This document shows positions 1-64,000 of a stretch of DNA of 64,000 bases, one piece after another. Under the pieces are notes generated by a model. It saw only the letters and a program-made list of their open reading frames with translations. It did not search any database and was not told the DNA's origin. The position numbers and the translations under genes were made by a program. The DNA is taken from positions 225,517 through 289,516 of the forward strand of contig JAFXPE010000032.1 of the NCBI GenBank assembly GCA_017528205.1. Reading direction: 5' to 3'. Origin of the DNA: Alphaproteobacteria bacterium. GTDB lineage: Bacteria; Pseudomonadota; Alphaproteobacteria; RF32; CAG-239. Numbering within the stretch: position 1 is the first letter of the stretch; every line of letters begins with the position of its first letter.

Positions 1-1811
1 ATACCAGTATTTCCCAAAATAGCGTGATGCGGTGCAAAATAAAAAGAAATGTTATTTTGTTTCAAGTATTCTTTCAATTTTGAGTTATGTATCAATTTTA
101 ATAATTTTTGCTTGTATTGCGATTGGTTGAACTGGATTTGATTCATTCTTCGCCATGTCAACATCAAAAGAATACTTTTCTTTTTTAATTTTGGCGTTTT
201 TTTCAATAAATCCCAACGAGGTAAACCAACTTTAATCAATTTTTCTGCAGGAAAATCGTATTTTTTAAAGAGATTTTCTTCCCTGTCCGAGCATACGAGA
301 AATTTATCAAACTTTTCCGGATAAAGATAACCGTTATACAATACACTCTCTTTCATAAAAATTGTGCCGTGTTGCAAAAAAACATACGTCCACGACGGAT
401 GCCGTTTGAAAAATAAGTCAGCTGTTCCGGAATTTTCGCCGAATGAGGTTAAAACACATTTTGTTCTATATAAAATTTGGTGTATTTTTTGCATAAATTC
501 ATTGGGGTGAGTGCGGGTAGAAAAGTTCAGAACAATCACATTTTCCAACTTATTTTCGGCAGCTAATTTTTGGTATAGTGCAGTTTGCTTGCGCACAACA
601 TAATACGCAGAAATACCTTTTTCTCTCATTTTTTCAAAAAGTGAATACGCATCAATTGCTTCAACGGTTACATCATGCAAACAATCAAATAATAAATAGG
701 TGTCTTTCGGATATTTTTTATAGTTTTTGCGAACCAAGTTTATATAATGCTGCTCTGCGCCCAAACGCCCACAACGGCGCTTGATTTTTATTTTCAGCTT
801 GAATATCTTAAATACATAATGTCGAGGTTGTTTAGAAATAGAAATACATTTGCTTAAAATGTTTTTAATCTTGTCTTTGAAACGAATTTTTAAATATCTT
901 TTCATTTCGGCGTATTCTTTTGCAGTTAAAAATTCCTTTGCTTTTTTTATCAGTTTCTTTCTGTTTTCTACCGAAAAACCCATGTAAATCCAAGAAAAGT
1001 TCATCACTTTCAGATAATGTAAATTTAATTCTAATCTTGATAATAAATTTTGTTCTGATAAGAATTTAGCTAATTCATTGGCAACAGCACAAAAATCTAG
1101 ATATCTTTCATCATATGAACGGACAATTGAAGTTTTGCGTAAACGATAAATATATCCGGCATAATCAAGATAAGAAACAGCTTGAGCTAATATATGACTT
1201 TTCATAATAAAAGGACAGTCTTCATAACACATATTATCAGAAAATCGAATATTATTCCTTTGCAAAAATTCGCGGCGATAGATTCTGTTTACGGAATAAC
1301 ACGGCGAAACCAGTAATGTATCCAATAATGTATCACGGTCAATATTTTCCCTTGAAGGAATATCAACCGGTTCAGCCTTGATATATTTTACGGCTTTTGT
1401 AAAAAAATGCTGCGGAATAATACGATTAGTCCATTCTTGATACTTTACATAATCGCAAATAACAATATCCGAATCCAAGTTCTTTGCTTGATTATACATT
1501 TTTTCATACATATCTTCTTTAACCCAGTCATCTGGGTCAACAAAACCGATATATTCTCCGCTTGCTGCTAGCATGCCGTTGTTGCGAGCTATCCCCGGTC
1601 CGCAGTTTTCTTGGTCAATGACTTTGATGCGTTTATCCTTAAAAGCAAAAAAATTCAAAATAGCCAATGAATCATCGGTCGAGCCGTCGTTAATGCAGAT
1701 AATTTCTATATCTTTTAAGGTTTGAGCCAATAAGCTTTTTAAACACTTTCCTAAATAACCTTGCACATTATATACCGGAACAATTATACTTATTTTAGGT
1801 TTTGTCGTCAT
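1..1811 (-). CDS. Bifunctional glycosyltransferase (N-terminal GT2 domain fused to a C-terminal CDP-glycerol glycerophosphotransferase TagB/TagF-like domain). The C-terminus lies outside the window.
   Basis: Manual reverse-strand translation from the ATG at 1809-1811 gives MTTKPKISIIVPVYNVQGYLGKCLKSLLAQT...INDGSTDDS...VDPDDW, a GT2 signature. Downstream come ...HPSWTYVFLQHG...GLPRWDLL...ILLMLTWRR, matching the G-PR-D and PTWR motifs of Glyphos_transf. No in-frame stop down to position 1, which is why the gene is absent from the ORF track. Its ATG overlaps the stop of the upstream gene (tcat at 1808-1811). Confidence 0.6.
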   Translation of the reverse strand, partial: MTTKPKISIIVPVYNVQGYLGKCLKSLLAQTLKDIEIICINDGSTDDSLAILNFFAFKDKRIKVIDQENCGPGIARNNGMLAASGEYIGFVDPDDWVKEDMYEKMYNQAKNLDSDIVICDYVKYQEWTNRIIPQHFFTKAVKYIKAEPVDIPSRENIDRDTLLDTLLVSPCYSVNRIYRREFLQRNNIRFSDNMCYEDCPFIMKSHILAQAVSYLDYAGYIYRLRKTSIVRSYDERYLDFCAVANELAKFLSEQNLLSRLELNLHYLKVMNFSWIYMGFSVENRKKLIKKAKEFLTAKEYAEMKRYLKIRFKDKIKNILSKCISISKQPRHYVFKIFKLKIKIKRRCGRLGAEQHYINLVRKNYKKYPKDTYLLFDCLHDVTVEAIDAYSLFEKMREKGISAYYVVRKQTALYQKLAAENKLENVIVLNFSTRTHPNEFMQKIHQILYRTKCVLTSFGENSGTADLFFKRHPSWTYVFLQHGTIFMKESVLYNGYLYPEKFDKFLVCSDREENLFKKYDFPAEKLIKVGLPRWDLLKKTPKLKKKSILLMLTWRRMNQIQFNQSQYKQKLLKLIHNSKLKEYLKQNNISFYFAPHHAILGNTG

Positions 1812-2770
1812 TTTCTTCTCCTATTTCTGAACCAAATTTTCAAAATTCGCATTATAACTTTCAATGAAAGTTCATAATAATAAAAACATTCCGCTTGTCG
1901 CAGCTGATAAAGCATAGAAAGTAAAAAATCGTCGAGTACAGGCTGATTTTGCCGTTCATGATATACGGCATTTACCATATGCTTGATTGAAACTGAAATC
2001 CGCTTTTTACGCACCATCGGCCACAAATGTTTTCTTGTCTCGTCCGAAAAGTAGTGCCATACCGCCCGAATACCGATAATAAAATGCCCGACTTTGCTAA
2101 TATCAAATGTGCTGCGCATAGTTGATACATTGTCTGTGTTATAGGCATATAAACCGTAGGGAACTTCGGCATAAGCATCAATATCGGCAAATAGGCAGGT
2201 AATCCACGGCCAATCTTCAAAATAAATGCCCTTAATGAATTTACGGTTGCGAACTAAATCGGCACGATATAATTTATTCCACACAACCGAGCCGGATTCT
2301 TCATTTTGCAGAATATTCAACAATGCCGGTTTTTTAATAACATATTGTAAATTACTAATATCAATCGGATTCGCATCATAAATTTTTGTCTGTTTGGTTG
2401 CGACTACGGCGCATTCGGATTCTTTTAATACTCTGTATAAAATCTCTAAAGTCTGCGGATGAATAAAATCGTCAGAGTCCAAAAAATATACATATTTCCC
2501 TTTAACATTGCTTAACGCAACGTTTCGCGCTTCTGATTGCCCCATATTTTGCTGAAATATAACCTGAATACGACTATCTTCTGCGGCATATTGTTTCAAA
2601 ATCTCGCCGCTTAAATCAGTCGAACCGTCATCAACACATATAATCTCAAAGTTTTGATATGTCTGCGCCAAAATGCTGTTTAAGCACTTTCGCAAATACG
2701 CCTCTGTGTTATATATCGGAATTATGACTGATATCTTATCTACCGATATACTATGTGCATTCCTTTTCAT
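1808..2770 (-). CDS. Family-2 glycosyltransferase
   Basis: The listed ORF carries an implausible 72-aa leader. The internal start MKRNAHSISVDKISVIIPIYNTEAYLRKCLNSILAQTYQNFEIICVDDGSTD...LDSDD shows a classic GT2 DxD fold. An RBS-like ggaag lies upstream of the ATG at 2768-2770. Confidence 0.7.
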   Translation of the reverse strand: MKRNAHSISVDKISVIIPIYNTEAYLRKCLNSILAQTYQNFEIICVDDGSTDLSGEILKQYAAEDSRIQVIFQQNMGQSEARNVALSNVKGKYVYFLDSDDFIHPQTLEILYRVLKESECAVVATKQTKIYDANPIDISNLQYVIKKPALLNILQNEESGSVVWNKLYRADLVRNRKFIKGIYFEDWPWITCLFADIDAYAEVPYGLYAYNTDNVSTMRSTFDISKVGHFIIGIRAVWHYFSDETRKHLWPMVRKKRISVSIKHMVNAVYHERQNQPVLDDFLLSMLYQLRQAECFYYYELSLKVIMRILKIWFRNRRRK

Positions 2771-3090
2771 CACAACTTCCTTTAGTTCAGGCCACAAACA
2801 AAAAAGCCGCTTAAAAAAGCGACTGGAAGTTGGTAACAATGTATAGATATTGTGCGACATATTAGCCATAACCGGCATACATCTCGCGAAAAATATATGT
2901 AGTTTTAAAACGGCGTATTTTGCCGCCTTCCAGTCATATACCTTATATACACGACCGGCAGACGCGCAAATATTACGTCTATGCATTTTTCTATACAGAG
3001 GCTACCACACCCCGAACAGGCCTCCCTGTCTATCAACATCATAAGACAGATATTTAAAAGTGTCTAGTAAAAATTAGCGGATATCAATAT

Positions 3091-3175
3091 AAACACCGAT
3101 TAAGCTATTTGAGTTTTGTAAAGCGCGGCGTATTCGCCGTCATACCCGACCTGTTCGGATATCTCCGGCAGAATA
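3091..3175 (-). pseudogene. Orphan 3' fragment of an ABC exporter gene (encodes ...LPEISEQVGYDGEYAALYKTQIA*)
   Basis: About 26 of 28 nt are identical to the 3' end of the intact ABC exporter gene at 6848-6875 (ttttataaagtgcggcgtattcgccgtc). The peptide matches that gene's C-terminus GEYAALYKTQIS. There is no start codon or upstream gene body. Confidence 0.3.
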
Positions 3176-3182
3176 AAACAAA

Positions 3183-3213
3183 AAACGCCACCGTTTGTAG
3201 ATGGCGTTTTTTG
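3183..3213. terminator. Bidirectional rho-independent terminator candidate
   Basis: aaaaacgccaCCGTTTGTAGAtggcgttttt forms a GC-rich stem (acgcca/tggcgt) flanked by A-run and T-run. It sits immediately 3' of the minus-strand ankyrin gene. Confidence 0.5.
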
Positions 3214-3223
3214 CGGCTGAAAA

Positions 3224-4327
3224 TTATCTTCCGCGGCCGGTTTGCACCACATGTTGCTGACCGTCACGGGTTGTGGTTACGGTGTATGTATCGATAACCG
3301 TTTTGTGATAGCGATGGCCGATACCGTAACCTTTGCGCCGACTTTTATGCACGACTTGCGTGCCGATTTCTTCCGGTACCAAATACTTTTCATGCGGCTC
3401 GCGCAACAATAGTTTTGCCTTAACCGTCGGATGCACGGCATAAGGATTGACCGCCGTGGTGTCTTTGCTGCCGTCTTCATTGGTGGTAATTTCCATACCG
3501 GCCGGAAATTCGTTGCCATAGCCGCCGATAATGTAAATTTGCTCGCCTTTTTCGTTTTGGTGAACATCTTTACCCATGTAAACGTAACCCAAAGCGGCAC
3601 GCATTTCCTTGACGTAGCTTTCGGCCAGTTGGTTATAAGTTTCTTTAACCTGATTCGCAAATTTATCCACTTCGGAATTGCCGCGTTGGCGCGAATTGTC
3701 GGTCGTCGGCTCGCCGAATTTGCGGGCAATCGTTTCCCATTCGGCATGGCCGCTGTTGAGTTTGGCTTTAAGTAAATCTACGGCGCTGATACCGCGTTTG
3801 TTTTCAATTTGGGTACGAATGCTCGACTCGCCCAACAAATACATGGCAACATCAAAGGCTTTTTGCGTGTCGGAACAATGCTCAATTGCGTTCATCAAGG
3901 CGGTGTTGCCAGATTTTTCACCCTGTGCGTTAACATCGGCGCCGTTTTCGAGCGCGGTTTTTACGCCTTCCAAATCGCCGCGTGCCGCCGCTTGCAACAA
4001 GGTTGCATCAACTTCACTTTGCATTTGCTTTAAGCTGTCGAGTGCTTGCTGATATTGCGTTAGGCGAAATTGATATTTTTCCCTAATCAGTTTGATTTTG
4101 GCAGAATCTGTGCGTCGCTCGGCATATTCCTGTTTTATGCACATATTTTCATAAGGCGAGGCCATAATCGAGTCTGCGGTCGGGTTACGTTTATGCACCA
4201 AATCTTTACCTTCCTGTTCCGGCGTTTTCAGCATTTCGTCACAGCTGGTCAAAGCCGAGCCGGCGGTAAACAATCCGCCCATAACAATGGCGGCTTGCAG
4301 CATTTTATTTTTCATTTCTTTTAACAT
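3224..4327 (-). CDS. Ankyrin-repeat lipoprotein
   Basis: The N-terminus MLKEMKNKMLQAAIVMGGLFTAGSALTSC has a signal peptide plus lipobox. The central region LLQAAARGDLEGVKTALENGADVNAQGEKSGNTALMNAIEH matches ANK repeats. An RBS gggaga lies 6 nt before the ATG. The C-terminal roughly 150 aa are unrecognised. Confidence 0.6.
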   Translation of the reverse strand: MLKEMKNKMLQAAIVMGGLFTAGSALTSCDEMLKTPEQEGKDLVHKRNPTADSIMASPYENMCIKQEYAERRTDSAKIKLIREKYQFRLTQYQQALDSLKQMQSEVDATLLQAAARGDLEGVKTALENGADVNAQGEKSGNTALMNAIEHCSDTQKAFDVAMYLLGESSIRTQIENKRGISAVDLLKAKLNSGHAEWETIARKFGEPTTDNSRQRGNSEVDKFANQVKETYNQLAESYVKEMRAALGYVYMGKDVHQNEKGEQIYIIGGYGNEFPAGMEITTNEDGSKDTTAVNPYAVHPTVKAKLLLREPHEKYLVPEEIGTQVVHKSRRKGYGIGHRYHKTVIDTYTVTTTRDGQQHVVQTGRGR

Positions 4328-4347
4328 GATTTTTCTCCCTTGCTTGT

Positions 4348-5334
4348 TTATTTATGTCCGCAAATCGTGTGTGAACGGGCTAAGTTTGTTGCCACCGTCA
4401 GATTTACGCTCGGATTTTGGCCGCGCGGTTTGCTTAATTCTACCGAGAATTGCAATCCGCCTTTGCCGACACCGCCGCGCACCGATAAGTCTCTGTCTTG
4501 GGTAATCACCGATTCGGCAATCGTTTTCCAGCCGCGGTTTAAGTCGTACCACGCCCGCGCTCCCAAGTTGCCGCAATGTTGCTTGGCGTCGTAATGTCCG
4601 AAGATTTTACCGCCGTAGGCCTTGCCGCGAATACCGATTGAGCCGAGCAATTGACGGTGTTCGTCGCCAATTCTGACGGCACCGGTCATATCCAGTTTAA
4701 CTCCGCTTTTTTCTAACAAGGTTACGCCGCATTTGGCCCAAAAGTCGGATTTTTTCAAATTCGGTATAACATAAAAGCCGTCGCCGGAATTACCGATTAT
4801 GCCGAGTTCAACGAACTCGCCACCTTTTTCGTAGCCGAATACAACACGGTTGCTGGCATTGCCGAAGCGCCCGATGTCATAGGCATCGGCATAATAACTC
4901 AAAGGCGAGTCAAAAACGGCTCCTGCCTCGGTGGCGGCACGTCCGGCCTTAAAGGTAATAACCGCGCCGTTGCCGAGTTGTTTGCCGAGTTCGGCCATAA
5001 ACTTAATGGTTAAAGAAGAAAAGGCTTCGTTGTTATAAATAATGCCTTCCTGTCCGGAAAGTTGTGCGTAGTCGCCTTTTTTATTTTCGATTCTGGCCAA
5101 AAACGACGGGGCAAAATCGTTGTAAAAGGTTGTTTTGCCGTCTTCGACGGTCAAACCAGATATATCTGCCGCGTCGAGTTTTAAGGTTATCCGCTCATTG
5201 TCGGCATCAGAATTTGTTTGCGCAGCCGGTTGCTCTTGCGCAGCCGCGGCCGTAGCGGTTAAAAGTAAGGTGTTAAGAACAAAGTTGCGTAAGTTAAAAT
5301 AGTCCATTACCTTACTGAAATTGTTGTTACTCAT
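4348..5334 (-). CDS. Secreted protein of unknown function; the intact member of a tandem paralogue family
   Basis: The N-terminus MSNNNFSKVMDYFNLRNFVLNTLLLTATAAAAQEQ carries a signal peptide. It is paralogous to 5376..6281 and 6387..6689 (shared ...GAENISALTVE..., YYAD..., FGY.KG..F.ELG.IG..GDGF.VIPN...FWA..G.TLLEKSG). Confidence 0.5.
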   Translation of the reverse strand: MSNNNFSKVMDYFNLRNFVLNTLLLTATAAAAQEQPAAQTNSDADNERITLKLDAADISGLTVEDGKTTFYNDFAPSFLARIENKKGDYAQLSGQEGIIYNNEAFSSLTIKFMAELGKQLGNGAVITFKAGRAATEAGAVFDSPLSYYADAYDIGRFGNASNRVVFGYEKGGEFVELGIIGNSGDGFYVIPNLKKSDFWAKCGVTLLEKSGVKLDMTGAVRIGDEHRQLLGSIGIRGKAYGGKIFGHYDAKQHCGNLGARAWYDLNRGWKTIAESVITQDRDLSVRGGVGKGGLQFSVELSKPRGQNPSVNLTVATNLARSHTICGHK

Positions 5335-5375
5335 TGTATTTCTCCTAATTTGTTAATGATAAAATTCTTCAATAA

Positions 5376-6281
5376 TTACTTGTTCGCAGTTTGAAAACGC
5401 GGCAAATTTGCGGCAACCGCCAAATTAACATAAGACGGTTGGTCTTTGGGTTTTCCGTATTCAACCGAAAATTGCACGCCGGATTTATCGGTATCGCCGC
5501 GAATATATAAATTGCAGTCCTGATTGAGTACCGATTTGGCAATCTCACTCCATCCGCGGTTAAAATCTTCCCAAGCGTGCAAACCGATATGGCTCTTGTT
5601 TGCGGCAAAATCATAGTTGCTAAAGCGCATGGCATCGATTCCGCTCTTTTCCAGCAAAGTTAAACCGCTTTGGGCCCAAAAATCGGCATATTTCGGATTA
5701 GGTATCACCAGAAAACCGTCGCCGTTTTTGCCGATGGCGCCCAGCTCAAAAAATTGGCGGCCTTTTTGGTAGCCGAAGACTAATCTTTCAGCGTTGTCTG
5801 CCGTTTTATAGGCGTTACGGGTATCGGCATAATATTCCAAAGCGTAATCAAACAGCTCGGTACCTTCGGTTTTTGGGCTTCTGGCCTTGAAAAAAATGTT
5901 TCCTCCTTTGCCGATTAACCTGCCGAGTTCCGACATAAATCTGGATGTTAAGATGCTGAAATTTTTATCTTCCAAAATTAAGACTTCCGTCGCTTTAAGT
6001 TGCGCATAATCGTCACGCTCGTTTTCGGCGCGTGCGGTTTTATTAGGTCTTAAGTTGTTGTAAAACACGGTTTTATCCTACTCAACGGTCAACGCCGAGA
6101 TGTTTTCTGCGCCAAGCGTCAAAGTCAGCTTGTCCGAACGGACGTCAAAATTGTGTTGCGGAACGTTTTGTTCCTGAGCAAAAGCCGCGGTTGTCGCGGT
6201 CAGCAATAAAGTTTTCAAAACAAGTTTGCATAAATAAAAATTTTTAGTTTCCTGCGTACAGGGGTGGGGGTCATCACTCAT
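5376..6281 (-). pseudogene. Paralogue of 4348..5334, interrupted by an in-frame TAG stop at 6075-6077
   Basis: ORFs 6078..6281 and 5376..6068 are in the same frame and are separated by a single TAG (…LTVE*DKTVFYNN…). Together they align with the full length of the intact paralogue. Confidence 0.5.
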
Positions 6282-6386
6282 TTTTTCCTCCTAATCTTTG
6301 AATGACAATTGTTACCAAAAAAACAATCCGTATCTGAATAATTATGCTTCATCAGTGATCGGAAGCGCACGAAAGGCGTGCGAATT

Positions 6387-6689
6387 TCAATGTAATGAAA
6401 CTCGGTTGGTTTGAAGTATTCTTCCCCCGATGGCCGTGCGTAATCGTTGCGCCCTGTTATTAGGCACAATCAGATACGGTCTTAAATCATCAGAAATGGT
6501 AATTTTGTTTTGATTAAGAGTAAAAGCGGCAATATTTTCCGCACCAAGAATTAAAATCGATGAATGTTTTATATCATCTGAAATAATTTGCGAAACTTTT
6601 TGTTCCTGTAATTGAACCGCAGAAGCGGTCAGTGTTGAAATTTTGCGAATGAAACTCGTCACCTTACAGGGGTGGGGGTCATCACTCAT
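6387..6689 (-). pseudogene. Truncated N-terminal remnant of the same paralogue family
   Basis: It starts with the same MSDDPHPC leader and the same 5' DNA (ggagg-T-run-atgagtgatgacccccacccctgt) as the gene at 6281. Similarity to the family stops after about 60 aa. Confidence 0.4.
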
Positions 6690-6721
6690 TTTTTTCCTCC
6701 ATAGTTGTTAATGACAAGTTC

Positions 6722-6750
6722 AGTATATTATAATTTTGTAAATTTGTCAA
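6722..6750 (-). promoter_or_regulatory. Sigma70-like promoter (TTGACA-17-TATACT) reading toward the remnant gene at 6689
   Basis: The reverse complement of 6722-6750 is TTGACAaatttacaaaattataaTATACT. Confidence 0.4.
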
Positions 6751-6839
6751 TATATGTACGAAAAAAATATTTTTTGTCACATAACACGTGCAAAATATCA
6801 AATTCTATCAAAGGGTTAGAAACATAAAAAAGTTGTTGA

Positions 6840-8786
6840 TTAACTGATTTGTGTTTTATAAAGTGCGGCGTATTCGCCGTCTTTCGCCAATAGTTCTTCG
6901 TGAGTGCCGCGCTCTACAATTTCGCCGTTGTTCAAAACCACGATGCAATCGGCGTTTTTAACGGTAGAAAGTCGGTGCGCAATAATCAACACCGTGCGGT
7001 CTTTCATCAAGTTATCGATAGCCTGTTGCACGATTTTTTCGGATTTGTTATCCAGAGCCGAAGTCGCTTCGTCCAAAATCAAAATCGGCGCATCTTTCAC
7101 AAAAGCACGGGCAATGGCAATTCGCTGTTTTTGCCCGCCCGAAACCAAAACTCCGCGCTCGCCGATTTGGGTATCCAGCCCGTCGTCAAGCGAGGCGATA
7201 AACTCGTCCAAACACGCCGCTTTGAGAATTTTTTGCAGCTGTTTTTCCGATACATCTTTTCGACCCAACAGAATGTTGTCGCGAATGGTGCCGCCAAACA
7301 AAAAATTATCCTGAAAAACAATGGCAATATTGTCGCGCAAGCTTTGCAATTCAATGTCTTTAATATTGATGCCGTCAATTTTAATTTGTCCCTTTTTAAT
7401 GTCATAAAAACGCGGCAACAAAGTGGATATGGTCGATTTTCCGCCGCCGGAATTGCCCACTAAGGCAATGGTTTGTCCGGCTTTAATGTTTAAGTTTATG
7501 TTTTTCAGCACTTGCTTGTTTTTATCATAGGCGAAAGACACATCTTTGTAAGTTATGTTGCCTTTGCAATTTTCAAGCACCTTTGCGTCCGGTTTGGATT
7601 TTATTTTTTGCGGTGCTTGCAACTGTGTTATAATGCGATCCACGGCGATAAAAGACATAACAATCGAGCTGGCGTTGTTGCCGATTGATTTAATCGGGTT
7701 GTACAGCATCACCAGCGAAGTAATAAACGAAGCAAAATTACCGACGGTGATTTGCTGGCTGACAATCAAATAACTGCCGTACCAAATTACGAAGGCGATG
7801 CCCAGCGAAGAAATAGTGTGCATCGACGGCGAAATTATGCCGGTTTTTTTGGTCATACGAATCATAATGTCAAATACATCGTTGACGGTGCTGGAAAATT
7901 TTTGTTTGCAATAATCCGGCAAATTATAGGCGGCGATAATGCGGTTGCCGCTGAAAGCTTCGTTATAATCTTTCATCAACTTGGTCATAACGCTGACATT
8001 TTGATTTACCGCCGATTTTAAACGTTTGCGCACTCTTGTCAGCGGCATTAAGGCACCAAACAATACAATAACCGCCACAATTGCCAATTGCCATGAATTA
8101 TAAAACAATACAACCAACAGCGACAATGAGGAGAATAAGCGCGTAGAAAATAGGCGTATACTGTTTAATAAGCCCCCACAAGCTATTTCGGCATCAGTAT
8201 TAAAACGCATCTGTACATATCCGGAATCGCGCTTGTCAAAAAAACTGGCATCTTTGTGCAGTAACTTATTAAACAACTGCTGCTTAACATTCAAAGAAAT
8301 TTTATCGCCCACCCAAGTGTTCAAATAGGTTGCCGTATAAGTAAAAAGTGCCTGCAAAATGCTGAAAGCGATAATCATCAGCGGAATATACATGGTCCAA
8401 CCGGTTTGTTTTTCAACCAAAACCACGTCCATAAACGGCTTTAATGACCAAGCGATAACCGCGTCCATCGAACCGATCGGAATGGTGATTAAAATTGCCA
8501 ACAACAGTCGGCCCCAATAAGGCTTGATGAAAGGCCACATCTTTTTGTAACTGTCCAAAGACTTGATGTTCATTTGCGGTTTGTGCCGGCTGAACCATAA
8601 AAACAGCGGTGCCCCGATTAACCAAGTCAGCACATACAAACCGGCAATCAGCGAAAAACGGTTGATTTCCCACGATTCGCCTTCAAGCGGCAAGGTATCG
8701 CTTTGCCAAAACGGATAGGTGGCGCACAAAATACCGGCTAAACCGAACAAAAACGAGGATATGGCGTTAAAAATCTTCATAAACAT
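6840..8786 (-). CDS. ABC exporter, fused permease and ATPase (MsbA/ABCB type), with an extra N-terminal hydrophobic extension of about 70 aa
   Basis: Walker A is GNSGGGKST, the signature is LSGGQKQRIAIARAF, and Walker B is ILILDEATSALD. A 6-TM exporter core begins around MNIKSLDSYKKMWPFIKPYW. The RBS aaagga lies before the first ATG. Confidence 0.8.
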   Translation of the reverse strand: MFMKIFNAISSFLFGLAGILCATYPFWQSDTLPLEGESWEINRFSLIAGLYVLTWLIGAPLFLWFSRHKPQMNIKSLDSYKKMWPFIKPYWGRLLLAILITIPIGSMDAVIAWSLKPFMDVVLVEKQTGWTMYIPLMIIAFSILQALFTYTATYLNTWVGDKISLNVKQQLFNKLLHKDASFFDKRDSGYVQMRFNTDAEIACGGLLNSIRLFSTRLFSSLSLLVVLFYNSWQLAIVAVIVLFGALMPLTRVRKRLKSAVNQNVSVMTKLMKDYNEAFSGNRIIAAYNLPDYCKQKFSSTVNDVFDIMIRMTKKTGIISPSMHTISSLGIAFVIWYGSYLIVSQQITVGNFASFITSLVMLYNPIKSIGNNASSIVMSFIAVDRIITQLQAPQKIKSKPDAKVLENCKGNITYKDVSFAYDKNKQVLKNINLNIKAGQTIALVGNSGGGKSTISTLLPRFYDIKKGQIKIDGINIKDIELQSLRDNIAIVFQDNFLFGGTIRDNILLGRKDVSEKQLQKILKAACLDEFIASLDDGLDTQIGERGVLVSGGQKQRIAIARAFVKDAPILILDEATSALDNKSEKIVQQAIDNLMKDRTVLIIAHRLSTVKNADCIVVLNNGEIVERGTHEELLAKDGEYAALYKTQIS

Positions 8787-8942
8787 CCTTTCATATCGGC
8801 AAACAATATAAAATATTTTTTTGCGTATGACAATAAAATATTTATTATTTATCGGCGCTTGGCGAAAGCTTGAATTTTTTATGGAAATTTAAAATAAATA
8901 CGATATATTGGTATACAGCTTAATCAATAAAAGGAGAGTAAA

Positions 8943-9935
8943 ATGAGTCGTATCAATGATGTTTTCTATTCTGATATTTACATCACACCGGATAAATTGG
9001 TGTTTGTGCCGGATCCGCATACCGAAAACGGGTTGATACAGATTAAGCCGGAAGATTTCGATACCTTCTACGATTTGTTGGAACGTTCGTTTACCGGTCG
9101 TTCAAGTTATTCGATTGTTTATGAAGGATATTTTTTCCGTGTTGAGCGCACAATGTCTTTATACGGCGTAATGTTCTGTATGCGTAAAATGCCGAAAAAA
9201 GTTCCGGATTTAACCACCCTTGGTTATCCTCCGGCGTTGATTAAATATCTGTCCACACTCGGCAGTGCTTGCGGACTGATTTTATTGGGCGGTGCCACCG
9301 GTTCCGGTAAAACTACGACCATTTCCAGTCTGTTGCGCGAATATCTGGTGCGCAACGGCGGTTTTGCCTACACCATTGAAGATCCGTTCGAAATGCCTCT
9401 AGACGGTGAATATCAAGCGCTTAACGGCTCAATAGGTATGTGCAAACAAACTCAGCCGCTTAACGATGACTGGGGTGCTGCGTTGCGTTCGGCCTTGCGC
9501 TCGCGTCCGCGCTATATATTTGTGGGCGAAATCAGAACACCGGCTACGGCCAGCGAATGTTTGCGTGCGGCAACTTCCGGACACTTGGTGCTTTCTACCA
9601 TTCACGCTAACAACGTTACCGATGCGCTTGACGCCATTGTTAAGCACGCTTCTGCCGGTGAAATGAGTGAAGAACTGGCATTCGACTTGCTCTCTCGCGG
9701 TATTTTGGGCGTTATTCACCAACAACTTATCGGTACCGGTCAAAAACGTCCGGTGGTGCAATTTTTGTTCGCTAACCCTAACACCACGCAAGGCGACCAA
9801 ATGCGCAACATTGTTAAAACCGGCAAATTAAACTTGGCAACCACCATTGAAATGCAAATGACGCGTATGGCGCAAGGCCGTCCGTTGTTTGACATAAGCG
9901 ATTCATATAATTCGAAATCTTCGATAGTCGGGTAA
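8943..9935 (+). CDS. PilT/PilU-family (DotB-like) hexameric secretion or retraction ATPase
   Basis: Walker A is GGATGSGKTTT. Other matches are YTIEDPFE (PilT ITIEDPIE), ALRSALRSRPRYIFVGEIR (the Asp box region) and ATSGHLVLSTIHAN (the His box). The RBS aaaggagagtaaaATG is strong. Confidence 0.7.
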   Translation: MSRINDVFYSDIYITPDKLVFVPDPHTENGLIQIKPEDFDTFYDLLERSFTGRSSYSIVYEGYFFRVERTMSLYGVMFCMRKMPKKVPDLTTLGYPPALIKYLSTLGSACGLILLGGATGSGKTTTISSLLREYLVRNGGFAYTIEDPFEMPLDGEYQALNGSIGMCKQTQPLNDDWGAALRSALRSRPRYIFVGEIRTPATASECLRAATSGHLVLSTIHANNVTDALDAIVKHASAGEMSEELAFDLLSRGILGVIHQQLIGTGQKRPVVQFLFANPNTTQGDQMRNIVKTGKLNLATTIEMQMTRMAQGRPLFDISDSYNSKSSIVG

Positions 9936-9951
9936 GGAAAATTTACTAAAT

Positions 9952-10500
9952 TTATTGAAAAGTCCAAATCAGCGTGTTGTTTTCAACCGTGCATAATTTG
10001 CGCGTGGTATAACGTTTAATCGGCAACGGATGCGCGTCGTCTCCCCAAGCAAACTCGGAAATGCCGTTTTCGTTGATTAGGGTAATTTTTTGCAAACCGA
10101 GTTGCTGTTTATGGCTGACGGAAAGCTCGCTTAAATTTATGCAGGCCGATTTGTTGAGGTTTTTCAGCACGATATCAAAGCTGTTGTCATTTGGCATAGA
10201 AACATCACCGTTTTCGCCTTGGCCGATTTTCAGATTGTCAGCGTTTTTCAACAATTCTTCGACAATCAGACCGTCATCTTTTGCCGATTCGGTGGAAAGT
10301 TTCCAGTATGCCGGTTTGTCGCGATAATAGCTGCGGATATTTTCTGCGGTTTTGAATATCTGTTTGTGCAAGTCCTGATGCGGATTATGAAACAAAACAT
10401 AACTCAGGGTAATGCCGGCAAACAGCAGGCAAATTGCCAATACCAAGCCGTTGACTCCGCTCATGTGAACTTTTCGCAAATTCAGATATACTTTGTTCAT
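9952..10500 (-). CDS. Pilin-like / pseudopilin-like small protein (candidate type IVb pilus subunit)
   Basis: The start was chosen at MNKVYLNL (ATG 10498-10500), immediately after the GspF stop. It has a hydrophobic N-terminal segment, GVNGLVLAICLLFAGITLSYVLF, and a C-terminal Cys pair (ACINL...CTVEN) like a pilin D-region. No canonical G/FxxxE processing site was seen. Confidence 0.35.
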   Translation of the reverse strand: MNKVYLNLRKVHMSGVNGLVLAICLLFAGITLSYVLFHNPHQDLHKQIFKTAENIRSYYRDKPAYWKLSTESAKDDGLIVEELLKNADNLKIGQGENGDVSMPNDNSFDIVLKNLNKSACINLSELSVSHKQQLGLQKITLINENGISEFAWGDDAHPLPIKRYTTRKLCTVENNTLIWTFQ

Positions 10501-10504
10501 GCCG

Positions 10505-11623
10505 CTATTTACCCATGTTGCTGGTGATTTGGTCTTGCATGTCGAAGGTTCCGAACACGGCCCAAGCAATAATACCGGACACGAACAGCATGGCGATAAT
10601 GTTCATCACTTCGGCCTTTTGTTCAATCAAATAAACGGATTCTTCCAACCACTCGTTGGCCAATTTATCCAAAGCCTCTTCAAAGTTATCCAACTCGGAA
10701 TACACCTTCAAGTCGGCGATGATTTGCTTATCCGGAAATTCCATTCTGGCCTTAGACAATGCCTGACCAAGGTTATCACCGTTTTTAATGTGGAATAAAG
10801 CGCCGTCGATACGCTCACGCAAATAGTTGCTGGCGTCTTTGCGCAAAGAAGTTAAGGCAACGGATACCGGCACACCGCCTTTAACCAAAGCGGAAAGCGC
10901 CAAAAGCCAAGTAATACCCGTAAAAATCTTATACAGCGACCACGGCGGGCAACGGTCAACTTTTACCCGAAGTTTACCGGTCCAAATACCGATGGTAAGA
11001 TAAATGGTTAAGCCGATAACCGGCAAAACTGCAAAGGCAAACGCCCAGTTTACCTGAATCCACGCCGACAAATTAACCAAGGAACGCGCCGTTCCCGTCC
11101 ACACGGTGTTAGGTGCGGCACTCAGCATTGGCGGCACCATGTAAACACCGATGGCGTACAAAATCAAAACCGCCATCATCATCAAGAATGACGGGTAGGC
11201 AATAGCGCTGACAATCGGTCTAATCATTCGTTGGGAGCCTTCGGCCACTTTAATAAGGTTTAATAATGCACTCTCCAAGTCGGAAACATCGCCCACGGAA
11301 AGCATCAAGCGCTCACGGTCCGGAGCCCAGCCTTTTAAGGCATCGGAAAACGGATGACCTTCTTGCAACGAGCGTCCCCACGAGCTGACGGCAATTGCCA
11401 TCGGTTCGTTCGGGTGTGCACCTTCTTCCGAAATACCGCCGTAAATCATATCCAGAGAATTCATCAAAGAAAAGCGGTTGCGCAACAAGGCCGCCAATTT
11501 ACGATATATTTTTAAGCGCCCTTTATTTGATAAATTGCACATAAATTTTGCATACATGAGCAACCATTTGTTGGTTGTTCCCATTGCGCGGTTAAAGGCA
11601 CTTTTCCTCTTAATCTCTGGCAT
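10505..11623 (-). CDS. GspF/PilC-family inner-membrane platform protein (R64 PilR-like)
   Basis: Length is 372 aa with three hydrophobic segments. It has the GspF-type cytoplasmic domains (…LDMIYGGISEEGAHPNEP…LSVGDVSDLESALLNL…). Confidence 0.75.
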   Translation of the reverse strand: MPEIKRKSAFNRAMGTTNKWLLMYAKFMCNLSNKGRLKIYRKLAALLRNRFSLMNSLDMIYGGISEEGAHPNEPMAIAVSSWGRSLQEGHPFSDALKGWAPDRERLMLSVGDVSDLESALLNLIKVAEGSQRMIRPIVSAIAYPSFLMMMAVLILYAIGVYMVPPMLSAAPNTVWTGTARSLVNLSAWIQVNWAFAFAVLPVIGLTIYLTIGIWTGKLRVKVDRCPPWSLYKIFTGITWLLALSALVKGGVPVSVALTSLRKDASNYLRERIDGALFHIKNGDNLGQALSKARMEFPDKQIIADLKVYSELDNFEEALDKLANEWLEESVYLIEQKAEVMNIIAMLFVSGIIAWAVFGTFDMQDQITSNMGK

Positions 11624-11636
11624 TTTTTATCCACTC

Positions 11637-13346
11637 CTAATAAATCGGGCGTTGATCCAGCAATCCGCACCAACGTTCAACTTCGTCCAAGTCAATATAT
11701 CCTTTAAGCATACGCTCAATTGCCGCTTCACGCAACGGCCGTCCGTTTAATTCACTTACCCAGTAGTCAATTGCTTCTTTGGTTTCGCCTTTAATCAGCA
11801 ATTGCAAGAAATGGGCATCAGGCAAAATAATTTCCGGCACGGACATACGTCCGACCACACCCTTGTTGCCGCAGAATTTGCAGCCCGGACCTCTGACATA
11901 AGTATTTTCAATACCGTAATCTCCCAAAGCCGTTTCCAAACGCTTGAAAGACGGATCGGAAATACGCTCTTTTACGGAAAGCCGGCAATACGGACAAATT
12001 TTTCTAAACAAACGTTGCGAAATAAGTCCTTTCATAATTTCCGGATCTTCCAACATATAAGATTGTACGCCCATATCGCGCAAACGCGTAATAATGGCCG
12101 GCGCGGAGTTGGCGTGCAATGTTGACCACACACTGTGGCCGGACAAGGCGCCACGGAACACCAAGTTGGCCGCCGAAAGTGTACGAATTTCACCGACCAT
12201 AATCACGTCCGGGTCGGAACGCAAGGCGGCAGACAAGGCTTTGTTGAATGCTTCATCTTTTTCTTCTTCGGTGCTGGCATTGGTAACCGGCATTTGCCGT
12301 GCACCCGGAATCGGATACTCTGGCGGGTCTTCCACGGTAATTACGTTAATTTCGTTATTATGTTCTTGCAACAGCTTAATCATGTTGCGTTGCAGGGTTG
12401 TTGACTTACCGGAACCCGTCGGACCGGCAATAATTTTCAAACCCGTGGCGCTGGCGCGTAAACGATAGAACAAATCAATTTCTCTGTCGCCCAACCCCAA
12501 AGAACGCAAATCACTTTCGCCGTTCGGGTTATCATCGGCGTAAAGCAAACGCATAACCAAATATTGCGAACCGAAAGCTACCGGATTGAATTGCAAACGA
12601 ATAGCCAAAACGTTGTGCGGAAGTCGCAACTTTCCGTTTGTACCGCGCAATGGGGTGGAACCCAGCTTTTGCGCGCCCTGAAACTCGTTTTGCGCGTAGT
12701 TGGCATCAGAAATATCTGCCGAAGCAAACGCCGCACGAACAAAGGCTTCGCCCCATTCTTGCGAATACTCCAATTCGCGCTCCATCATACCGGCGCGGCG
12801 AAAATATACCACGGAAGAATTGCCCACAATAACGTGAATATCGGAAACCTTACTCATTGCTGCACGACTTATCACGCTTAAAAAGTCGATTTGCATTTGA
12901 TAATCGGTGGTTTCTTCCGCCGAAATATTGATTTGACCGGTACCGCGTTCGGCAAAAGCGTAAATGGCCGACAATTCCGCGGTTGAAATATAGCGCGGCT
13001 CCGCTATTAAGACTTTGCGCCGCTTCATGGTGGCGGCAAAGTTCAGCACCTTACCGTCAAAACGGTGCGTTTCATCTACCAAATATGTGCCGTCGGAGAA
13101 CAGGGCAAGCATACGCCGTGTTTCGTTATCAACGGCAATTTCGCCGTCCTCCAAGGTCAGCAAATGGTTATCATGTGCAAAAAGTTGTTCGAAAAGATTT
13201 CCGCTTTTTTTATCGGAACCCTGATCGGAAGATGTATCTATGTCTGAGGTCTTGTTTTCGGTGGTCGTAACAGCAGTAGACTTATCGGCCTCGGTTGCGG
13301 CCGATAAGTTCTCTGCATCGGTTTCTTTCTTTTTGCTCTCAAACAT
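11637..13346 (-). CDS. GspE/PilB-family type II/IV pilus assembly ATPase (R64 PilQ-like)
   Basis: Walker A is GPTGSGKSTT, the Asp box is VEDPPEY, the His box is ALSGHSVWSTLHAN, and the tetracysteine motif is CPYC...CKFC. It has an acidic N-terminal extension. Confidence 0.85.
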   Translation of the reverse strand: MFESKKKETDAENLSAATEADKSTAVTTTENKTSDIDTSSDQGSDKKSGNLFEQLFAHDNHLLTLEDGEIAVDNETRRMLALFSDGTYLVDETHRFDGKVLNFAATMKRRKVLIAEPRYISTAELSAIYAFAERGTGQINISAEETTDYQMQIDFLSVISRAAMSKVSDIHVIVGNSSVVYFRRAGMMERELEYSQEWGEAFVRAAFASADISDANYAQNEFQGAQKLGSTPLRGTNGKLRLPHNVLAIRLQFNPVAFGSQYLVMRLLYADDNPNGESDLRSLGLGDREIDLFYRLRASATGLKIIAGPTGSGKSTTLQRNMIKLLQEHNNEINVITVEDPPEYPIPGARQMPVTNASTEEEKDEAFNKALSAALRSDPDVIMVGEIRTLSAANLVFRGALSGHSVWSTLHANSAPAIITRLRDMGVQSYMLEDPEIMKGLISQRLFRKICPYCRLSVKERISDPSFKRLETALGDYGIENTYVRGPGCKFCGNKGVVGRMSVPEIILPDAHFLQLLIKGETKEAIDYWVSELNGRPLREAAIERMLKGYIDLDEVERWCGLLDQRPIY

Positions 13347-13356
13347 ATTCTGATTT

Positions 13357-15159
13357 TTACCTCACGAACATCCCCTTACCGAAACTCGGCAAGCTGTAAG
13401 AATCTTCACTGCTTGAACCGCTCTTCTTTGATGAAGAAGACTTATTCTTGCTCGAAGACGACTTAACAGAAGAACTGCTCTTGGTAGAGCGAGCGGCCTT
13501 GGTCGGGCTCTTGCTCTTTGAAGCTCTTGACTTTTTGCCGGTTTCGCTCAGCTTTTCCTGCGCCTTCTTTGAATTGTCGTCGGCCTTCGGGGATACACTT
13601 TCATCATCATCGTCATCGCCTTCCATATCTATTTTGGACATGCCGTGAGAGTCTTCAGGCTCGAAGTCCATCGTAATACTTCCCGGGTACAGGTAGCTGC
13701 GGTCGCCGTCCGGAGATTCAAAGATAACGTATTTTTCGGTGATTGAAGTTACAACCGAACCGTCTTTCATTACGGTACCCTTGCGAACGATAAATTCCTT
13801 AACCTGATCACCGCTTGTATTTTGCAAGTCAACCAGTTTGGCAACCAACTCACTGTCATTACCGATAATTTCTTCAATGGCGTAGAATTTGGTAATATCC
13901 TTGTCTTCTTTAACCGGAACTTCATCAAAATTAAAGTCATCATAATTGACTTCTTCGGTAACGTCTTTAACCACAGTACCCTTAAACGGATTAGCGGCAG
14001 CCTCTTGCAATTGCTTTTGCAAATCTCTGATTTTGATGTTGCTTTCACGCAATTCAACACGCAAGTTTTTAATTGAGGTCTTAAGGTTATCGATTTTGCT
14101 GTTAAGCTTTGATACAACCTCAATATGCTTGTCGGCGGCGGCCTGAGCCTGCTCATGAACCTTCAAAATATCGGCACCGAGCGTTTCCATTTTAACCTTA
14201 AAGGTTTCAATCAACTCAACGCGCTCGTCTTCAAGCTCGTGAATCCGATTTTGCAACTTGGCATTTTTCTCCACCCATTGCTGATTCATTATGAGCATTT
14301 CGTTCATATAATCGTTTATAACTTTGGCCTGTCTTAATTTTTCGAGCTCGATTTCTTTTTCTTTTAATTTTCTCTCTTCTTCCAAAATTTTGGCCTGACG
14401 AGCAATTTCTTCTTCTTGAATTTTGGCTTCCAAAGCTCTCTTGCGCTCGGCTTCTTCTTCAAGCATCTTGGTGCGCATTTGGCGCAAAGTAATAACCTGA
14501 TTCTTTAATTCCTCACGCTTTAATTCCAAACGCAGCAAAGTGGTTTGCTTTTCAATGCGGGACATTTGGTTGAACAAATTGTTGTCAACCTTTGAAAGAA
14601 TGGCATTACCGAAACTCTCCAACGGAGATTTAGGAGCTTCCGCGGCCGGAATTTCCGAACCGTCTTCGCCCACGGTCAAATCGTTAAAGTCTTCGGCAAT
14701 CGGAGAATCTTCGGCAAACGGATCGCTGTTATCAATAGGCAATTCGTCGTCCACTTGCAACGGATCGGCGTCTAAAAGCGGATTGGTCGCCGAAGGATCA
14801 CCTTCGGCTTGCAAGTCGGCACCTTCCTCATTTGGCAACGGATTTTCGATATCCAAGTCCTTGAGTTCGTCTTCCACCTGCTTAATTTCCGAATTCAATT
14901 TGGCAATATCGGCCAAAGCCGCGGCTTCTTGTTCCGAAGCGTTTTGCAAAGCTTTGTTTGCGTCTTCGGCAGCATTTTCGACAGCCTGCGGAGCCTCAAC
15001 CGAGTCGACAACATTTTCAACGGCGGACGGCGGAGTTGAATTTTCTGCGTTTGCGGCAACATTATCGTCTGCTGCAAAGCACGCACTGTTTACGGCCAAC
15101 GCAAATGCAAAAGTCAATGCAATTACGGCCACAGTCTTATTTTTCAAATTACAATTCAT
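13357..15159 (-). CDS. Secreted coiled-coil protein with an extremely Ser/Lys-rich C-terminal tail; pilus-cluster component of unknown role
   Basis: The start was chosen at MNCNLKNKTVAVIALTFAFALAVNSACFA (RBS gaaggag 7 nt upstream). The protein has an acidic Pro/Asp region, long heptad-like E/K/L stretches, and a tail ...SKSKSPTKAARSTKSSSSVKSSSSKNKSSSSKKSGSSS. Confidence 0.4.
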   Translation of the reverse strand: MNCNLKNKTVAVIALTFAFALAVNSACFAADDNVAANAENSTPPSAVENVVDSVEAPQAVENAAEDANKALQNASEQEAAALADIAKLNSEIKQVEDELKDLDIENPLPNEEGADLQAEGDPSATNPLLDADPLQVDDELPIDNSDPFAEDSPIAEDFNDLTVGEDGSEIPAAEAPKSPLESFGNAILSKVDNNLFNQMSRIEKQTTLLRLELKREELKNQVITLRQMRTKMLEEEAERKRALEAKIQEEEIARQAKILEEERKLKEKEIELEKLRQAKVINDYMNEMLIMNQQWVEKNAKLQNRIHELEDERVELIETFKVKMETLGADILKVHEQAQAAADKHIEVVSKLNSKIDNLKTSIKNLRVELRESNIKIRDLQKQLQEAAANPFKGTVVKDVTEEVNYDDFNFDEVPVKEDKDITKFYAIEEIIGNDSELVAKLVDLQNTSGDQVKEFIVRKGTVMKDGSVVTSITEKYVIFESPDGDRSYLYPGSITMDFEPEDSHGMSKIDMEGDDDDDESVSPKADDNSKKAQEKLSETGKKSRASKSKSPTKAARSTKSSSSVKSSSSKNKSSSSKKSGSSSEDSYSLPSFGKGMFVR

Positions 15160-16393
15160 AAATTTCTCCTTCGTATGTCCATGTTGCGTTGTTAACATCA
15201 TATGTTATATTTGTAATCTTTAAACCTGAAAATTTCATTAACAAGTCTATCCAAATAAACGGATCGTTGTTTGAGGTAATGTTGAACCCCATCAGTTTAT
15301 ATTGCGTACCGCGCGGCGATACCCAAGTCTTCGGGTTGAAAGATATGTTGATATCCAAGGCCTGATTAATATCGTTCAAGGTATCGATTAAATCATCTTC
15401 TTCGTATTCCGGCGGAGAGTTAAGGGTTTTGGCCTTTTCAACCGGAACGGTTACCATCACCGTGTTACCGTCACGGCTCAAAACGCGAGATGTAAATTGC
15501 ACGCCGGAAACGTCCAAAGCCTGTTCAATCCAGGTTAAACGTCCCAAATCGCGCTTCCACGAAGTAACCAAACCCGAATCCGGAGTGCAGGTAACGCCTT
15601 CCAAACTCCAGCCCGGAGTAACCACTTCAACCACCTTTTGTACGGCCGTGTAGCAATTGCGCATTACATCAACCGGATTTGGTAGCTCTTCCCAAGGTTT
15701 AGGCTCAGGCGGCAATTCTTCCTGTTCCACCTGTTCCACCGGCGCAATAATCGGAGTTTCCGGTGCCGAGAAGAACAAATCTTTCAAAGTGGAATAAGCA
15801 AACCACAAAATAATGGCAAAGCAGGCAACGATTACCGCCAACATAATGGTATCGTTGCTGCCGTTAATCTTATCAAGTCTGACCTGCAGACCTCTTTTTA
15901 ACAAAGCGTCGAGTTCGGAATGTTTGGTATCTTCGATTGCCCATTCTTCCGGTGCAAAAATTGCATCCCAATCCGGCACCGCCAACATGGAAATAAATTG
16001 GTTTTTGGCGTCGCGCTCGTTGATGAACAGGGTATCACCGTCAGAAAGAATAACGTCGTTTCTGTAACAGATGTACCACCAACCGGTATCTACCTTGAAA
16101 ACGCCCAAGAAAGACGTAACATTGCCCAATCCGGAAATTAAGGCAACTGCGGCCGAAGGCAATCCTTTGGTAAAGCCTTGCGAAGATGCGGCCAAACCGA
16201 ACTGCGGTGACTTACCCTTACGGACAACGTATAAATCCGCGCCCTCTAAGATGTTTTCTGCCGCTTCTTTGACTTCCGGTAAAGGCTTGTCTTCATTTAA
16301 CAGCGGCTGCCAAAATAAACTGGCCGCATACGTCGTGTCGCCTTCTTTGAAGGTCGATTTCCAAGCCTTTTCTTCAGTTTGTGTATCGTCCAC
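15149..16393 (-). CDS. Bitopic pilus-assembly protein (cytoplasmic domain, one TM, periplasmic domain; GspL/BfpC/R64 PilO-like architecture)
   Basis: About 190 aa of soluble N-terminus are followed by a single TM (IMLAVIVACFAIILWFAYSTL) and about 200 aa of periplasmic sequence. It lies between the secretin and the ATPase, as in type IVb pilus operons. Confidence 0.35.
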   Translation of the reverse strand: MDDTQTEEKAWKSTFKEGDTTYAASLFWQPLLNEDKPLPEVKEAAENILEGADLYVVRKGKSPQFGLAASSQGFTKGLPSAAVALISGLGNVTSFLGVFKVDTGWWYICYRNDVILSDGDTLFINERDAKNQFISMLAVPDWDAIFAPEEWAIEDTKHSELDALLKRGLQVRLDKINGSNDTIMLAVIVACFAIILWFAYSTLKDLFFSAPETPIIAPVEQVEQEELPPEPKPWEELPNPVDVMRNCYTAVQKVVEVVTPGWSLEGVTCTPDSGLVTSWKRDLGRLTWIEQALDVSGVQFTSRVLSRDGNTVMVTVPVEKAKTLNSPPEYEEDDLIDTLNDINQALDINISFNPKTWVSPRGTQYKLMGFNITSNNDPFIWIDLLMKFSGLKITNITYDVNNATWTYEGEIYEL

Positions 16394-16425
16394 GAGCGTT
16401 CTCCTTTGTCAAAATCTTATTTAAA

Positions 16426-18075
16426 TCAGTCTCTCATTCTGGATTCCGGTGATAACGGGGATTCCATAACCACTGGAGTTAACATAATGATTAAGAGATC
16501 TCTTTTTCTGCTGGCCGATTGTGAGCCGCCCGGGAACATGTTGTCCGGAGAGCCGACACCGGATTTTGAGATTTGATCTTCGGCTCTTTCAAATCCGGCA
16601 AGTACCAACGTTTCACCCGATTTCATCGCCACTTCCTGTGTAAATCCGCGGGTGTCTACGATAGGTTGCTGTACTTTTGCATTTCCGACGGCATACTCAT
16701 TCAAGTCTAACAATTCGGCCAAAGTCAGGTTAAAGAAGACCATCAAACGACCGTGAGCCAAAATTCTCGGCAATACACTCATCATAACACCGGTTGAGAA
16801 AGTACCCGGATCGATTTCGGCTTCGGAGGTGCTGCTTCCCTCGGAAGTAGACTCTATGGATACCTTTTTAACGTAAGAGTGTAATGTTGTGGCTTGAATC
16901 GGTGCCGGTTTATTGTTCATGGTTATAACCGTGCCGGTCGTGACCACATGGGTTTCACCGCTGCTTGACAAGGCGTCAAGTGTTGCGCTGATATCAAAGT
17001 TGCCGCTGACAAGGCCCATACCAAATCGGCTGTAAGTCGGATCTTTAACGACATCAGGACCGTCCATTCCGATATTTCTGTAGCCTTTTAAGCCGGCCTC
17101 ACCTTTTTTGAAGGCAGCTGCCAAATCAAACTTGAAGTTATCGCTGTCATCCATAGAAACTCTCATAATCTTTACGTTGATGGCAATTTGTCGCGCCAAA
17201 CGGTCGTTTTGCTCATTAATATACTTCGAAACTTGGCGAATTTCCGTCGGAGTTGCCGTAACGGTAATGGTGCCGGAACTCTTGTTCAGAGATACGCCGT
17301 CCGAGTTGCTGACCATTTTTTGAACAGTTTCGCCTATTTCTGTCCACAAGTCGATGCTTTCCAAGTTATTTTCCATGGTGAGCTCGCTACTACTGTCGGA
17401 GCTACTGCCGGAATCACTTTCACCGCTTGAAGATGCGTTTGCCGACAAAGATAAGTTCATCGACGGAGTAGTCGGCAATGCGTGCAAAACAAAAGTTTTG
17501 GTAATATACTTATAGAAGTAAACTTCATTCTTTTCATATTTCCACCAAATGCCAAAGCGATTGGCAACTTCGTCCAACAAGCCGCTGAGCGGACCTTTGT
17601 AGTTAACTACCATTTTTTCGCTGGTGGTCCACAAGCTACCGAAATCGGAAATTTTCGGCGCATTGTCGTCAGCGTCTTCATATACTTTCAATCGGCTTTC
17701 ATTTTCCCCTTCTCCTGTAAACTCCGGAGCATAACGCACGGCAATGGAGGTTATTTTGCTCAGCATGGTACCGATTTCAAACAACGTAATCGGTCGGTTG
17801 CTAACCAAGGTAACGCCGTCTTTGGCTTCCAAATACGCCGGAATCGGCTGACCTTCAAATTCCACGGTGGAAGTATCGCCGAGCCAAATATCGTCTTTAA
17901 CCCGAACCACATCATCCGGAACCGGTTCGTTAGGTACGGTTGCTTGTTGTTTAATATCAAGCACATCTTTGGTGCGTTGCGCCATCTCGGCTTCCATATC
18001 CGGTGCTATAGAACAGGCAACGGTTACGCCGACAGCGCCGAGAATTATAAGTTTCAACAAATTAATCATACGCAT
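16426..18075 (-). CDS. Secretin (outer-membrane channel), probably a lipoprotein as in R64 PilN / BfpB / TcpC
   Basis: The N-terminus is MRMINLLKLIILGAVGVTVAC (a lipobox-like VTVAC). The C-terminal secretin domain ends ...GETLVLAGFERAEDQISKSGVGSPDNMFPGG...RKRDLLIIMLTPVV. Confidence 0.7.
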   Translation of the reverse strand: MRMINLLKLIILGAVGVTVACSIAPDMEAEMAQRTKDVLDIKQQATVPNEPVPDDVVRVKDDIWLGDTSTVEFEGQPIPAYLEAKDGVTLVSNRPITLFEIGTMLSKITSIAVRYAPEFTGEGENESRLKVYEDADDNAPKISDFGSLWTTSEKMVVNYKGPLSGLLDEVANRFGIWWKYEKNEVYFYKYITKTFVLHALPTTPSMNLSLSANASSSGESDSGSSSDSSSELTMENNLESIDLWTEIGETVQKMVSNSDGVSLNKSSGTITVTATPTEIRQVSKYINEQNDRLARQIAINVKIMRVSMDDSDNFKFDLAAAFKKGEAGLKGYRNIGMDGPDVVKDPTYSRFGMGLVSGNFDISATLDALSSSGETHVVTTGTVITMNNKPAPIQATTLHSYVKKVSIESTSEGSSTSEAEIDPGTFSTGVMMSVLPRILAHGRLMVFFNLTLAELLDLNEYAVGNAKVQQPIVDTRGFTQEVAMKSGETLVLAGFERAEDQISKSGVGSPDNMFPGGSQSASRKRDLLIIMLTPVVMESPLSPESRMRD

Positions 18076-18763
18076 TTTCGTCCTCCAATGTTTCAATTAC
18101 CAAAACGCGGTTACCTTTATAAAAAGTTGCTACCGGAGCCGGTTTGGCGCGAGCAAAAGCTCTGACCAGTGCAGAAGCCACATCGGCAAAACTGCCGCGG
18201 AACATAGCACCGGCATTCAAAGTGTAGTTACGGTTGGTTTTCCAAATCAACCGCCATCCGGCTTCTTCACTCCACAAGTTGAGCAAGTCACGCAAGCTTT
18301 GGCCTTCTTCCGCCAACCAATCGCCGTTCGGATCATCTCCGGCCATATCTTGCGGATTGGCTTCCGGACCGCTGGCAAACGGAGCCACGTTGCCGACATT
18401 GATTTCCTGTTCGACAACTTCATCGTTGATATCCGGAATAACCACAGCGGAAATATTGTTTCCGGCACCTGCCTGTGTTACACGATGATCACGCGGCGTG
18501 CGTTCTCCGTATGCACGGAAGTCCGCGGCGTTTCGCGTGTAATTTACCGGACCGTTGGGATCGGTGCACTCGCTGTAACCGTCGGCATTTTCAACACAAA
18601 CAGCGTTATATTCCTGATTGCTGGTACAAATTCCGTCGGCGCAAACTTCGCCACCGTAGTAGTCTCTGGAGACATAACATCCGGTTGTACCCAAAACGCA
18701 GCATAACAAGCCGGTAAGCATCAATCTGTTTGTCATTATATTTCTTTCTCTATATTGTTTCAT
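18062..18763 (-). CDS. Lipoprotein of the pilus cluster (PilL/PilM/TcpQ-like position)
   Basis: The signal and lipobox read LMLTGLLCCVLGTTGC. An RBS aggaa lies 7 nt upstream. It sits immediately upstream of the secretin. Confidence 0.4.
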   Translation of the reverse strand: MKQYRERNIMTNRLMLTGLLCCVLGTTGCYVSRDYYGGEVCADGICTSNQEYNAVCVENADGYSECTDPNGPVNYTRNAADFRAYGERTPRDHRVTQAGAGNNISAVVIPDINDEVVEQEINVGNVAPFASGPEANPQDMAGDDPNGDWLAEEGQSLRDLLNLWSEEAGWRLIWKTNRNYTLNAGAMFRGSFADVASALVRAFARAKPAPVATFYKGNRVLVIETLEDENAYD

Positions 18764-18804
18764 CGTATTTTCCTATAACACAGGTTAAAACTGAAATCAT
18801 ATCA

Positions 18805-20409
18805 TCAAAACTTATACCACGGATTGCCGACGCGTCGCGACGCCTCTATCCGTTCTTCGTCTGATGAATATCGCACATTTCTAATAATAAAAGAGTTTGG
18901 TTCTCTATCCGTAAAAATTATGTTAATTTTTTTCGGTTCTACACCGTTATCGGCAAAAATCTTATACAGCATAGTCAGACGCTTTTGTTGTATGGCGCGT
19001 GAAGCCGAGCGGTCCACACGGATTTCAACCACAACGTTTTCGTGTTGCACGGCGTTGTCGGCAAAAGCGTGGAGCCAATCAAGAGTTTGGCCGGAAATTT
19101 CGGCGCGATTCGGTTGAAACGCCAATTTAAGCTCGGTCGGCATAATATCTTTGTCCTTATCGCCGAGCAGGCGTTGAAAAATTGATCCCCCGCGATTTTC
19201 CGACGATTTGTCTTTGCCTTTTTTTGCAGAAGAAGAAGTTATATCGGAAGCCTTATCTTTTATGCCGGCAAACCACGCGGAAATGCTGTCTTTGAAACTC
19301 TGCGACGTTTGTTCGTCTTCAAGCTCGTCTTCCTCCGGCTCTTCGTCAAAATCTTTTTCGTCATCGATACTCGGAATGGCGTCTGATGAGCCGGATTTAT
19401 TTTTGGTGGCTTTGGCCTTATCCGCATCTTCTTCAAGCGGCGGAAGTTTATTTTTGGCCCGCAATTCTTCTTCCAAACGCAGATTCTCTTCCGAAGTTGA
19501 AAATTGCGGTGTCAGATTTTCGTCGTTCAAAATATCTTCCGGAATCGGAATTAAGATATTTTGTTGCATCTTATAAGCCGTCTGGGTTTCAGCCTCGGCA
19601 TCCGGCAGGCTGACATCTTTTTCCAAAACATCGCTTTGTGTTGCCAAAGTGTTTTTGCTAATATGCTTATTGGCCACTTCGGCTACTGCCCACGGATTGT
19701 CGTCATCTTCCGCATTGGCGGATATTTCCGTGTTTTCTTCGCCGGTTTCGGATTTGTTTTTTTCTTCACTCGCGCTGAGCGGCTCGGTAATTTCTGCCTG
19801 ATTTTCCGCGCCCATATTGTAAATGCTGACATTTTTGGAAGCCAGAGCAATTTGTCCCTTATCTGCCTGATCCGAAACGGTAACCACTCCGTTTTCGGTT
19901 TTGTAATTGTGCTTAAGCGGAATTGCAAACACCGGCGCGGTTGAAGCATCGGCAATCTGCAGTTCTTCTTCTGTTGCGGTTTCTTCGTTTTCTTCCTGAA
20001 CAATCAACTCGGAAACGGAATTTTCTTCTGCCGTAACAACAGCAGTGTCCGCAACGCTGTTTTCCGTATTATCCGCCAAATTTTCCTCAACTTCGTCGGA
20101 AGCATACAAAATAGTGTCGCCGTTGATGGTGGAATTGTCGACCGTGTTCAAATCTTCAAAAGTATAGTGCTCGGCATTTTCGCTCAAAGGCGTGTCGGCG
20201 GCAGAAAGTTTTTTGAACTTCTCATAAATCGGATCGCTTTCTTCATTGGCCGCAAAAAGCTCTATATTTCTGGTTTCCATTCCGGCCAGTTGTGCTTCTT
20301 CCTGTTGCTCGTTCAGCGACATAACGATATACGCTTTCGAGGCGATAAACACTGCTGCTATCGAAAGAAAAAAACTACCCGCAAAATATTTCAATCCCAA
20401 TTTTGGCAT
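18805..20409 (-). CDS. Membrane-anchored acidic protein; first gene of the minus-strand pilus operon
   Basis: The likely start is MPKLGLKYFAGSFFLSIAAVFIASKAYIV (ATG 20407-20409, with RBS agga). It has a long D/E-rich middle and a conserved-looking C-terminal domain (…ENVVVEIRVDRSASRAIQQKRLTMLYKIFADNGVEPKKINIIF…). Confidence 0.4.
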   Translation of the reverse strand: MPKLGLKYFAGSFFLSIAAVFIASKAYIVMSLNEQQEEAQLAGMETRNIELFAANEESDPIYEKFKKLSAADTPLSENAEHYTFEDLNTVDNSTINGDTILYASDEVEENLADNTENSVADTAVVTAEENSVSELIVQEENEETATEEELQIADASTAPVFAIPLKHNYKTENGVVTVSDQADKGQIALASKNVSIYNMGAENQAEITEPLSASEEKNKSETGEENTEISANAEDDDNPWAVAEVANKHISKNTLATQSDVLEKDVSLPDAEAETQTAYKMQQNILIPIPEDILNDENLTPQFSTSEENLRLEEELRAKNKLPPLEEDADKAKATKNKSGSSDAIPSIDDEKDFDEEPEEDELEDEQTSQSFKDSISAWFAGIKDKASDITSSSAKKGKDKSSENRGGSIFQRLLGDKDKDIMPTELKLAFQPNRAEISGQTLDWLHAFADNAVQHENVVVEIRVDRSASRAIQQKRLTMLYKIFADNGVEPKKINIIFTDREPNSFIIRNVRYSSDEERIEASRRVGNPWYKF

Positions 20410-20671
20410 ATTAAAATCCTGTTGAATCAATGCAAACCGCCGTTTTTAGGCGACAGTTATCCCACTCTTTTGGTTGAAGATACAACGGATAATGTTAAAA
20501 TACCGTTAATAGGCGGAATAAAGTTGCACAACGCCTAAAAAAACACTTTGCAAAATGCAGCAAATATAATTTTTACGATTTATTTACCAAATTCATATAA
20601 TAATAACGTGTATTTTTATAATGCACATCGTGTGAACCGTCGAATAAATAGGAAAAAACGGACGATTGTTC

Positions 20672-20745
20672 GCTGTAACAAAAATGTAACAAAAATTTTG
20701 TACAAATTTGCTTTAAAGTGTGTTACTATAAAATTGTGATAGAAT
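20672..20745. promoter_or_regulatory. Divergent control region between the pilus and T4SS operons. It contains a repeated TGTAACAAAAAT motif plus inverted GTGTGTTAC, and -10-like TATAAAAT / TAGAAT.
   Basis: ctgtaacaaaaatgtaacaaaaatttt...gtgtgttacTATAAAATtgtgaTAGAATg. The same TGTAACAAAAATTTAACACACA element recurs at 25195 and 26070. Confidence 0.35.
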
Positions 20746-20762
20746 GAAAAGGGAGAAATAAC

Positions 20763-21116
20763 ATGAAATTCTTAAAAAATAATATCTGCTCAATAATGAT
20801 GATGGCACTTGTTTTTTCTGTTGCTATGATTGGTGATGCATCTGCTCAGGCAGGTCTTGGTCAGAGCGGTTCGGTGTTCCAAGTTGCCGGCAATAAATTG
20901 CTGCAATTGTTCAACGATTCCAAGATGATCCTGTTCATTATTGGTGGTTTCGGCTTGATTGCACTTGCCTTCCAAGCTATTTTCGGAAAAGTAAAATGGG
21001 CATGGTTTGCTGCTTTGGCCTTTGGTTTGGCAGTAATCGCCGCTGCCGGTGCCGTAATTAAATACGCTTCAAACACGGACGGTAATACCAGCAGCTTTAA
21101 CGATAGCTTGCACTAA
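20763..21116 (+). CDS. virB2: VirB2/TrbC-like T4SS pilin, paralogue 1
   Basis: Length is 117 aa. It has a signal peptide and two hydrophobic helices separated by a short loop (…KMILFIIGGFGLIALAFQAIFGKVKWAWFAALAFGLAVIAAAGAVIKY…). An RBS gggag precedes it. Confidence 0.6.
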   Translation: MKFLKNNICSIMMMALVFSVAMIGDASAQAGLGQSGSVFQVAGNKLLQLFNDSKMILFIIGGFGLIALAFQAIFGKVKWAWFAALAFGLAVIAAAGAVIKYASNTDGNTSSFNDSLH

Positions 21117-21157
21117 TCTTAAGTCAAATTATGCAACAAACGTTGCAAATACGTTTT

Positions 21158-21186
21158 CAATCTGCGGGAGAGAGTTTATGCTTTCT
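21158..21186 (+). terminator. Stem-loop (GGGAGAGAgtttatgcTTTCTCCC) between pilin paralogues 1 and 2; a possible partial terminator or attenuator
   Basis: It is an imperfect 8-bp stem with no clear T-run. Confidence 0.25.
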
Positions 21187-21212
21187 CCCTCAGGTTGAAG
21201 AAAGGAGGCCCG

Positions 21213-21557
21213 ATGTTGTACATTAAAATAAAGAACTTCTTATACAATAACCGCCGCGTGATTGCGTTGGTTCTTTCTTTATTTTTATACACAATGGACG
21301 CCTTTGCTGCCGACGCCGCCGGCGGTACTTTTACCGCTTTGATTACAGCAGCTAAGGCAATTTTCCAAGGTTTGCGGCAAATTATATATCCGGCAGCCAC
21401 CATCGGTATTGCCTCGGTTTGTATTGCCGGTATGTTCGGTAGTTTTAACTGGAAATGGTTTATTGCTATTTTAATCGGTGTGTTTATCATCGCTTATGCC
21501 GAATACACGGGGGCGCTCGCAACCGATAGCGTTGCAGATTTGGGTGATAACAATTAA
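21213..21557 (+). CDS. virB2: VirB2/TrbC-like T4SS pilin, paralogue 2
   Basis: MLYIKIK...RRVIALVLSLFLYTMDAFAADAAGG...ATIGIASVCIAGMFGSFNWKWFIAILIGVFIIAYAEY. The RBS is aggagg. An alternative start ATG at 21195 is possible. Confidence 0.55.
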   Translation: MLYIKIKNFLYNNRRVIALVLSLFLYTMDAFAADAAGGTFTALITAAKAIFQGLRQIIYPAATIGIASVCIAGMFGSFNWKWFIAILIGVFIIAYAEYTGALATDSVADLGDNN

Positions 21558-21571
21558 GAAGGAGGATGCTG

Positions 21572-21955
21572 ATGATGAAACGTTTTCCTTTATTTTTAGC
21601 AACTTTGCTTATTGCGCTGTTTGCAACCAGCGGAGCTTATGCTGACGGCGGCGGTGATATTTTCGGCAAATTGGCGGACAAAGCCTGGACCGTCGGTGCC
21701 GGTTTGCGCGAAGCCGGTTTTATTATTGCCGGATTGGGGTTGATTGTTTTTTCGTTTATGGCTATTTTCAATAAAATATCGTGGAAGACATTAGCCTATA
21801 TAATGATGAGCACTTTTATTTTAACGGCCACGGTGGCAGTAATAAACTATGTTTCCGACGGCAAGGCAAAAATTGATCAACCGGATTTTTCCGGACCTGG
21901 CCAAGTAAAAAGCGGAGGTACGGATAATGTGGTTCGCAATCCGGTTTCAAAATAA
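21572..21955 (+). CDS. virB2: VirB2/TrbC-like T4SS pilin, paralogue 3
   Basis: MMKRFPLFLATLLIALFATSGAYADGGG...AGFIIAGLGLIVFSFMAIFNKISWKTLAYIMMSTFILTATVAVINY. The RBS is aaggagg. Confidence 0.55.
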   Translation: MMKRFPLFLATLLIALFATSGAYADGGGDIFGKLADKAWTVGAGLREAGFIIAGLGLIVFSFMAIFNKISWKTLAYIMMSTFILTATVAVINYVSDGKAKIDQPDFSGPGQVKSGGTDNVVRNPVSK

Positions 21956-22036
21956 ACGGAGGCCGTATTAGAAACTAAAAAAAGAGCACGAATATTTTAC
22001 ACAAGCAGAGTTTAAACAGCAAAGAGAAAAGTGGGC

Positions 22037-22480
22037 ATGAGAATTATTCTTTTTTTATTTTTAATTTGTTTTTCAATCGCACCGGCATACGCATATAAAG
22101 AAGATAATCGTGCCGGAGAAGCACAGGCTACGGCAGGCGAGCAAAACACAAATTTATACCGCTTAAACAGCAAAGGTAAAATTGCCCTCAAAAAATTAAA
22201 ACAAGCATCGGAATATGTAGAACGTTCGAAAGCGGCCGGCAAAACGGTAAAGGCCTCGGCGATTGAAGATTTGTTGCTTTCCGGCAAAGCGGAAGACGAA
22301 AAAATGGAGATAAATCGCTTAACCGAAGCCGCGGCCAAACAAATCGAAAAGCCTTTGCAGTTAAAAGTTGCCGAAAATCATGCCGTTTATGAAACCATTG
22401 CGCAGATGCAGGCTTCGCAAATAAAAGATAAGCAAATTGCGAAAACCTTGGCTCAGCAACTCGGGAGAACAAAAAAATGA
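22037..22480 (+). CDS. Small secreted protein of unknown function; its stop overlaps the virB3 start (ATGA)
   Basis: The signal peptide is MRIILFLFLICFSIAPAYA. The remainder is hydrophilic and K/A/E-rich. Confidence 0.4.
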   Translation: MRIILFLFLICFSIAPAYAYKEDNRAGEAQATAGEQNTNLYRLNSKGKIALKKLKQASEYVERSKAAGKTVKASAIEDLLLSGKAEDEKMEINRLTEAAAKQIEKPLQLKVAENHAVYETIAQMQASQIKDKQIAKTLAQQLGRTKK

Positions 22481-22767
22481 GGGCGGAAATCTTAAAAGCC
22501 GTGGCTCAGCCGCCGAAAGTTTTGTGGGCACCGATGGTTCCGGCAATCATAAATTTGGGCATTCAGTTTCCGATGATGTTTATAGGGATAGGCATTGCCG
22601 ATGCCAACCCGCTGTTTTTTATCGTGTTGATTATAACGGCGCATGTAGCGTTGGTTTTTGCCGGCTTAAAAGAACCGCATTTATCCACCATGCTTCAGGC
22701 TTACGGACAAACCCGTATCATCACCACAAATTTGTACTCGGTCAGAGGGAGTAAATTCGAGCCATGA
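22477..22767 (+). CDS. virB3: VirB3-like inner-membrane protein
   Basis: Length is 96 aa. The sequence ...KVLWAPMVPAIINLGIQFPMMFIGIGIADANPLFFIVLIITAHVALVFAGLKEPHLSTMLQAYGQ... shows the VirB3 topology and the K(D/E)P motif. It lies directly upstream of, and overlaps, virB4. Confidence 0.6.
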   Translation: MRAEILKAVAQPPKVLWAPMVPAIINLGIQFPMMFIGIGIADANPLFFIVLIITAHVALVFAGLKEPHLSTMLQAYGQTRIITTNLYSVRGSKFEP

Positions 22768-25193
22768 ATGAATACGATTTTTTTAACTTGTTTGTGCGCG
22801 GACTGAATAACATAGAGGTTATTGTCGCTCTTATCGGTATTGCGTCGGCGGCTTCTTTTGCGGTTTTGTTGGCCACAAAATTCGGTAACTGGGTGTTGCC
22901 GCAACCGCGCGAATCTCGGGTGTCGGATTTTCTGCCTTTTCAAAAACTGATGTCCGACGGAGTAACAATTCAATGCCGCAACAATTCTTATGCACGCGTT
23001 TTCCGGCTTGAAGGCGTGGATTTATCTTCAGCCACCAATGAAAAAGTATATTCAATGATGGAAGCGCGAAAATCTTGGCTTGACGATATGGCCAATATGC
23101 AGGTAATTTGCCGCGTTATGACCACCCGCGACCATGACACTCTGGAAAGTGAAAAACGCGATTTCAACAATCCGCTTTTGGATACCATTTCGCAAATTTG
23201 GTTCAACAATATGAATCGGGTGTATGACAATAAACACTATATTATATTGTCGGTGGCCGACCGCAAAGATGCCTTAAAAGACCTTAATTATGCGTCACAA
23301 AGTTTGCTTTCAACCTTGGGCGAATATGGCGTCAGTCCGCTTTATGAAACCGATAACAGCAAGCCGGAAGACAGTCCGTTTTATTTGTTTGCGCATTTAT
23401 GCAGCCCGATTTCGCAACCAACGCCGAAAGTGCGTGATACGGAAGGCGCAAGACTTTGTGAATTGCTTACCGGCGACCATATTCACTTTACGCAAGAAGA
23501 AGGAATTATTCACTTCTTTTCCGGCGATAAAGATTTGTATGAAATAGCTTTGGGTATTCGCTCCAGCGGTGAGGCCATGGACGAAAGTATGATTTATTCG
23601 CTGAACGCGATAGATTGCGAATTGGTTTTGTTGCATAACATTCGCCCATTGTTCAGAGCAGAGGCTCGCGCTTTGTTGATGCAACAACAGCGTATGGCCA
23701 TGACCACCAGTTTGTCCGGCGGCGTGGTGGAACAATATTCCGAAGCATTGGCCGCAATCGATGATAGCGACAACGATTATCAATCATTGGCCGAATACGC
23801 TTTAACTATTATCGCCAAGGGACATTCCAAAGAGGAATTGGATTTTGCCGAATCGGAAGTACAACGTATTTGCCGTTCGTTTGGCGTAACTCCGGTGCGC
23901 GAAGGCTGGGTAGCACAGGCCGTGTTCTTTACACAATTCCCGACATATGACACTTATCCGCGGACATACCGCTATTTGTCGCGAGTTATTGCCATGGCCA
24001 TAACCATGGATAAGCCGGCGGAAGGTTTCGGCAAAAGTGACTGGGGCAAGGGCGCAATCACGGTATTCCGTACTATGTCCGGTTCTGCATATCGTTTTCA
24101 ATTCCATGTCAGCAGCGAAGAATCTGCGGTGGCCCACTGTTGCATTGTCGGTCCTACCGGACAAGGTAAAACAACTTTGCTGACGTTTTTGGCCGGACAA
24201 GCGATGCGCCACGGCGATTTGCGCGTGTTCTTCTTTGACCGCCACTTGGGTGCGCAAATATTTACTCGTGCCGTAAAAGGTGCGTATGTCGGCTTTGACG
24301 GCGATGAAAAGAACGTTTCGCTGAACCCGTTTGACTGTGCGAACACCTCGGAAAACAGAGCATTTTTACGGCGGTGGCTGAAGTCGATTACCATGGTTGA
24401 TGACGCTTTGGCCGATCGCGAAGTGGCGCGTGCCGTAACCACGGCATTTGACTACTTGCGACCGGAAGAACGTTTGCTTTCCAACTTATATAAGAGCTGT
24501 TTTTCGCCAACCGGAAATATGCGTCGTGAGCTTTATCGTTGGGTAAATCCGGATCAGTACGGCGCGATTTTTAACGGCCAAGACGATAGTTTGGATTTGA
24601 AGAGCCGTCGCTTTATGGCCTTTGACTTTACGCATATTTTTGAAGATGAAAACCTGGCTCCGGCCGTTATCAGTTACATCATGCACCGTATTCAATCCGA
24701 AACCGGCGAAACCGGCGTTCCGTCGCTGATTATGATTGATGAAACGGCGCCGATGTTGAAGCACCCGATGTTTAGAGATTATTTCATCATCGGTTTGCAA
24801 GAAGGTCGTAAAAAACGTCAGGCTTACCTCTGCGCTTTCCAACAGCCGAATATTGTTGATAAATTGGGCGTCGGCGAGGTTATTCGCGGTCAATGCCAAA
24901 CGGTTATTTTCTTCCGCAACCCGCAAGCCCAACCTGATGACTATGCTAACTGGAATTTGACGCAAAATGAATTGGACTTCATCTTCGGTAAGAGCTATCG
25001 TGATTTTCCGTATGCCATATTGCTGTCGCGTCCGGTGACCGGTGAATCGGTGATTTTGGACGTTGATTTGAGCGGTTTGGGCAAATATCTGCGTATTTAC
25101 AATTCCGGCCGTAAAAACGTGTTGTTGGTACAGCAACTGATAAAAGAATACGGAGAAGACGGTTTCTTAACCAAGTACCTTGATATAGCATAA
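22764..25193 (+). CDS. virB4: VirB4/TrbE/CagE-family T4SS ATPase
   Basis: Length is 809 aa. Walker A is GPTGQGKTT and Walker B is SLIMIDETAP. An N-terminal TM segment is present. Size and organisation are typical of VirB4. Confidence 0.9.
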   Translation: MNEYDFFNLFVRGLNNIEVIVALIGIASAASFAVLLATKFGNWVLPQPRESRVSDFLPFQKLMSDGVTIQCRNNSYARVFRLEGVDLSSATNEKVYSMMEARKSWLDDMANMQVICRVMTTRDHDTLESEKRDFNNPLLDTISQIWFNNMNRVYDNKHYIILSVADRKDALKDLNYASQSLLSTLGEYGVSPLYETDNSKPEDSPFYLFAHLCSPISQPTPKVRDTEGARLCELLTGDHIHFTQEEGIIHFFSGDKDLYEIALGIRSSGEAMDESMIYSLNAIDCELVLLHNIRPLFRAEARALLMQQQRMAMTTSLSGGVVEQYSEALAAIDDSDNDYQSLAEYALTIIAKGHSKEELDFAESEVQRICRSFGVTPVREGWVAQAVFFTQFPTYDTYPRTYRYLSRVIAMAITMDKPAEGFGKSDWGKGAITVFRTMSGSAYRFQFHVSSEESAVAHCCIVGPTGQGKTTLLTFLAGQAMRHGDLRVFFFDRHLGAQIFTRAVKGAYVGFDGDEKNVSLNPFDCANTSENRAFLRRWLKSITMVDDALADREVARAVTTAFDYLRPEERLLSNLYKSCFSPTGNMRRELYRWVNPDQYGAIFNGQDDSLDLKSRRFMAFDFTHIFEDENLAPAVISYIMHRIQSETGETGVPSLIMIDETAPMLKHPMFRDYFIIGLQEGRKKRQAYLCAFQQPNIVDKLGVGEVIRGQCQTVIFFRNPQAQPDDYANWNLTQNELDFIFGKSYRDFPYAILLSRPVTGESVILDVDLSGLGKYLRIYNSGRKNVLLVQQLIKEYGEDGFLTKYLDIA

Positions 25194-25194
25194 A

Positions 25195-25240
25195 AAATGT
25201 AACAAAAATTTAACACACAGCGCGCAATTAGTGTGTTACA
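25195..25240 (+). promoter_or_regulatory. Conserved 26-nt element AAAATGTAACAAAAATTTAACACACA followed by inverted TGTGTTACA, upstream of secreted-protein paralogue A
   Basis: It is identical to 26070-26095 and related to 20672-20697. Confidence 0.35.
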
Positions 25241-25272
25241 CTAAAACAAGGTAGGAATGTATGGAGGTTATC

Positions 25273-25959
25273 ATGACGGCGTTGAAAAAAAATCTGAAAT
25301 TCATAGCGGTTTTAGCCCTTATGATAACATTAAATTCCGGCCGCGCGGAAGCATTTATCAACTTTGATATTCAGCGCGTAGGCTCGGCGATTATGAACGG
25401 TTTGCAACAAGGTCTGCAAATCAAAAACGAAATAGACAGCAACATTGCAATGATTAAAGAGGCGCAATCCCGCGGTTACGCTCAGGCGGCGCAAGACTTG
25501 TTCGGCAAAGTCAAAAACGGAGATTTTGACCAATTCGGAGAAAATTTGAAAGGCTTACAAGATAGTGCCTTTGATGCAACGCACAGCGCCCAAGCGGTTG
25601 AGCAACGCAAGGCCAAAGAAGAGGAAGATCGCAAGGCCAAAATGGAAGAAATGCTTAGACAGGAAGAAGAGGCCAGAAAAGCTGCGGAAAGCAGTTCGGA
25701 TGCCGCACATTCCGAGGCCAAAGCCAAGGAACCTTTCTGGAAAAAAACTTTCAATTGGCTGAAAGATAGGCGTTCTGCCGCAGAGACCGGAGCCAATGCC
25801 TTCAACAGCGCCAAAAGCGGTGATGTGGCCGGCGCTTTGCGTAATGCCGGCGGAAGTGTCGGAACTGTGGTCGGCGGAGAAAACGGCCAAGGTATCGGCA
25901 TGCTGGGCAATATGGCAGGCGACGGCACAAATGCCGTTAACAACGGTCTGAGAAATTAA
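25273..25959 (+). CDS. Secreted helical protein in the VirB5 position (VirB5/TraC-like candidate), paralogue A
   Basis: The start is MTALKKNLKFIAVLALMITLNSGRAEAF, with RBS ggagg 7 nt upstream. Length is about 228 aa and the protein is predicted helical. The C-terminal tail is Gly/Asn-rich. Confidence 0.35.
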   Translation: MTALKKNLKFIAVLALMITLNSGRAEAFINFDIQRVGSAIMNGLQQGLQIKNEIDSNIAMIKEAQSRGYAQAAQDLFGKVKNGDFDQFGENLKGLQDSAFDATHSAQAVEQRKAKEEEDRKAKMEEMLRQEEEARKAAESSSDAAHSEAKAKEPFWKKTFNWLKDRRSAAETGANAFNSAKSGDVAGALRNAGGSVGTVVGGENGQGIGMLGNMAGDGTNAVNNGLRN

Positions 25960-26069
25960 TCAATTCGACATCTGGGTAAAAAAGTAAATGTCTGGTCCTA
26001 AACAGATATAAATTTTTGACAACAAAAAAGTGACAAAAAATCCCCAAAATTAAGTACCTTAATGCAATT

Positions 26070-26130
26070 AAAATGTAACAAAAATTTAACACACACCGTG
26101 TAAAAATTATGCTATGGTAAAATTAGCGAG
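26070..26130 (+). promoter_or_regulatory. Second copy of the 26-nt TGTAACA element, plus a -10-like TATGCT / TAAAAT, upstream of paralogue B
   Basis: aaaatgtaacaaaaatttaacacacaccgtgtaaaaattatgctatggtaaaatt. Confidence 0.3.
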
Positions 26131-26159
26131 GAATTGTATGGAGGTTATCATGATGGCTA

Positions 26160-26875
26160 CAAGGAGAAAAATTGGAATTATATCGGTTTTCGCCATTGTG
26201 ATAGCATTGGCGTCCGGTCGGGCAAATGCCTTTCCGCTGGTGTGGAGCGATGTGGAACGCCTCGGAACGGAAGTGCTGAACGGCATACAACAAGTTTCAC
26301 AAATCAAAAACGAAATCGACAGTAATATGGCACTGATTAAAGAAGCACAAGAGCGCGGCTATGCGGCCGCGGCCAACGATTTAATCGGTAAAATTCAAAA
26401 CGGAGATTTTGACCGTTTCGGCAACCAACTGGGCGGTTTGGGCGACACCGCATTTAATGCAACGCACGGTGCAAAAGCGGTAGAGGAACGCAATGCCAAA
26501 AGAGAAGAAGAAGCCAAAAAAGCGGCGGAAAATGCCGCCAACGGCCAAAACAACGAAGTGTTTGGAAAAAAGATATACAATTGGCTGAAAGACAATCGCA
26601 CGACAACGAATGCCGGATTTAACACCTTAAACAATATTCAAAGCGGCGACGTGGCAAATGCGTTGCGCAATGCTACCGGCGGAGCCGAAAGCGCTCTCGG
26701 TGACAATGTTCAAGGCCTTGGAACCATAGGCAGTATGGGCGGTGCCGCAACGGATATTATCAACAGAAGCGGCAATGTCAGCGATGCTGTTGCCAACACG
26801 GCAAATAACAGAGAATTAAAAGGCGCCATCGATTCAATTCCGGCAAAAGATAATTCCGGCGGTGGAACCAACTGA
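26160..26875 (+). CDS. Secreted protein, paralogue B of 25273..25959
   Basis: MMATRRKIGIISVFAIVIALASGRANAF... It is collinear with paralogue A (…LNGIQQVSQIKNEIDSNMALIKEAQERGYAAAANDL.GKIQNGDFD.FG…). The RBS is ggagg. Confidence 0.35.
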
Positions 26876-26923
26876 GAATAACAACAAAACAGGATGCTTA
26901 TAATTTTTAATAGAAAGGAATGT

Positions 26924-28447
26924 GGCATGAGAAGTATCAATAAATTACAAATAATGACATTGGTTTGTCTTATAACATTATTTATAAGCACACCGGCGTT
27001 TTGTGATGCCGGAGCCACATCCTCGTCTGCAAATGACGAAATTCAAACAAAGGTAACGACAAACAAAAACGGCACCGAAACAACGCAAACCTCAAGCGGA
27101 TATTCCACCGGCCAAGTCGGCGGTTCAGGCGGCAGCAGTAAAAGTGCTTCAACTCCGGCAACGACCGGCGGCAGCGGAAGTTCGAGCGGCACCGGCACCA
27201 GCTCCGGTACCGGCACCGGTTCAAGCTCCGATGCAAATTCCGGCTCATCTAATGGCGATAATAAAGATGCTGAGGATGTGAATTATACCGGTGTTTACAA
27301 AGGACATCAGGTTTTGCCGGATTTGATGATGATATACTGCAAGGTGAATGCCGAAGATATTATCGCTGACGTAACCAAGTTGGAAGCCTGCATTAAAAAA
27401 TATGTAACGGCCATTAACAACAGCAACGCCTCGGTTAAGTCGGAAGGTATTCACGACTTTAACACCCTGCGTTATAAAACTTTGGTTGACGTTATGGGTA
27501 CGGCGGTTACCAAACTGGGCAGCGTTGCTGAATTTGAAGAAGATATGAATAAACACGGCGAAGCCGCGGAAAAAATGAAAACAAATTTTGAAACCGAAGG
27601 TGTGCTTATCGCTACTCAGGGATTTTCAACCAAAGTAATGAACAGCATTCGTGAATTATATGCCGATATTTTGAAATATCAGGCCATTGACGGTATGGTA
27701 AACATTGATCCTTCCGCAATTTTGGACGAGGACGAACAGGTAGATGAAAACGGCAATAAGGTTGAAAACGGCGGTAACACCAGCGCCGACCAAACTTCGG
27801 AAAAGGCTCAAACCTCAGCACTTGCCGGCGATAGCGAAGGCGGCGATGAAGAAGTCGGCGGAGATGGTGAAAACGAGGCCATAGACGGTGGCACGTTGCC
27901 GGAAGTGACTGTACCTGGTTCGTCAAAGTTGGATAAATACGAAAATATGTCGCCGGAAGAATTTGCCAATAATAAAGATGAAGTTGCCCAACTCAGAAAA
28001 GATTTGACCGATGCTATGAACGATCCGGATGCTTCGGATACGGAAATTGCCAACGCGCAAAAGGCTTTGGACAGATTGGGAGAAATTGAGGCGCAAAAAG
28101 CCAACTGGGGCGGCGCCGATGAATTTCAGGAGGTTCCAGAAAGCGACAGTCAGAGCAGTAGCCAAGGCGATAGCAATACCCAAAGCAACAGCGAAGACGC
28201 AACGCGCTCACAACATGACAGCGATTTGTCTTCGGCTCAAAATCTTTCGCAAGGCAACTATGTTAACGCGCTGAATGCGTATCGTGGAATTTTGGATAAT
28301 GCTGATTCTACGGAAGAACAGAAGAAACAGGCTCAATATTATATAGATGTGTTAAACGAGGCGGCGCCACAGGTGTTTAAAGATAAATCATGCTCGCAAA
28401 TGAAGCGCGAACTCGGCTTAAGCATCAGTTGCAATGATTGGAAATAG
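26924..28447 (+). CDS. Secreted acidic protein with an N-terminal Ser/Gly/Thr-rich region
   Basis: The signal is MRSINKLQIMTLVCLITLFISTPAFC. It is followed by ...SSGTGTSSGTGTGSSS... and a D/E-rich remainder. Function is unknown. Confidence 0.4.
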   Translation, partial: GMRSINKLQIMTLVCLITLFISTPAFCDAGATSSSANDEIQTKVTTNKNGTETTQTSSGYSTGQVGGSGGSSKSASTPATTGGSGSSSGTGTSSGTGTGSSSDANSGSSNGDNKDAEDVNYTGVYKGHQVLPDLMMIYCKVNAEDIIADVTKLEACIKKYVTAINNSNASVKSEGIHDFNTLRYKTLVDVMGTAVTKLGSVAEFEEDMNKHGEAAEKMKTNFETEGVLIATQGFSTKVMNSIRELYADILKYQAIDGMVNIDPSAILDEDEQVDENGNKVENGGNTSADQTSEKAQTSALAGDSEGGDEEVGGDGENEAIDGGTLPEVTVPGSSKLDKYENMSPEEFANNKDEVAQLRKDLTDAMNDPDASDTEIANAQKALDRLGEIEAQKANWGGADEFQEVPESDSQSSSQGDSNTQSNSEDATRSQHDSDLSSAQNLSQGNYVNALNAYRGILDNADSTEEQKKQAQYYIDVLNEAAPQVFKDKSCSQMKRELGLSISCNDWK

Positions 28448-28492
28448 CGGAAAAACGGAGAGGATGAAAACGAAAAGGATAGGAGAAGCAAT

Positions 28493-30040
28493 ATGAAGAA
28501 AAAGATAGCGACATTGTTGGTTGCCTTGCTGGTTTTGTTTCCTAAAACCTCTCGTGCCGATTTGGATGTTCTTTCCATTTTTCAGGATGTCTTAAAAACT
28601 TTCCAAGAAAAAATGAATACGGTGGTGCACACCTATCTCGGATATCAAATCAACTTGCAGGAATTGGCCTTAAACGGAAATATTGTGGAACAATTGAAAG
28701 CGCAAGTTAAAAACGAGCTTAACGCCCGTAGCGCCGCATTTTTGGGAGATTTGAAAAATCAGGCCGGCAGTGCGTTTAACGAGTTTTTGAATACCAGACT
28801 GAGCAATGTTTCTCTGCCGGGAATTGCGTCGGGCGTAAACCTGGGTGAATACGTTTCTCCGCAATTAAAGCAACAGATCGGATTGACTTATTTCAAGCGC
28901 CAGAACGTACAAAACGATGTTCAGGTCACGGTGGCCACAGACTTAAAGAACAACAATCTTTTGGTTGAAAATTTGGCCATAATTTTTGCCAACGGCTTGG
29001 TTAATCGTAAAAAACTCATGGACGAAGCCGCAAGCATCAAAGAAGAAGATGATAAACAAGAAAAAGAAGATAAAGAATCCAATCCGGATGTTAACACGGT
29101 AAAATGGCGCTATGGTGAGGCCTTGCGACGGGCAAACCATCGCTGGCTTGAAATTATGGGCTTTGAAGCGGCCTATCGTAAGACACTCAGCGAAATGTTG
29201 ATGACCGGCGGTCGTATTGATGACATTTCCGAAATTATCAGCGAAGATGAGCAAAAGGCTATGGAAAATATGGCGAACAACCCAAACCAACAGGGTAATC
29301 CGCTCAATACCAACAATCCGCTCGGCGGCATTAATCCGGCTGATCTCGGAAATATCGGCAAAAATATTTTGAATGACATCAAAAACGGCAATTATTCCAA
29401 TGCGTTCAACAATGCCGCTGGCCTGTATTCCAATTCAGCCGGAAGCAGAGAGGGTGTGAACAATGTTCTAGGTCAGGTATCCACAGGTTTGGGCTCGGCT
29501 CAAAATGCGTATAACAGCGCCGCATCCGGTAATATCGGCGGAGCCGTCGGAGCCGCGGCCGGAGGTGCCGGAACGCTGAGCGGAAGTGAAGCGGTTGCGG
29601 GAGCTGCGGGTGGTGCCGGTAGTGCCTTGAATTCTGCCTTGTCGGGAGATTGGAATAAGGCCATTTCCGGCGGTGCGGCAACAGCCGGAGGAGCCGTGGG
29701 CGGAACCACCGGAAACGAAGTCGGCGCTTTGGGCAGTATTGCCGGCGGAGCCGCGGGAGTAGCCACACAGGGCGGTAATTTGGAACAGATTATCGGCAAC
29801 ACCGCCAACAATAGCGGAATCAGAAACGGAATAAATGCTTTAGGCAACGGCAACCAAAATGCCGGACAAGGTTCTGCTCAGGGAAGTGGCAATGATGCCT
29901 CGGCAAACAGCAACGGCAGTTCGACCGGAGGCACCTCAACCGGCACTAATTCAACCGGACAAAGCGGAACTGATGCAACGGGTTCAGCCGGATCTTCAAA
30001 TCGCCACAGCAGTCCGGCCAGCGGAACGGAGGATAAGTAA
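28493..30040 (+). CDS. Secreted protein with a long Gly/Ala/Asn/Ser low-complexity C-terminus
   Basis: The signal is MKKKIATLLVALLVLFPKTSRA, with RBS aggag upstream. The C-terminal roughly 230 aa are G/A/N/S/T low-complexity. Confidence 0.4.
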   Translation: MKKKIATLLVALLVLFPKTSRADLDVLSIFQDVLKTFQEKMNTVVHTYLGYQINLQELALNGNIVEQLKAQVKNELNARSAAFLGDLKNQAGSAFNEFLNTRLSNVSLPGIASGVNLGEYVSPQLKQQIGLTYFKRQNVQNDVQVTVATDLKNNNLLVENLAIIFANGLVNRKKLMDEAASIKEEDDKQEKEDKESNPDVNTVKWRYGEALRRANHRWLEIMGFEAAYRKTLSEMLMTGGRIDDISEIISEDEQKAMENMANNPNQQGNPLNTNNPLGGINPADLGNIGKNILNDIKNGNYSNAFNNAAGLYSNSAGSREGVNNVLGQVSTGLGSAQNAYNSAASGNIGGAVGAAAGGAGTLSGSEAVAGAAGGAGSALNSALSGDWNKAISGGAATAGGAVGGTTGNEVGALGSIAGGAAGVATQGGNLEQIIGNTANNSGIRNGINALGNGNQNAGQGSAQGSGNDASANSNGSSTGGTSTGTNSTGQSGTDATGSAGSSNRHSSPASGTEDK

Positions 30041-30041
30041 G

Positions 30042-31316
30042 ATGAAAAAATGGGTTAAAAAAATAGGAATTTCCGCTGTTTGTCTGATGTTGGCGCAAAC
30101 CGTTTGCGTGATGCCGGCACATGCCTTTATCAAACTTGATTTCACCGGTCCGGTGGCTGATATTTTGGATAAAATTAAGCAAGAAAAAATCAAATATGAA
30201 GAATGGTACAAGAGCCAGCTGGAAAAGTTAAATCAAAAAGTGTTAAAAGCTTTCGGAGCCGAGGGTGCGGAGTTGTTCAAAAGCGTTACCAGCAACGCCA
30301 CTTCTATTGTTACCAGCGCGGCCAAAGGCCAATTTAATGCCGGTGACTTTACCGCCAAAGGTTTTATGAGCGCGATGGGAGCTCAACTCGGAAATTATAA
30401 GCTGGATTACGCCAATATCTTAAATCAAATGCAAGACTACGTCAACGCTCAAGAACGCGCAAAACTGGATAAGAAAGCGGCGATGGAAACCGAATTGCTT
30501 AAGCTTTCGTCACAAAGAGCCGCGCTGAACGATTTGATTGCGCAAAATCCGGACGATCCGGGCAATGCCGACCGCTTAAAACAAATGGACGAGTTGGATA
30601 AGGCAATGGCCGACTTGCAAAAGCAAATCAAGGATAATGACGAGCAACAGGTTGCCGATGACGAAAACACCAAGAGTTTGGAAAACAAAATGAAAAGTTT
30701 GCAAGACCAAATCAGCAACATTACGGCGCAAACTTCGCAGGATAACCTGATGAAATCTTTGCAACTTGAAACCTCAAAGCTTTTCGGACACGGTACCGCC
30801 GCGGCGCAAGAAGAAGACAATAAAGAATTATACGAAACAGCATTAAGCAAGCTGTTCTTGGCCGAAGATGAGGCTGAAAATACGCAGAATGTGGCGCGAA
30901 TTATGAAGATTCGCAAAAAAGAATATTATGATGCGCTGAAAAATTCTTTGGAAACCGTTATTACCACTTATGGCAGTATTGAGGAAATATCTGAGCGTAG
31001 CAAAGCTTGCGGCGAAGCCTCTACCAAAATGGCCAACGGCGTGTTCGGTGCATCGGCAATGCGCATTTGCACCGAGTTGCAAAACACCAAAATAGCGGCT
31101 CGATACATGGAAATTCTGTTGGCTCTGATTCGTTATGAAACAACGTCTGAAATGCAAATCTGGACCAACAAATATAAATTGAAAGATTATGAAAAAGATG
31201 TAACCAAGTTCAATTTGGACGATTACATTTTGAAAAAAGAAAGTATGCTTAAAAAAGGCAAAAACAAATTAAATCAAGCAATTGATAACAAATTAAACAG
31301 CTTAACTGGTATGTAG
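30042..31316 (+). CDS. Secreted coiled-coil protein
   Basis: The true start MKKWVKKIGISAVCLMLAQTVCVMPAHA (a signal peptide) lies just after the stop of the previous gene. The listed ORF 29859.. carries a spurious N-terminal extension that overlaps the previous gene. Confidence 0.4.
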   Translation: MKKWVKKIGISAVCLMLAQTVCVMPAHAFIKLDFTGPVADILDKIKQEKIKYEEWYKSQLEKLNQKVLKAFGAEGAELFKSVTSNATSIVTSAAKGQFNAGDFTAKGFMSAMGAQLGNYKLDYANILNQMQDYVNAQERAKLDKKAAMETELLKLSSQRAALNDLIAQNPDDPGNADRLKQMDELDKAMADLQKQIKDNDEQQVADDENTKSLENKMKSLQDQISNITAQTSQDNLMKSLQLETSKLFGHGTAAAQEEDNKELYETALSKLFLAEDEAENTQNVARIMKIRKKEYYDALKNSLETVITTYGSIEEISERSKACGEASTKMANGVFGASAMRICTELQNTKIAARYMEILLALIRYETTSEMQIWTNKYKLKDYEKDVTKFNLDDYILKKESMLKKGKNKLNQAIDNKLNSLTGM

Positions 31317-31325
31317 GAGGGTGTC

Positions 31326-34300
31326 ATGAAAAAGATAATATATTCCATAGCGGTGTTTTTAACCAGTATCGGTATAACGCGTAATGCATACGCGATGTGG
31401 CCGGATCTCACGCCACTAATTCCGCTTGCACCGCAATTTTGCGCAATGTGCACGCCTTCGGCTGTTATGACGGCGCTTTCCTATGCACAACAGGTAAAAG
31501 CCATTAAAGACGACTTGACCAAGTTTACGGATATGTCGCAATTAAAACAGATGGCGACATCGTACCTTCCGAAAATGGGCGCAACGGCCTTAAACGCTGC
31601 TCGGAAAAAGCCTGCAGCCAAGAAAAAGGTAATTTCTTTTTCGCGCACCATAGAAGAATGTACGGTTGCCGACATTAAAGATCCGAATTCGGTTAAAGAT
31701 GCCTTTATTAAGCTGTTTATGCAATACCCTTCCAAAAAGAACAGCGTGAAAGCCGCTTATGCCGAAATGGGCGAGCAGCTCAAAATGGATACCACGTTAG
31801 AGATGTTTATTACCGCCAAAGAAATGGAAAAAGAGTTGCTGGGCAAAGAGCCGGGCAAAGACATTAAACCTACGGCACAGAATTTGGCTGATTTGGGCAT
31901 CTTAAAGCAAATAGATTTGATTGAAAGTTGCTTGGTAGAAGGCAAAAATTGTGATGTTATCGGCTTGGATGCCTGTGTTGAAAGCAAAAAAGGCAGCAAG
32001 TCTGAAGAAGGCCAAGAAAATGACGAAGATAACGTTTGCTATTGGAACAGCGCTTTGCAGGCAGAAAAGTTTTATGATGCGGTGATGCGTTATAATGAAT
32101 TTTTGGTTTCGATGCATGCGCAATATCAGGCAGTTTTGGGTATCGAAAAATTGGCTAAAATTCGCGAAAAAGGCGATACCGAAAACGATGGCAGCAGCAA
32201 CAATAATAACAACAGTTCGTCGTTACAGATTGTTCCGCAAACTCAAGACTATGCTTCCGGTATAATTTTTGCCGATATGGCTTTTGCCGATATGACTGAC
32301 GCCGATAAACAGGCCGAAGATGATTTGCGCGATTATAACAATGCCTTGTCGACGCATGAAAATGTGTTGGGCGGCGAATTTGAAGAAACCGGCGAAGCTG
32401 CGGGCTATGAAAGCCCTCTGGATGGCAGAGAAGACGATTTGGAAAGCGCTGCCTTATTGGCTGAAGTTCAAGACGACTTAAACAAGGCGATGCGAGTACA
32501 TAATTTGAAGCAATTACTTCCGGATTATCGTCGTGTTTACAAAGATTATAATACTGCCAAAAAGCAACATGAATTGGCTTTGGAAAACGTAGCCATTTCC
32601 GGAGAGTGCATTACCCGTATGCTGGAGCCGTATTATTCCAATGCGGCGGTTGCATGGCACGGAAACGACTGCCGATATTTGGAAAAAGGCAAATTGATTT
32701 GTCACTACAAGCCGGAGCAGACTTTTGATGAGAACAATGCGGAAAATGAAGGCGATTTGAATACGGCATGTCCGGGAGATGAGGGCCATAAATGTTACAT
32801 CATCTCGCTGGATGAGGCGCAAACCAAGGCTAAAGGTATTTCCGGTTATTTGACGACATTGTACGCCAAGGCCAAGGATATGGAAGCGACTGCTGACACG
32901 GATTCGTACATCAACGCTCAAACCGAAGAAGGCAGAGCAGATGCCAATGTTGCGCGCACAACCATTACTTCGGACTTTAATCAGGAAGAAGGCGAAGACA
33001 TTTATGTTGCCGACCGTGACCAAGATGAAAAAGACAACGGCGATAGTCAACTCGGACTTTTGCATCAGGCTGTTTCGCAGGAAGACGGTCATGCCGACGA
33101 TGAATCTTCGGCACACCTTAAAAATCAGCGTCAGGGCGATGAAGAAAAAGAAAATGCTCGCAAAGACGGCATCTTGCGTTGGGTTCTCGGTTCGTTGGCC
33201 GCCAAAGAAGTGGCAATCGACCTGGGTACCGGAGCCGACAATTTCGGCAACCGCAAGGGTAATTTCCCGCTGTGGACGGATCAGAAAATATTTTACGATC
33301 AATACATTGACGGCAAATACGATAACATCAAGGAATATATCGAAACCCTGCCGGTGTCGGAAATTGTGTTGAATATGGCTGGAACTTTCAACGAAATCTA
33401 TCCTTATCAGGATAAGATTAAAAACGGTGTGGTAGTTAAAACTGCCGAGGAGTTACGTACCAAAAACGGCAAAGATATCGCCAAAGCCCAAAATGCTTCA
33501 AAGCCGTTGGGTTCTGACGAAGATGCTTTGATTGAGGCCAAATTGGCGGAAGAAGATGCTTTATTTGCCAATATTACCAATAAATACAACAACGATATTG
33601 CCGCTATCAAAGCGCAAATAGAGCGCAAATACGATGAGCTTGACAGGAATAACGCCGCTTTGGATGAAAAGAATCAAAAGTATAATGAAAACAATTCGGT
33701 GATTAAGGCTGCCGACGCAACCTCTGCTGAAGCCAATGCCGCGGTTGAATATGGCGACAGCTTGTATGCCGACCGCGAATTGACCGAAGATGCACCGCAA
33801 AATACCAAAGATCAGTCCGATCCGGAAGTTATCGGCTTTAAGACCAAAGACAATCGCAATGATGCCGAAAAATCCGAGGCCGTAACCAAAAAGGCCGAAG
33901 CGGCAGATACGGCGGCGGAAGAAGCAAGAGCAAAAGCTTTGGACGAAGAGATAAAAGAACTCAAAAAACAAATAGAAGCCAGACGCATCCAATATGTTAA
34001 AGATTTGAGTGATGCAGAAATTGCCGCGCACGAATCCTTTAAAACATTTTCTGAAGAATTGAAGGCCGCGCGCGTTATCAACAACTCTATCAGCAACAGC
34101 TTAACCGCGATATCTCCGGTGGGGTTGGCGGCACAAGTTGCCGAGTGTGTTCGCACTTATGCAATCAAAGAGGTTGCAGAGGCCAAATCTAAGCTTGATG
34201 CAATGAAAAATAATGGCGAGCTTTACAGTCGGGAATATGCCGAAAAAGTCCACACCATTCACACGGATATGATTGATAAAATCACCGAGATTGATTTGGA

Positions 34301-35807
34301 TGAATTGGCTGAAAGCTGCCCGGTTATTGCCCAATTGCAAGAAATGGCAAAGACTTTCCAAGATAAACAACTGGAAGAAAATCCAAATCAAGAGCCGAGC
34401 GATCCGCTGGATGTGATTACCGAGATTTTGAATATTTTGAACAAAACCTGCGATGATGTGGAATGCAAAGAATCCGACAATGAATATTTTGTGGGTGCAA
34501 TCGGCTTGCCTCGTGATATGAAGGCTCCGAACCAAGCCACGGAATTTGCCTCGATTCCGCTGCGTGAAATCTTCCACTTTGATGTGTATGATTACAACAA
34601 TTTGGCGAAATATTACGACGGCGACATCAACGATGTTAAGAGCAATTTGGATTTATATACCAGCGCGGTTAACGTTTTGGAATACTTAAACAGCGATGCT
34701 CGCAACGGCGAATACGGTTCAACCGTTCCGGAAATCTGGCTCAAGATTTTACAACGCCATGCGTTTGTACAAAAGGAGTTTGATTTGGTTGACTTGCTGA
34801 GCGGTACGGAAGATATCACCAACAGCACTCGCAAAGCGCTGTCACGTTCCGGCGTGTTCCCGTGCCGTGTAGGTTCGCACATTGTAGATGTTTCGCTCGA
34901 TTTGGATTATATGGTTGATGATACCAAAGATGCAAACAAATACTATGACCTTCCGACTTGCCAAGGTTTGATAATCAAAGAGGTGGACGGTAAGCGTGTG
35001 GTATTTGATGAAGAAGTCGGCGGCGGCAACTTGAACCTCGATCCTCCGGGATTTACCGGCAACGTTGTTCGCGCCAGCGAGCTCGGCAACATTTTAGCCT
35101 ATACGCCGGACAAAGACGCGTTAATCAAAGCTAAGTTGCAGAATCCGGGATTGACCATGGAAGATGTTAACGCTTTGCCGCACAGATTGACCTTTAATGC
35201 CAATTTGATGCGCGCGGTCAAGACTATTGTCGAAACCGAAGATGTGGGCAAAGAAGGACACGAGGCTGAAGATTCACTGTTCTATCTGGCCAGCCGCGTA
35301 ATGTTGGAACGCAACCAGTTCGGTGATTATTTGGATCAGCTCGAAAATGAATCCATTAAAGCCGATGAGTTGCAAAAATTTGAAAAGCAAATTTACGACA
35401 TTCGCACCAGCCTTTTGGAAGTGTTTGCGGATACCGGTTTTGAATTGGGTGAAGATTTCGACTTAACCGATGAAGAGGACTACGCTCAGGCTGAAAGTAC
35501 CTTGAACAGCCAAAAAGATATTTATGTGAACCAATCCATAAATAAACTGGGACAAGTCAAGGGAACTACGCAAATGGTGGCGGATAAACTCAGCAAATTG
35601 CTGACCAAAATAAGCATCCTCAGCTTAGACAGCGATGAAGTTGTGGCCATTACCGGTGAAGAAACCGAAAGCGAGCTAAGAGAAAAAATTGACGAGAGCA
35701 AGGCCAACAACGCGGTGGGTGAGGAATATACCAAAGAAAAAGAAAAAGAAACCGAGCGTCGCTTAGAGCGCTATCGTCGCCCATATTGCGCGGTTTATCC
35801 TAAATAA
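31326..35807 (+). CDS. Giant (1493 aa) secreted, highly acidic protein
   Basis: The signal is MKKIIYSIAVFLTSIGITRNAYA. It is hydrophilic and D/E-rich throughout, with coiled-coil stretches and several Cys pairs. No TM segments were seen, so it is not a VirB6 homologue. Confidence 0.45.
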   Translation: MKKIIYSIAVFLTSIGITRNAYAMWPDLTPLIPLAPQFCAMCTPSAVMTALSYAQQVKAIKDDLTKFTDMSQLKQMATSYLPKMGATALNAARKKPAAKKKVISFSRTIEECTVADIKDPNSVKDAFIKLFMQYPSKKNSVKAAYAEMGEQLKMDTTLEMFITAKEMEKELLGKEPGKDIKPTAQNLADLGILKQIDLIESCLVEGKNCDVIGLDACVESKKGSKSEEGQENDEDNVCYWNSALQAEKFYDAVMRYNEFLVSMHAQYQAVLGIEKLAKIREKGDTENDGSSNNNNNSSSLQIVPQTQDYASGIIFADMAFADMTDADKQAEDDLRDYNNALSTHENVLGGEFEETGEAAGYESPLDGREDDLESAALLAEVQDDLNKAMRVHNLKQLLPDYRRVYKDYNTAKKQHELALENVAISGECITRMLEPYYSNAAVAWHGNDCRYLEKGKLICHYKPEQTFDENNAENEGDLNTACPGDEGHKCYIISLDEAQTKAKGISGYLTTLYAKAKDMEATADTDSYINAQTEEGRADANVARTTITSDFNQEEGEDIYVADRDQDEKDNGDSQLGLLHQAVSQEDGHADDESSAHLKNQRQGDEEKENARKDGILRWVLGSLAAKEVAIDLGTGADNFGNRKGNFPLWTDQKIFYDQYIDGKYDNIKEYIETLPVSEIVLNMAGTFNEIYPYQDKIKNGVVVKTAEELRTKNGKDIAKAQNASKPLGSDEDALIEAKLAEEDALFANITNKYNNDIAAIKAQIERKYDELDRNNAALDEKNQKYNENNSVIKAADATSAEANAAVEYGDSLYADRELTEDAPQNTKDQSDPEVIGFKTKDNRNDAEKSEAVTKKAEAADTAAEEARAKALDEEIKELKKQIEARRIQYVKDLSDAEIAAHESFKTFSEELKAARVINNSISNSLTAISPVGLAAQVAECVRTYAIKEVAEAKSKLDAMKNNGELYSREYAEKVHTIHTDMIDKITEIDLDELAESCPVIAQLQEMAKTFQDKQLEENPNQEPSDPLDVITEILNILNKTCDDVECKESDNEYFVGAIGLPRDMKAPNQATEFASIPLREIFHFDVYDYNNLAKYYDGDINDVKSNLDLYTSAVNVLEYLNSDARNGEYGSTVPEIWLKILQRHAFVQKEFDLVDLLSGTEDITNSTRKALSRSGVFPCRVGSHIVDVSLDLDYMVDDTKDANKYYDLPTCQGLIIKEVDGKRVVFDEEVGGGNLNLDPPGFTGNVVRASELGNILAYTPDKDALIKAKLQNPGLTMEDVNALPHRLTFNANLMRAVKTIVETEDVGKEGHEAEDSLFYLASRVMLERNQFGDYLDQLENESIKADELQKFEKQIYDIRTSLLEVFADTGFELGEDFDLTDEEDYAQAESTLNSQKDIYVNQSINKLGQVKGTTQMVADKLSKLLTKISILSLDSDEVVAITGEETESELREKIDESKANNAVGEEYTKEKEKETERRLERYRRPYCAVYPK

Positions 35808-35821
35808 GTAGAGAGGTTATT

Positions 35822-36574
35822 GTGGCACAGTTAGGCGATGGAACAAAAAAGATATTGTTAGCGGGACAATCACCGGTAAAACAGGCAGCATATCAGCCTC
35901 ATTTTATCAGCGACGCCAAACAAGATAGCTATTCGGGCAAGGAAGTTTATTTCCGTTGGCTTTCGAGGTTGGTTGTGTTATGTGCGATTGTTTCGCTGAC
36001 ATTCTTTTTGTGTTCGACTATGGTTATCTTCCGCTTGGCTCCGGAGATTGTGGTTGAACCGCTTTTAATTATCAATCAGAGTGATTCCGAAAGCATGGCG
36101 CGTTATGAGCCGATAACTGAGCGTATGCCGTCACTTCGCCAGTTGACCGAAATGTTTATCAAACAATATATAATCATGCGCAACACGGTCATCAATGACG
36201 CTCAGGAAATGCGCACCCGCTGGGGACCGGGCGGCATTGTTCATTATATGTCGGCTCCGGATGTTTATGCTGATTTTGTGGGACAAAATTCGCAATCGAT
36301 AAATAAAATGTTTGACAATGATTATTCCAGCGAAACGCGCATAGACGAGATTGGCAAAGAAAGTGAAACCACACCGGCGTGGACGGTTAAATTTACGGTG
36401 TTCAACCTGTCAAAAAAACGCAGTTCTGAGGGTTCGCTGACCTTAAAAACCAAGCGCTACAAGGTTTCCATAACACCGCGTTTTTATCAACAAAGAAGAA
36501 TATTCCGGCCGCGTTTGATAAATCCGCTGGGGTTTACGGTGGTTAAATATAACCAGAGCGAAATAAGTGAATAG
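35822..36574 (+). CDS. virB8: VirB8-like bitopic T4SS protein, copy 1
   Basis: It begins with a GTG start. It has a cytoplasmic N-terminus, a single TM (LSRLVVLCAIVSLTFFLCSTMVIF) and a periplasmic NTF2-like domain ending ...RPRLINPLGFTVVKYNQ, matching the conserved VirB8 NP(L/F)GF.V..Y motif. Confidence 0.6.
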   Translation: MAQLGDGTKKILLAGQSPVKQAAYQPHFISDAKQDSYSGKEVYFRWLSRLVVLCAIVSLTFFLCSTMVIFRLAPEIVVEPLLIINQSDSESMARYEPITERMPSLRQLTEMFIKQYIIMRNTVINDAQEMRTRWGPGGIVHYMSAPDVYADFVGQNSQSINKMFDNDYSSETRIDEIGKESETTPAWTVKFTVFNLSKKRSSEGSLTLKTKRYKVSITPRFYQQRRIFRPRLINPLGFTVVKYNQSEISE

Positions 36575-36611
36575 TTTGTTTAATCTATTTTAATCTTTTT
36601 ATTTTAATATA

Positions 36612-36637
36612 ATACGCAAAGGAGTATCTTTGCGTAT
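36612..36637 (+). terminator. Perfect 10-bp stem-loop (ATACGCAAAGgagtatCTTTGCGTAT) inside the operon between virB8-1 and the lipoprotein gene
   Basis: It is seen directly in the sequence. It is followed by tgttgt rather than a clean U-run. It is a candidate attenuator or RNA-processing site. Confidence 0.35.
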
Positions 36638-36722
36638 TGTTGTAATGCGTGAAATGCTGATATTTCTTGGTGTTGAGACGATTCTCAATATTTAGGGTTT
36701 AAACAGAAAGAGAGATGAAAAA

Positions 36723-36911
36723 ATGTATAAAAAATTTCTAATTCTGGCGATATTGCTGATTTTATCGGCTTGCAGTCTGTTCGGTTCGTATTATGAACCG
36801 GAAGCGGTCGGTATCGGTAAAGACGTGAATGAGCTTAAGCTTTCGCCGTGTGCTTGCATGCAGGTTGAAGTGATTAAAAATGTTCCCGATTGGTTTTGGG
36901 AAACAATTTAA
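36723..36911 (+). CDS. Small lipoprotein (VirB7-like candidate)
   Basis: Length is 62 aa. The signal peptide MYKKFLILAILLILSAC has a lipobox LSAC. The RBS is aagagag. Confidence 0.45.
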   Translation: MYKKFLILAILLILSACSLFGSYYEPEAVGIGKDVNELKLSPCACMQVEVIKNVPDWFWETI

Positions 36912-36927
36912 ACAAGGATAGTTTCAA

Positions 36928-37674
36928 ATGGCGGATCAGTTAGGTACAAACAACACACAGCAACGTCTTCTCGCCTCGGGGCAAAAGCGTCAGGCGGTGC
37001 ACGCTGCCACCACGCATAACATAAATCGCAGTGAAGACAGCTTTGTTGTTAATGCCAGCGAAAAGAGATATTTGTGGACCGCCCGCGCGTTTGCGGTGGT
37101 TACGGCGATAAGCATCTGTTGCAATTTGGTGTTGATATTGACAATTGCCAACATTTTGCCTCTGTATCGTGTGGAGCCGTATTTGCTGACCTTGTCCAAC
37201 AAAGAAGAGCAAGTGTATCGCATTGAACCGTACAGCCGTGATATGGAAGCCAAAAAGTCTATTACGGAAACCTTTATTCGCCAGTATTTGCTTTTAAGAA
37301 CAACCTTGTTGCCGGATATCGAAGAGATGGAATCGCGCTGGCAAGAAGGCGGCGATTTGCAAGAAATGTCTTCACCGATGGTGTATCAGGACTTTATCAA
37401 GAACACCGGCGTAAAGTTGATGCAACGCATGAAACAAGACGGCTTAACCAGCAATGTGAAGATAATTACGGTAAACGAAATAGAAGAAGCGGTTTGGCAG
37501 GTGGAATATAGTGTTGATTATTATTTACCGTCATCATATGAGCCGAAAACGCTCAGATACAGAGCAAGTATGCGAATTCAATATATTCAGCAACGTGTTC
37601 AATTTAAAGAAAGATTGAAAAATCCGGTCGGATTTAAGGTTGTTTCATACAACGTCAAACAAATAAAAGACTAA
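36928..37674 (+). CDS. virB8: VirB8-like bitopic T4SS protein, copy 2
   Basis: It is collinear with copy 1 (FIRQYLLLRTTLLPDIEEMESRWQEGGDLQEMSSPMVYQDFI versus FIKQYIIMRNTVINDAQEMRTRWGPGGIVHYMSAPDVYADFV). The C-terminus reads ...NPVGFKVVSYNVKQ. Confidence 0.6.
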   Translation: MADQLGTNNTQQRLLASGQKRQAVHAATTHNINRSEDSFVVNASEKRYLWTARAFAVVTAISICCNLVLILTIANILPLYRVEPYLLTLSNKEEQVYRIEPYSRDMEAKKSITETFIRQYLLLRTTLLPDIEEMESRWQEGGDLQEMSSPMVYQDFIKNTGVKLMQRMKQDGLTSNVKIITVNEIEEAVWQVEYSVDYYLPSSYEPKTLRYRASMRIQYIQQRVQFKERLKNPVGFKVVSYNVKQIKD

Positions 37675-37689
37675 GGTTAGGGTAAAAAA

Positions 37690-39306
37690 ATGAGAATGAG
37701 CATAAAAAAACTGATGTTAATAATGGTCGGAATGTTGTTGTCCGGCAATGCTTTTGCAGACTTAACAACAGGTGAAACCGCCGCATTGGATCAATCGGCG
37801 GACCAATCTCAGGGAAATTATCAGCCGATGAATTTAGGCTATGCCGGTTTCAACTCGCTCGGCATGATTCAAGAAGCGTGGCAAGATCCTTTGCAAAACT
37901 TGGGCGAAGGGCAGTCCAAGCCGGCTTATTCCAAATACTATTGGACACCGGATTTGGTTTTGCCGGTTCGGGTGCGCGAAGGTATGATTACCATGATTAA
38001 TTTTCCGGAATGGGAACTGATTGAGCGAGTTCAGGTCGGTGATTCCCGTTCTTTCTCAGGTTCGGTACAACAACCTAACACGGTTTTGCTTTATCCGGCT
38101 CCGCAAGCCGCAGTTGGTGTAGATTCCAACGTGGTGGTTTTCGGACGTTCCGGCAACAAATATGTCTTTTATGTCAGAAGCGAAGGCGTGAACACCGAAA
38201 GATTGACCAATGCCATTATTGATATTGATGTAGTCGGCGACAACGGCTCATCGGGAGGTAGTCCCAGGGGCCGCGTGGGGACGGTAGGCGGTGTCGGCGC
38301 TTCAGGCAATTTGAATGGGGGTAACAATACTCTTTATTCATCGTATACTCAGCGCTTTTTGAAAGAAGATTGGTTGAAGAGTATTCCGCTGGATCCGAGC
38401 AAGTTTCGCTTTGATATTGAAATTTATGTGCCTAATCCGGACGATGTGATTATTGCGCCGGAACGTGTTTGGCATGATGATATCTTTACTTATATAGATT
38501 TGGGCGAAAAGGCCTTAAATATGGTTCAACGCCCGATTGTTACGCTGATTATCGAACGTTCGGAAACGCCGGTCGGCTTCAGAACCAAAGGCCCGAACAA
38601 CAGACTTATCATTGTTGAGGGCATCGGTGATATGGTAATGCGTAGCGGCAAACGTATGGTGTGCTTAAAGATGCGTCGTTCCGATGATGAGGGAATGCAG
38701 TATGTTACTTATGCCGATACCAGCAACGAATGGGATGTCGGACCGGCAATTCCTGGCGGTGCCAACGGTAACGGTGCCGGCGGAGTCGGTGCATACGGCG
38801 CCGGAGCAGCAGGTGGTGCGGCCGGTGCGCCGATTCCGGACGGAAACGGCGGAGTTTATGTGCCGAACGGTGCCAGCGCCATGATGGGCGGTGCCGGAGC
38901 TATGGGCGGCGTGGTCGGTAATTCTATGGGCGGATACGCCGGAAATATCGATTGCAGCGGTATGTCTCCTTTAAGCAGCGCCGGTGCAAATATGGCCAAT
39001 CCGTATCCGAAATATAAGTACGGCAGCGGTTTTGAAGGTCAAACCGACGACCATATATCCATAGAACTCGGAACCGACGGCAACGTGAATAATTTGGAAG
39101 CGCTGTGGAAAGATTTATCCGGTCGTTATTCTTCGATTTTGGGCGAATACGAACCATTCTATTCCGTTGATGCTCCGGCAGACGGACAAGGCAAAGAACT
39201 GTTCCATTTGCGGGTAGGCCCGATAAAGAACTTGAATACGGGAGATTCCGTATGCAGCAAGTTGGGGCGCAACGGAGTGTTCTGCAGCGTGGTGAGGATG
39301 CAATAA
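37690..39306 (+). CDS. virB9: VirB9/CagX-like outer-membrane core protein carrying Gly-rich insertions and a C-terminal extension
   Basis: It has a signal peptide. The N-terminal domain reads ...VLLYPAPQ...NKYVFYVRSEG, which is VirB9-like. The C-terminal domain reads ...DDIFTYIDLGEKALNMVQRPIVTLIIERSE...RLIIVEGIGDMVMRSGKRMVCLK. A roughly 150-aa G/A/N-rich region follows, and the terminal ...LFHLRVGPIKNLNTGDSVCSKLGRNGVFCSVVRM is SPOR-like. At 538 aa it is about twice the canonical VirB9 length. Confidence 0.6.
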   Translation: MRMSIKKLMLIMVGMLLSGNAFADLTTGETAALDQSADQSQGNYQPMNLGYAGFNSLGMIQEAWQDPLQNLGEGQSKPAYSKYYWTPDLVLPVRVREGMITMINFPEWELIERVQVGDSRSFSGSVQQPNTVLLYPAPQAAVGVDSNVVVFGRSGNKYVFYVRSEGVNTERLTNAIIDIDVVGDNGSSGGSPRGRVGTVGGVGASGNLNGGNNTLYSSYTQRFLKEDWLKSIPLDPSKFRFDIEIYVPNPDDVIIAPERVWHDDIFTYIDLGEKALNMVQRPIVTLIIERSETPVGFRTKGPNNRLIIVEGIGDMVMRSGKRMVCLKMRRSDDEGMQYVTYADTSNEWDVGPAIPGGANGNGAGGVGAYGAGAAGGAAGAPIPDGNGGVYVPNGASAMMGGAGAMGGVVGNSMGGYAGNIDCSGMSPLSSAGANMANPYPKYKYGSGFEGQTDDHISIELGTDGNVNNLEALWKDLSGRYSSILGEYEPFYSVDAPADGQGKELFHLRVGPIKNLNTGDSVCSKLGRNGVFCSVVRMQ

Positions 39307-39309
39307 AAA

Positions 39310-42300
39310 ATGAGTAAAGAGCCGTTAACACATTCGGACAGATATGTTCGCAAAACCAATAAAGTGATTCTGATTATCGGAATTGTTACTTTATGTGTGT
39401 TTTTGTTCGGCTTAATGCTGCTCGGAACGGAAGCTCCGGAAGAGCAGCAACACTATGAATTTGAGCATTCCATAGAAGAAGAAAGTCAGGTCGGTATAAG
39501 TGCCGAGAGCAATACTTCGGCCGAAATAGAATTTGAAAACACCGAAGATACGGAGCCACCGATAACGCTTTCGCCGGCGGAGCTGAATATGGGGCAGGTT
39601 GTTTTGGGCAACGAGGCCAGCAACGTTTTAACCATCGGCACCAATGGCAAACGCGAAATTAAAATACTTTCGGTTGAGCTTGAAGATGCTCCGTTTGACG
39701 GTTTTCATTATGAAACCAACTGCAAAGACAGAGAATTGCGCGGAAAATTGACCTGTTTGGTGACGATGAACTGGTTGCCGACGGTTGCCGCCAATGTTCA
39801 AAGCAATTTCAAAATTGTGTGGCACGAAACCAACGTTTCGGATAACAGTGCCAAGCATAGCGAAGTAACGGTTCGCGGTAGCGCCGTAACCAAGGATAAC
39901 TGCACGGTTTGCGATACCGGCGCGGTGAGCGGCACGACGGAAAACGGTGTGGACGGCGCAAAAGGCAAAATGCGCTATGCCATCGGGCCGGACGGCAAGG
40001 TTATCGGCTGGATAGATGAAAACGGCGTGGTTCATGATTTTGACGGCAATGAAATCGGCCGCGTCAACGCCGACGGTATGGTTGTCGATAAAGATGGCAA
40101 TATAATAGGTGTTGCGGCCAACGGACGTGTGATTGTCGATGAAAACGGCAACGTTATCGGTTATGTAGATGAAAACGGTGTGGCCTATGATTTGGAAGGC
40201 AATGTTATCGGCACGGTTTTGCCGGATGGTACGGTCGTTGATGCCAATGGTAATGTTATCGGCAAAGCGGTGGAATACGGCTATGTTTATGATGACGACG
40301 GTAATATTATCGGCAGAGTTTTGCCGGACGGCACGGTTGTCGATATGGACGGCAAAGTCATCGGGCATGTGGATAAAAACGGGAATGTCGTAGATGAAAA
40401 CGGCAATATTATCGGTCATGTGGCCAAAGCCGGTGAAGTTATATTAGATGATAACGGCGACGTGGTCGGTGTGGTTATGCCAAACGGCAATGTAGTTAAC
40501 GAAGACGGAGAAATTGTCGGAAAAATGAATGCCGACGGTTCGGTTGATGATGTTGAAATCATCGGTAAACGCGGCGCGGCGGCGCAAATGGTTTATGACG
40601 AAAACGGCAATATTATCGGCTATGTCGATGAAAACGGCGTGGTGCGCGATTTTAACGGCAATGTTATCGGCCACGTTGATGAAAACGGCAATGTTATTGA
40701 CGCCAACGGCAAAGTTATCGGTCATGTGAGTGACGAATGGCGCGATTTGGCATTGGATGAAAATGGTAATGTTATCGGTTATATTGATGAAAACGGTTTG
40801 GTACACGATAACGACGGTAATATTATCGGGTATGTTGATGCCAATGGTAATATAATCGGTAATAAACCGAAAATCACCACTTCGGGCAAAGCCAGTAAAC
40901 ATGCTTTGGCGTTGGATAAAGACGGCAACGTTATCGGTTGGATAGATGAAAACGGTGTGGTACGCGATTTTGACGGCAATATTATCGGTCATGTTGACGA
41001 AAACGGCAACATAGTTGATGCCAACGGCAATATCATCGGTCATCGCGGAAAAGCCGCTAATTTGGCCTTTGATAAAAACGGAAAATTAATCGGTATCATT
41101 GATGAAAACGGTGTGGTACGCGACTTTGACGGCAATGTTATCGGCCATGTTGATGAAAACGGCAACATAGTTGACGCCAACGGCAATATCATCGGTCATC
41201 GCGGAGATCCGGCAACGGTTTTGGCTATGGATGAAAACGGCAATGTTATCGGCTGGATAGATGAAAACGGCGTGGTGCGTGATTTTGATGGTAATATTAT
41301 CGGTCATGTTGACGAAAACGGCAACATAGTTGATGCCAACGGCAATATCATCGGTCATCGCGGAAAACCGGCCAAATTGGCATTGGATAAAGATGGTAAT
41401 GTCATCGGCTATATCGATGAAAACGGCGTGGTGCGAGATTTTAACGGCAATGTTATCGGCCATGTTGATGAAAACGGCAACATAGTGGATGCCAACGGCA
41501 ATATCATCGGTCGACAGGGTGGTGCCGCCAATTTGATATTTGATGAAAACGGCAAGTTAATAGGTTATGTTGATCCAAACGGTGTGGCTCGTGATTTTGA
41601 TGGTAATGTCATAGGCTATGTTGATGAAAACGGTAATGTGGTTCGCAAGGATTATTCCGGCGAAATCATCGGCAAGGTAGGCAATCGCGCAGATTTGGCC
41701 GTCGATGAAAACGGCAATGTTATCGGTTGGATAGATGAAAACGGCGTAGTGCGTGACTTTAACGGCAATATTATCGGCCACGTTGATGAAAACGGCAATA
41801 TTATAGATGCCAACGGCAATATCATCGGTCATCGCGGCGATTCCGCACTATTGGCTCTGGACGAAGACGGTAATGTCATCGGTTACATTGATAAAAACGG
41901 CATTGTGCGCAACAGCAGCAATCAAATTATCGGCATTGCCGACGCCAACGGCAATATTCGTACCTTCGGTCGCCGTATTATCGGCAGAACTTTGGATAAA
42001 AACCTGTTACCGATAACGCCGGAAGGAAGATTGTTGGGCGTGTTAAACAATCGCGGCGAAATTATCAATCAGCAGAAAGTTGTCGGCAAAATGCGTCCGG
42101 ACGGCATTGTGACGGATATTTCCGGCGCCAAAGTTTTAGCCAAAGGCGTGCGGCAGGGATATATCGTAAACTGGGGCTGTGATTTCAGCTTAAAATTAGA
42201 CCGAGACGGAGTTGTCCGTCGTGACGGCGCCGAAACCGGCTATCGGGTATACGCCGACGGCACGGTTTGGACACCGGAAGGCAAGTTTGCCGGTCAGGCC

Positions 42301-43881
42301 ATGCCAACCGGAAGCGTTTATGACGACAAATGCTCTTACATCGGCGAAGCCAACGCCGACGGCTATGTGCGCGATCTTAATAATCAGGAAGTCGGGTGCT
42401 TGAATCCTGACGGTACGGTATTGGATTTGGAAGAGCCGAAAATTAAAGGCCATGTGGTGCGCAAAAAGGCGGTAATATCCAGCCATACTTGGAAAGAATT
42501 GGGAACTTTGGATGCCGGCGGCACCTTGCATGACGGTAAAGGCGCGGTAATCGGCTGTGCCAATTTCTTCAGCGACGTTTATGACGGCGATTCGGCTTAT
42601 TTAGGCTCGGTTTCCACCGCCAAATATGCGTTCGGTTTTAACGGAAAATTGTTGGGAATCTTTGACGAAAACGGTAGTATCAACATTCCGAATGTTCAGG
42701 GAGCGCACGTTATTTTGCATGATTTGGTTGCCGATAAAAACAACAGAATCATCGGCTACGCTTTGCCGGAAGTAAATATTTTGGTTGATGCGCAGGGACG
42801 CAAGCTCGGCCATCTGTTTCCGGACGGCAAAATTTATGATGCCGACGGTATAGTTTTTGATACGTTTAACGGCGGAAATGTCGGCAATTATAACGGAATT
42901 GCCGCCGGTTTCGTACGTCCTAGATATGTGGTGGATGCCGAAGGCCGTAATATCGGTCGGGTAAATTATGATTTGACCGTGTTGGATTATAAGGGCGCGG
43001 TTGTCGGCAAAGTTAATGCCAAAGGGCAAATGTTTGACCAAAAAGGCAGATTGGCGGCGGCAACAGTTCAGCAGGGAGGTGTTCGCGGATATGACGGAAC
43101 ATATTTGGGATATGTGGTGCCAACGGGAGAAGTTGTGGAACAACAAAATGTTGAAGATGCTTTAGGCAAACGCCATCGTCGCGGCTCGATTATGGGACGG
43201 GTTACTCCGGACGGATATGTGCTGAAAGATAAAAAAATTATCGGCGAAGTTTTGCCGCAAAAAGTTATGGTTGATGTGTTCGGGCGCATTGTCGGCATCA
43301 CCAACGATTACGGCGTAGTGATAACCGCCGACAACTCGATGATTTCGACCTTGCTTCCGGGCGGCGGCAACAATAACAACTTTGTTGCCATGCAAACCGG
43401 CATAGTAATTGATTCGTCAGGAGAAATCATCGGTACGGTATGGCCAAACGGTGAATTTGCCGACTTGAAACATGTGGTATCCGGCAGAGTGTTGGCCGAC
43501 GGCAAGGTTATCAGCGGCGACGGACAGTTTTTGGGCGAAGTGCTCAGCGGCGACATTGTTATCGGCAACGATGATAAGGTCAGAGGCATCGTCGGCACCG
43601 ACGGCAAGGTTTATAAGGGCGATACGGTGGTCGGCAAAATACTTACCGACGGCTTGGCGGTGGATATGCAAAACAATATCATCGGCCGTGTATACAGCAT
43701 AGGCAACGCCGTTTTATCAAATTCCGGAGATTATATCGGCAGACTTGCGGCCAACGGAATGGTTATTGCCGATGAAAACAACGAAATAGGCTATATCAAG
43801 AGCAACGGTTCGTTTGTAGATATCGATAAAAACGTATCCGGATACATATTGCCTGAAGTGGCGCGGAATCGGAGGAATTAA
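39310..43881 (+). CDS. Giant (1523 aa) bitopic repeat protein built from about 13-aa D-x-N-G-N-(V/I)-I-G periodic units
   Basis: An N-terminal TM segment (KVILIIGIVTLCVFLFGLMLLG) is followed by dozens of degenerate repeats of type VDENGNVIDANGNIIGH. The gene sits immediately upstream of, and 2 nt from, the VirB10-domain gene. Confidence 0.6.
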   Translation: MSKEPLTHSDRYVRKTNKVILIIGIVTLCVFLFGLMLLGTEAPEEQQHYEFEHSIEEESQVGISAESNTSAEIEFENTEDTEPPITLSPAELNMGQVVLGNEASNVLTIGTNGKREIKILSVELEDAPFDGFHYETNCKDRELRGKLTCLVTMNWLPTVAANVQSNFKIVWHETNVSDNSAKHSEVTVRGSAVTKDNCTVCDTGAVSGTTENGVDGAKGKMRYAIGPDGKVIGWIDENGVVHDFDGNEIGRVNADGMVVDKDGNIIGVAANGRVIVDENGNVIGYVDENGVAYDLEGNVIGTVLPDGTVVDANGNVIGKAVEYGYVYDDDGNIIGRVLPDGTVVDMDGKVIGHVDKNGNVVDENGNIIGHVAKAGEVILDDNGDVVGVVMPNGNVVNEDGEIVGKMNADGSVDDVEIIGKRGAAAQMVYDENGNIIGYVDENGVVRDFNGNVIGHVDENGNVIDANGKVIGHVSDEWRDLALDENGNVIGYIDENGLVHDNDGNIIGYVDANGNIIGNKPKITTSGKASKHALALDKDGNVIGWIDENGVVRDFDGNIIGHVDENGNIVDANGNIIGHRGKAANLAFDKNGKLIGIIDENGVVRDFDGNVIGHVDENGNIVDANGNIIGHRGDPATVLAMDENGNVIGWIDENGVVRDFDGNIIGHVDENGNIVDANGNIIGHRGKPAKLALDKDGNVIGYIDENGVVRDFNGNVIGHVDENGNIVDANGNIIGRQGGAANLIFDENGKLIGYVDPNGVARDFDGNVIGYVDENGNVVRKDYSGEIIGKVGNRADLAVDENGNVIGWIDENGVVRDFNGNIIGHVDENGNIIDANGNIIGHRGDSALLALDEDGNVIGYIDKNGIVRNSSNQIIGIADANGNIRTFGRRIIGRTLDKNLLPITPEGRLLGVLNNRGEIINQQKVVGKMRPDGIVTDISGAKVLAKGVRQGYIVNWGCDFSLKLDRDGVVRRDGAETGYRVYADGTVWTPEGKFAGQAMPTGSVYDDKCSYIGEANADGYVRDLNNQEVGCLNPDGTVLDLEEPKIKGHVVRKKAVISSHTWKELGTLDAGGTLHDGKGAVIGCANFFSDVYDGDSAYLGSVSTAKYAFGFNGKLLGIFDENGSINIPNVQGAHVILHDLVADKNNRIIGYALPEVNILVDAQGRKLGHLFPDGKIYDADGIVFDTFNGGNVGNYNGIAAGFVRPRYVVDAEGRNIGRVNYDLTVLDYKGAVVGKVNAKGQMFDQKGRLAAATVQQGGVRGYDGTYLGYVVPTGEVVEQQNVEDALGKRHRRGSIMGRVTPDGYVLKDKKIIGEVLPQKVMVDVFGRIVGITNDYGVVITADNSMISTLLPGGGNNNNFVAMQTGIVIDSSGEIIGTVWPNGEFADLKHVVSGRVLADGKVISGDGQFLGEVLSGDIVIGNDDKVRGIVGTDGKVYKGDTVVGKILTDGLAVDMQNNIIGRVYSIGNAVLSNSGDYIGRLAANGMVIADENNEIGYIKSNGSFVDIDKNVSGYILPEVARNRRN
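40580..41960 (+). repeat. Array of about 9 tandem in-frame higher-order DNA repeats of roughly 156-165 bp (52-55 aa), several of them near-identical
   Basis: Units of the form ALDKDGNVIGWIDENGVVRDFDGNIIGHVDENGNIVDANGNIIGHRGKAANL recur. Three copies are almost identical at the DNA level (e.g. gatgaaaacggcgtggtgcg(c/t)gattttga(c/t)gg(c/t)aatattatcggtcatgttgacgaaaacggcaacatagttgatgccaacggcaatatcatcggtcatcgcgga). Confidence 0.8.
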
Positions 43882-43883
43882 GT

Positions 43884-46800
43884 ATGTTGCAGATATTGCG
43901 TAAAACATATAAAGCATTGTTGATTATCGGGAGCATGTTCTTGCCGATGTGCGCGAATGCCGCGGAAATTACGGCCATAGACTTTAACGGCAATATCATT
44001 GGACAAGTTATTTCCACCGGTATGGTCATCAGTCCCGACGGCGAAAATATCGGCACCATAACGGCAGACAGTTTGATATTAAACGGCTCGGGTGCGGTAA
44101 TCGGCGGCGTTGTGCCGCAAGGTATTGCCATTGGCATGGATAATCGTTTGCTCGGCAAAATTCACAGCGACGGCATCGTGCGCAGTTTGAGCGGCAGAAC
44201 CGTGGGCACGGCTTTGCCGAACGGTTTGGTGATTGATTCTTCGGCCGAAGTTATCGGTGCGGTTTTGTATCCGGGAATCATTTATTCCTCAGCCGGAGAG
44301 GCCATCGGGCGTTTGACCGGCGGCGGTGAATATACCAAGTTGGAAGGCCAACGCGTGGGCTTTGTTTCGGCTAACGGCTACGCTTATCGTAAATCGGGCG
44401 ACGATTATGTTTTGGACGGCCGTTTGATGTCTTCCAAAATGGTAATTTCGGTAGAGGGCAAGTTTTTGGGCAGTATTGCCCCAACCGGACAGATTATAGA
44501 TTTTGAAGGCAAACCGGTGGGGAAAATACACGCCAACGGTTTTGCCTATAACGAAAACGGAAAAATTATCGGCAGCGTGGTTGCCACGGCTTATGCTTTT
44601 GACCAAGCCGGCAAATATTTGGGTGTTGTCGGATATAACGGCGAAGTTAAACAAGGCGAGCAAGTTGTTGCTATGTATCGTGCCGATGGCAATCTGGTGC
44701 GGCCAAACGGCGATGTTGTGGGCTTTGCCGTAGATATTGCGGCCACAGCCAATGACAATAATGGAAATTACCTCGGCTATGTTGTTCCGCAGGGCAATAT
44801 CGTTCGGGGCAAAGAAATCGTCGGCAAAATCGGGGCTAAAGGCATTATTTACGACGCAAAAGGCAATAAAATCGGCGAGTTGGTTAAAACCGGACCGGTT
44901 TATGACGCACTGGCCAGACTGAAAGGCCAAAGTATGAAAAACGGCCGCTTTGTTACGTTGGGCGGCAATGTTGTCGGACACATCAGAGGCAAATACGCCT
45001 TTGACAGCAACGGAACTTTAACCGGCGGCGTGTCGGAAGGTATGATTGCCATAGACAATACCAATAAATCCTTGGGAATGAGCAACATCGACTCCGGCGT
45101 TGCCAGAGGTTCAAATACAGCCAAAATATCCCCGTTTGGTTATCTGTTTGGCAATGACGGAAAAGTTATCGGTGCCGGATATCCGATGTCGGCTGTTTAC
45201 GGCAACAACGGCGTGTTGTATTCTTATATCAATCCGAATGGTGAATTATATCGTCAAGCAACGGACGTTACCCTGTCGGAAGCCGGTGTCGCTTATAGCA
45301 AAAACGGTTATCTCGGAGAAATGGTAAATCCACTGTATGCTTTGGACTTTATCGGTAATCCGCTGGGGCAGTTTGCCAACGGAAACATTGTTCTCAATGC
45401 CGGAAAGATTGCCTATAAAATTTTGCCGGACGGCTACGCGGTAGAGACAAGCGAAGCGCTGTCGCCGATGTTAACCCCGATTAAAGGTTTCGGCGGCAAT
45501 CGGCGTATAGCCCTCAATATCGGCGGCGATTTAATCGGTTATGCCAGCGAAACGGGCGAAATAGACGGCCTCAACGGCAATACTTTTGGCCGAATAATGT
45601 ATAATGAATACATTGCGGATAACAAAAAATCCGTGGTCGGCAAATTGATACCGTTTGCCACGGTGGTCAACGAAAAATGCTCGGTAATCGGTGTGGTTAA
45701 CGGTCGCGGCGATATCGTCAATAATCGCGATGTTATTATCGGACGCCTGCTGCCTAACGGACAGGCCATATCTGATGTCGGCAGTTACATCGGTTATGCC
45801 GTGTTTGAACAGGTGCTGATTGATAATGACGGCAATTTTGCCGGCACGGTTCACGATGCTCAGGGCAACGATATGAATTCCAAGAATATTGGTTGCGTCA
45901 ATCGTAAAGGAATTATTGAAGATGACGAACATCGTCAACGTTACGGTGTGATTACGGCGGCGCCGACGATTGATTTTGAAAACAATTTGTTCGGCTATGT
46001 TTTGGCCAACGGACAGGTTGTGAGCAGAAATGATCAGATTTTAGGTTATATGCAGCCAAACGGCAACGTTGTTTCCAAATCCAAAAAAGTATTGGGTAAC
46101 GTTATGCGTTATCAGGTGGCATACACGGATAATAACCGCTTTTTGGGAATGATTGGAGCCAACGGCGAGGTTATCAGCGAAAAAGGCGAACTTGCCGGTC
46201 AGGTTAATTTTGACGGCAGCATTGTAAAAGACGGCGAAGTTATCGGTTACGCCTTGTATGATTTCTATGTTTATGACGAAAATTTTGTAACATACGGTTA
46301 TTTAACCAAAGACGGCACGGTTTTAAGTATGGTCGGCAGTCGTTTGGGGCAAATAGACCGGGGTTTTGTGGTTGACCGCAACGGTCAGATTATTGCCCGC
46401 GGCAATCGTGATTATATTGTTCGCGATATCAATCGCAATGCCGTCGGTGAATTGCGTATAGACGGCACGGTGGTCGATTTTGAGGGGCAGAATGTGGGTT
46501 ATTTATCCGAAGGCGGAGTTATCAGAGATCCGAACGGCGATGAAATAGCTCAGGCAACTCCGTATCAATATTATGTTGCCATCCAAAAAGCGGGTGAAGT
46601 CAGCGAAAAAATCGAGCCAAAAGATCGCCGCAAAGTAAAGATAAATGAAGCGGAAAAAACGGAAGATGTTGCCGCCACCGAAAAGAAAGTACGTCGCCAA
46701 AAGCTGGGTAATCGTGTTGTGGGCATAGCCCTTAGTCCGGACGGCGATATTATCGGTAATATTTATGATGATGACACGGTGCGCACCGACGACGGTACAC

Positions 46801-64000: not shown

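Follow-up and report, generated by a model that had tools for sequence, protein, structure and literature searches.

The locus described here, read from the minus strand of a 64-kb stretch of DNA (the window, meaning the whole stretch that was analysed), is probably an outer-membrane porin operon of an uncultured rumen/gut alphaproteobacterium, with a translated leader ORF derived from a gene fossil and a recent knockout of the first full-length porin gene, porin A; co-transcription and translation are predicted. A single strong promoter would serve a 100-codon leader ORF, porin A, porin B and an ankyrin-repeat lipoprotein gene, and transcription would end at a terminator. All genomes compared are MAGs or metagenome contigs.

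Layout of the locus and predicted operon

The features of the locus, in the direction of transcription, are as follows.

6722..6750, minus strand: sigma-70-type promoter, TTGACA (6750-6745), 17 nt, TATACT (6727-6722)
6690..6721, minus strand: 5' UTR of the small ORF, conserved, with a CTTGTCATTAACAAC motif, the SD GGAGG (6700-6696) and a 6-nt A-rich spacer to the ATG
6689..6387 (6387..6689), minus strand: small (leader) ORF, 100 aa, one to two N-terminal strands of a porin paralogue
6666..6689, minus strand: leader copy 1, ATGAGTGATGACCCCCACCCCTGT, encoding MSDDPHPC; opens the small ORF
6282..6386, minus strand: intergenic region between small ORF and middle gene, with conserved blocks, a ATCATTCAA motif and the SD GGAGG (6291-6287)
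6382-6366, minus strand: hairpin CGCACG-CCTTT-CGTGCG, 6 bp, without a U-tract, inside the intergenic region
6281..5376 (5376..6281), minus strand: middle gene (porin A), a single in-frame TAG, otherwise 301 open codons
6258..6281, minus strand: leader copy 2, the same 24 nt as copy 1; opens the middle porin gene
6078..6080, minus strand: in-frame TAG, codon 68 of the middle gene; CAG (Gln) in contig L137
5622..5636, minus strand: in-frame deletion junction of the middle gene, 5 + 24 aa lost
5334..4348 (4348..5334), minus strand: intact porin gene (porin B), 328 aa, Sec signal peptide AAA|QEQ, predicted 16-stranded β-barrel
3224..4327, minus strand: ankyrin-repeat protein with a lipoprotein-type signal (LTSC), starting 20 nt past the porin stop
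3178..3214, minus strand: strong intrinsic-terminator-like hairpin, 15 pairs and a T-run

The initial annotation, made from the sequence of the window, had described three related ORFs in tandem and a near-consensus promoter; both are present, the ORFs lying on the minus strand. TTGACA-17-TATACT is the top promoter match (11/12) in a scan of the surrounding 6-kb region (window 3000-9200), and its sequence is near-identical in all syntenic relatives. The order ABC exporter, ORF of 99-101 aa, gene of 331-332 aa and gene of 327-330 aa recurs in independent rumen MAGs. A start 20 nt past the porin stop, together with synteny in most relatives, makes the ankyrin-repeat gene the probable final gene of the operon, and the hairpin at 3178..3214 is likely the operon end. 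No Rfam family was detected in the window at the gathering threshold.

The full-length genes are predicted to encode porins

Structural modelling suggests that the full-length genes encode Sec-exported proteins of the general porin class, probably 16-stranded barrels. The AF2 model built on a 32-sequence alignment (pLDDT 77.5, pTM 0.72) contains 16 antiparallel strands that form a closed barrel in the predicted structure, and its best structural neighbours are porins: Foldseek returned OmpU, the Rhodopseudomonas blastica porin and OmpC, with E values of 1e-8 to 1e-9 and TM scores of 0.56-0.64. A model from a shallower alignment of 26 close homologues had reached a pLDDT of only 43.5; a profile search later supplied enough diversity. 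A signal peptide, consisting of a hydrophobic core (hydropathy 1.7-2.0) followed by A-x-A|Q, is found in all 32 aligned members. The model links strands 5 and 6 by a loop of 27 residues (134-160) that includes a helix (146-158) and the YYAD motif; pLDDT there is 57-63. YYAD, FGY.KG and GDGF.VIPN, listed as conserved motifs by the initial annotation, are indeed conserved. The same annotation had guessed at β-rich, exported outer-membrane paralogues and had proposed a fold search on the intact copy; that search led to the porins, and because the genes model as such the guess was right, as far as a predicted structure can carry it.

The likeness to the general diffusion porins (OmpU, 6ehb; OmpF/OmpC/OmpK36; Omp-Pst1, 4d64; PorB, 3a2s; and those of Rhodopseudomonas blastica and Rhodobacter, 1prn and 3por) extends to the 16 predicted strands, the approximately 300 mature residues, the Sec signal peptide and a predicted long loop, containing a short helix, that joins strands 5 and 6 at the site of the constriction loop L3. 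By contrast, sequence identity to these porins is only 6-13%, and the C-terminal aromatic residue of the β-signal is absent: a basic C-terminal tail takes its place, the proteins ending in ...ARSHTICGHK or, in distant members, ...GGSRKL. Neither the window proteins nor any of the 32 family members has a significant match in Pfam or NCBIfam, porin models included, and a profile search of the PDB found no sequence match. A weak Pfam match to T7_gp14 and a weak NCBIfam match to TraK both lay far under the cut-offs and were disregarded. PADLOC reported nothing for the porins or the small ORF.

The porins belong to a rare sequence family that lacks a description in any library, represented by 38 representatives among 1.84 billion clusters. 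Every member whose source was checked derives from an uncultured alphaproteobacterium or an unnamed metagenome contig. A predicted function, that of an outer-membrane porin, can thereby be given to a protein family that databases do not recognise, and a group of uncultured rumen/gut Alphaproteobacteria may use this family as its principal outer-membrane pores.

Recent inactivation and in-frame deletions of porin A

Comparison of the sequences indicates that porin A is a pseudogene in the window strain only, recently broken by a CAG-to-TAG point mutation. Codon 68 is TAG in the window, CAG (Gln) in the 98%-identical contig L137, and Gln or Glu in the orthologues. The single in-frame TAG of the initial annotation was correctly seen, but it occupies 6078-6080 and not 6075-6077, one codon away. 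Decay of the middle copy, which the same annotation had proposed, is borne out by this difference between the window and L137 and by the loss of a family-invariant Gly. The window copy carries the derived changes G134R, S135, P136, T141 and R235H, and G134 is one of only three residues, the start Met being another, that are invariant in the 32-sequence alignment. These five derived non-synonymous changes, which the copy carries in addition to the TAG, fit relaxed selection rather than a lone base-call error. An identical stop in all strains, named beforehand as the mark of simple old pseudogenes, is not what the relatives contain: the stop is strain-specific, and the proposed strain comparison showed that the ON/OFF state differs between near-identical strains by way of an ordinary C-to-T nonsense change. 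Such a loss in one strain fits the common inactivation of porins under phage, host or drug pressure.

It is unlikely that the middle gene is really intact, its TAG being rescued by readthrough or recoding or arising as an assembly or sequencing artefact. Such a view draws on the single stop that interrupts an otherwise open frame, on the long-term omega of the window copy, which is still 0.14-0.19, and on the metagenomic type of the data, in which consensus errors occur; given that the sources are MAGs and metagenome contigs, an error in the consensus or a minority allele might lie behind the TAG. Against it stand the five further changes in the same copy, including the loss of the invariant Gly. 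TAG also terminates 8/40 long ORFs in the window, which indicates that it is not reassigned and is an ordinary stop here, contrary to the readthrough rescue once suggested for this copy, and no readthrough signal is evident at the middle-gene TAG.

In-frame deletions totalling approximately 29 aa (5 + 24), overlooked in the initial annotation, are present in the window copy and also in L137 and L138. In the modelled barrel they take out roughly β-strands 9 to 11, for a net loss of about one hairpin; porin A of the species has, on this model, lost approximately one β-hairpin by in-frame deletion. The arrangement recalls omp2a and omp2b of Brucella, likewise adjacent alphaproteobacterial porin paralogues, one of which has an internal deletion. 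The Brucella genes are highly similar copies that exchange sequence by gene conversion, whereas the paralogues here are approximately 50% identical and conversion was not seen outside the leader. One lineage, represented by L139 and L140, is recombinant and joins the porin A leader to a porin B body. In P0055, another gene of the middle type, the sequence departs from the others after FYNDL; its contig is only 579 nt long.

The small ORF is a conserved porin fossil

The small ORF is, as judged from sequence comparison, an ancient truncated porin paralogue, and no lineage has lost its frame or its length. Small ORFs match the porin profile (E values of 6e-5 and 2e-4), with the homology confined to the N-terminal ~80 residues of the porins; the ORF retains the signal peptide and one or two initial β-strands. 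Behind the same promoter the ORF is open at 97-103 codons in all syntenic relatives, and 12 protein clusters of it are 99-103 aa long. The stepwise decay series that the initial annotation saw in the tandem therefore holds for the middle copy only, the 100-codon ORF being an old derivative that is open in all relatives.

Its amino acids are weakly constrained, and its nucleotide sequence evolves below the neutral rate. Lineages with porins that are 64-83% identical share 54-57% identity in this protein, and omega is 0.4-0.8, with confidence intervals that often reach 1. dS is ~0.5, as compared with 1.0-1.7 in the porins, and divergence by codon position is flat (0.25/0.23/0.31) compared with that of porin A (0.21/0.13/0.43). 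The blocks NIAA.TLNQNK, DDLRP and a C-terminal RRFS are conserved.

Plain stepwise pseudogenisation, which would leave the 100-codon ORF dead, drifting neutrally and surviving only as a promoter carrier, accounts for the flat codon-position profile, the omega intervals that include 1, the restriction of the homology to the N-terminal part of the porins and the less hydrophobic core of the signal peptide (1.2-1.6 compared with 1.7-2.0 in the porins); the equivalents in the sister clade, of 97-167 aa, also look degenerate. Such drift is nonetheless improbable. Across 12 protein clusters and 8 nucleotide lineages the ORF is open over 99-103 codons. Frame 1 is free of stops where the other frames contain 7-12; with at least 210 substitutions, P(no stop) is ≤1.6e-4. 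The indels are all in frame (3/3 multiples of 3). Every codon position diverges about half as much as the neighbouring synonymous sites, and RRFS is retained despite codon changes.

A small protein with a function of its own, such as an envelope or porin-assembly factor, is a doubtful alternative to a translated leader. The conserved length and frame, the three retained blocks and an omega below 1 in some pairs (e.g. 0.43, CI 0.22-0.75) speak for a protein product, but the codon positions lack the typical coding signature, the protein has diverged further than the porins beside it, and no family or structure match was obtained (Pfam, NCBIfam). The synonymous sites are moreover unusually conserved, which points to a constraint at the RNA or DNA level. 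As a translated leader, the preferred reading, the small ORF would illustrate that an apparent dead remnant can be stably conserved, and conserved short paralogue fragments should accordingly not be called pseudogenes in annotation.

A shared leader under nucleotide-level selection

The small ORF and porin A begin with the same 24 nt, in keeping with the common 5' end that had been noticed from the window alone. ATGAGTGATGACCCCCACCCCTGT occurs exactly twice in the window (6689-6666 and 6281-6258), and shuffles give 0 matches. It follows the SD and an A-run, and reads ATG AGT GAT GAC CCC CAC CCC TGT. Leader copy 1 is invariant in 8 lineages, and MSDDPHPC is near-invariant in nucleotides across genomes whose neighbouring genes are at dS above 1; neither gene contains a longer unchanged run than these 24 nt (8 third positions without change, P ~1e-6). 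Both prolines are encoded by CCC, the rarest Pro codon of the genome (7/592 Pro codons). The sister clade retains MxDDPVPR with synonymous changes, and its proline codons vary (CCT, CCA, CCG), so the use of a rare codon is not universal. Porin B, the intact third gene, has no MSDDPHPC leader and keeps only the upstream TCATTAAC...GGAG motif.

Gene conversion was rejected as the source of the leader identity, since beyond the leader the small ORF and porin A have the same nucleotide identity, 52%, within one genome and between different genomes. The leader is a short sequence under unusual nucleotide-level selection and a candidate translational control element. A metagenome scan with the pattern GGAGG-N4-10-ATGAGTGATGAC was unspecific, with unrelated MSDD starts among the matches listed. 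Four matches to the leader pattern on L129 were set aside; this unrelated high-GC contig has repeats beside a RAYT-like transposase.

The G/C-rich first codons had also raised the prospect of a contingency locus, whose paralogues would be turned on or off by strand slippage in the C5AC4 tract or in the A/T run that separates the SD from the ATG. Phase variation is typical of surface porin genes, as exemplified by porA and opa of Neisseria. With these and with the hop genes of Helicobacter the locus has in common surface paralogues, a repeat-like 5' tract and ON/OFF differences between strains. The spacers of the two window copies do differ by one T, as reported, measuring 6 nt (small ORF) and 5 nt (middle gene), and one real homopolymer length difference exists, T7 versus T6, approximately 10 nt upstream of the -35 element (window 6767).

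Unlike the tracts of those phase-variable genes, the tract here is short, interrupted, with each run at most 5 nt, and invariant in length. All 31 pattern-fitting leader copies, from 16 contig stretches and roughly ten independent assemblies, are C5-A-C4 or point variants of it without a length change; the point variant GAT CCCC of L139 and L140 still fits the pattern. The 32nd copy, that of the middle gene of L012, reads CCCCTACCCC; a C-to-T point substitution stands where the A would be, and the length is unchanged. Across relatives the middle gene always has a 5-nt spacer, and the small ORF has one of 6 or 7 nt that depends on the lineage and is constant within it. Far from being the most variable part of the genes, the tract is the best conserved one, and the OFF state arises 200 nt downstream, at codon 68, by nonsense substitution. 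Phase variation is thereby largely refuted and very improbable; this is no switchable variation locus.

Proposed translational control by the leader

We infer that the leader common to the small ORF and porin A may be a translational control element, either an mgtL-like acidic/proline sensor or an RNA target. A cis anti-SD pairing or an antisense sRNA target and a peptide-sensor mechanism are about equally possible. In the preferred model, the acidic/proline N-terminal peptide, decoded via very rare CCC codons, would act as in MgtL: early elongation would abort or stall depending on the state of the ribosome or tRNA and so set the level of operon expression, and transit of the ribosome through the fossil ORF would then be needed for expression downstream. 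As a tentative proposal built on this analogy, the truncated porin paralogue may have been kept as a 100-codon translated leader in which MSDDPHP, with its CCC codons in the slippery contexts CCC-C and CCC-U, would form an mgtL-like sensor gating the porin operon, the sensor having been duplicated onto the first porin gene. If true, a gene fossil would here have become a leader-peptide attenuator, a new route to such a device and the first put forward for alphaproteobacterial porins.

N-terminal intrinsic ribosome destabilisation (IRD) is defined by an enrichment of D/E/P in the six residues after Met (Chadani et al.; bioRxiv 10.1101/2021.02.02.429294). SDDPHP contains 4/6 such residues and DDDPVP of the sister clade 5/6, and 0/38 other window ORFs reach 4. 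The acidic/proline cluster directly after Met (MSDDPHP and MDDDPVP, compared with MEPDPT) is shared with the mgtL leader of mgtA and with DE/P IRD sequences, as are the promoter-proximal position of a short ORF upstream of envelope genes and the conservation of the start while the rest of the ORF drifts. In contrast to mgtL, the ORF has 100 codons instead of 17, is derived from a porin paralogue and shares its leader with a full-length porin, and neither alternative RNA structures nor a Rho site were identified at the leader. The likeness to mgtL is meant as a functional analogy only, not as membership.

At the RNA level, single-sequence folds of the two leaders are no stabler than shuffles (z +0.79 and +0.28), and the RNAalifold structures of the leaders contain zero compensatory pairs; one of them pairs the SD with the C-tract, supported by conservation alone. 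A rut-like C>G bias (Rho utilisation) was not found in the small ORF, and the 64-kb window contains no RNA complementary to the leader. Small RNAs control the initiation regions of porin genes in MicF/ompF and MicC/ompC (PMC5745476) and translation initiation in NcS25/BCAL3473 of Burkholderia (PMC10117139). The leader resembles these targets in that conservation at the nucleotide level does not reach beyond the SD, start codon and first few codons, where sRNAs usually land. It differs from them in the lack of a complementary RNA gene within the window and in its C-rich composition, which would require an unusual G-rich seed.

Organization of the locus

Elements of the locus are listed from the promoter onwards.

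6750-6722, minus strand: TTGACA-17-TATACT promoter, the top sigma-70 match (11/12) within the 6 kb that were scanned (window 3000-9200)
6689..6387, minus strand: small ORF, 100 codons
6281..5376, minus strand: middle frame (porin A), 301 codons, with one in-frame TAG at 6080..6078
5334..4348, minus strand: intact ORF (porin B), 328 codons
3214-3178, minus strand: the sole convincing terminator, beyond the gene 3' of porin B

The initial annotation had described a triplet of secreted-protein paralogues in stepwise decay. The triplet is essentially right, but the stop was placed one codon off and the absence of about 29 residues from the middle copy was missed. The middle copy shares 50% identity with the intact copy, relative to which the residues are lacking in two neighbouring in-frame gaps. 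In the porin it is only the first ~80 residues to which the small ORF can be aligned (34% identity). The spacer between the SD sequence and the ATG is 6 nt in the small ORF and 5 nt in the middle gene.

Rumen MAGs and metagenome contigs of independent origin share one gene order: an ABC exporter, an ORF of 99-101 aa, a porin of 331-332 aa and a porin of 327-330 aa, usually followed by an ankyrin-repeat protein. The middle porin is full length and intact in the relatives' genomes compared, and purifying selection of ordinary strength acts on both porins (omega 0.09-0.19, dS 1.0-1.7).

Predicted porin identity of the encoded proteins

Profile searches of Pfam, NCBIfam, PADLOC and PDB yielded no match for the porin-family proteins. 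The family is rare, with 25 matches in a word-indexed search and 38 when 1.84 billion cluster representatives were scanned in full with an HMM. All ten representatives whose sources were checked derive from uncultured Alphaproteobacteria MAGs or metagenome contigs; the weakest match is P0071 (E 3.5e-4), a 'surface anchored protein' of 1053 aa that is unplaced. An AF2 model based on close homologues only was unusable (pLDDT 43.5), whereas a model based on 32 diverse members (pLDDT 77.5, pTM 0.72) displays 16 beta-strands, with strands 5 and 6 joined by a long helix-containing loop. A Sec signal peptide ending in A-x-A and followed by Q is found in all 32 aligned members. Two usual porin features, a C-terminal aromatic residue and a match to a curated porin sequence family, were looked for in the family and are absent, so that the assignment leans on the predicted fold and the export signal. 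On this basis we conclude that the proteins form an undescribed sequence family of predicted outer-membrane porins of the general type; the family would be new, the porin fold is known.

The middle gene is a very young pseudogene in this strain

Contig L137 matches the window at 98.2% identity across 1.36 kb and carries CAG (Gln) in place of the TAG; orthologues have Gln or Glu at this position. Compared with L137 and a further relative, L138, the window's middle copy shows five derived non-synonymous changes (G134R, S135, P136, T141, R235H). G134R removes one of only three residues, the start Met included, that are invariant in the 32-sequence alignment. The 29-residue deletion is common to the window, L137 and L138; mapped on the AF2 model, it takes away the greater part of strands 9 to 11, so that on balance about one hairpin is lost. 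From the CAG codon in L137, the derived changes and the shared deletion it follows that the middle copy is a genuine, very young pseudogene in this strain, atop an older in-frame deletion. Plain pseudogenisation, proposed earlier for the array, thus applies to the middle copy but not to the 100-codon ORF, the frame of which is conserved. The suggested comparison of ON/OFF states did reveal a difference between strains, a nonsense allele in this strain versus CAG in L137. Rescue of the TAG copy by readthrough or recoding finds no support, given that 8 of the window's 40 long ORFs end in TAG.

The small ORF retains its frame, apparently with little constraint on its protein

The small ORF forms twelve 90%-identity clusters, all 99-103 aa long. 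Its frame is open in eight nucleotide lineages, in which the two other frames contain 7-12 stops, and each of its three indels has a length divisible by three. Given at least 210 substitutions along the tree, 4.1% of which would introduce a stop, the probability of encountering no stop under neutrality is <=1.6e-4. The small ORF is therefore a conserved feature and not the decaying remnant for which it had been taken.

Yet the small ORF bears little resemblance to a typical protein-coding gene. Its three codon positions diverge to much the same extent (0.25/0.23/0.31, versus 0.21/0.13/0.43 and 0.18/0.13/0.45 in the porins), omega lies at 0.4-0.8 when the leader is excluded, its intervals often spanning 1, and the signal-peptide core is weaker than that of the porins. 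Synonymous divergence (dS ~0.5) does not reach half the value of the adjacent porins and is low across the whole ORF (6387-6689), the leader and beyond; no overlapping ORF or Rfam family was found that accounts for it. Against the porin profile, the small ORF scores significantly as a homologue of the porin N-terminus (E 6e-5 and 2e-4). Beyond the leader, it shows 52% nucleotide identity to the middle gene regardless of whether the two come from one genome or from different ones, which makes the duplication old. In the simplest reading, ribosomes would have to traverse the frame while the peptide made would matter little, and the RNA or DNA itself would be under moderate constraint.

The shared leader

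The 24-nt leader ATGAGTGATGACCCCCACCCCTGT, encoding MSDDPHPC, occurs exactly twice in the window, at the starts of the first two ORFs (no match in 100 shuffles), and in four genomes the two genes share an identical AAAAAATGAGTGATGACCCCCACCCCTGTA block. Among eight lineages, no invariant run in the small ORF is longer than the 24-nt leader, which is broken in the middle gene by a single point change only; eight consecutive invariant third positions have P ~1e-6. The start of the third porin shows no conservation at all. The proposed contingency locus finds no support: tract length does not vary in the 31 leader copies that match the pattern, the variants comprise three point changes only, of which one is carried by a 32nd copy, and the nonsense allele is an ordinary mutation.

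Both leader prolines are CCC, a codon used for 7 of 592 prolines (1%) in the window's ORFs, compared with 79% for CCG. In the sister clade (L014, L016; P0057, P0062, P0065, P0070) the promoter-proximal ORF begins with MDDDPVPR or MGDDPVPR, and the leader differences between L014 and L016 are synonymous, which indicates that the peptide M-x-D-D-P-x-P is conserved too. The six residues past Met include 4 to 5 D/E/P; among the window's 38 other N-termini, none has as many as 4. CCC-C and CCC-U near start codons are contexts prone to +1 frameshifting, and a +1 shift in the leader would lead to termination after MSDDPTPV in 6 of 8 lineages.

D/E/P enrichment past Met is the criterion for N-terminal "intrinsic ribosome destabilisation" sequences, for example MgtL (MEPDPT), at which translation aborts early in a Mg2+-sensitive manner and which regulate mgtA (bioRxiv 10.1101/2021.02.02.429294). 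In its acidic and proline residues the leader resembles MgtL. We infer that it is probably some kind of translational control element; that it acts specifically like mgtL, as the analogy would have it, is rather doubtful. Alternatively, the leader could pair in cis with the SD sequence: in the RNAalifold structures UGGAGG is paired to the C-tract, with zero covariation and no unusual stability. It could also be an sRNA target, a mode of regulation common among porins (PMC5745476), but no complement to the leader was found within the 64-kb window. What is unusual is a conserved fossil leader ORF with a rare-codon acidic/proline start, which is experimentally testable.

A high-GC metagenome contig, L129, contains ATGAGTGATGACCCC four times (281, 1246, 2705, 5184), inside a repeat that adjoins an ORF resembling REP-associated tyrosine transposases; its partial similarity to the leader is due to chance, and it is unrelated to the porin locus.

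Variation among relatives and gene neighbourhood

In one lineage (L139:1892-3288 and L140:1831-3227) the small ORF is followed by a single porin, a chimera of the porin A leader, here MSDDPHPS with GAT and AGT variants, and a porin B-type body. The chimera indicates that recombination between tandem paralogues has changed the copy number. In the sister clade, the leader-bearing promoter-proximal porin of the RUG10829 MAG (L014:3437-4420) has an in-frame TGA at a conserved Trp codon (RGW to SG*), beyond which porin-like sequence resumes; P0065, a far more degenerate 167-aa relative, ends at the same position, and other leader ORFs of this clade are 97-144 aa long. These cases appear to be other stages along the same route by which a porin becomes a leader ORF. 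Strain-level differences at the locus are due to ordinary mutation and recombination. The sole homopolymer length difference seen is in a T-run (6761-6767, minus strand) ~10 nt upstream of the -35 element, in an A/T-rich region adjoining the conserved GACAAAAAA motif: T7 in the window, T6 in L137 (98% identical) and T5 in more distant relatives.

The ankyrin-repeat protein (3224-4327, minus strand), syntenic in most relatives, starts 20 nt past the porin stop and has a lipoprotein-type signal (…ALTSC); ankyrin lipoproteins are unusual partners of porins. The ABC exporter (ABC_membrane and ABC_tran; 6840-8786, minus strand) lies directly upstream of the porin promoter, with synteny kept, and next to a type IV pilus-like cluster (8943-20430) comprising PilT-like and 569-aa T2SSE ATPases, T2SSF, an R64-type PilO domain and a secretin. 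A 1493-aa ORF lacking a Pfam match (31326-35807) is located near a type IV secretion-like region (22764-25193 and 39310-48071, plus strand), which encodes two giant proteins and an ATPase of the VirB4/TrbE family. Of the giant proteins, the first (1523 aa) contains beta-flower and RHS-like repeats, and in the second (1395 aa) beta-flower repeats are fused to a TrbI/VirB10 domain.

Follow-up and report, generated by a model that had tools for sequence, protein, structure and literature searches.

Gene content and genomic setting

The locus lies at positions 8943 to 20409 of the window, i.e. the whole 64-kb stretch of DNA that was analysed. It consists of an eight-gene operon on the minus strand and a convergent ATPase gene. 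All nine open reading frames (ORFs) were found at the coordinates and in the order listed below, and an independent gene caller applied to the source contig returned the same genes. The operon is tight, with gaps or overlaps of at most 58 nt.

18805..20409, minus strand: first operon gene (P541), MotB/OmpA-like; 534 aa from the ATG at 20409, without a sequence family
18062..18763, minus strand: TcpQ/BfpG-family secretin partner, probable lipoprotein; 233 aa; PF10671
16426..18075, minus strand: lipoprotein secretin, type IVb family, PilN/BfpB type; 549 aa, starting at MRMINLL; TIGR02520, PF00263
15149..16393, minus strand: bitopic inner-membrane protein of the PilO/BfpC family; 414 aa; PF06864 (PAP_PilO)
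13357..15159, minus strand: predicted secreted coiled-coil protein of the PilP/BfpU family; 600 aa; family profiles of relatives
11637..13346, minus strand: BfpD-type extension ATPase with tetracysteine motif; 569 aa; PF00437 (T2SSE)
10505..11623, minus strand: BfpE-type polytopic platform protein; 372 aa; PF00482 (T2SSF)
9952..10500, minus strand: pilin-fold protein; 182 aa; AF2/Foldseek, hhalign
8943..9935, plus strand: BfpF-type (PilT-family) putative retraction ATPase; 330 aa; convergent with the operon, 16-bp gap
20494..20509, minus strand: sequence agreeing with the CtrA-box consensus; the first ATG of the operon is about 100 nt downstream
20410..20762, no strand: AT-rich intergenic region separating the pilus operon from the divergent first virB2-like gene

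The block is flanked by rpmH-rnpA-yidC-engB, hflKC, degP, gyrB, uvrA and tyrS, and the G+C content of the cluster is the same as that of its flanks. The pilus cluster is chromosomal. Synteny extends across 80 species-level genomes of uncultured gut and rumen Alphaproteobacteria, with an ATPase identity of 68-90%, and because the arrangement recurs in so many species it is not due to chance. The sequence divergence of the block across these species tracks that of the genomes. The best explanation is that the source organism is an uncultured gut or rumen alphaproteobacterium, in which the cluster has been inherited vertically on the chromosome.

Outer-membrane channel, platform and ATPases

The first-pass annotation, made from the sequence alone, had read the locus as a type IVb pilus cluster in the core order of R64, Tcp and Bfp. 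Profile searches and direct comparisons bear this out. The TcpQ-domain protein matched PF10671 (TcpQ, E = 4.5e-17) and shares 35% identity with BfpG over 81 aa (E = 1.6e-16). The secretin scored 290.4 bits against TIGR02520, the PilN-family type IVB model, which is above the curated cut-off of 287.65, and also matched PF00263 (Secretin). In contrast, its scores with GspD (47 bits, cut-off 351) and PilQ (42.8 bits, cut-off 284) were far under the cut-offs. It is 29-31% identical to plasmid PilN secretins (E ~1e-63) and 28% identical to BfpB (E = 3e-45). Both proteins had been annotated as lipoproteins, in agreement with the conserved lipobox cysteines: the Cys of the lipobox-like ...GC in the signal peptide of the TcpQ-domain protein is kept in 19 relatives, and that of the secretin lipobox ...A(A/S)CS is conserved in relatives as well. 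BfpG and BfpB form a 17:17 ring (PMC12531336).

The PilO-like protein matched PF06864 (PAP_PilO, E = 7.2e-24), has 23% identity with BfpC over 417 aa (E = 7e-17), and contains a hydrophobic segment at about residues 183-203 of the translation. For the extension ATPase (PF00437, E = 1e-64), the translation contains the expected tetracysteine motif, CPYC...CKFC. Its best relative in the PDB is BfpD (E = 2.2e-90, residues 45-561), compared with 5e-48 for GspE, and it shares 35% identity with BfpD over 541 aa (E = 5e-98). The platform protein matched PF00482 (T2SSF) in two stretches (E = 2e-24) and is 31% identical to BfpE over 339 aa (E = 1.6e-62).

The convergent PilT-like ATPase had been regarded as an oddity for a type IVb pilus. 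It turns out to be a full-length BfpF-type protein, with 33% identity to BfpF across all 330 aa (E = 5e-49). It also matched PF00437 (E = 5.8e-32); its best NCBIfam model was pilT_fam (123.7 bits, under the cut-off of that model), and its best PDB relatives were PilT structures (E = 1e-24). In 47 related loci a copy of this gene was present downstream of the operon, at a distance of up to 10 kb. In more divergent relatives (L088, L080 and L067) it stands at the operon end, on the same strand.

Lineage-specific additions

The alignment divides the 600-aa protein into five parts: the signal peptide is followed by an acidic region that varies and then by a coiled coil that is conserved, and the C-terminal PilP-type beta domain leads into a conserved ...PSLGxGMFVK tail. 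TIGR03021 (pilP_fam) was matched by 20 of the 21 C-terminal domains of the clade (best E = 2.4e-6) and GspC by four of them. The window's own protein was the sole C-terminal fragment missing TIGR03021, and its full-length match was weak (E = 0.85). A clade HMM matched BfpU at E = 1e-3 and the equivalent Thalassospira protein at E = 2e-4, both in a small database, and an hhalign comparison with the protein in the PilP position of the Thalassospira plasmid was not significant. As judged from its 20 relatives, the C-terminal domain of the protein appears to belong to the PilP/BfpU family. The coiled-coil extension, about 380 residues long, is a lineage-specific addition to the PilP protein.

The product of the first operon gene is a bitopic membrane protein. 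Its N-terminal membrane anchor is joined by a long acidic linker of low conservation to a C-terminal domain that is conserved and has the OmpA/MotB fold. No Pfam or NCBIfam model matched the window protein, no Pfam model matched its 25 relatives at E <= 0.001, and no match was obtained with PDB sequences. We found 748 homologues, and every one with a named source is a MAG protein of uncultured Alphaproteobacteria; the start codon agrees with these homologues. An AF2 model covering residues 270-534 gave the C-terminal domain a pLDDT of about 80, and the top 50 Foldseek matches were all OmpA-like, MotB or Pal domains (probability 1.00, E down to 1.2e-5). The model points to a putative cell-wall anchor with a MotB-like topology. 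Neither BFP nor two PilN-type plasmid clusters yielded a counterpart; the protein is a lineage-specific addition to the type IVb pilus machine. A point against this interpretation is that, in our reading of the alignment, the canonical peptidoglycan-binding Asp of OmpA-like domains is apparently replaced.

Pilin-fold protein and prepilins

The AF2 model of the pilin-like protein has a pLDDT of 87.5, and its top 11 Foldseek matches were all type IVb pilins (TcpA, CofA, the ETEC T4b pilus and S. Typhi PilS). The probabilities were 0.57-0.99, nine of them at least 0.89, with modest E values (6e-3 to 0.1) and a TM score of about 0.4. Comparison with the canonical pilins of the clade by hhalign gave 97.5% (E = 8e-12), and the match with PF08805 was weak (E = 0.077). 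Two cysteines are invariant. Among 26 homologues, 15 have Gly at the putative -1 position, and position +5 is never Glu but a hydrophobic residue. A possible cleavage site (...SGVNG|LVLAI) is retained in this genome. The annotation as pilin-like holds for the type IVb pilin fold, but this Glu5-less protein, although paralogous to the clade's bundlin/PilS-type pilins, is degenerate and is not the major prepilin.

Canonical prepilins were present in 17 related loci, and their family comprises at least 7998 sequences with PF05307 and PF08805. In some relatives, bundlin/PilS-type prepilins directly follow the pilin-like gene, and operons of relatives contain one to three canonical bundlin-type major pilins. 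Relative L088, for instance, has two canonical Bundlin+PilS prepilins and then the PilT-like gene, all on the operon strand. No canonical prepilin was found in the window or in the approximately 84 kb of contig inspected. An A24 prepilin peptidase, for which the first-pass annotation had suggested a search, was absent from the same 84 kb and from the 10 kb on either side of the cluster in 80 related species. In agreement with that annotation, neither an integrase/Rci nor a PilV-like prepilin occurs among the window ORFs scanned.

One possible reading of these absences is that the pilus system is decaying in this sub-lineage into a non-functional or re-purposed remnant, its major pilins lost and its retraction ATPase gene inverted. 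Canonical pilins follow the operon in divergent relatives, but neither this locus nor its nearest relatives (L004-L009, L042 and L064) have them, and the PilT-like gene is inverted with respect to L088, L080 and L067. We give this reading the least credence of those considered: none of the nine ORFs is disrupted, close relatives share them at 45-93% identity, and the CtrA-box block upstream of the operon is invariant. Moreover, relocation of the prepilins is likelier than loss, because L010 and L014, both close relatives, still have canonical prepilins at other places within 10 kb.

It is also unlikely that the machine is mainly a protein-export device, either T2SS-like or a secreting T4bP, with the Glu5-less protein forming a short periplasmic pseudopilus. 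Type IVb pili are established exporters of soluble proteins (TCP exports TcpF and CFA/III exports CofJ), and these precedents would fit a locus whose sole nearby pilin-fold gene is non-canonical, whose 84-kb surroundings hold no major prepilin or peptidase, and whose ATPase and platform also match T2SS models, under cut-offs. However, the secretin scores above the cut-off of the type IVB PilN model but far below that of GspD, the ATPase is much closer to BfpD than to GspE, and no GspC/L/M or G-K pseudopilin set is present. The dedicated BfpF-type retraction ATPase is a pilus feature, and the canonical bundlin-type pilins inside the operons of relatives likewise speak for a pilus.

Divergent T4SS and intergenic region

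A VirB2(x3)/B3/B4...B8(x2)/B9/B10/B11 set runs divergently from position 20763. Its physical pairing with the pilus cluster, already recognised in the first-pass annotation, is real and conserved: of 59 loci, 51 have VirB2 genes divergently upstream of the pilus operon, and the T4SS of L081 still adjoins the pilus cluster after a rearrangement. This adjacency points to a possible functional coupling between the pilus and the T4SS. Coupling-protein and relaxase genes were absent from the approximately 84 kb examined.

The pairing could alternatively mean that both systems form an integrated mobile element, with a mating-pair-stabilising 'thin pilus' in the style of R64, PAPI-1 or SPI-7. The PilN-type plasmid clusters examined have the same core gene order, PilN, PilO and PilP family matches are present here, and T4bP and T4SS genes adjoin on plasmids too, as on a Thalassospira plasmid with DotD/TraJ-like genes. 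Even so, we regard a mobile element as very unlikely, given the housekeeping flanks, the uniform G+C content and an arrangement shared by 80 species with divergence tracking their genomes. Searches of the window revealed no relaxase, coupling protein, integrase, Rci, shufflon or PilV, and megablast found no match in 72,556 plasmids. Furthermore, the T4SS is of the VirB type with duplicated VirB2 and VirB8, not of the I-type or GI-type.

The putative CtrA box, TTAACGGTATTTTAAC (TTAA-N7-TTAAC), lies inside a conserved block of about 60 nt, and the 64-kb window has no other exact match to the consensus. Related loci totalling 1.5 Mb contain 55 matches, of which about 38 are in the same place and orientation. 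The box is invariant in a 10-species alignment while the remaining spacer diverges, and a version with one mismatch occurs in a second subclade. Transcription of the pilus operon is probably under CtrA-type control, as far as this motif indicates. The intergenic region had been interpreted as a shared control region for both systems. Conserved blocks do occur on both of its sides, but promoter-like hexamers were at chance level (three versus 2.2 expected from shuffles) and the CtrA box is on the pilus side.

Proposed function

Taken together, the locus very probably encodes a complete envelope-spanning motor for a pilus of the bundle-forming (type IVb) kind. By homology, the BfpB/PilN-type lipoprotein secretin and its TcpQ/BfpG-type partner would form the outer-membrane channel, which the bitopic PilO/BfpC and periplasmic PilP/BfpU proteins would join to the BfpE-type inner-membrane platform. 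Extension would be driven by the BfpD-type tetracysteine ATPase, and retraction by the BfpF-type PilT-family ATPase. The OmpA-fold domain of the MotB-like first gene product probably ties the machine to the cell wall, and the coiled-coil extension of the PilP protein may be explained by a wider periplasm or by cage formation. The Glu5-less pilin-fold protein is most likely a minor, priming or tip pilin, or else a membrane-retained assembly factor. Judging from the relatives, the fibre probably consists of bundlin/PilS-type prepilins with the leader ...G|RSM(V/I)EMLGVLAIIGVL, whose genes would lie beyond the 84 kb examined in this genome and which an unlinked prepilin peptidase would process.

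The head-to-head arrangement with a VirB-type T4SS is conserved, and the approximately 84 kb examined hold neither a coupling-protein gene nor a relaxase gene. The most likely role of the pilus would therefore be retractile attachment to a target cell, bringing the target within reach of the T4SS. The adjacency of pilus and T4SS in most of the related species sampled suggests that these bacteria may attach to other cells and inject into them.

Comparison with known systems

A T2SS identity, which the first-pass annotation had named as the alternative that could overturn the pilus reading, was considered and rejected: the GspD, GspE and PilQ models all scored far under their cut-offs, and the locus lacks a pseudopilin set. 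On a Thalassospira plasmid, a T4bP cluster stands next to DotD/TraJ-like genes.

R64, which had served as the model, is not the closest characterised system; that is the BFP of EPEC. The gene-by-gene mapping onto R64 was off by one, since the TcpQ-domain lipoprotein is the BfpG/TcpQ equivalent (presumably corresponding to R64 PilL) and the first gene is extra. Six of the seven conserved core proteins have their best characterised match in BFP, as does the retraction ATPase; the exception is the secretin. Direct sequence comparison gave matches to BfpG, B, C, D, E and F, family profiles alone linked BfpU, and BfpP, BfpH, BfpI/J/K and BfpL have no counterparts here. The gene order is that of BFP, i.e. 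TcpQ/G - secretin/B - PilO/C - PilP/U - ATPase/D - platform/E - (pilins) - F, and is clearest in L088. The core gene order is common to R64 (pilL-S), Tcp, Bfp and the cluster described here.

Gene content of the pilus cluster

The pilus cluster (8943-20409) comprises a minus-strand operon of eight genes and a convergent gene encoding a PilT-family ATPase. The operon is compact, with gaps or overlaps of at most 58 nt, and an independent gene caller predicted the same genes on the source contig, a metagenome contig of 239 kb (ENA ERZ28018792, k141_3123974). In operon order, followed by the convergent gene, the features are:

20409-18805, minus strand: 534-aa bitopic protein without a sequence family
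18763-18062, minus strand: TcpQ-domain protein (PF10671, E = 4.5e-17, exceeding the gathering score)
18075-16426, minus strand: secretin (TIGR02520, 290.4 bits against a cut-off of 287.65 bits)
16393-15149, minus strand: PAP_PilO protein of the bitopic inner-membrane type (PF06864, E = 7e-24, 84.8 bits against a cut-off of 26.7 bits)
15159-13357, minus strand: 600-aa secreted coiled-coil protein (C-terminal domains of its clade match TIGR03021)
13346-11637, minus strand: T2SSE ATPase (PF00437, E = 1e-64)
11623-10505, minus strand: T2SSF platform protein (PF00482, E = 2e-24)
10500-9952, minus strand: 182-aa pilin-like protein (pilin fold in its AlphaFold model)
8943-9935, plus strand: 330-aa PilT-family ATPase, convergent, 16 bases past the operon end

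The genes, their order and strands, and the divergent VirB-type gene set were all re-found as described in the first-pass annotation, which was accurate in these respects. The translation of the T2SSE ATPase contains a CPYC...CKFC motif. The signal peptides of the TcpQ-like protein and the secretin both end in a cysteine that is conserved in 19 relatives, by which the two proteins fit predicted lipoproteins. Among the hallmarks of type IVb pili, the cluster has a PilN/BfpB/TcpC-type lipoprotein secretin (TIGR02520 score above cut-off, lipobox cysteine conserved), a TcpQ/BfpG-type partner whose gene adjoins the secretin gene, a PilO/BfpC-type protein, an extension ATPase and a polytopic platform protein.

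Two other classes of machine were rejected. For type II secretion, the scores were 47 versus 351 bits for GspD and 219 versus 630 bits for GspE; the defining set of a GspD secretin, GspE ATPase, GspC/L/M proteins and GspG-K pseudopilins was not found, and pseudopilin genes were absent. For a type IVa pilus (PilQ, PilMNOP, PilB, PilC, PilT), the scores were 42.8 versus 284 bits for PilQ, 188.9 versus 675 bits for PilB and 123.7 versus 319 bits for pilT_fam.

Conservation and chromosomal setting

Relatives were scanned with one genome per species. A relative of the pilus ATPase is encoded by 239 genomes, of which the best 80 were examined (ATPase identity 68-90%). These best 80 of 239 are all uncultured gut, rumen or faecal metagenome-assembled genomes (MAGs), mostly labelled Alphaproteobacteria; the labels of the remaining MAGs include some Rhodospirillaceae/Azospirillaceae, one 'Ca. 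Scatocola' and a few evidently mislabelled bins. According to the record titles, the MAGs come from metagenomes of the human gut (Hadza and Nepali samples among them), of the rumen, and of horses, rabbits and chickens. The lineage is probably GTDB order RF32, in which 'Ca. Scatocola' would also be placed.

The order of the eight genes is retained in essentially all 80 loci. Furthermore, 47 loci have a BfpF-like gene (>55% identity) at most 10 kb downstream, usually convergent and at most 100 bp off. This gene lies on the operon strand, after the pilin genes, in the most divergent subclade and in one further related locus (L088), which suggests that the ancestral operon ended with platform protein (E), pilin-like protein, pilins and F.

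The setting of the pilus cluster is chromosomal. The window contains rpmH-rnpA-yidC-engB, hflK/C, degP and a gene for an Mrp-type ATPase, while uvrA, tyrS, queH, gyrB and lptCAB lie just outside it, and the ~8-10 kb added at each window end hold housekeeping genes only. The G+C content is 0.41-0.48 over both the pilus cluster and its flanks. In a megablast search, none of 72,556 plasmids matched the 11.6-kb region.

The pilin-like protein, major prepilins and prepilin peptidase

The pilin-like gene, with which the operon ends, is conserved across 85 clusters of the database. The AlphaFold model of its product is confident (pLDDT 87.5). Type IVb pilins, namely TcpA, CofA, the ETEC type IVb pilus and S. 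Typhi PilS, account for all 11 top PDB matches of this model, with probabilities of 0.57-0.99 (nine of them ≥0.89), modest E-values and a TM of ~0.4. The position equivalent to +5 is hydrophobic in 26 of 26 homologues and Glu in none, and the putative -1 position is Gly in 15 and Ser or Thr in 8 of the 26. Judged by these two positions, the protein is not a canonical prepilin. The protein in the window keeps a possible cleavage site, ...SGVNG↓LVLAI. Profile comparison with the canonical pilins of the clade (97.5%, E = 8e-12) shows the pilin-like protein to be a paralogue of these bundlin-type pilins.

True prepilins occur among the relatives. Prepilins of the type G↓RSM(V/I)EMLG... were found in 17 loci, in 1-3 tandem copies per locus; their N-terminus, G↓RSM(V/I)EMLGVLAIIGVL, is invariant, and they have two conserved cysteines. 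Their genes directly follow the pilin-like gene in L067, L074, L076, L077, L078, L081, L082 and L088, and lie elsewhere within 10 kb in L010, L014, L047, L051, L056, L071 and L083. A profile search with this family recovered at least 7998 database members, and the members listed (the best 120) bear the Pfam domains Bundlin (PF05307) and PilS (PF08805). The figure of at least 7998 distinct sequences suggests that the bundlin/PilS-type prepilins of the clade are strongly diversified. The heads of these prepilins are very variable, and tandem paralogues occur (e.g. L074:13381-15383, L077:13493-15552 and L088:9267-10603).

HMM, tblastn and motif scans detected no canonical prepilin (Gly -1, Glu +5, Bundlin/PilS head) in the window, nor was one present in the contig sequence added at both window ends (84 kb inspected in all). 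None of the best 120 of the at least 7998 matches to the clade-pilin profile was tied to the genome of the window. Two unannotated ORFs of ~190 aa near gyrB, in the window flank, were considered as candidates and rejected, as they are not pilins. Other prepilin-type (minor pilin) genes were not found near any of the 80 clusters. Similarly, motif scans of all ORFs revealed no A24 prepilin peptidase in the window or in the 80 loci (10 kb to either side of the cluster), and none was found in the flanks of the contig; the absence of a prepilin peptidase from the window had been noted earlier, and motif and family scans agree. Hence, a prepilin encoded with the machine and an A24 peptidase, both hallmarks of type IVb pili, are missing from the 84 kb, and the first of these is present in relatives.

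These results bear on two other readings of the cluster. According to the first-pass annotation, the cluster would better be called a type II or unrelated system if the pilin-like ORF lacked any prepilin leader and a type II substrate set or pseudopilin operon were found instead. A proper prepilin leader is indeed missing, but the type II signature and a pseudopilin set are absent as well. A device for secretion only, to which the missing leader might point, is the less likely reading; the clade clearly has bundlin-type pilins for a machine of the type in the window. The missing prepilin genes might also be taken as a sign of a decaying remnant, which is likewise less likely.

The coiled-coil protein and the first gene product

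In the coiled-coil protein (13357-15159), a signal peptide and an acidic region of variable sequence precede the coiled coil, which is conserved. The beta-rich C-terminal domain that follows is conserved as well and has a conserved tail, ...PSLGxGMFVK. When the C-terminal domains of the clade were scanned singly against NCBIfam, 20 of the 21 matched TIGR03021 (PilP; best E = 2.4e-6) and 4 matched GspC. Moreover, the clade HMM picks out BfpU and the protein in the PilP position of a Thalassospira plasmid. An hhalign comparison of the coiled-coil family with this Thalassospira protein was non-significant (Prob 2%), and the profile of the family gave at most coiled-coil noise against PDB sequences. 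From the TIGR03021 and clade HMM matches, the protein is read as a putative PilP/BfpU homologue with an N-terminal extension of ~380 residues. This assignment holds at the family level only, as the full-length protein of the window on its own gave an E-value of 0.85 against TIGR03021.

The first gene product (18805-20409) has 748 homologues, and all those with a named source are MAG proteins of uncultured Alphaproteobacteria. No Pfam domain, including PF00691, was detected in the 26 family members scanned, and a profile search found no relative among PDB sequences. The AlphaFold model of residues 270-534 contains a confident C-terminal beta-alpha-beta-alpha-beta-beta domain (pLDDT ~80). The top 50 Foldseek matches of this domain are all peptidoglycan-binding domains of the OmpA-like, MotB or Pal kind (prob 1.00, E down to 1.2e-5), so the modelled domain has the OmpA_C fold. 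In an alignment read by eye, the conserved OmpA-like Asp appears to be replaced, and PF00691 membership together with conserved peptidoglycan-contact residues was not found. The predicted topology is MotB-like, with an N-terminal membrane anchor, a long linker and an OmpA-fold domain. No equivalent of this gene was found in the BFP cluster or in the two PilN-type plasmid clusters examined.

The neighbouring VirB-type T4SS

A T4SS gene set starts at 20763, divergent from the pilus operon, and encodes three VirB2 proteins, VirB3, VirB4, ..., two VirB8 proteins, VirB9, VirB10 and VirB11. The set ends at VirB11 (48049-50212 onward) and is followed by a gene for a DUF3137 protein and by engB/yidC. 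Of the 59 loci with sufficient flank, 51 have VirB2-like genes upstream in divergent orientation, which bears out the divergent pairing reported for the window. The T4SS has moved downstream of the pilus cluster in L081, where it is still adjacent. Neither a VirD4-type coupling protein nor a relaxase was found in the window or the 84 kb inspected, and the window contains no integrase.

Several other features of the T4SS region were recorded. About 10 kb of plus-strand ORFs between VirB4 and the first VirB8 (25261-35807) match no Pfam or NCBIfam family. They encode proteins of 232, 253, 517, 515, 485 and 1493 aa at the site where VirB5/VirB6-type genes are expected. Together with the triplicated VirB2 and the duplicated VirB8, these genes recall the layout of the vir homologues of Rickettsiales. 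Between VirB9, which ends in a weak SPOR-like stretch, and VirB10, a 1523-aa protein (39310-43881, plus strand) contains beta-flower (PF21785/PF21784), DUF3659 and RHS-like repeats. The 1395-aa VirB10 itself (43884-48071, plus strand) has its TrbI domain at 1100-1303, and its N-terminal part carries the same beta-flower repeats.

Upstream region and adjacent genes

Scans for sigma-70 promoters and terminators in both intergenic regions, including the 353-bp divergent spacer, gave hits at chance level. Alignment of the spacers of ten species revealed a conserved block of ~60 nt on the pilus side (about 20440-20510). Within this block, TTAAC-N6-TTTTAAC matches TTAA-N7-TTAAC exactly (20494-20509, minus strand), ~100 nt upstream of the operon. 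TTAA-N7-TTAAC is the CtrA-binding consensus of Alphaproteobacteria. This match is the sole exact one in the window. Related loci totalling 1.5 Mb hold 55 matches, of which ~38 represent the same element, with like orientation and placed ~100 nt before the first gene; a second subclade has a version with one mismatch. At the motif level, CtrA-type control of the pilus operon is thus a prediction.

The most divergent subclade (L067, L072, L074, L077, L078 and L080-L083) has no CtrA box. Its leader is strongly conserved ~30-110 nt before the first pilus gene (...CCACAnATTTGTGCATA...CTTGCCAAGAGTCGCATaTTGAatTATCTAG..TTTAGAGGGGTTT), and may represent a promoter, an element of the 5' UTR or a site bound by another regulator. 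Furthermore, the cumulative GC skew is lowest exactly at the spacer between the divergent pilus and T4SS genes (~20000), with rpmH-rnpA-yidC and gyrB nearby. This may reflect the switch of coding strand only, or the block could lie near the replication origin.

Beyond the pilus cluster, a small paralogous family is encoded at 4348-6689 (minus strand). It was assigned to no known family. The C-terminal two-thirds are common to its 328-aa and 230-aa proteins, with the motif ...GDGFxVIPN...FWAxxGxTLLEKSG.... A pair of short ORFs (6078-6281 and 6387-6689) both start with MSDDPHPC and, as they resemble the N-terminus of the 328-aa protein, look like gene fragments at the sequence level. Homologues of this family adjoin the pilus cluster in a few of the close relatives (L004, L005, L007 and L064). 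An ankyrin-repeat protein with a lipoprotein-like signal peptide (PF13637, E = 2.6e-8) is encoded at 3224-4327 (minus strand), a few kb away from the pilus cluster, and could be a factor directed at eukaryotes.

Proposed mechanism and significance

By homology, the outer-membrane channel would be formed by the lipoprotein secretin, ringed by its TcpQ/BfpG-type partner, and the PilO/BfpC and PilP/BfpU proteins would join this channel to the BfpE-type platform. The fibre would be extended by the BfpD-type ATPase and retracted by the BfpF-type ATPase, again by homology. Judging from its modelled fold, the MotB-like protein may fix the machine to the cell wall, and the long coiled coil of PilP may span or cage the periplasmic part. 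The pilin paralogue without Glu5 may serve to prime the fibre or sit at its tip, in analogy to the tip pseudopilins of the GspK type, which lack Glu5. Paralogues without Gly at -1 may instead be membrane-retained assembly factors. The fibre itself would consist of bundlin-type pilins encoded elsewhere in the genome and cleaved by an unlinked peptidase. Finally, retraction of the pilus would pull a target cell to the adjacent T4SS.

It is conceivable, albeit rather doubtful, that the BFP-like pilus and the VirB-type T4SS form one vertically inherited, CtrA-type-controlled 'grab, pull and inject' organelle that is core to an order-level lineage. If true, widespread gut Alphaproteobacteria would live by contact with protists, other bacteria or the host epithelium. 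A type IVb pilus would then be adapted to this contact role by its lineage-specific parts, namely the anchor of the MotB type, the giant PilP with its coiled coil and the pilin paralogue without Glu5, and the very diverse repertoire of bundlin-like pilins would set the target specificity.

The type of machine is already known. What is new is that it is chromosomal and occurs throughout a clade of uncultured gut Alphaproteobacteria, in conserved head-to-head pairing with a VirB-type T4SS. Also new are the first gene with its MotB/OmpA-fold product, the larger size of PilP, the conserved pilin paralogue without Glu5 and the predicted CtrA box, as well as the location of the major pilin and peptidase genes apart from those of the machine. 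Our literature search on the lineage of the window in combination with secretion systems or pili yielded no relevant paper, and none that describes these features. BFP-type pili are known mainly as plasmid-borne virulence systems of enteric pathogens, whereas this one is chromosomal and present in 80 of the 80 relatives sampled. The near-constant pairing with a T4SS leads to the testable hypothesis of a lifestyle of contact-dependent attachment and delivery. Moreover, the OmpA-fold anchor, the long-coiled-coil PilP and the conserved Glu5-less paralogue provide natural variants for studies of type IVb pilus mechanism, and the predicted CtrA box would tie pilus production to the alphaproteobacterial cell-cycle regulator.

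Comparison with known systems

Three annotated type IVb clusters were compared directly with the window: the bfp cluster of EPEC plasmid pMAR2, a Salmonella PilN-type plasmid and a Thalassospira plasmid. By sequence similarity, most parts have their best characterised match in BFP. The ATPase matched BfpD (35% identity over 541 aa, E = 5e-98), the platform protein BfpE (31% identity, E = 1.6e-62), the PilO-like protein BfpC (23% identity over 417 aa, E = 7e-17), the TcpQ-like protein BfpG (35% identity, E = 1.6e-16) and the PilT-like ATPase BfpF (33% identity over all 330 residues, E = 5e-49). The secretin was the sole exception, being closer to PilN-type plasmid secretins (~1e-63) than to BfpB (3e-45). 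Against all solved structures, the extension ATPase matched BfpD at 2.2e-90 and GspE at 5e-48, and PilT structures ranked top for the small ATPase. The gene order TcpQ/G - secretin/B - PilO/C - PilP/U - ATPase/D - platform/E - ... - F equals that of BFP. From these matches and this order, the convergent PilT-like ATPase, which the first-pass annotation had called uncommon for type IVb pili, is instead a retraction ATPase of the BfpF type. In EPEC, BfpD is the extension and BfpF the retraction ATPase, and BfpG rings the BfpB secretin in a 17:17 ratio (PMC12531336).

The EPEC BFP cluster (bfpA-G-B-C-U-D-E-F-P-H-I-J-K-L, pMAR2/EAF) shares with the window the core G-B-C-U-D-E followed by F, and a lipoprotein secretin. 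The pilins of the clade bear the Bundlin domain and match BfpA, and a PilT-family retraction ATPase is linked to the cluster, here in 47 loci. In contrast to the virulence plasmid of EPEC, the cluster described here is on an alphaproteobacterial chromosome and does not have the full bfp gene set. BLAST, HMM and prepilin-motif scans found no counterparts of bfpP, bfpH, bfpI/J/K and bfpL at the locus, and the major pilin gene, which heads the BFP operon, is not at the operon head here and is absent from the window. Conversely, the window has the extra MotB/OmpA-like first gene, a BfpU/PilP homologue that is ~3.6x longer and has a coiled coil, the Glu5-less pilin paralogue and the linked VirB-type T4SS; its TcpQ-like partner looks lipoprotein-like, whereas BfpG is not a lipoprotein.

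TCP of V. cholerae and CFA/III/Longus of ETEC, which like the window cluster belong to the type IVb class, share the TcpQ-domain partner and the lipoprotein secretin, and their pilins TcpA and CofA are closest to the predicted structure of the pilin-like protein. A large TcpB/CofB-type minor pilin and a TcpF/CofJ-type secreted factor were not identified at the window locus. TCP and CFA/III are reported to have no retraction ATPase and to need a minor pilin for retraction (PMC5207764).

The Thalassospira xiamenensis plasmid NZ_CP004389 carries the best plasmid match of the secretin (29.5% identity over 97% of its length). Its cluster also resembles that of the window in its order TcpQ - PilN - PilO2 - PilP-like - ATPase - platform - pilin, in a 345-aa PilT-like ATPase and in adjoining T4SS genes. 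The 232-aa protein in its PilP position comprises a signal peptide, a coiled coil and a PilP-like part. Unlike the window, this cluster encodes a prepilin peptidase as well as a canonical major pilin, is plasmid-borne beside T4SS genes of the DotD/TraJ type (I-type), and has no MotB-like first gene. ATPases of the T2SS/T4P family of ~345 aa are encoded beside the prepilin peptidase on both the Thalassospira (L084, 9090-10127) and the Salmonella plasmid (L085, 8198-9238); hence, a small second ATPase is not rare in PilN-type type IVb clusters.

The R64/IncI1 thin pilus (pilL-V) and the pil clusters of PAPI-1 and SPI-7 share with the window the PilN-family secretin (TIGR02520), PilO (PF06864) and PilP (TIGR03021), as well as the ATPase, the platform protein, the PilS-type domain of the clade pilins, the core order and the physical linkage to a T4SS. 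These likenesses would fit a conjugative thin pilus on a mobile element, which we consider less likely; an R64-type pilus of this kind was rejected on the VirB-type T4SS and the chromosomal setting. The window lacks the PilV adhesin and the Rci shufflon, as scans agreed with the initial reading, and also the PilU peptidase, the lytic transglycosylase and a conjugative element. Its T4SS is of the VirB type rather than the I-type or GI-type, with neither relaxase nor coupling protein nearby, and the cluster is not on a mobile element. A further difference is its PilT-family retraction ATPase, which R64 is not known to have. Hence, the likeness to R64 proposed in the first-pass annotation stands for the core order and the PilN, PilO and PilP families, but BFP is nearer for most parts, and the ATPase and platform protein also score higher against BFP than against the PilN-type plasmid cluster examined.

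What the first reader, a model, noticed from the sequence alone, without database searches (positions are those of the whole stretch)
20431..26130. Shared TGTAACAAAAAT(T/G)TAACA(CACA) element upstream of the virB2 operon and of both VirB5-like paralogues
An identical 26-nt sequence, AAAATGTAACAAAAATTTAACACACA, occurs at 25195-25220 and 26070-26095, each about 60-80 nt before the start codon. A close variant with a tandem TGTAACAAAAATGTAACAAAAAT lies at 20674-20697, in the 332-bp divergent region between the pilus and T4SS operons. Each copy is followed by an inverted GTGTGTTAC or TGTGTTACA. The resulting TGTAACA...TGTTACA half-site arrangement is typical of a dimeric transcription-factor operator. 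This suggests co-regulation of the pilus operon, the T4SS pilin genes and two internal T4SS genes by one unseen regulator. It also suggests internal promoters inside the long T4SS operon.
Basis: seen in the sequence. Interest (0 to 1): 0.5.

Follow-up and report, generated by a model that had tools for sequence, protein, structure and literature searches.

The report
Conserved regulatory box at T4SS pilin promoters
The repeated TGTAACA motif is a real, strongly conserved DNA control element placed just upstream of three promoters that drive the pilus-type subunits of a chromosomal type IV secretion system in uncultured gut/rumen Alphaproteobacteria; it most likely binds an unidentified activator, which is useful to know but is an ordinary kind of bacterial gene control.

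Summary
An 18-nt box, TGTAACAAAAA-W-K-T-M-A-Y-A, occurs exactly three times in 64 kb (20674, 25198, 26074), and chance expects none.

It is not just a duplicated 5' UTR. In 80 related species loci, 58 of 60 with a readable virB2 upstream region carry one box there. In 1.04 Mb, the only other strong hits sit after virB4 in the window's own clade.

In that clade every box lies 21-22 nt, or 32 nt (one helical turn more), upstream of an extended -10 (TGnTAnnnT, 17/17). It is missing at the third copy, and its defining bases vary between orthologues.

Both halves of the box follow the same degenerate consensus (KTMAYA) at an 11-bp period. This is the layout of OmpR/PhoB-type response-regulator sites, and the 20674 copy fits WalR/VicR TGTWAHA-N4-TGTWAHA exactly.

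Internal promoters are supported by comparison. Co-regulation of the type IVb pilus operon is not, because the box tracks virB2 and not the pilus gene. No regulator gene lies nearby.

Verdict: a real cis-regulatory element, a new member of a known kind, of modest interest.

The parts
20674..20691 (+). Box copy 1: TGTAACAAAAATGTAACA. Two perfect 7-bp direct repeats at an 11-bp period, 32 nt upstream of the -10.
   Evidence: (29.3 bits). Orthologous boxes lie upstream of virB2a in 58/60 species loci.
20685..20702 (+). Overlapping weaker box, TGTAACAAAAATTTTGTA. It is the second repeat plus a degenerate third repeat and ends 21 nt upstream of the -10.
   Evidence: 17.3 bits. The 21-nt spacer matches the other promoters of the clade.
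20719..20729 (+). Extended -10 of the virB2a promoter, TGTGTTACTAT.
   Evidence: It is homologous to TGTGTTATTAT / TGTGATATTAT in L001-L007.
20735..20745 (+). Second extended -10-like element, TGTGATAGAAT, 17 nt before the ATG. It may be a tandem promoter.
   Evidence: The equivalent TTGTATATAAT block is conserved in the wider family. Its function was not tested.
20763..21116 (+). virB2a, the first of three VirB2/TrbC-type pilin paralogues.
   Evidence: (PF04956).
25194..25219 (+). The 26-nt identical block. It contains box copy 2 (25198-25215, TGTAACAAAAATTTAACA) and starts 1 nt after the virB4 stop codon.
   Evidence: 29.8 bits. Orthologous boxes follow virB4 in L001-L008 only.
25232..25242 (+). 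Extended -10 TGTGTTACACT. The hexamer TACACT lies 21 nt after the box.
25254..25276 (+). Conserved ribosome-binding block GGAATGTATGGAGGTTATCATGA, with the likely start codon at 25273.
   Evidence: apart from one inserted T, this block is identical to the one before the paralogue. GGAGG(Y)TATYATG recurs across the family.
25273..25959 (+). First VirB5-position gene (228 aa, signal peptide, predicted all-helical). It has no family hit, so 'VirB5-like' rests on position only.
   Evidence: Searches found no hit. The structure model is unusable (pLDDT 41).
26052..26063 (+). Remnant of the virB4 3' end, AAGTACCTTAAT (compare 25173-25184, AAGTACCTTGAT). It shows that promoter plus gene were duplicated in tandem.
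26070..26095 (+). The 26-nt identical block, containing box copy 3 (26074-26091).
   Evidence: 29.8 bits.
26110..26123 (+). Two overlapping extended -10 candidates: TGCTATGGT (hexamer 21 nt after the box) and TGGTAAAAT (26 nt after the box). There is no inverted TGTTAC here.
26150..26875 (+). Second VirB5-position paralogue (241 aa), 45% identical to the first.

Best explanation
The element is an 18-bp protein-binding box made of two direct repeats of one degenerate half-site (K-T-M-A-Y-A, usually TGTAACA) at an 11-bp period, so both halves lie on one face of the DNA.

In the window and its seven or eight closest species, the box sits at about -51 to -34, or one helical turn further upstream, of sigma-70-type promoters. 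These promoters have a strong extended -10 (TRTGnTAnnnT) and no recognisable -35.

I infer that a head-to-tail dimer of a sequence-specific regulator binds the box and recruits RNA polymerase. The site layout is that of winged-helix OmpR/PhoB-family response regulators. A repressor role is less likely but possible.

The three promoters drive the genes whose products are needed in excess of the channel parts: the first pilin gene (virB2a) and the two VirB5-position paralogues. The latter two promoters are internal to the T4SS gene row.

The box is ancestral to the whole T4SS lineage. In most species a single copy sits in the opposite orientation at about -83 to -100 of the virB2a promoter, with an IHF-like site between box and promoter. 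In the window's clade it was inverted, brought next to the core promoter, and a copy arose after virB4. In this genome that copy was then duplicated together with the gene.

Shown: sequence, conservation, geometry. Inferred: protein binding, direction of regulation, regulator family.
For: 1. Non-random and unique. There are 3 boxes in 64 kb and none expected.

2. Deep conservation.
- 58/60 species loci (VirB4 75-93% identical; the matching VirB2a only 42-67%) have a box of at least 16 bits within 170 nt of the virB2a ATG.
- In 1.04 Mb the only other such hits are the eight virB4-downstream copies of L001-L008, one weak hit, and one locus (L048) where the box sits in the virB2 upstream region but the VirB2a match is partial.
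- The box is an island of about 2 bits per position within variable flanks.

3. Fixed geometry. The spacer from box end to the TAnnnT hexamer is 21 nt (9 promoters), 22 nt (2) or 32 nt (5). WIN-B5b has 21 or 26. TG at -15/-14 is present in 17/17. The 11-nt step keeps the helical phase.

4. Selection after duplication. The two paralogue upstreams are 26/26 identical in the box and, apart from one inserted T, identical in the RBS block. Many positions of the spacer between them differ, and the proteins are 45% identical.

5. Both halves draw on the same variants: distal GTAACA/GTCACA/GTCATA/TTAACA and proximal TTCACA/TTCATA/GTAACA/TTAACA/GTCACA/GTCATA. This fits two identical protomers bound in tandem.

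6. The 20674 copy fits the footprinted WalR/VicR consensus TGTWAHA-N4-TGTWAHA exactly, and the layout parallels the Pho box. Such sites work on either strand (PMC4168254).

7. In the wider family, 46/53 boxes have WA[T/A]CAA-N4-TTR (IHF-like) 18-19 nt to the promoter side. This fits a distal activator site brought to the promoter by a DNA bend.

8. OmpR-family control of a virB promoter has precedent: BvrR at Brucella virB1, alongside several other regulators (PMC9491525).
Against: - No binding protein was identified. No Pfam transcription-factor domain was found among the window ORFs tested. No conserved non-structural neighbour gene exists.
- No transcription start sites are known, so promoter positions are inferred from consensus and conservation only. 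The generic promoter scan is no better than shuffles.
- The box can also be read as TGTNA-N8-TNACA, an imperfect inverted repeat, so a symmetric dimer is not excluded.
- The A-tracts phased at 11 bp could act partly through DNA curvature or alpha-CTD contact.
- A site overlapping the -35 region could equally serve a repressor.
- The regulon test failed.
Confidence: 0.6

Rival explanations
1. A symmetric dimeric transcription factor binds an operator made of TGTAACA and a downstream inverted TGTTACA, bracketing the -35/-10 region.
For: An 8-bp perfect inverted repeat TAACACAC/GTGTGTTA, 12 nt apart, lies at 25211-25238. GTAACA/TGTTAC lies at 20686/20721. Similar short complementarity is seen in L001 and L006.
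Against: - The arm is absent at the 26074 copy.
- In orthologues the downstream arm varies exactly where a half-site should not (-13 is T, A or G; -10 is T, C or A). It is constant where an extended -10 should be (TG, T-12, A-11, T-7).
- The arm spacing takes two values (21 vs 32 nt).
- In more than 50 species the box has no such partner at all.
- Folding is not above shuffles.
- The complementarity follows automatically from TRTGnTA resembling the reverse complement of TKTAACA.
Confidence: 0.08
2. The element needs no specific factor. The phased A-tracts form an UP element or curved DNA that contacts the RNA polymerase alpha-CTD and boosts strong pilin promoters.
For: - In the window clade the box spans about -55 to -34.
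- A4-5 tracts recur every 11 bp (AAAA-TGTAACA-AAAA-TTTAACA).
- In other clades the same position after virB4 holds GTTTTTRAAAAAGT, which is also A/T-rich.
Against: - The non-A/T positions (G2, C6, C15/C17) are as conserved as the A-tract.
- In 53 species the box is at about -83 to -100 and inverted, outside UP-element range.
- The exact 18-mer is maintained across species whose VirB2a is only about 45-60% identical.
Confidence: 0.12
3. The box is a site for a global alphaproteobacterial response regulator, namely CtrA (TTAA-N7-TTAAC) or PhoB (Pho box). The T4SS surface genes would then be tied to the cell cycle or to phosphate supply.
For: - Window copies read GTAA-N7-TTAAC, 8 of 9 CtrA positions.
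- L002/L007 proximal halves TGTCACA/TGTCATA, and L012-L026 distal halves TGTCAC/TGTCAT, are Pho-type half-sites.
- The period and the A/T-rich 4-bp spacer match the Pho box quoted in PMC4168254.
- From my own knowledge, CtrA controls pilin genes in Caulobacter, and phosphate starvation induces virG in Agrobacterium.
Against: - The family consensus GTAAC-N6-TTCAC departs from the CtrA consensus at positions that are invariant. These look like preferred bases rather than tolerated mismatches.
- The proximal half ATTCACA lacks the Pho TGT.
- The box lies one helical turn further from the -10 than a Pho box does.
- No further copies occur in 1.04 Mb of flanks or in the 64-kb window, which includes housekeeping genes.
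Confidence: 0.1
4. TGTAAC/TTTAAC is the -35 element of an alternative (ECF-type) sigma factor rather than a regulator site.
For: ECF -35 elements contain AAC (for example TGTAAC for B. subtilis SigX, from my own knowledge). The proximal repeat overlaps the -40 to -34 region.
Against: - The spacer to the -10 hexamer is 21-22 nt, too long.
- The -10 is a classical extended sigma-70 type with no CGT motif.
- Two phased copies are conserved, not one.
- In most species the box is inverted and about 70 nt from the -10.
Confidence: 0.05
5. The element has no function. The identity is only a by-product of recent duplication or gene conversion between the two paralogue upstream regions.
For: The 26074 copy did arise by tandem duplication of virB4-3'end + intergenic + gene; the remnant is at 26052-26063.
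Against: - The spacer and the coding DNA have diverged (45% protein identity) while the box is 26/26 identical.
- The same box stands before virB2a, which is not a paralogue.
- It occupies orthologous sites in 58/60 species.
Confidence: 0.02

Closest known systems
WalR/VicR box (TGTWAH-N5-TGTWAH, refined to TGTWAHA-N4-TGTWAHA) of Firmicutes OmpR-family regulators (PMC4168254)
   Same: Two hexamer/heptamer direct repeats at an 11-bp period with an A after each repeat. The 20674 copy fits the consensus exactly. These sites are found on either strand and often overlap the -35.
   Different: The host is an alphaproteobacterium, which has no WalRK. The 25198 and 26074 copies and the family consensus (ATTCACA proximal half) deviate from it. 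No binding data exist.
Pho box / PhoB (CTGTCATA-W-A-W-CTGTCACA), as quoted in PMC4168254
   Same: 7-bp direct repeats with a 4-bp A/T-rich spacer. The site replaces a missing -35. Several orthologous boxes contain TGTCAC/TGTCAT halves.
   Different: The box sits about 11 bp further from the -10 than a Pho box. The family-wide proximal half lacks TGT. No pst/pho context is present.
Brucella virB promoter (BvrR, IHF and other regulators; PMC9491525) and the Agrobacterium VirG vir box (my own knowledge)
   Same: An OmpR-family regulator acts on the promoter of the first T4SS gene in an alphaproteobacterium. An IHF-type site lies upstream. ChIP signals inside the virB operon led those authors to suggest additional start sites.
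   Different: The motif sequences differ. Here the system is a chromosomal, lineage-wide T4SS of uncultured gut/rumen bacteria with several VirB2, VirB5-position and VirB8 paralogues. The same box is reused at internal promoters.
Extended -10 ('TRTGn' / -16 region) promoters
   Same: TRTGnTAnnnT is present at all 17 promoters of the clade, and the -35 hexamers are poor.
   Different: Nothing unusual. This part is textbook.
NifA-type UAS (TGT-N10-ACA) + IHF + sigma-54 promoter (my own knowledge)
   Same: The family arrangement is TGT-N12-ACA at about -90, with an IHF-like site between it and the promoter.
   Different: The spacing is N12, not N10. No GG-N10-GC (-24/-12) element is present; the core looks sigma-70-like (CTGGMA-N17/18-TAnnnT).

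Membership tests
OmpR/PhoB-type response-regulator binding site (tandem direct repeats) | Two similar 6-7-bp half-sites in direct orientation, 10-11 bp centre to centre | tested here: met
   TGTAACA-N4-TGTAACA (20674) and TGTAACA-N4-TTTAACA (25198, 26074). Both halves sample the same variants (KTMAYA) across about 75 boxes.
OmpR/PhoB-type response-regulator binding site (tandem direct repeats) | Phase-locked position next to or overlapping the -35 of a promoter with a weak -35 | tested here: met
   The spacer to the -10 is 21/22 nt or 32 nt in 16 of 17 promoters, and 21 or 26 nt at the 17th. The -35 hexamers are poor (for example CACACA). Promoters are predicted, not mapped.
OmpR/PhoB-type response-regulator binding site (tandem direct repeats) | A cognate winged-helix regulator binds the site | not testable with these tools
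   There is no such gene in the window or in 80 flanks (tblastn with PhoB and CtrA; Pfam). Complete genomes could not be searched.
WalR/VicR regulon site | Match to TGTWAHA-N4-TGTWAHA in a Firmicutes genome encoding WalRK | tested here: not met
   The sequence match is exact at 20674 and has one mismatch at 25198 and 26074. The host, however, is an alphaproteobacterial MAG lineage. This is a resemblance in mechanism only.
CtrA box | TTAA-N7-TTAA(C) | tested here: inconclusive
   The window copies match 8/9 (GTAA-N7-TTAAC) and the family consensus 7/9 (GTAA-N7-TTCAC). The deviating bases are invariant.
   The arm is missing at 26074. Orthologues keep only the extended -10 features. Two different arm spacings occur.
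UP element | A/T-rich element at -40 to -60, with little constraint on specific G/C positions | tested here: not met
   The position fits only in the window clade. In 53 species the box is at about -83 to -100 and inverted. The G/C positions are invariant.
Sigma-54 promoter with upstream activator site | GG-N10-GC (-24/-12) core promoter | tested here: not met
   CTGG is conserved, but the GC lies at N7-N8 or is absent. This was read by eye from the listing.
Extended -10 sigma-70 promoter | TG at -15/-14 plus TAnnnT | tested here: met
   17/17 promoters of the window clade. 56/77 virB4-downstream intergenics against 12.1 in shuffles.
Known structured RNA (Rfam) | Covariance-model match | tested here: not met
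   The only hit is a sub-threshold miRNA match at 21153-21202, E = 0.13.

The most novel reading that the evidence does not exclude
The box is the operator of a still-unknown, dedicated master regulator of a chromosomally fixed T4SS shared by a whole lineage of uncultured gut/rumen Alphaproteobacteria. The window's clade would then show a regulon being rewired: the site was inverted, moved from a distal IHF-assisted position (about -90) to the core promoter, and then copied in front of the VirB5-position genes. This would put pilin and pilus-tip genes under one direct input.
Probability: 0.35. Interest if true: 0.45.

Novelty: new member of a known kind. Interest (0 to 1): 0.33.

Why it matters
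- **A handle on regulation.** These Alphaproteobacteria are common in human, ruminant and other animal guts but are uncultured, and nothing is known about when they deploy their T4SS. A sharply defined 18-bp box gives a concrete probe for DAP-seq or EMSA, for PWM scans of complete MAGs, and for reading metatranscriptomes. Any of these could identify the regulator and the signal.
- **Gene dosage.** The result shows how this T4SS likely achieves excess production of surface subunits, through internal promoters before the VirB5-position genes.
- **Promoter evolution.** It offers a clean comparative example of a binding site being inverted, relocated and duplicated.
- **Limits.** Mechanistically it is conventional bacterial promoter control.

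Tried and rejected
- **Plasmid search.** Megablast of 20000-27000 against plasmids found no match. The locus is chromosomal in uncultured Alphaproteobacteria.
- **Generic promoter/terminator scan.** Results were no better than shuffles and uninformative.
- **Rfam.** Nothing relevant.
- **Hairpin or cruciform reading of the inverted repeats.** Folding is not above shuffles.
- **Sigma-54 reading of the conserved CTGG...TGC.** The spacing is wrong.
- **ECF -35 reading.** The spacing is wrong, and the box is distal in most species.
- **IHF consensus in the window's own divergent region.** No match there. The IHF-like site is a feature of the other clades only.
- **Search for the regulator.**
  - Pfam on most predicted ORFs of the window (about 47 ORFs).
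  - NCBIfam on 10 unannotated ORFs.
  - Clustering of 1059 ORFs from 80 loci.
  - Only structural T4SS/pilus genes are conserved neighbours.
- **Regulon search by motif scan of metagenomes**. The scan stopped at 120 matches, and 114 of them lack any T4SS gene and come from contigs with G+C of 0.21-0.64. Several look like Firmicutes promoters with phased TGTAAC repeats. Inconclusive.
- **VirB5 identity of the two paralogues.** No Pfam, NCBIfam or PDB sequence hit. The AlphaFold model from a 2-sequence alignment has pLDDT 41 and is unusable, so 'VirB5-like' remains positional.
- **The virB4-downstream element of other clades (GTTTTTRAAAAAGTMTTY) as a degenerate box.** The similarity is too weak to claim (PWM below 13 bits).
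Full report
**1. The observation**

The 26-nt string AAAATGTAACAAAAATTTAACACACA occurs twice, at 25194-25219 and 26070-26095. No shuffle produces a match even with three mismatches allowed.

TGTAACAAAAAT occurs four times exactly, all on the + strand (20674, 20685, 25198, 26074), against 0.07 expected. GTGTGTTAC follows only two of the three sites, at 20718 and 25231. The third site has nothing like it. The main observation stands; the claim that each copy has an inverted partner does not.

**2. Context**

- The minus strand carries type IVb pilus genes: PilO-like, a secretin, TcpQ, and a 534-541-aa protein ending at about 20409/20430.
- The plus strand carries a VirB-type T4SS:
  - three VirB2 paralogues;
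  - a 149-aa protein, VirB3 and VirB4 (22764-25193);
  - two paralogous secreted proteins of 228 and 241 aa, 45% identical;
  - several large unannotated proteins;
  - two VirB8 paralogues, a CagX/VirB9-like protein, giant beta-flower/RHS and TrbI-fusion proteins, and VirB11.
- YidC, RNase P protein and an EngB-type GTPase follow, so the system is chromosomal.
- VirB4 homologues of 75-93% identity come from MAGs labelled Alphaproteobacteria from rumen, human, chicken and other guts.

I fetched 80 species-representative loci around VirB4. They served for phylogenetic footprinting.

**3. The box is ancient and belongs to virB2**

I built a PWM from 16 boxes and scanned the window and all 80 loci.
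- The window has only the three known sites, plus an overlapping weaker one at 20685.
- Of the 60 loci with at least 170 nt upstream of the first virB2, 58 carry one box of at least 16 bits there.
- In 1.04 Mb, both strands, the only other such hits are:
  - eight copies just after virB4 in L001-L008;
  - one weak hit;
  - one locus (L048) where the box is in the virB2 upstream region but the VirB2a match is partial.
- The box is an island of about 2 bits per position within variable flanks.

In 53 loci (L009-L079) the box lies on the opposite strand, with consensus TGTAACAAAAAATTCA(C/T)A.
- It ends 109-119 or 127-137 nt before the virB2 ATG, depending on the clade, with one locus at 145 nt.
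- Its distance to the pilus gene ranges from 154 to 1880 nt. In many loci no full-length copy of that gene was found in the fetched flank.
- The box therefore belongs to the virB2 promoter region, not to the pilus operon.
- In 46 of these 53 loci an IHF-like WA[T/A]CAA-N4-TTR lies 18-19 nt to the promoter side. Ten of them match the strict IHF consensus.
- Next comes a conserved sigma-70-like core, CTGGMA-N17/18-TAnnnT.

**4. In the window's clade the box sits on the core promoter**

In WIN and L001-L008 the box is on the coding strand, and the roughly 60 nt between box and core promoter are gone. A second box follows the virB4 stop in this clade only.

For all 17 promoters of the clade, the distance from box end to a TAnnnT hexamer falls into a few values:
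- 21 nt in 9 promoters, 22 nt in 2, and 32 nt in 5;
- at 26074 it is 21 nt (TGC-TATGGT) or 26 nt (TGG-TAAAAT);
- TG at -15/-14 is present in 17/17.

The 11-nt step between 21 and 32 keeps the box on the same face of the helix. At 20674 there are three phased repeats, so both spacings are satisfied.

The -35 hexamers are poor (for example CACACA). Predicted transcription starts are near 20736, 25249 and 26125-26130, leaving leaders of about 20-27 nt with a GGAGG ribosome-binding site.

**5. What the 'inverted half-site' is**

GTGTGTTAC(TAT/ACT) is TRTGn + TAnnnT, an extended -10. The orthologues read TGTGTTATTAT, TGTGATATTAT, TATGTTATACT, TATGTTACAAT, TATGATATAAT and TATGGTAAGAT.
- The TG, T-12, A-11 and T-7 never change.
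- The bases that would make it TGTTACA do change: -13 is T, A or G, and -10 is C, T or A.
- The complementarity with TKTAACA is a by-product of the two consensus sequences.
- DNA folding of the three regions is unremarkable.

**6. Duplication history**

The region upstream of the second paralogue contains AAGTACCTTAAT (26052-26063). This is a remnant of the virB4 3' end (25173-25184). A block of virB4 end, intergenic region and gene was therefore duplicated in tandem.

Since then the proteins have diverged to 45% identity, and many positions of the spacer between box and RBS now differ. The 26-nt box block stayed 26/26 identical. The 23-24-nt RBS block stayed identical apart from one inserted T. 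This points to purifying selection, or conversion limited to functional blocks.

**7. Internal promoters in general**

In 77 loci the short intergenic after virB4 (median 69 nt up to the GGAG) contains TGnTAnnnT in 56 cases. Composition-matched shuffles give 12.1 on average and at most 21. An internal promoter before the VirB5-position gene therefore appears to be a family-wide trait. Use of the box there is specific to the window's clade. In other clades the corresponding position holds GTTTTTRAAAAAGTMTTY.

**8. Mechanism**

Both halves of the box draw on the same set of variants (K-T-M-A-Y-A) at an 11-bp period. This is what two identical protomers bound head-to-tail would produce.

The layout (7-bp repeat, 4-bp A/T spacer, position abutting a missing -35, use on either strand) is that of OmpR/PhoB-family sites.
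- The 20674 copy fits the footprinted WalR/VicR consensus TGTWAHA-N4-TGTWAHA exactly.
- That paper itself notes the similarity of this consensus to the Pho box (PMC4168254).
- OmpR-family control of a virB promoter, together with other regulators, is documented in Brucella (PMC9491525).

I therefore favour an activator of that type. It would act from about -51 to -34 in the window's clade, and from about -90 with an IHF-type bend in the rest of the family.

This part is inference. No regulator was found:
- no transcription-factor domain in the window ORFs tested;
- no PhoB- or CtrA-like gene in the window or the 80 flanks;
- no conserved non-structural neighbour gene.

**9. Rivals**

- The symmetric-operator, UP-element, ECF -35 and sigma-54/UAS readings each fail a specific test. 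Details are in the membership table.
- CtrA or PhoB as the actual binder cannot be excluded. The invariant departures from their consensus sequences argue against it. So does the absence of other sites in the sequence available.
- The imperfect inverted reading TGTNA-N8-TNACA remains possible.

**10. What failed**

Only six of them are T4SS loci, and in all six the box is on the opposite strand about 113-135 nt upstream of virB2. The remainder lack T4SS genes and come from contigs with G+C of 0.21-0.64. The regulon question is open.
- The VirB5 assignment of the two paralogues could not be verified.

**11. Verdict**

This is a real, selected cis-regulatory box with a well-defined promoter geometry. 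It is a new instance of a familiar kind of element, found in an unstudied lineage. Interest is modest. Its main value is as a handle for finding the regulator of this T4SS, and as an example of a binding site being relocated and duplicated.

Noticed in passing
window 20763-21955, 35822-37674, 39310-48071: The T4SS has an unusual make-up: three VirB2 paralogues, two VirB8 paralogues, a 1523-aa beta-flower/RHS-repeat protein, and a 1395-aa protein fusing beta-flower repeats to a TrbI/VirB10 domain. It is flanked by housekeeping genes (YidC, RNase P protein, EngB-like GTPase), so it is chromosomal. VirB4 homologues, and in most loci virB2/virB3, recur in 80 species loci.
   Followed up: partly
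window 21132-21147 and about 21166-21190: Two stem-loops lie directly after the virB2a stop: TGCAACAAACGTTGCA and GGGAGAGAG...CTTTCTCCC. They may act as an attenuator or mRNA stabiliser that sets the pilin-to-downstream gene ratio.
   Followed up: no
window 20412-20510: A roughly 100-nt non-coding block next to the pilus-gene start is almost invariant in the window clade (CCCACTCTTTTGGTTGAAGATACAAC, GTTAAAATACnGTTAAT, and a GC hairpin at about 20439-20456). It is probably the pilus operon leader or promoter.
   Followed up: no
window 20570-20640; L009-L079 about 40 nt from the box: A second conserved block, TTTTTACGATTTATTTAC (reverse complement GGTAAATAAATCGTAAAAA), matches the family-wide AAAAGGTAAATAATTTGATAAC that sits beside the box in other clades. 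Its function is unknown.
   Followed up: partly
L009-L079, 18-19 nt on the promoter side of the box: An IHF-like site, WA[T/A]CAA-N4-TTR, occurs in 46/53 loci, and 10 of them match the strict consensus. It is absent from the window's own divergent region.
   Followed up: yes
L009-L036 and L066, immediately after the virB4 stop: A conserved GTTTTTRAAAAAGTMTTY lies at about -50 to -33 of the internal promoter, where the window clade has the box. It may be another regulator's site or an UP element.
   Followed up: partly
window 26016-26041: Box-like degenerate repeats, TTGACAACAAAAAAGTGACAAAAAAT, lie 45 nt upstream of box copy 3 (80% direct repeat). They may be extra weak sites.
   Followed up: no
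window 36614-36636 and 36724-36912: A hairpin, ACGCAAAGGAGTATCTTTGCGT, is followed by a small lipoprotein-like ORF (MYKKFLILAILLILSAC...), probably a VirB7-type gene, in the 353-nt gap between the two VirB8 paralogues.
   Followed up: no
window 3224-4327: An ankyrin-repeat protein is encoded near the pilus/T4SS cluster. It is a possible secreted effector.
   Followed up: no
L115, L151, L193 (metagenome hits): Unrelated contigs, judged by eye to look Firmicutes-like, carry phased TGTAAC repeats (for example TTGTAACACTTTTGTAACAAAAATTTAACA) upstream of TTGAC...TGnTATAAT promoters. The same repeat layout is therefore used elsewhere, probably by WalR-like regulators.
   Followed up: no

Follow-up and report, generated by a model that had tools for sequence, protein, structure and literature searches.

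What occupies the part of a type IV secretion system (T4SS) where VirB5, which normally touches the target cell, and VirB6, the anchor of the stalk, would be expected? We address this question for an alphaproteobacterial operon in which about 3,400 residues without known relatives fill the VirB5/VirB6 slot. Identifying these orphan proteins would tell us what the lineage uses its T4SS for: adhesion, effector delivery, killing, or mating with neighbors. The original prediction, made on the 64,000-nt stretch of DNA analyzed here (the window), described six consecutive signal-peptide genes, tightly spaced and with their own ribosome binding sites, at the VirB5/VirB6 position. All of this held up. 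Six same-strand open reading frames (ORFs), named g1 to g6, lie on the plus strand between virB4 and virB8 (25273-35807), flanked by virB3/virB4 on one side and virB8/virB9 on the other. The gaps ahead of g1 to g6 are 79, 190, 51, 45, 1, and 9 nt, with 14 nt between g6 and virB8a, and each gene has a GGAGG-like site 6 to 9 nt 5' of its start codon. The predicted sizes of 515, 424, and 1,493 amino acids (aa) were recovered as well, and only g3 differed (506 aa instead of 507). The operon comprises the following features:

20763-21116, 21213-21557, 21566-21955 (+): three VirB2/TrbC pilin paralogues (Pfam PF04956, E 1e-5 to 2e-10)
22477-22767 (+): virB3 (Pfam PF05101)
22764-25193 (+): virB4, immediately upstream of g1 (Pfam PF03135; TIGR00929, E 5e-114)
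25273-25959 (+): g1, signal-peptide protein of 228 aa, first gene past virB4, with a helical N-terminal part and a G/A/N-rich tail
26150-26875 (+): g2, signal-peptide protein of 241 aa, tandem paralogue of g1
26927-28447 (+): g3, acidic protein of 506 aa, S/G/T-rich at residues ~60-120, with a core domain at ~128-290 and an acidic C-terminal extension
28493-30040 (+): g4, 515 aa, with a helical N-domain (residues 1 to ~250) followed by a 255-aa G/A/N/S low-complexity tail
30042-31316 (+): g5, all-helical coiled-coil signal-peptide protein of 424 aa
31326-35807 (+): g6, acidic signal-peptide giant of 1,493 aa; cysteines conserved; globular alpha/beta parts alongside long antiparallel helices
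35822-36574 (+): virB8a (Pfam PF04335)
36723-36911 (+): VirB7-like lipoprotein of 62 aa between the two virB8 copies, with lipobox LSAC and motif KLSPCAC
36928-37674 (+): virB8b (Pfam PF04335)
37690-39306 (+): virB9; G/A/N-rich in an internal stretch, weakly SPOR-like at its end; matches the CagX Pfam family PF03524
39310-43881 (+): bitopic beta-flower repeat protein of 1,523 aa
43884-48071 (+): virB10, 1,395 aa, with an N-terminal beta-flower region of ~1,000 aa; best NCBIfam match ComB10
48082-49056 (+): virB11

The same six genes were recovered by independent gene calling in two other assemblies, and g1 to g6 are real genes under selection because their dN/dS values fall between 0.06 and 0.155. 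The 25 nt upstream of g1 and g2 are nearly identical. Promoter-like sites occurred close to the number expected by chance (39 found versus 29.7 ± 6.2), and no intergenic terminator-like site on the plus strand stood out in the operon. The VirB7-like ORF was also called as a gene in one related locus (L085), and its SPCAC motif (or TPCAC) is found in small lipoproteins ahead of virB8 on Microvirga and Erythrobacter plasmids; a [KI]KSP motif has been reported for VirB7 of Rickettsia and for ComB7 (PMC2653234).

The reading that we favor, giving it about an even chance, is that g1 to g6 are lineage-specific, Sec-exported distal or surface subunits of a VirB-type (rvh-like) T4SS.

Export signals and membrane segments

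All six proteins start with a Sec-type signal peptide, basic and hydrophobic and closed by A-x-A, and they lack internal transmembrane (TM) or other hydrophobic segments. Among 312 ORFs in the same slot of 64 related loci (see below), 308 likewise lacked internal hydrophobic segments and none had more than two. The expectation that no polytopic VirB6-like protein would be found among the six was thus borne out. The five or more TM segments of VirB6/TrbL proteins (PF04610) were found in none of them, nor was there any Pfam match, while VirB6 proteins of Paracaedimonas and Nitrosospira plasmids, used as controls, gave four to six segments by the same method. Walking 10 kb past each end of the window, we found housekeeping genes only and neither VirB6 nor VirD4; no VirD4 was called within ca. 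84 kb. A canonical VirB6 may be encoded elsewhere in the genome, in which case the slot would not be functionally "replaced."

Conservation of the operon in related loci

We found 74 related loci in gut and rumen alphaproteobacterial metagenome-assembled genomes (MAGs), using a species-representative collection of uncultured Alphaproteobacteria. Their hosts were human, ruminant, horse, mouse, and chicken guts, and we take these MAGs to represent the GTDB order RF32, a gut lineage for which no literature on this T4SS was found. Gene-neighborhood conservation had been proposed as a check with the original prediction. In all 64 loci that carry both virB4 and virB8, the layout was the same: three virB2 copies, virB3, virB4, four to seven secreted proteins, two virB8 copies, virB9, and virB10. 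Proteins like g3 and g4 were present in every one of them. We read the system as chromosomal and vertically inherited. With VirB4 69 to 96% identical across the loci, it looks like a core function of the lineage and not like a mobile element.

All six genes are under purifying selection, yet they are 2 to 12 times less constrained than VirB4 (dN/dS 0.012) or VirB8b (0.013 to 0.024); VirB9 and VirB8a gave 0.05 to 0.06. By gene, the values were 0.10 to 0.14 for g1, 0.09 to 0.15 for g2, 0.14 to 0.155 for g3, 0.11 to 0.15 for g4, and 0.075 for g5, with dN/dS 5 to 12 times that of VirB4. With dN/dS well below 1, there was no sign of diversifying selection at the whole-gene level.

Could the six have nothing to do with the T4SS, being envelope or housekeeping secreted proteins or components of a neighboring pilus that merely lie in the operon? 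A type IVb pilus cluster is located 0.4 kb upstream of the T4SS on the opposite strand, and none of the six matches a T4SS family. However, the pilus genes are transcribed divergently, and every homologue that we found sits at the same place in the same T4SS operon; judged by length and architecture, none of the homologues among 1.84 billion cluster representatives was in another context. Confident homology to unrelated housekeeping proteins, which would have spoken against a T4SS role, was not detected, and we consider this explanation very improbable.

Both g5 and g6 are single copy in 64 of 64 loci. The g5 family comprised 42 homologue clusters, none with a Pfam domain. Its AlphaFold2 model is all-helical and poor (pLDDT 61, pTM 0.31), which makes Foldseek matches uninformative, and both these and PDB sequence searches returned only coiled-coil noise. 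The g6 orthologues range from 1,200 to 1,900 aa, with 21 to 41% identity across loci where VirB4 has 69 to 96%. As predicted, g6 is acidic (19% D+E versus 12% K+R). Its model, which starts after residue 293, combines long antiparallel helices of 60 to 80 residues with globular alpha/beta parts. No solved T4SS component matched g6, Cag proteins included, and PrgA came up only as a nonsignificant Foldseek match (E 0.7). CagL, Cag3, CagM, and CagT were absent from the matches of g5 and g6 in fold or sequence, and Cag structures should be present in the PDB libraries used. Both g6 and g3 carry invariant or near-invariant cysteines, which would fit an oxidizing compartment. An obligate machine part is favored for g6 over a variable effector because it is single copy in 64 loci and has a dN/dS close to those of VirB8a and VirB9.

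These properties bear on a second explanation, in which g5 and g6, and perhaps g3 and g4, form a periplasmic scaffold or stalk, spanning the periplasm or forming a ring, that takes the place of the VirB5/VirB6 stalk, or supplements it, in a larger machine that includes a beta-flower-extended VirB10, analogous to the extra core components of Cag. The universal, single-copy g5 and g6 are constrained about as much as VirB8a and VirB9, none of the 64 loci has a polytopic protein in the slot, and the machine is indeed enlarged (VirB10 of 1,395 aa and the bitopic beta-flower protein of 1,523 aa). The 60- to 80-residue helices of the g6 model, and the non-TM protein of ~430 aa, a VirB5 paralogue, that sphingomonad and Microvirga plasmids place in the VirB6 slot, point in the same direction. 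On the other hand, neither Cag3, CagM, and CagT nor the remaining solved core parts of T4SSs matched in structure, a soluble protein cannot take over the inner-membrane role of VirB6, and the faster evolution of g1 to g4 suits exposure better than a buried scaffold. The methods used here do not tell periplasm from surface. We regard such a scaffold as unlikely and retain distal or surface subunits as the preferred reading.

Four protein families and the relationship to VirB5

Scanned against Pfam and NCBIfam, the six proteins gave nothing above noise, and a Pfam scan of 109 homologues of g1 to g4 gave only coiled-coil noise. Sequence-profile searches of the PDB with g6, g5, the g4 N-domain together with its far-clade counterpart (protein Y), and the g3 core retrieved no T4SS protein, and in particular no TraC, TrwJ, or CagL. 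In all, no significant link of any of the six to VirB5, CagL, Cag3/CagM, or another T4SS part was obtained in sequence, or in fold from the models of g5 and g6. By sequence comparison, the six group into four conserved families: g1/g2 with the g3 core, the g4 N-domain, g5, and g6. Neither this structure nor the fusion of g1- and g3-like parts described below, the VirB7 between the virB8 copies, or the rvh-like gene order was part of the original prediction. Several apparent links between families were discarded. An N-terminal kinship among g4, g5, g6, and g1/g2 (hhalign 59 to 93%) vanished after signal-peptide trimming and was an artifact; a single-linkage cluster uniting g1 to g4 was the product of low-complexity tails and weak bridges; and a BLAST match between g3 (aa 183-257) and g5 (aa 296-371; E 0.004) failed at the profile level (0.9%).

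The N-domain of g4 corresponds to protein Y, a stand-alone protein of ~220 aa in the far clade of the related loci (hhalign 99.3%, and 98.5% without signal peptides). The rest of g4 (residues ~260-515) is 60 to 82% G/A/N/S, against a background of 30.5%. Low-complexity tails of this kind had been proposed as a trait shared by several of these proteins and VirB9. The compositional bias is real in g4, in the tails of g1/g2 (55 to 60%), and in VirB9 (60 to 70% at residues 340-440), and residues 60-120 of g3 reach 70%; the VirB9 stretch, however, is internal and not a tail. As a conserved common property the tails did not stand, since their length in g4 orthologues varies from 0 to 304 aa and they are absent from most far-clade ones. 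They tie g1/g2 to g4 through composition only. DNA tandem repeats are not their cause, with only short, weak repeats in g3 and g4. The suggestion of a flexible linker fared better for VirB9, where the VirB9 domain on one side and a weak SPOR-like C terminus on the other enclose the stretch, a position that fits a linker.

The paralogy of g1 and g2 (45% identity, E 3e-60) and their location at the VirB5 position were confirmed. Homologues of g1 formed only 7 clusters among 5.8 billion proteins, and it has no Pfam or NCBIfam match; g3 has none in Pfam or PDB. Far-clade loci have, directly behind virB4, a gene for a protein X of 367 to 920 aa (roughly 500 to 900 aa for the fused form), in which a g1/g2-like N-terminal part and a C-terminal domain like the g3 core are joined, with an acidic or low-complexity insertion of 200 to 400 aa. 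The g1/g2 proteins match the N-terminal ~110 aa of X with hhalign values of 82 to 95% (82% after signal-peptide removal), and the g3 core, which has two conserved cysteines (C22 and C39 in alignment numbering), matches its C-terminal domain with 99%.

The label "VirB5-like" given to g1/g2 was partly sustained. Like VirB5/TraC/TrwJ/TrbJ proteins (PF07996), g1/g2 and X come first after virB4 and have a Sec signal peptide and a helical N-terminal part; g1 (228 aa) and g2 (241 aa) also fit the expected size of ~220 to 300 aa, whereas X is larger. A motif at the mature N terminus, hydrophobic-P-T/V-x-D-x-x-x-I/L, stands out in X from the far clade (GLPTFDAANI) and in most g1/g2 family members (FPLPTADIKRI). 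Plasmid VirB5 proteins bear it as well; of the 10 compared, 6 match PF07996. The window's own copies are degenerate (FINFDIQRV in g1, FPLVWSDVERL in g2). Homology, in contrast, was not significant. No match to PF07996 appeared for the six at E≤1 or for any of the 109 members of the g1 to g4 families at E≤0.01. VirB5 profile scores of 85 to 93% were mostly due to signal peptides and dropped to 23 to 35% upon their removal: against 10 plasmid VirB5 proteins, hhalign gave 32% and 23% for the N- and C-terminal parts of X, 26% for full-length Y, 35% for g5, and 0.5% for g1/g2. The weak matches of X, Y, and g5 are collinear. Differences from VirB5 also include the G/A/N tails and a module split over two genes here or carrying a large insertion in the far clade. 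Judging by position and motif rather than homology, the g1/g2 plus g3 module may be a VirB5 derivative.

A third explanation takes some or all of the six as cargo, that is, Sec-exported subunits of a complex that the T4SS releases in a second step without a coupling protein, as Ptl does with pertussis toxin. The subunits of that toxin have signal peptides, their genes share an operon with ptl, and both VirB5 and VirD4 are missing from Ptl. The Sec signal peptides of all six proteins, the presence of conserved cysteines, the acidity and fast evolution of the proteins, and the lack of a VirD4 call within ~84 kb agree with such a role. Nevertheless, virB4 and virB8 enclose the genes, which do not lie at the operon end, and the order of the four families is constant in 64 loci from various hosts, which is not typical of effector repertoires. 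Moreover, a 1,493-aa coiled-coil protein would hardly pass from the periplasm through a T4SS channel, the first gene keeps a VirB5-like motif, and neither Pfam, NCBIfam, nor PDB searches identified a toxin, enzyme, or lectin domain. Cargo seems to us rather improbable.

Proposed role and comparison with known systems

If g1 to g6 are distal or surface subunits, each would be exported by Sec and its signal peptide cleaved, and the conserved cysteines would form disulfides in the periplasm. The proteins would next join the three VirB2 pilins and the VirB7/8/9/10 core and build the distal part of the machine, either the tip and base of a pilus or a surface appendage contacting target cells, with the G/A/N/S tails as disordered spacers of variable length. 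A pilus or surface localization, descent from VirB5, and a function in adhesion or contact are what we infer. We also entertain, as a doubtful but far-reaching possibility, that the four orphan families together replace the VirB5/VirB6 stalk and tip in an rvh-like T4SS truly without VirB6, as core equipment of a widespread lineage, and that g6 is a new coiled-coil fiber or periplasm-spanning scaffold for contact with host or neighbors. The operon, whose gene content is preserved across 74 or more loci of uncultured gut and rumen Alphaproteobacteria, would be the third example, after Cag and rvh, of a rebuilt VirB scaffold.

Sec-exported accessory proteins in T4SS operons are known from F-type systems (TraN, TraU, TraH, and TraW) and from Gram-positive bacteria (PrgA/PrgB). 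Some are Cys-rich or coiled-coil stalks, and they serve pilus assembly, mating-pair stabilization, or adhesion. The likeness lies in this arrangement, as no homology was detected. In sphingomonad and Microvirga plasmid systems, the VirB6 slot holds a non-TM protein of ~430 aa. This helical protein, examined from Microvirga, Erythrobacter, and Sphingosinicella plasmids, was a VirB5 paralogue (96.8%) and not detectably related to g5 or g6. Like the system described here, the Cag system of Helicobacter has a VirB-like core to which lineage-specific exported proteins (CagL/I/H, Cag3, CagM, and CagT) are added, and a VirB10 extended by repeats (CagY), but the extension here consists of beta-flower domains and not CagY repeats, and g5 and g6 bear no likeness to solved chains.

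In the Trw system of Bartonella, which lacks a coupling protein and works in adhesion, amplification has affected the surface pilus components TrwL (VirB2) and TrwJ (VirB5), which also diversify more rapidly than the core (PMC2883598). The three VirB2 copies, the duplicated g1/g2 at the VirB5 position, their faster divergence than the core, and the absence of a coupling protein within 84 kb are similar. Trw differs in having recognizable TrwJ, TrwI (VirB6), and TrwH and copies that are recent tandem repeats, whereas here there are orphan families, including a 1,493-aa giant, g1/g2 are only putative VirB5 proteins, and adhesion is a presumed function.

In gene order, the operon resembles the rvh system of Rickettsiales: virB3-virB4 followed by a tandem array, then virB8a-virB7-virB8b-virB9-virB10-virB11. 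Both are chromosomal and vertically inherited, with a duplicated virB8, no recognizable VirB5, and a VirB7 lipoprotein with a K-x-SP-C motif. In rvh, however, the array after virB4 consists of five polytopic VirB6 paralogues (Gillespie et al. 2009, PMC2653234), in place of which we found six secreted nonmembrane proteins. The genes form one operon here as opposed to the rvh archipelago (Rickettsia islets A and C, PMC2653234), there is one virB4 and one virB9 in the window with no virB9a, virB4b, or virD4 nearby, and VirB10 has beta-flower repeats. With its rvh-like layout, this operon would give the rvh system, so difficult to work on in obligate intracellular bacteria, a free-living or gut counterpart for comparison.

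Gene content and layout of the operon

A single string of VirB-type type IV secretion system (T4SS) genes runs from 20.7 to 49.1 kb of the window on the + strand, on the chromosome of an uncultured alphaproteobacterium. The NCBI MAG proteins MBR3676724-36 match its products exactly and are annotated as hypothetical except for VirB9 and VirB10. The string reads as follows.

Start of string: three VirB2/TrbC pilins
22031-22480 (+): signal-peptide protein of 149 aa, family unknown, between the third virB2 and virB3
Following the 149-aa protein: VirB3
22764-25193 (+): VirB4
25273-25959 (+): g1, 228 aa
26150-26875 (+): g2, 241 aa
26927-28447 (+): g3, 506 aa
28493-30040 (+): g4, 515 aa
30042-31316 (+): g5, 424 aa
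31326-35807 (+): g6, 1493 aa
After g6, in this order: VirB8a, a 62-aa lipoprotein (36723-36911, +), VirB8b, and VirB9 (37690-39306, +)
39310-43881 (+): bitopic beta-flower repeat protein of 1523 aa (PF21785/PF21784)
43884-48071 (+): VirB10, 1395 aa, the first ~1000 aa (43884-~46900) being beta-flower repeats (PF21785/PF21784)
End of string: VirB11

The original prediction of six tightly spaced signal-peptide genes with their own ribosome-binding sites was confirmed by ORFs, gaps, GGAGG-type sites (upstream of each gene), and signal peptides, the only corrections being the length of g3 (506 aa, not 507) and the internal placement of the biased VirB9 stretch. Gaps of 79, 190, 51, 45, 1, and 9 nt precede g1 to g6, respectively, with 14 nt between g6 and virB8a, and the same six genes were called in two independent assemblies. 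Promoter-like and terminator-like sites within the gene string were near chance level. All six N termini carry a basic, hydrophobic, A-x-A signal peptide, and no internal hydrophobic segment was found in any of the proteins. g1 and g2 (45% identity, E 3e-60) represent a tandem duplication, since the 25 nt preceding them are almost identical. In g6, D+E make up 19% of residues versus 12% for K+R. Against a background of 30.5%, G/A/N/S content reaches 60 to 82% in g4 (aa 260-515), 70% in g3 (aa 60-120), and 55 to 60% in the g1/g2 tails. The G/A/N-rich tail attributed to VirB9 exists as a biased stretch (aa 340-440, 60 to 70%), which is internal and not a tail; C-terminal to it, a weak SPOR-domain match (PF05036, E 0.0055; below the curated cutoff) hints at peptidoglycan binding.

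The best NCBIfam match of VirB10 was ComB10, and DNA tandem repeats with a period of 156/315 lie at 40600-41910. The beta-flower is a fold of unknown function described only in 2023. Directly after virB11, a DUF3137 membrane protein (49001-50212, +; four hydrophobic segments), whose longest ORF overlaps the virB11 end, is the sole multi-TM protein near the operon; Pfam gave it no VirB6 likeness. Upstream and divergent from the T4SS lies a type IVb pilus cluster (10505-18763, -; TcpQ-like, secretin, PilO, T2SSE ATPase, and T2SSF platform), with two acidic unknown proteins at 13357-15201 and 18805-20430, and the GC skew changes sign between both systems at ~20 kb. A 367-aa ankyrin-repeat protein (3224-4327, -; Pfam Ank_4 on the called gene) is located ~17 kb off the T4SS. 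Host-associated Alphaproteobacteria commonly use ankyrin proteins as T4SS effectors.

Conservation, families, and selection

A g6 profile search of a collection with one genome per species retrieved relatives at 74 loci, whose record titles correspond to uncultured Alphaproteobacteria of the gut or rumen or to unclassified proteobacteria (e.g., "Azospirillum sp. 51_20," "Proteobacteria bacterium CAG:495," and "Candidatus Scatocola faecigallinarum"), except for two bins labeled "Bacteroidaceae bacterium." The hosts were human, ruminants, horse, mouse, and chicken. All 64 loci with both ends retained virB2s-virB3-virB4-[4 to 7 ORFs]-virB8a-virB8b-virB9-virB10 in this order, so that the neighborhood profile supports a block retained across the whole host-associated lineage; the finding is thus better founded than in the first reading. 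The specific ideas of that reading are borne out in part. g5 and g6 are single-copy families (64/64 loci). Identity to the window was 69 to 96% for VirB4, only 21 to 41% for g6, and often BLAST-undetectable for g1 to g4. The 149-aa protein (27 to 51% identity) was kept only in the near clade.

Clustering and profile matches reduce the six genes to four conserved units. The core of g3 (aa ~128-290), which contains two conserved Cys, corresponds to the C-terminal domain of X, the first gene after virB4 in the distant clade (367 to 920 aa; hhalign 99%). The g1/g2 family, split into two sister groups in some of the rumen genomes, aligns with the first ~110 aa of X (hhalign 95% with and 82% without signal peptides). 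By these profiles, X is composed of g1-like and g3-like parts, fused in one clade and split in the other. The N domain of g4 corresponds to Y, a free-standing ~220-aa protein of the same distant clade (99.3%, and still 98.5% after removal of the signal peptides). An N-terminal similarity among g4, g5, and g6 disappeared once signal peptides were trimmed, and a g3-g5 link hinted at by BLAST failed at the profile level.

The low-complexity tails, proposed as a shared property, turned out not to be conserved: their length among g4 orthologues varies from 0 to 304 aa, they are missing from 27 of 33 distant-clade Y proteins, and the link that they make between g1/g2 and g4 is one of composition only. 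At the distant-clade locus L037, the third VirB2 paralogue (2304-3386, +) extends to 360 aa via a G/S/T-rich tail; low-complexity appendages are thus a repeated feature, carried by different T4SS components depending on the clade.

Nei-Gojobori dN/dS ratios between the window and two related strains (L085 and L086) were low throughout, indicating that all six are functional genes under purifying selection, with a constraint roughly 2 to 12 times weaker than on the VirB4 ATPase and VirB8b.

dN/dS of operon genes, window versus L085 and L086
g1 to g4: 0.09-0.155
g5: 0.075
g6: 0.06-0.10
VirB4: 0.012
VirB8b: 0.013-0.024
VirB3: 0.047
VirB9: 0.05
VirB8a: 0.06

The block is shown to consist of six closely spaced genes on the same strand, all under selection, that encode exported nonmembrane proteins. 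Their families occur only inside T4SS operons of this type and evolve faster than the core; that they are unrelated envelope proteins hitch-hiking with the operon seems very improbable.

Known relatives and the VirB5 and VirB6 positions

Pfam and NCBIfam scans of g1 to g6 gave nothing, and Pfam on 109 homologues of g1 to g4 gave only coiled-coil noise. For g1, 7 clusters were retrieved among 5.8 billion proteins; g5 gave 42 clusters (none with a Pfam domain), and g6 gave 42 by word search. When 1.84 billion representatives were scanned exhaustively with HMMER, g6 reached 209 clusters at 50% identity, mostly of 1,200 to 1,900 aa, short fragments aside. PDB sequences compared with profiles of g6, g5, g4N+Y, and the g3 core included no T4SS protein match. 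The AlphaFold2 model of g6 aa 294-1493 was good (pLDDT 79, pTM 0.71) and predicts small beta-containing subdomains and helices of 58 to 83 residues, together with an alpha/beta region at the C terminus and additional long helices. Foldseek found nothing at E<=0.001, the best nonsignificant matches being SMC/MukB-type coiled-coil proteins. g6, first put forward as a candidate pilus-tip adhesin, translocated substrate, or outer-complex component, matches nothing known. The all-helical g5 model was unreliable (pLDDT 61, pTM 0.31), and its Foldseek matches were given no weight.

The nearest plasmid VirB4 proteins (30 to 38% identity) come from sequenced plasmids of Microvirga, Sphingosinicella, Erythrobacter, and Candidatus Paracaedimonas. 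In ten plasmid systems (these four and six further ones), the gene after virB4 encodes a signal-peptide protein of 224 to 301 aa, matching PF07996 in six. Their mature N termini (GIPVIDPTAI, QVPVLDSNVF, QIPTIDPSLI, GMAVFDATNF, and similar) can be set beside those of X (GLPTFDAANI, GLPTVDAGNI, and QWPTVDIASI) and of most g1/g2 family members (FPLPTADIKRI or FPLPTMDMGRL), of which window g1 (FINFDIQRV) and g2 (FPLVWSDVERL) have degenerate versions. In profile comparison with signal peptides included, the ten VirB5 proteins matched X at 93%, Y at 85%, and g1/g2 at 52%; without them, the values were 32% (N part) and 23% (collinear C part) for X, 26% for Y (full length), 35% for g5 (C-terminal region), and 0.5% for g1/g2. 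The VirB5 likeness proposed for g1/g2 is thus suggestive: position, size, export, and the motif of the wider family point to a VirB5 descent of X and its g1/g2+g3 equivalent. The trimmed profiles gave no significant homology.

As predicted, no polytopic VirB6-like protein is found among the six, nor among the 312 ORFs in the virB4-virB8 slot of the 64 loci, while plasmid VirB6 controls gave 4 to 6 segments by the same method. No TrbL/VirB6 or VirD4 family member was detected among genes called in the window and 10 kb on each side, these flanks carrying housekeeping genes such as gyrB, uvrA, lptC, and tyrS. The Microvirga and sphingomonad plasmid relatives (L075, L076, and L077, i.e., Microvirga, Erythrobacter, and Sphingosinicella) also have no canonical polytopic VirB6 within the operon; their VirB6 slot holds a nonmembrane VirB5 paralogue of ~420 to 450 aa (L075 23932-25218, L076 17348-18709, and L077 10379-11647; hhalign 96.8%), with no detectable relation to g5 or g6. 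Microvirga also encodes there a 228-aa protein containing three hydrophobic segments.

Proposed role and comparison with known systems

We propose that the six proteins, after Sec export and disulfide formation, would join the three pilins in the distal part of the machine, either at the tip or base of the pilus or in an appendage on the surface. X and the g1/g2+g3 module would take the VirB5 role, and the biased tails would serve as disordered spacers of variable length. We give this reading about an even chance. That g5 and g6 instead form a periplasmic scaffold appears unlikely. Sec export would also suit a two-step cargo like pertussis toxin, which we find somewhat less plausible even than the scaffold.

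The system is a T4SS of the VirB/rvh type whose VirB5/VirB6 slot is occupied by an orphan module specific to the lineage. Its order at 22477-49056 (+) mirrors islets A and C of the Rickettsiales vir homologue (rvh) system of Rickettsia joined together, which makes the layout rvh-like as compared by gene order: islet A has the same virB3-virB4-[tandem array] arrangement, and virB8a-virB7-virB8b-virB9-virB10-virB11 is that of islet C minus virB9a and virD4 (PMC2653234). From its sequence, the 62-aa lipoprotein between the virB8 copies (lipobox LSAC), also gene-called in L085, is VirB7-like. Its motif KLSPCAC resembles the [KI]KSP adjoining the second Cys of Rickettsia VirB7 and ComB7 (Gillespie et al., PMC2653234), and it shares S/T-P-C-A-C with the small lipoproteins before virB8 in Microvirga and Erythrobacter plasmids. 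However, the rvh array consists of five VirB6 paralogues (PMC2653234), membrane proteins, whereas that of the window encodes soluble exported proteins. The nearest functional precedent for the six-gene module is the Trw system of Bartonella, which has no coupling protein and mediates adhesion, and in which amplified VirB2 and VirB5 genes diversify more quickly than the core does (PMC2883598).

What the first reader, a model, noticed from the sequence alone, without database searches (positions are those of the whole stretch)
40580..41960. Near-identical in-frame tandem DNA repeats of roughly 160 bp inside the giant gene: a likely recombination-driven size or antigenic variation cassette
At least 9 consecutive units of 52-55 codons are present. 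Three of them (about 40890-41050, 41230-41390 and 41690-41850) are almost identical at the nucleotide level over more than 100 bp. This is exactly the substrate for RecA-mediated unequal crossover, which would add or delete whole units without disturbing the reading frame. H. pylori uses the same mechanism in the CagY middle repeat region to tune T4SS activity under immune pressure. A functionally analogous variable module in an unrelated T4SS would be notable.
Basis: partly seen in the sequence, partly recalled or inferred. Interest (0 to 1): 0.7.

Follow-up and report, generated by a model that had tools for sequence, protein, structure and literature searches.

The report
Expandable beta-hairpin repeats in split VirB10
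The tandem repeat is real and sits in the membrane-anchored half of an oversized, split VirB10 secretion-system protein of an uncultured rumen bacterium; whole units are gained, lost and exchanged over evolutionary time, but in this species the number is fixed at nine, so it is not a fast CagY-like switch.

Summary
The array is real: nine in-frame units of 52-54 codons at 40591-42009. Each unit is three 17-residue beta-hairpins of the beta-flower/DUF3659 type. "Near-identical" is overstated. The best pair is 90% identical (94% over 120 nt), most pairs are 60-85%, and the longest exact repeat is 75 nt.

The gene is the N-terminal half (membrane anchor, Ig-like domain, repeats) of a repeat-expanded VirB10. 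It is split here and fused to the TrbI domain in distant relatives.

Recombination between units is supported:
- Across related species, protein length is about 1050 + 52.5n residues, with n = 2-13.
- Four of 19 sister-species clusters hold strain variants that differ by 52, 53 or 84 residues.
- One relative carries a perfect 309-nt two-unit duplication.
- A conspecific strain carries a 76-nt patch copied from the U5/U6 junction into the U3/U4 junction.

Fast, immune-driven switching is not supported. Six complete copies from different rumen samples, in two lineages up to 7% divergent, all have nine units. dN/dS is 0.04-0.08, and synonymous divergence between units is 0.3-0.75.

Verdict: an evolutionarily expandable length module, convergent in architecture with CagY but not homologous to its repeats. 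Its function is untested.

The parts
39310..43881 (+). Giant gene (1523 residues). It is the N-terminal half of a split, repeat-expanded VirB10: cytoplasmic tail, one membrane helix (about residues 19-39), acidic linker, Ig-like domain (about residues 80-190), then 17-residue beta-hairpin repeats to the C-terminus.
   Evidence: ORF, translation. Pfam Bflower_2 2e-87, Bflower 9.5e-48, DUF3659 4.6e-37. It aligns collinearly with residues 1-1576 of fused 2290-residue VirB10 proteins, which sit in the same operon slot.
39979..40590 (+). Four older, diverged three-hairpin units (residues 224-427). Their number is conserved in all orthologues.
   Evidence: Unit-HMM hits of 19-60 bits at the same positions in every orthologue.
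40591..42009 (+). The nine-unit array (residues 428-900). U1 40591-40749, U2 40750-40908, U3 40909-41064, U4 41065-41223, U5 41224-41379, U6 41380-41535, U7 41536-41697, U8 41698-41853, U9 41854-42009.
   Evidence: U1, U2 and U9 are positional orthologues across species. U3-U6 and U8 resemble each other most and are lineage-specific copies of one ancestral unit; U7 belongs to the same variable block but has diverged.
40978..41052 (+). Longest exact direct repeat, copy 1 (75 nt, in U3). Copy 2 is at 41293-41367 in U5.
   Evidence: A run of 25 identical third-codon positions has P about 1e-4 given the overall U3U4/U5U6 divergence.
41293..41367 (+). Longest exact direct repeat, copy 2 (75 nt, in U5).
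41129..41171 (+). 43-nt exact repeat, copy 1 (U4). Copy 2 is at 41444-41486 (U6).
41053..41128 (+). U3/U4 junction. In conspecific strain L036 this 76-nt segment was replaced by the sequence of the U5/U6 junction (gene-conversion recipient).
   Evidence: It has 20 mismatches to its own position but only 4 to 41368-41443. It is bounded by the 75-nt and 43-nt exact repeats. The third lineage, L046, keeps the window-like protein sequence here, so the L036 state is derived.
41368..41443 (+). U5/U6 junction, the donor sequence of the conversion patch seen in strain L036.
42010..43881 (+). C-terminal part of about 620 residues made of degenerate hairpin repeats. Its length is constant (621-630 residues) in orthologues, and it ends in the conserved ...LPEVARNRRN.
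43884..48071 (+). VirB10 proper (1395 residues): signal-peptide-like N-terminus, about 1000 residues of diverged beta-hairpin repeats, a TrbI/VirB10 domain (residues 1100-1303) and a Pro/Gly/Ser-rich tail. It starts 3 nt after the giant gene's stop codon.
   Evidence: Pfam TrbI 2.4e-31 and Bflower_2 1.8e-46. PDB sequence hits to ComB10 5e-22 and CagY 7e-5. 27% identical to the giant protein across the repeats. No exact repeats of 16 nt or more.
37690..39306 (+). VirB9/CagX homologue (538 residues).
   Evidence: Pfam CagX 1e-12.
36928..37674 (+). VirB8, second copy.
   Evidence: Pfam VirB8 6e-21.
36723..36911 (+). 62-residue lipoprotein (lipobox LSAC), VirB7-like.
   Evidence: Gene called, translation.
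35822..36574 (+). VirB8, first copy.
   Evidence: Pfam VirB8 5e-13.
48082..49056 (+). VirB11 ATPase (324 residues from the ATG at 48082).
   Evidence: NCBIfam VirB11 1e-43. The exact product is found on 11 contigs.

Best explanation
The array is the expandable middle segment of a long beta-hairpin repeat region of the beta-flower/DUF3659 type. It lies in the inner-membrane-anchored N-terminal half of a split, repeat-expanded VirB10. That protein belongs to a VirB-type (P-type) type IV secretion system of an uncultured rumen/gut alphaproteobacterium.

One unit is three 17-residue hairpins (52-54 residues). Units are duplicated, deleted and patch-converted by homologous exchange or replication slippage between the in-frame DNA repeats. 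As a result, protein length is quantised (about 1050 + 52.5n residues).

This happens on the timescale of strain and species divergence, under strong purifying selection on the unit sequence. In the window's species the number is fixed at nine. The likely role of unit number, which is inferred and not shown, is to set the length or reach of the VirB10-associated scaffold between or beyond the membranes. It is not a rapid on/off or antigenic switch.

Shown: the repeat anatomy, the homology to fused VirB10 proteins, unit-number variation among species and among some conspecific strains, one conversion event in this species, constancy of nine units here, and purifying selection. Inferred: the recombination pathway (RecA-dependent or not) and the functional meaning of length.
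For: Anatomy.

Protein family and fold: Pfam beta-flower and DUF3659 hits lie far above their cut-offs. AlphaFold2 gives an all-beta hairpin model with pLDDT 77 for the array, and pLDDT 93 / pTM 0.71 for two units.

Split VirB10: distant relatives have the operon VirB8-small ORF-VirB8-VirB9-[2290 residues with TM + Ig + repeats + TrbI]-VirB11. The giant protein aligns collinearly to residues 1-1576 of that protein, and the window's VirB10 aligns to residues 892-2245.

Quantised length: unit counts of 2-13 explain orthologue lengths of 1128-1728 residues. The remainder clusters near 1050 residues for most orthologues (1023-1062); a few poorly parsed arrays fall outside that range.

Strain-level unit indels: 53, 52 and 84 residues inside the array between proteins 97-99% identical. 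A further 1314/1367 pair was seen by length only. The indels were confirmed on DNA as 156-nt and 159-nt events.

Recent duplication: a perfect 309-nt tandem copy (317-nt exact repeat) in L021.

Exchange in this species: a 76-nt patch in strain L036 equals the paralogous U5/U6 junction and is bounded by the 75-nt and 43-nt exact repeats. The U3/U5 identity is mosaic.

Stability and constraint: six complete copies from different samples all have 1523 residues, including a lineage with 316-324 differences in 4572 nt and no indel. dN/dS is 0.04-0.08. pS between units is 0.30-0.75. 15 of 19 sister clusters show no unit-sized length variation across many samples.
Against: - No read-level or long-read data were available, so minority length variants inside a population cannot be excluded.
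- Short-read assemblies break in or at the array (L003, L036, L038, L039, L049). In the 98.5%-identical lineage that carries the conversion patch, both available contigs stop between U5 and U6, so its unit number is unknown. Complete copies are therefore biased towards arrays with less-identical units.
- The perfect duplication in L021 could be an assembly artefact.
- No evidence bears on where the repeat region sits in the cell or what its length does.
Confidence: 0.72

Rival explanations
1. One reading: an actively switching, CagY-like cassette. Frequent RecA-mediated unequal crossover between near-identical units changes protein size or antigenicity within populations, to tune T4SS activity or evade host immunity.
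For: - All 69 exact repeats are in frame.
- Unit indels occur between 97-99% identical strains in four sister clusters.
- There is a conversion patch in a conspecific strain.
- The only two SNPs between two otherwise identical 15.6-kb loci lie in the array.
- Assemblies often break in the array, which could hide heterogeneity.
- The host protein is VirB10-derived, like CagY.
Against: - Units are 60-90% identical, with pS 0.3-0.75.
- There are 69 exact repeats averaging 21 nt, against 235-302 averaging 35-48 nt (with flanking repeats up to 156 bp) in the CagY middle repeat region (PMC2194252).
- Nine units are present in all six complete copies across two lineages up to 7% divergent and several independent studies.
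- dN/dS in the array is 0.04, and the 26 amino-acid differences are mostly conservative.
- Most sister species are invariant over dozens of contigs.
- There is no evidence that the organism faces adaptive immunity or that the repeats are surface-exposed.
Confidence: 0.1
2. An old, effectively frozen structural repeat. The units are ancient duplications kept similar only by protein-level constraint, with no ongoing recombination and no functional meaning to the number.
For: Synonymous divergence between units is high. dN/dS is low. Unit number is fixed in this species. U1, U2 and U9 are positional orthologues across species.
Against: - Codon identity at identical residues is 0.5-0.84 against 0.42 expected.
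- The 75-nt identical tract is mosaic.
- A derived conversion patch exists in L036.
- Strain-level indels occur in sister species.
- The internal units are more alike within a genome than to units of other species.
- Unit number ranges from 2 to 13 among close relatives.
Confidence: 0.12
3. Allelic import rather than intragenic events. Unit-number and sequence differences between strains arise mainly by homologous recombination with divergent alleles from other strains, with the array acting only as a crossover site.
For: In the sister-species pair L004/L005, the 156-nt indel sits at the 3' edge of a 1.4-kb tract with pS 0.31, against 0.01-0.02 in the flanks, and dN/dS 0.09. Synonymous divergence is elevated in the repeat region between the window's lineages.
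Against: The L036 patch matches a paralogous segment of the same gene (4 mismatches in 76 nt), which points to an intragenic donor. The L021 perfect tandem duplication is intragenic. The two mechanisms are not exclusive.
Confidence: 0.06

Closest known systems
Helicobacter pylori CagY (VirB10 orthologue with a 5' repeat region and a middle repeat region)
   Same: - Both are very large VirB10-family components of a T4SS whose extra mass is a tandem-repeat region N-terminal to the VirB10/TrbI domain.
- In both, all direct DNA repeats are in frame, so deletions and duplications keep the ORF (PMC2194252).
- In both, units are modular and their number varies (PMC2581425).
- The VirB10 C-terminal domain next door is detectably homologous to CagY's (E 7e-5).
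   Different: - The repeats are all-beta 17-residue hairpins, whereas CagY has alpha-helical motifs A and B (PMC2581425). There is no sequence match to any CagY chain.
- The protein is split from the TrbI domain.
- The DNA repeats are about four times fewer and about half as long as in CagY.
- No size variation was seen in six copies of this species, whereas CagY varies within single hosts (PMC2194252, PMC5954226).
- Selection is purifying, and no link to immunity is known.
Beta-flower / DUF3659 repeat proteins (Pfam clan CL0395: PF21784, PF21785, PF12396; Durairaj et al. 2023, PMC10584680)
   Same: Strong Pfam matches. The [DNEQ]xxG motif at hairpin tips (DENG, DANG, DKDG) is present. The predicted structure is short antiparallel beta-hairpins.
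   Different: The described beta-flowers are single small barrels of about 96-116 residues with 4-6 petals. Here about 75 hairpins run in tandem over about 1300 residues, with a three-hairpin higher-order DNA repeat, inside a T4SS component. The library searched holds no paper linking beta-flower repeats to T4SS.
RHS/YD-repeat proteins
   Same: Pfam RHS_repeat (4e-26) and TIGR01643 YD repeat (3e-15) score above their cut-offs. The best, weak, Foldseek hits are Rhs shells.
   Different: No individual RHS stretch is significant. There is no Rhs core or toxin domain. TM-scores are at most 0.13. The similarity is only at the level of generic beta-hairpin repeats.
Size-variable tandem-repeat surface proteins of bacteria (for example streptococcal alpha C/Rib and M proteins); comparison from general knowledge
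   Same: In-frame tandem units whose number changes by recombination or slippage.
   Different: Those units are typically nearly identical at the DNA level and vary among isolates of one clone. Here the units are 60-90% identical and the number is fixed within the species sampled.

Membership tests
CagY-type repeat-variable VirB10 | The repeat region belongs to a VirB10-family protein of a T4SS. | tested here: met
   The giant gene lies between virB9 and virB10. It is collinear with the N-terminal 1576 residues of fused 2290-residue VirB10 proteins in the same operon slot. In this window it is a separate ORF without a TrbI domain.
CagY-type repeat-variable VirB10 | The repeats are homologous to the CagY middle-repeat-region motifs (alpha-helical A/B modules). 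| tested here: not met
   AlphaFold2 models are all-beta. phmmer against all PDB chains, including CagY, gives no hit for the giant protein. CagY repeats are alpha-helical (PMC2581425).
CagY-type repeat-variable VirB10 | An extraordinary density of exact direct DNA repeats of at least 16 nt, all in frame. | tested here: inconclusive
   There are 69 repeats, all in frame, with mean 21 nt and maximum 75 nt. The CagY middle repeat region has 235-302, with means of 35-48 nt and flanking repeats up to 156 bp (PMC2194252). The feature is the same in kind and much weaker in degree.
CagY-type repeat-variable VirB10 | Size variants among closely related isolates or within one host. | tested here: not met
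   Six complete conspecific copies, at 0-7% divergence, all have 1523 residues. Variants do exist in 4 of 19 sister-species clusters. Within-sample heterogeneity could not be tested.
CagY-type repeat-variable VirB10 | Repeat rearrangement changes T4SS function under immune pressure. | not testable with these tools
   This requires experiments.
Beta-flower / DUF3659 repeats (Pfam CL0395) | The Pfam models score above their gathering thresholds. | tested here: met
   Bflower_2 288.9 bits (cut-off 38), Bflower 161.8 (cut-off 25), DUF3659 126.1 (cut-off 24.8).
Beta-flower / DUF3659 repeats (Pfam CL0395) | Beta-hairpin petals with a [DNEQ]xxG tip motif. | tested here: met
   The motif recurs every 17 residues. 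Strand pairs are predicted at that period. The motif definition comes from PMC10584680.
Beta-flower / DUF3659 repeats (Pfam CL0395) | A closed shallow barrel with 4-, 5- or 6-fold symmetry. | not testable with these tools
The two-unit model is compact (pTM 0.71) but matches no solved fold. The AFDB library was unavailable.
RHS/YD-repeat toxins | An Rhs core with a C-terminal toxin domain. | tested here: not met
   No such domains appear in Pfam or NCBIfam. Only summed weak repeat hits were found.
VirB10/TrbI | A C-terminal TrbI beta-barrel domain. | tested here: not met
   It is absent from the giant protein and present in the next gene (PF03743 2.4e-31; ComB10 5e-22).
Contingency-type tandem-repeat surface proteins | Units nearly identical at the DNA level (more than about 95%). 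| tested here: not met
   The best pair is 90% identical and the median about 70%.

The most novel reading that the evidence does not exclude
Rumen and gut alphaproteobacteria carry an undescribed class of T4SS. In it, VirB10 is enlarged, and here split, by about 1300-2000 residues of beta-flower hairpins. The number of three-hairpin units (2-13) would act as an evolvable length ruler or adhesive stalk for the secretion machine, and intragenic conversion would shuffle the inter-unit linkers. This would be a convergent, all-beta counterpart of CagY, one that is recombinationally active in some lineages, including the conspecific lineage whose array could not be assembled.
Probability: 0.25. Interest if true: 0.6.

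Novelty: new variant of a known kind. Interest (0 to 1): 0.42.

Why it matters
CagY has been treated as the unusual VirB10 orthologue with a large recombining repeat region (PMC5954226). This window shows a whole clade of uncultured rumen, horse-gut and human-gut alphaproteobacteria whose VirB10 is enlarged by an unrelated, all-beta repeat. Unit number in that repeat clearly evolves by in-frame recombination. That gives a second, independent system for asking why T4SS outer scaffolds tolerate or exploit modular length change. It also gives the recently named beta-flower/DUF3659 repeat its first concrete cellular context. For this particular locus the practical message is more sober: the array is stable in the species sampled and is not a demonstrated variation cassette.

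Tried and rejected
- The window protein's own 90% cluster could not be listed: the exact sequence is not in that collection, and it did not appear among the homologue hits. Conspecific copies were reached instead through exact look-ups of the neighbouring VirB9, VirB7-like and VirB11 proteins.
- The first VirB11 look-up, using the GTG start, found nothing. The ATG at 48082 worked.
- Literature searches for beta-flower, DUF3659, the Pfam accessions, and VirB10 repeats in rumen Alphaproteobacteria found no paper describing this system.
- The test of whether differing sites carry a paralogous base gave 130 of 155 against 97-111 in shifted registers. I rate this as suggestive only. Shared amino acids and two-fold codons inflate the true-register count.
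- I considered that the strain indels might be alignment artefacts. This is rejected, because the lengths differ by exactly one unit and the DNA alignments show single 156-nt and 159-nt gaps.
- I considered positive selection in the divergence hot spots. This is rejected, because dN/dS is 0.04-0.11.
- A global-pair MAFFT run on 11-kb loci timed out and was rerun with --auto.
Full report

Tandem Repeats Finder reports an array at 40600-41910 with period 156 nt, 8.3 copies and 73% matches. It also finds a 315-nt period with 76% matches and a 51-nt sub-period. The array lies inside one ORF, 39310-43881 (+), of 1523 residues.

Splitting the protein at its G-x-x-[IV]-[IV]-G motif shows a 17-residue beta-hairpin repeat running from residue 229 almost to the C-terminus. 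Between residues 428 and 900 there is a higher-order unit of three hairpins, 52-54 residues long, present nine times. The unit coordinates are 40591-40749, 40750-40908, 40909-41064, 41065-41223, 41224-41379, 41380-41535, 41536-41697, 41698-41853 and 41854-42009.

The gene contains 69 maximal exact direct repeats of at least 16 nt, and every one is spaced by a multiple of three. Ten other 5-kb stretches of the window contain 0-4. The repeat is therefore real and far beyond chance.

The claim of near-identity is overstated:
- Codon-aligned nucleotide identity is 90% for the best pair (U3-U5), 79-85% among U3, U4, U5, U6 and U8, 61-78% for pairs that involve U1, U2 or U7, and about 50% for U9.
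- The longest exact matches are 75 nt (40978-41052 = 41293-41367), 43 nt (41129-41171 = 41444-41486) and 32 nt.
- The synonymous difference is pS 0.33 for the best pair and 0.4-0.75 for most. pN is 0.03-0.3.
- Codons at identical residues match in 50-84% of cases, against 42% expected from the operon's codon usage. So the units keep a DNA-level signal of common descent or exchange, but they are not recent copies.

**2. What is the gene?**

Pfam gives Bflower_2 (2e-87, 14 stretches), Bflower (9.5e-48) and DUF3659 (4.6e-37). It also gives weaker summed RHS/YD-repeat scores and a sub-threshold Ig-like (ASH) hit at residues 86-169.

The neighbouring genes, in order, are:
- VirB4 (22764-25193);
- several ORFs with no family hit;
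- VirB8 (35822-36574);
- a 62-residue lipoprotein with lipobox LSAC (36723-36911);
- a second VirB8 (36928-37674);
- VirB9/CagX (37690-39306);
- the giant gene;
- a 1395-residue VirB10 (43884-48071), which starts 3 nt after the giant gene's stop codon;
- VirB11 (48082-49056).

The VirB10 itself has a signal-peptide-like N-terminus and about 1000 residues of diverged hairpin repeats. It is 27% identical to the giant protein. It also has a C-terminal TrbI domain that matches ComB10 (5e-22) and the CagY C-terminus (7e-5) in the PDB.

The closest homologues of the giant protein are 51-59% identical proteins of 1067-1581 residues. All come from uncultured Alphaproteobacteria MAGs. More distant hits of 2000-2600 residues have the same repeats fused to a TrbI domain. 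In one such genome the operon reads VirB8-small ORF-VirB8-VirB9-[2290 residues]-VirB11. The giant protein aligns collinearly with residues 1-1576 of that protein, including the N-terminal tail, membrane helix and Ig-like domain. The window's VirB10 aligns with residues 892-2245.

The giant gene is therefore the membrane-anchored N-terminal half of a split, repeat-expanded VirB10. The split is conserved: all orthologues end in ...NRRN.

Orthologous loci come from MAGs of sheep, goat, deer and cattle rumen, horse faeces and human (Hadza) gut. Conspecific contigs come from bovine and ruminant metagenomes.

**3. Structure**

AlphaFold2 on residues 415-905, with 35 orthologues as the alignment, gives an all-beta model with strand pairs at the 17-residue period. 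Mean pLDDT is 77 and pTM is 0.33, so the parts are locally confident but their overall arrangement is undefined. Two units (U5-U6, 104 residues) give pLDDT 93 and pTM 0.71.

I could not determine whether the folding unit is one unit, two units (the 309-333-nt spacing recurs in several species) or a continuous sheet.

**4. Does the array change?**

*(a) Among species.* I ran a unit HMM on orthologues. Every one has the same N-terminal region of about 223 residues, four old units, a variable run of units starting at about residue 428, and a constant C-terminal part of 621-630 residues. Unit number runs from 2 to 13. For most orthologues, protein length minus 52.5n falls between 1023 and 1062 residues; a few with poorly parsed arrays fall outside that range. 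U1, U2 and U9 find their best match in the equivalent unit of other species. U3-U6 and U8 match each other best (81-90% at the protein level, against 75-87% to other species). They are lineage-specific copies of one ancestral internal unit.

*(b) Among strains of sister species.* In 19 clusters at 90% identity, most full-length members share one length. Examples are 1581 residues in 14 listed members on more than 100 contigs, 1370 in 12 members and 1373 in 10 members. Four clusters contain two lengths: 1576/1629, 1310/1258, 1286/1370 and 1314/1367. I aligned the first three pairs. They are 97-99% identical, with a single gap of 53, 52 or 84 residues inside the array. The fourth pair was not aligned. 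On DNA these are single 159-nt and 156-nt gaps. In the 1310/1258 pair, the gap lies at the 3' end of a 1.4-kb tract with pS 0.31. The flanks have pS 0.01-0.02, and dN/dS is 0.09. This points to an imported or old allele with a crossover in the array.

*(c) A horse-gut MAG.* L021 has a perfect 309-nt (103-residue, two-unit) tandem duplication.

*(d) The window's own species.*
- The exact protein is on four contigs.
- Through the exact VirB11 product I recovered six complete copies from different samples. Three (L045, the window's own source contig, L048, and L044 with two SNPs) are identical or nearly identical to the window. Three (L046, L047, L050) belong to a lineage with 316-324 differences in 4572 nt. 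That lineage differs by 4.6% in the sequenced part of virB9 and by 7.2% in virB10. All six are 1523 residues with no indel.
- Between the two lineages, pS is 0.41 in the array and 0.30 in the old units, but 0.15-0.16 in the rest of the gene. dN/dS is 0.04-0.08 everywhere. Only 26 of 473 array residues differ, mostly V/I, D/E and D/N changes.
- A third lineage is 98.5% identical. It is seen as contig L036 from the 5' side and as L049 from the 3' side. It is collinear with the window up to 41348 and again from 41535 onward. Both assemblies stop between U5 and U6.
- In L036, the 76 nt at 41053-41128 (the U3/U4 junction) differ from the window at 20 positions. They differ from the window's U5/U6 junction (41368-41443) at only 4. 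The patch begins exactly after the 75-nt exact repeat and ends exactly before the 43-nt one. It changes eight residues at once, from KAANLAFDKNGKLIGI to KPAKLALDKDGNVIGY.
- The divergent L046 lineage keeps the window-like junction. The L036 state is therefore derived: a gene conversion from U5/U6 into U3/U4.
- The conversion would create a near-perfect repeat of about 194 nt. That plausibly explains why assemblies with k = 141 break there.

**5. Interpretation**

Direct evidence now exists in this species (conversion) and in sister species (unit indels, a fresh duplication).

The proposed tempo and purpose do not hold on present evidence:
- Unit number is fixed across all complete copies of the species.
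- Selection is strongly purifying.
- The units are old.
- The density and length of exact repeats are several-fold below those of the CagY middle repeat region (PMC2194252).

The recombination pathway is not known. For CagY itself, size variation did not require RecA (PMC2194252).

The comparison with CagY is best stated as convergence in architecture. In both, a VirB10 is enlarged N-terminally by modular in-frame repeats. There is no homology between the repeats: alpha-helical in CagY (PMC2581425), all-beta here.

My preferred functional reading is that unit number sets the length of a VirB10-associated scaffold. This is an inference from the quantised lengths and from the anchor-plus-repeat design. 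It is not shown.

**6. Caveats**

- All population data come from consensus metagenome assemblies, mostly short-read. Within-sample heterogeneity is invisible.
- Arrays with longer identical tracts tend not to assemble. Contigs end at window 39355, 39801, 40029 and 41348, or start at 41535. The set of complete copies is therefore biased towards stable-looking arrays.
- The two SNPs separating L044/L002 from the window both lie in the array and hit the conserved D and G of the hairpin motif. They may be assembly noise.
- The paralogous-base test is confounded and is used only as supporting colour.

**7. Novelty and score**

In-frame tandem repeats with evolving copy number are a known kind of feature. 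The particular system appears undescribed in the literature I could search. It combines beta-flower/DUF3659 hairpins that enlarge and split VirB10 across a clade of gut and rumen alphaproteobacteria, unit numbers from 2 to 13, and documented conversion.

I class it as a new variant of a known kind, with interest 0.42. It is not low, because the VirB10 context and the family-wide plasticity are real and testable.

Noticed in passing
window 39310-48071; L009 9001-15873: The giant gene and the adjacent virB10 together correspond to a single fused 2290-residue VirB10 (TM + Ig-like domain + hairpin repeats + TrbI) in more distant relatives. The split, with the stop and start codons 3 nt apart, is conserved in the whole clade of close orthologues.
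   Followed up: yes
window 36723-36911 (+): A 62-residue ORF with a lipoprotein signal (MYKKFLILAILLILSAC...) lies between the two virB8 genes. It is probably a VirB7-like lipoprotein. It is identical on 18 contigs, including more divergent strains.
   Followed up: partly
window 41261 and 41827 (versus L002/L044): The only two differences in more than 15 kb between two samples' contigs both fall in the array. Both change the conserved D (GAT>GTT) and G (GGT>TGT) of the hairpin motif. They could be real variants, conversion footprints or assembly noise.
   Followed up: partly
window 39979-42009 versus L046/L047/L050; L004 8400-9900 versus L005: Synonymous divergence between conspecific lineages is 2-2.5 times higher in the repeat region than in the rest of the gene (pS 0.41 and 0.30 against 0.15), with dN/dS 0.04-0.08. 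A sister species shows the same pattern (pS 0.31 against 0.01-0.02). The cause (inter-unit conversion, allelic import or a mutation hot spot) is not settled.
   Followed up: partly
window 31326-35807 (+); L004 2400-4200: A 1493-residue ORF upstream of the first virB8 has no Pfam or NCBIfam hit. Its orthologue is the second divergence hot spot between two conspecific strains of a sister species.
   Followed up: no
window 25261-25959 and 26114-26875 (+): Two adjacent ORFs of 232 and 253 residues, without family hits, share 17-26-nt exact repeats at a spacing of 876-883 nt. This is a tandem gene duplication just after virB4.
   Followed up: no
window 53412-55778 (+); L044 15418-17697; L049 11785-11995: A 759-788-residue ORF without family hits lies next to rnpA-rpmH. 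It is split into 488 + 262 residues in one sample and is absent altogether in another conspecific lineage, so it is a strain-variable insertion.
   Followed up: no
window 49001-50212 (+): A DUF3137 membrane protein directly follows virB11. No VirD4-like coupling protein was seen in the part of the operon examined.
   Followed up: no
window 16426-18096 (-) and neighbours 10505-20430: A secretin gene (Pfam Secretin, Secretin_N_2) sits within a run of minus-strand ORFs. It suggests a type II secretion or type IV pilus-like cluster upstream of the T4SS.
   Followed up: no
window 6257 and 6665: A 30-nt exact direct repeat at 408-nt spacing. It is the only exact repeat of at least 16 nt in that 5-kb stretch.
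   Followed up: no
L021 gene nt 1720-2345 (JAKSUO010000013, horse faeces MAG): A perfect tandem duplication of a 309-nt two-unit block in the orthologous array. It is either a very recent duplication or an assembly artefact.
   Followed up: partly
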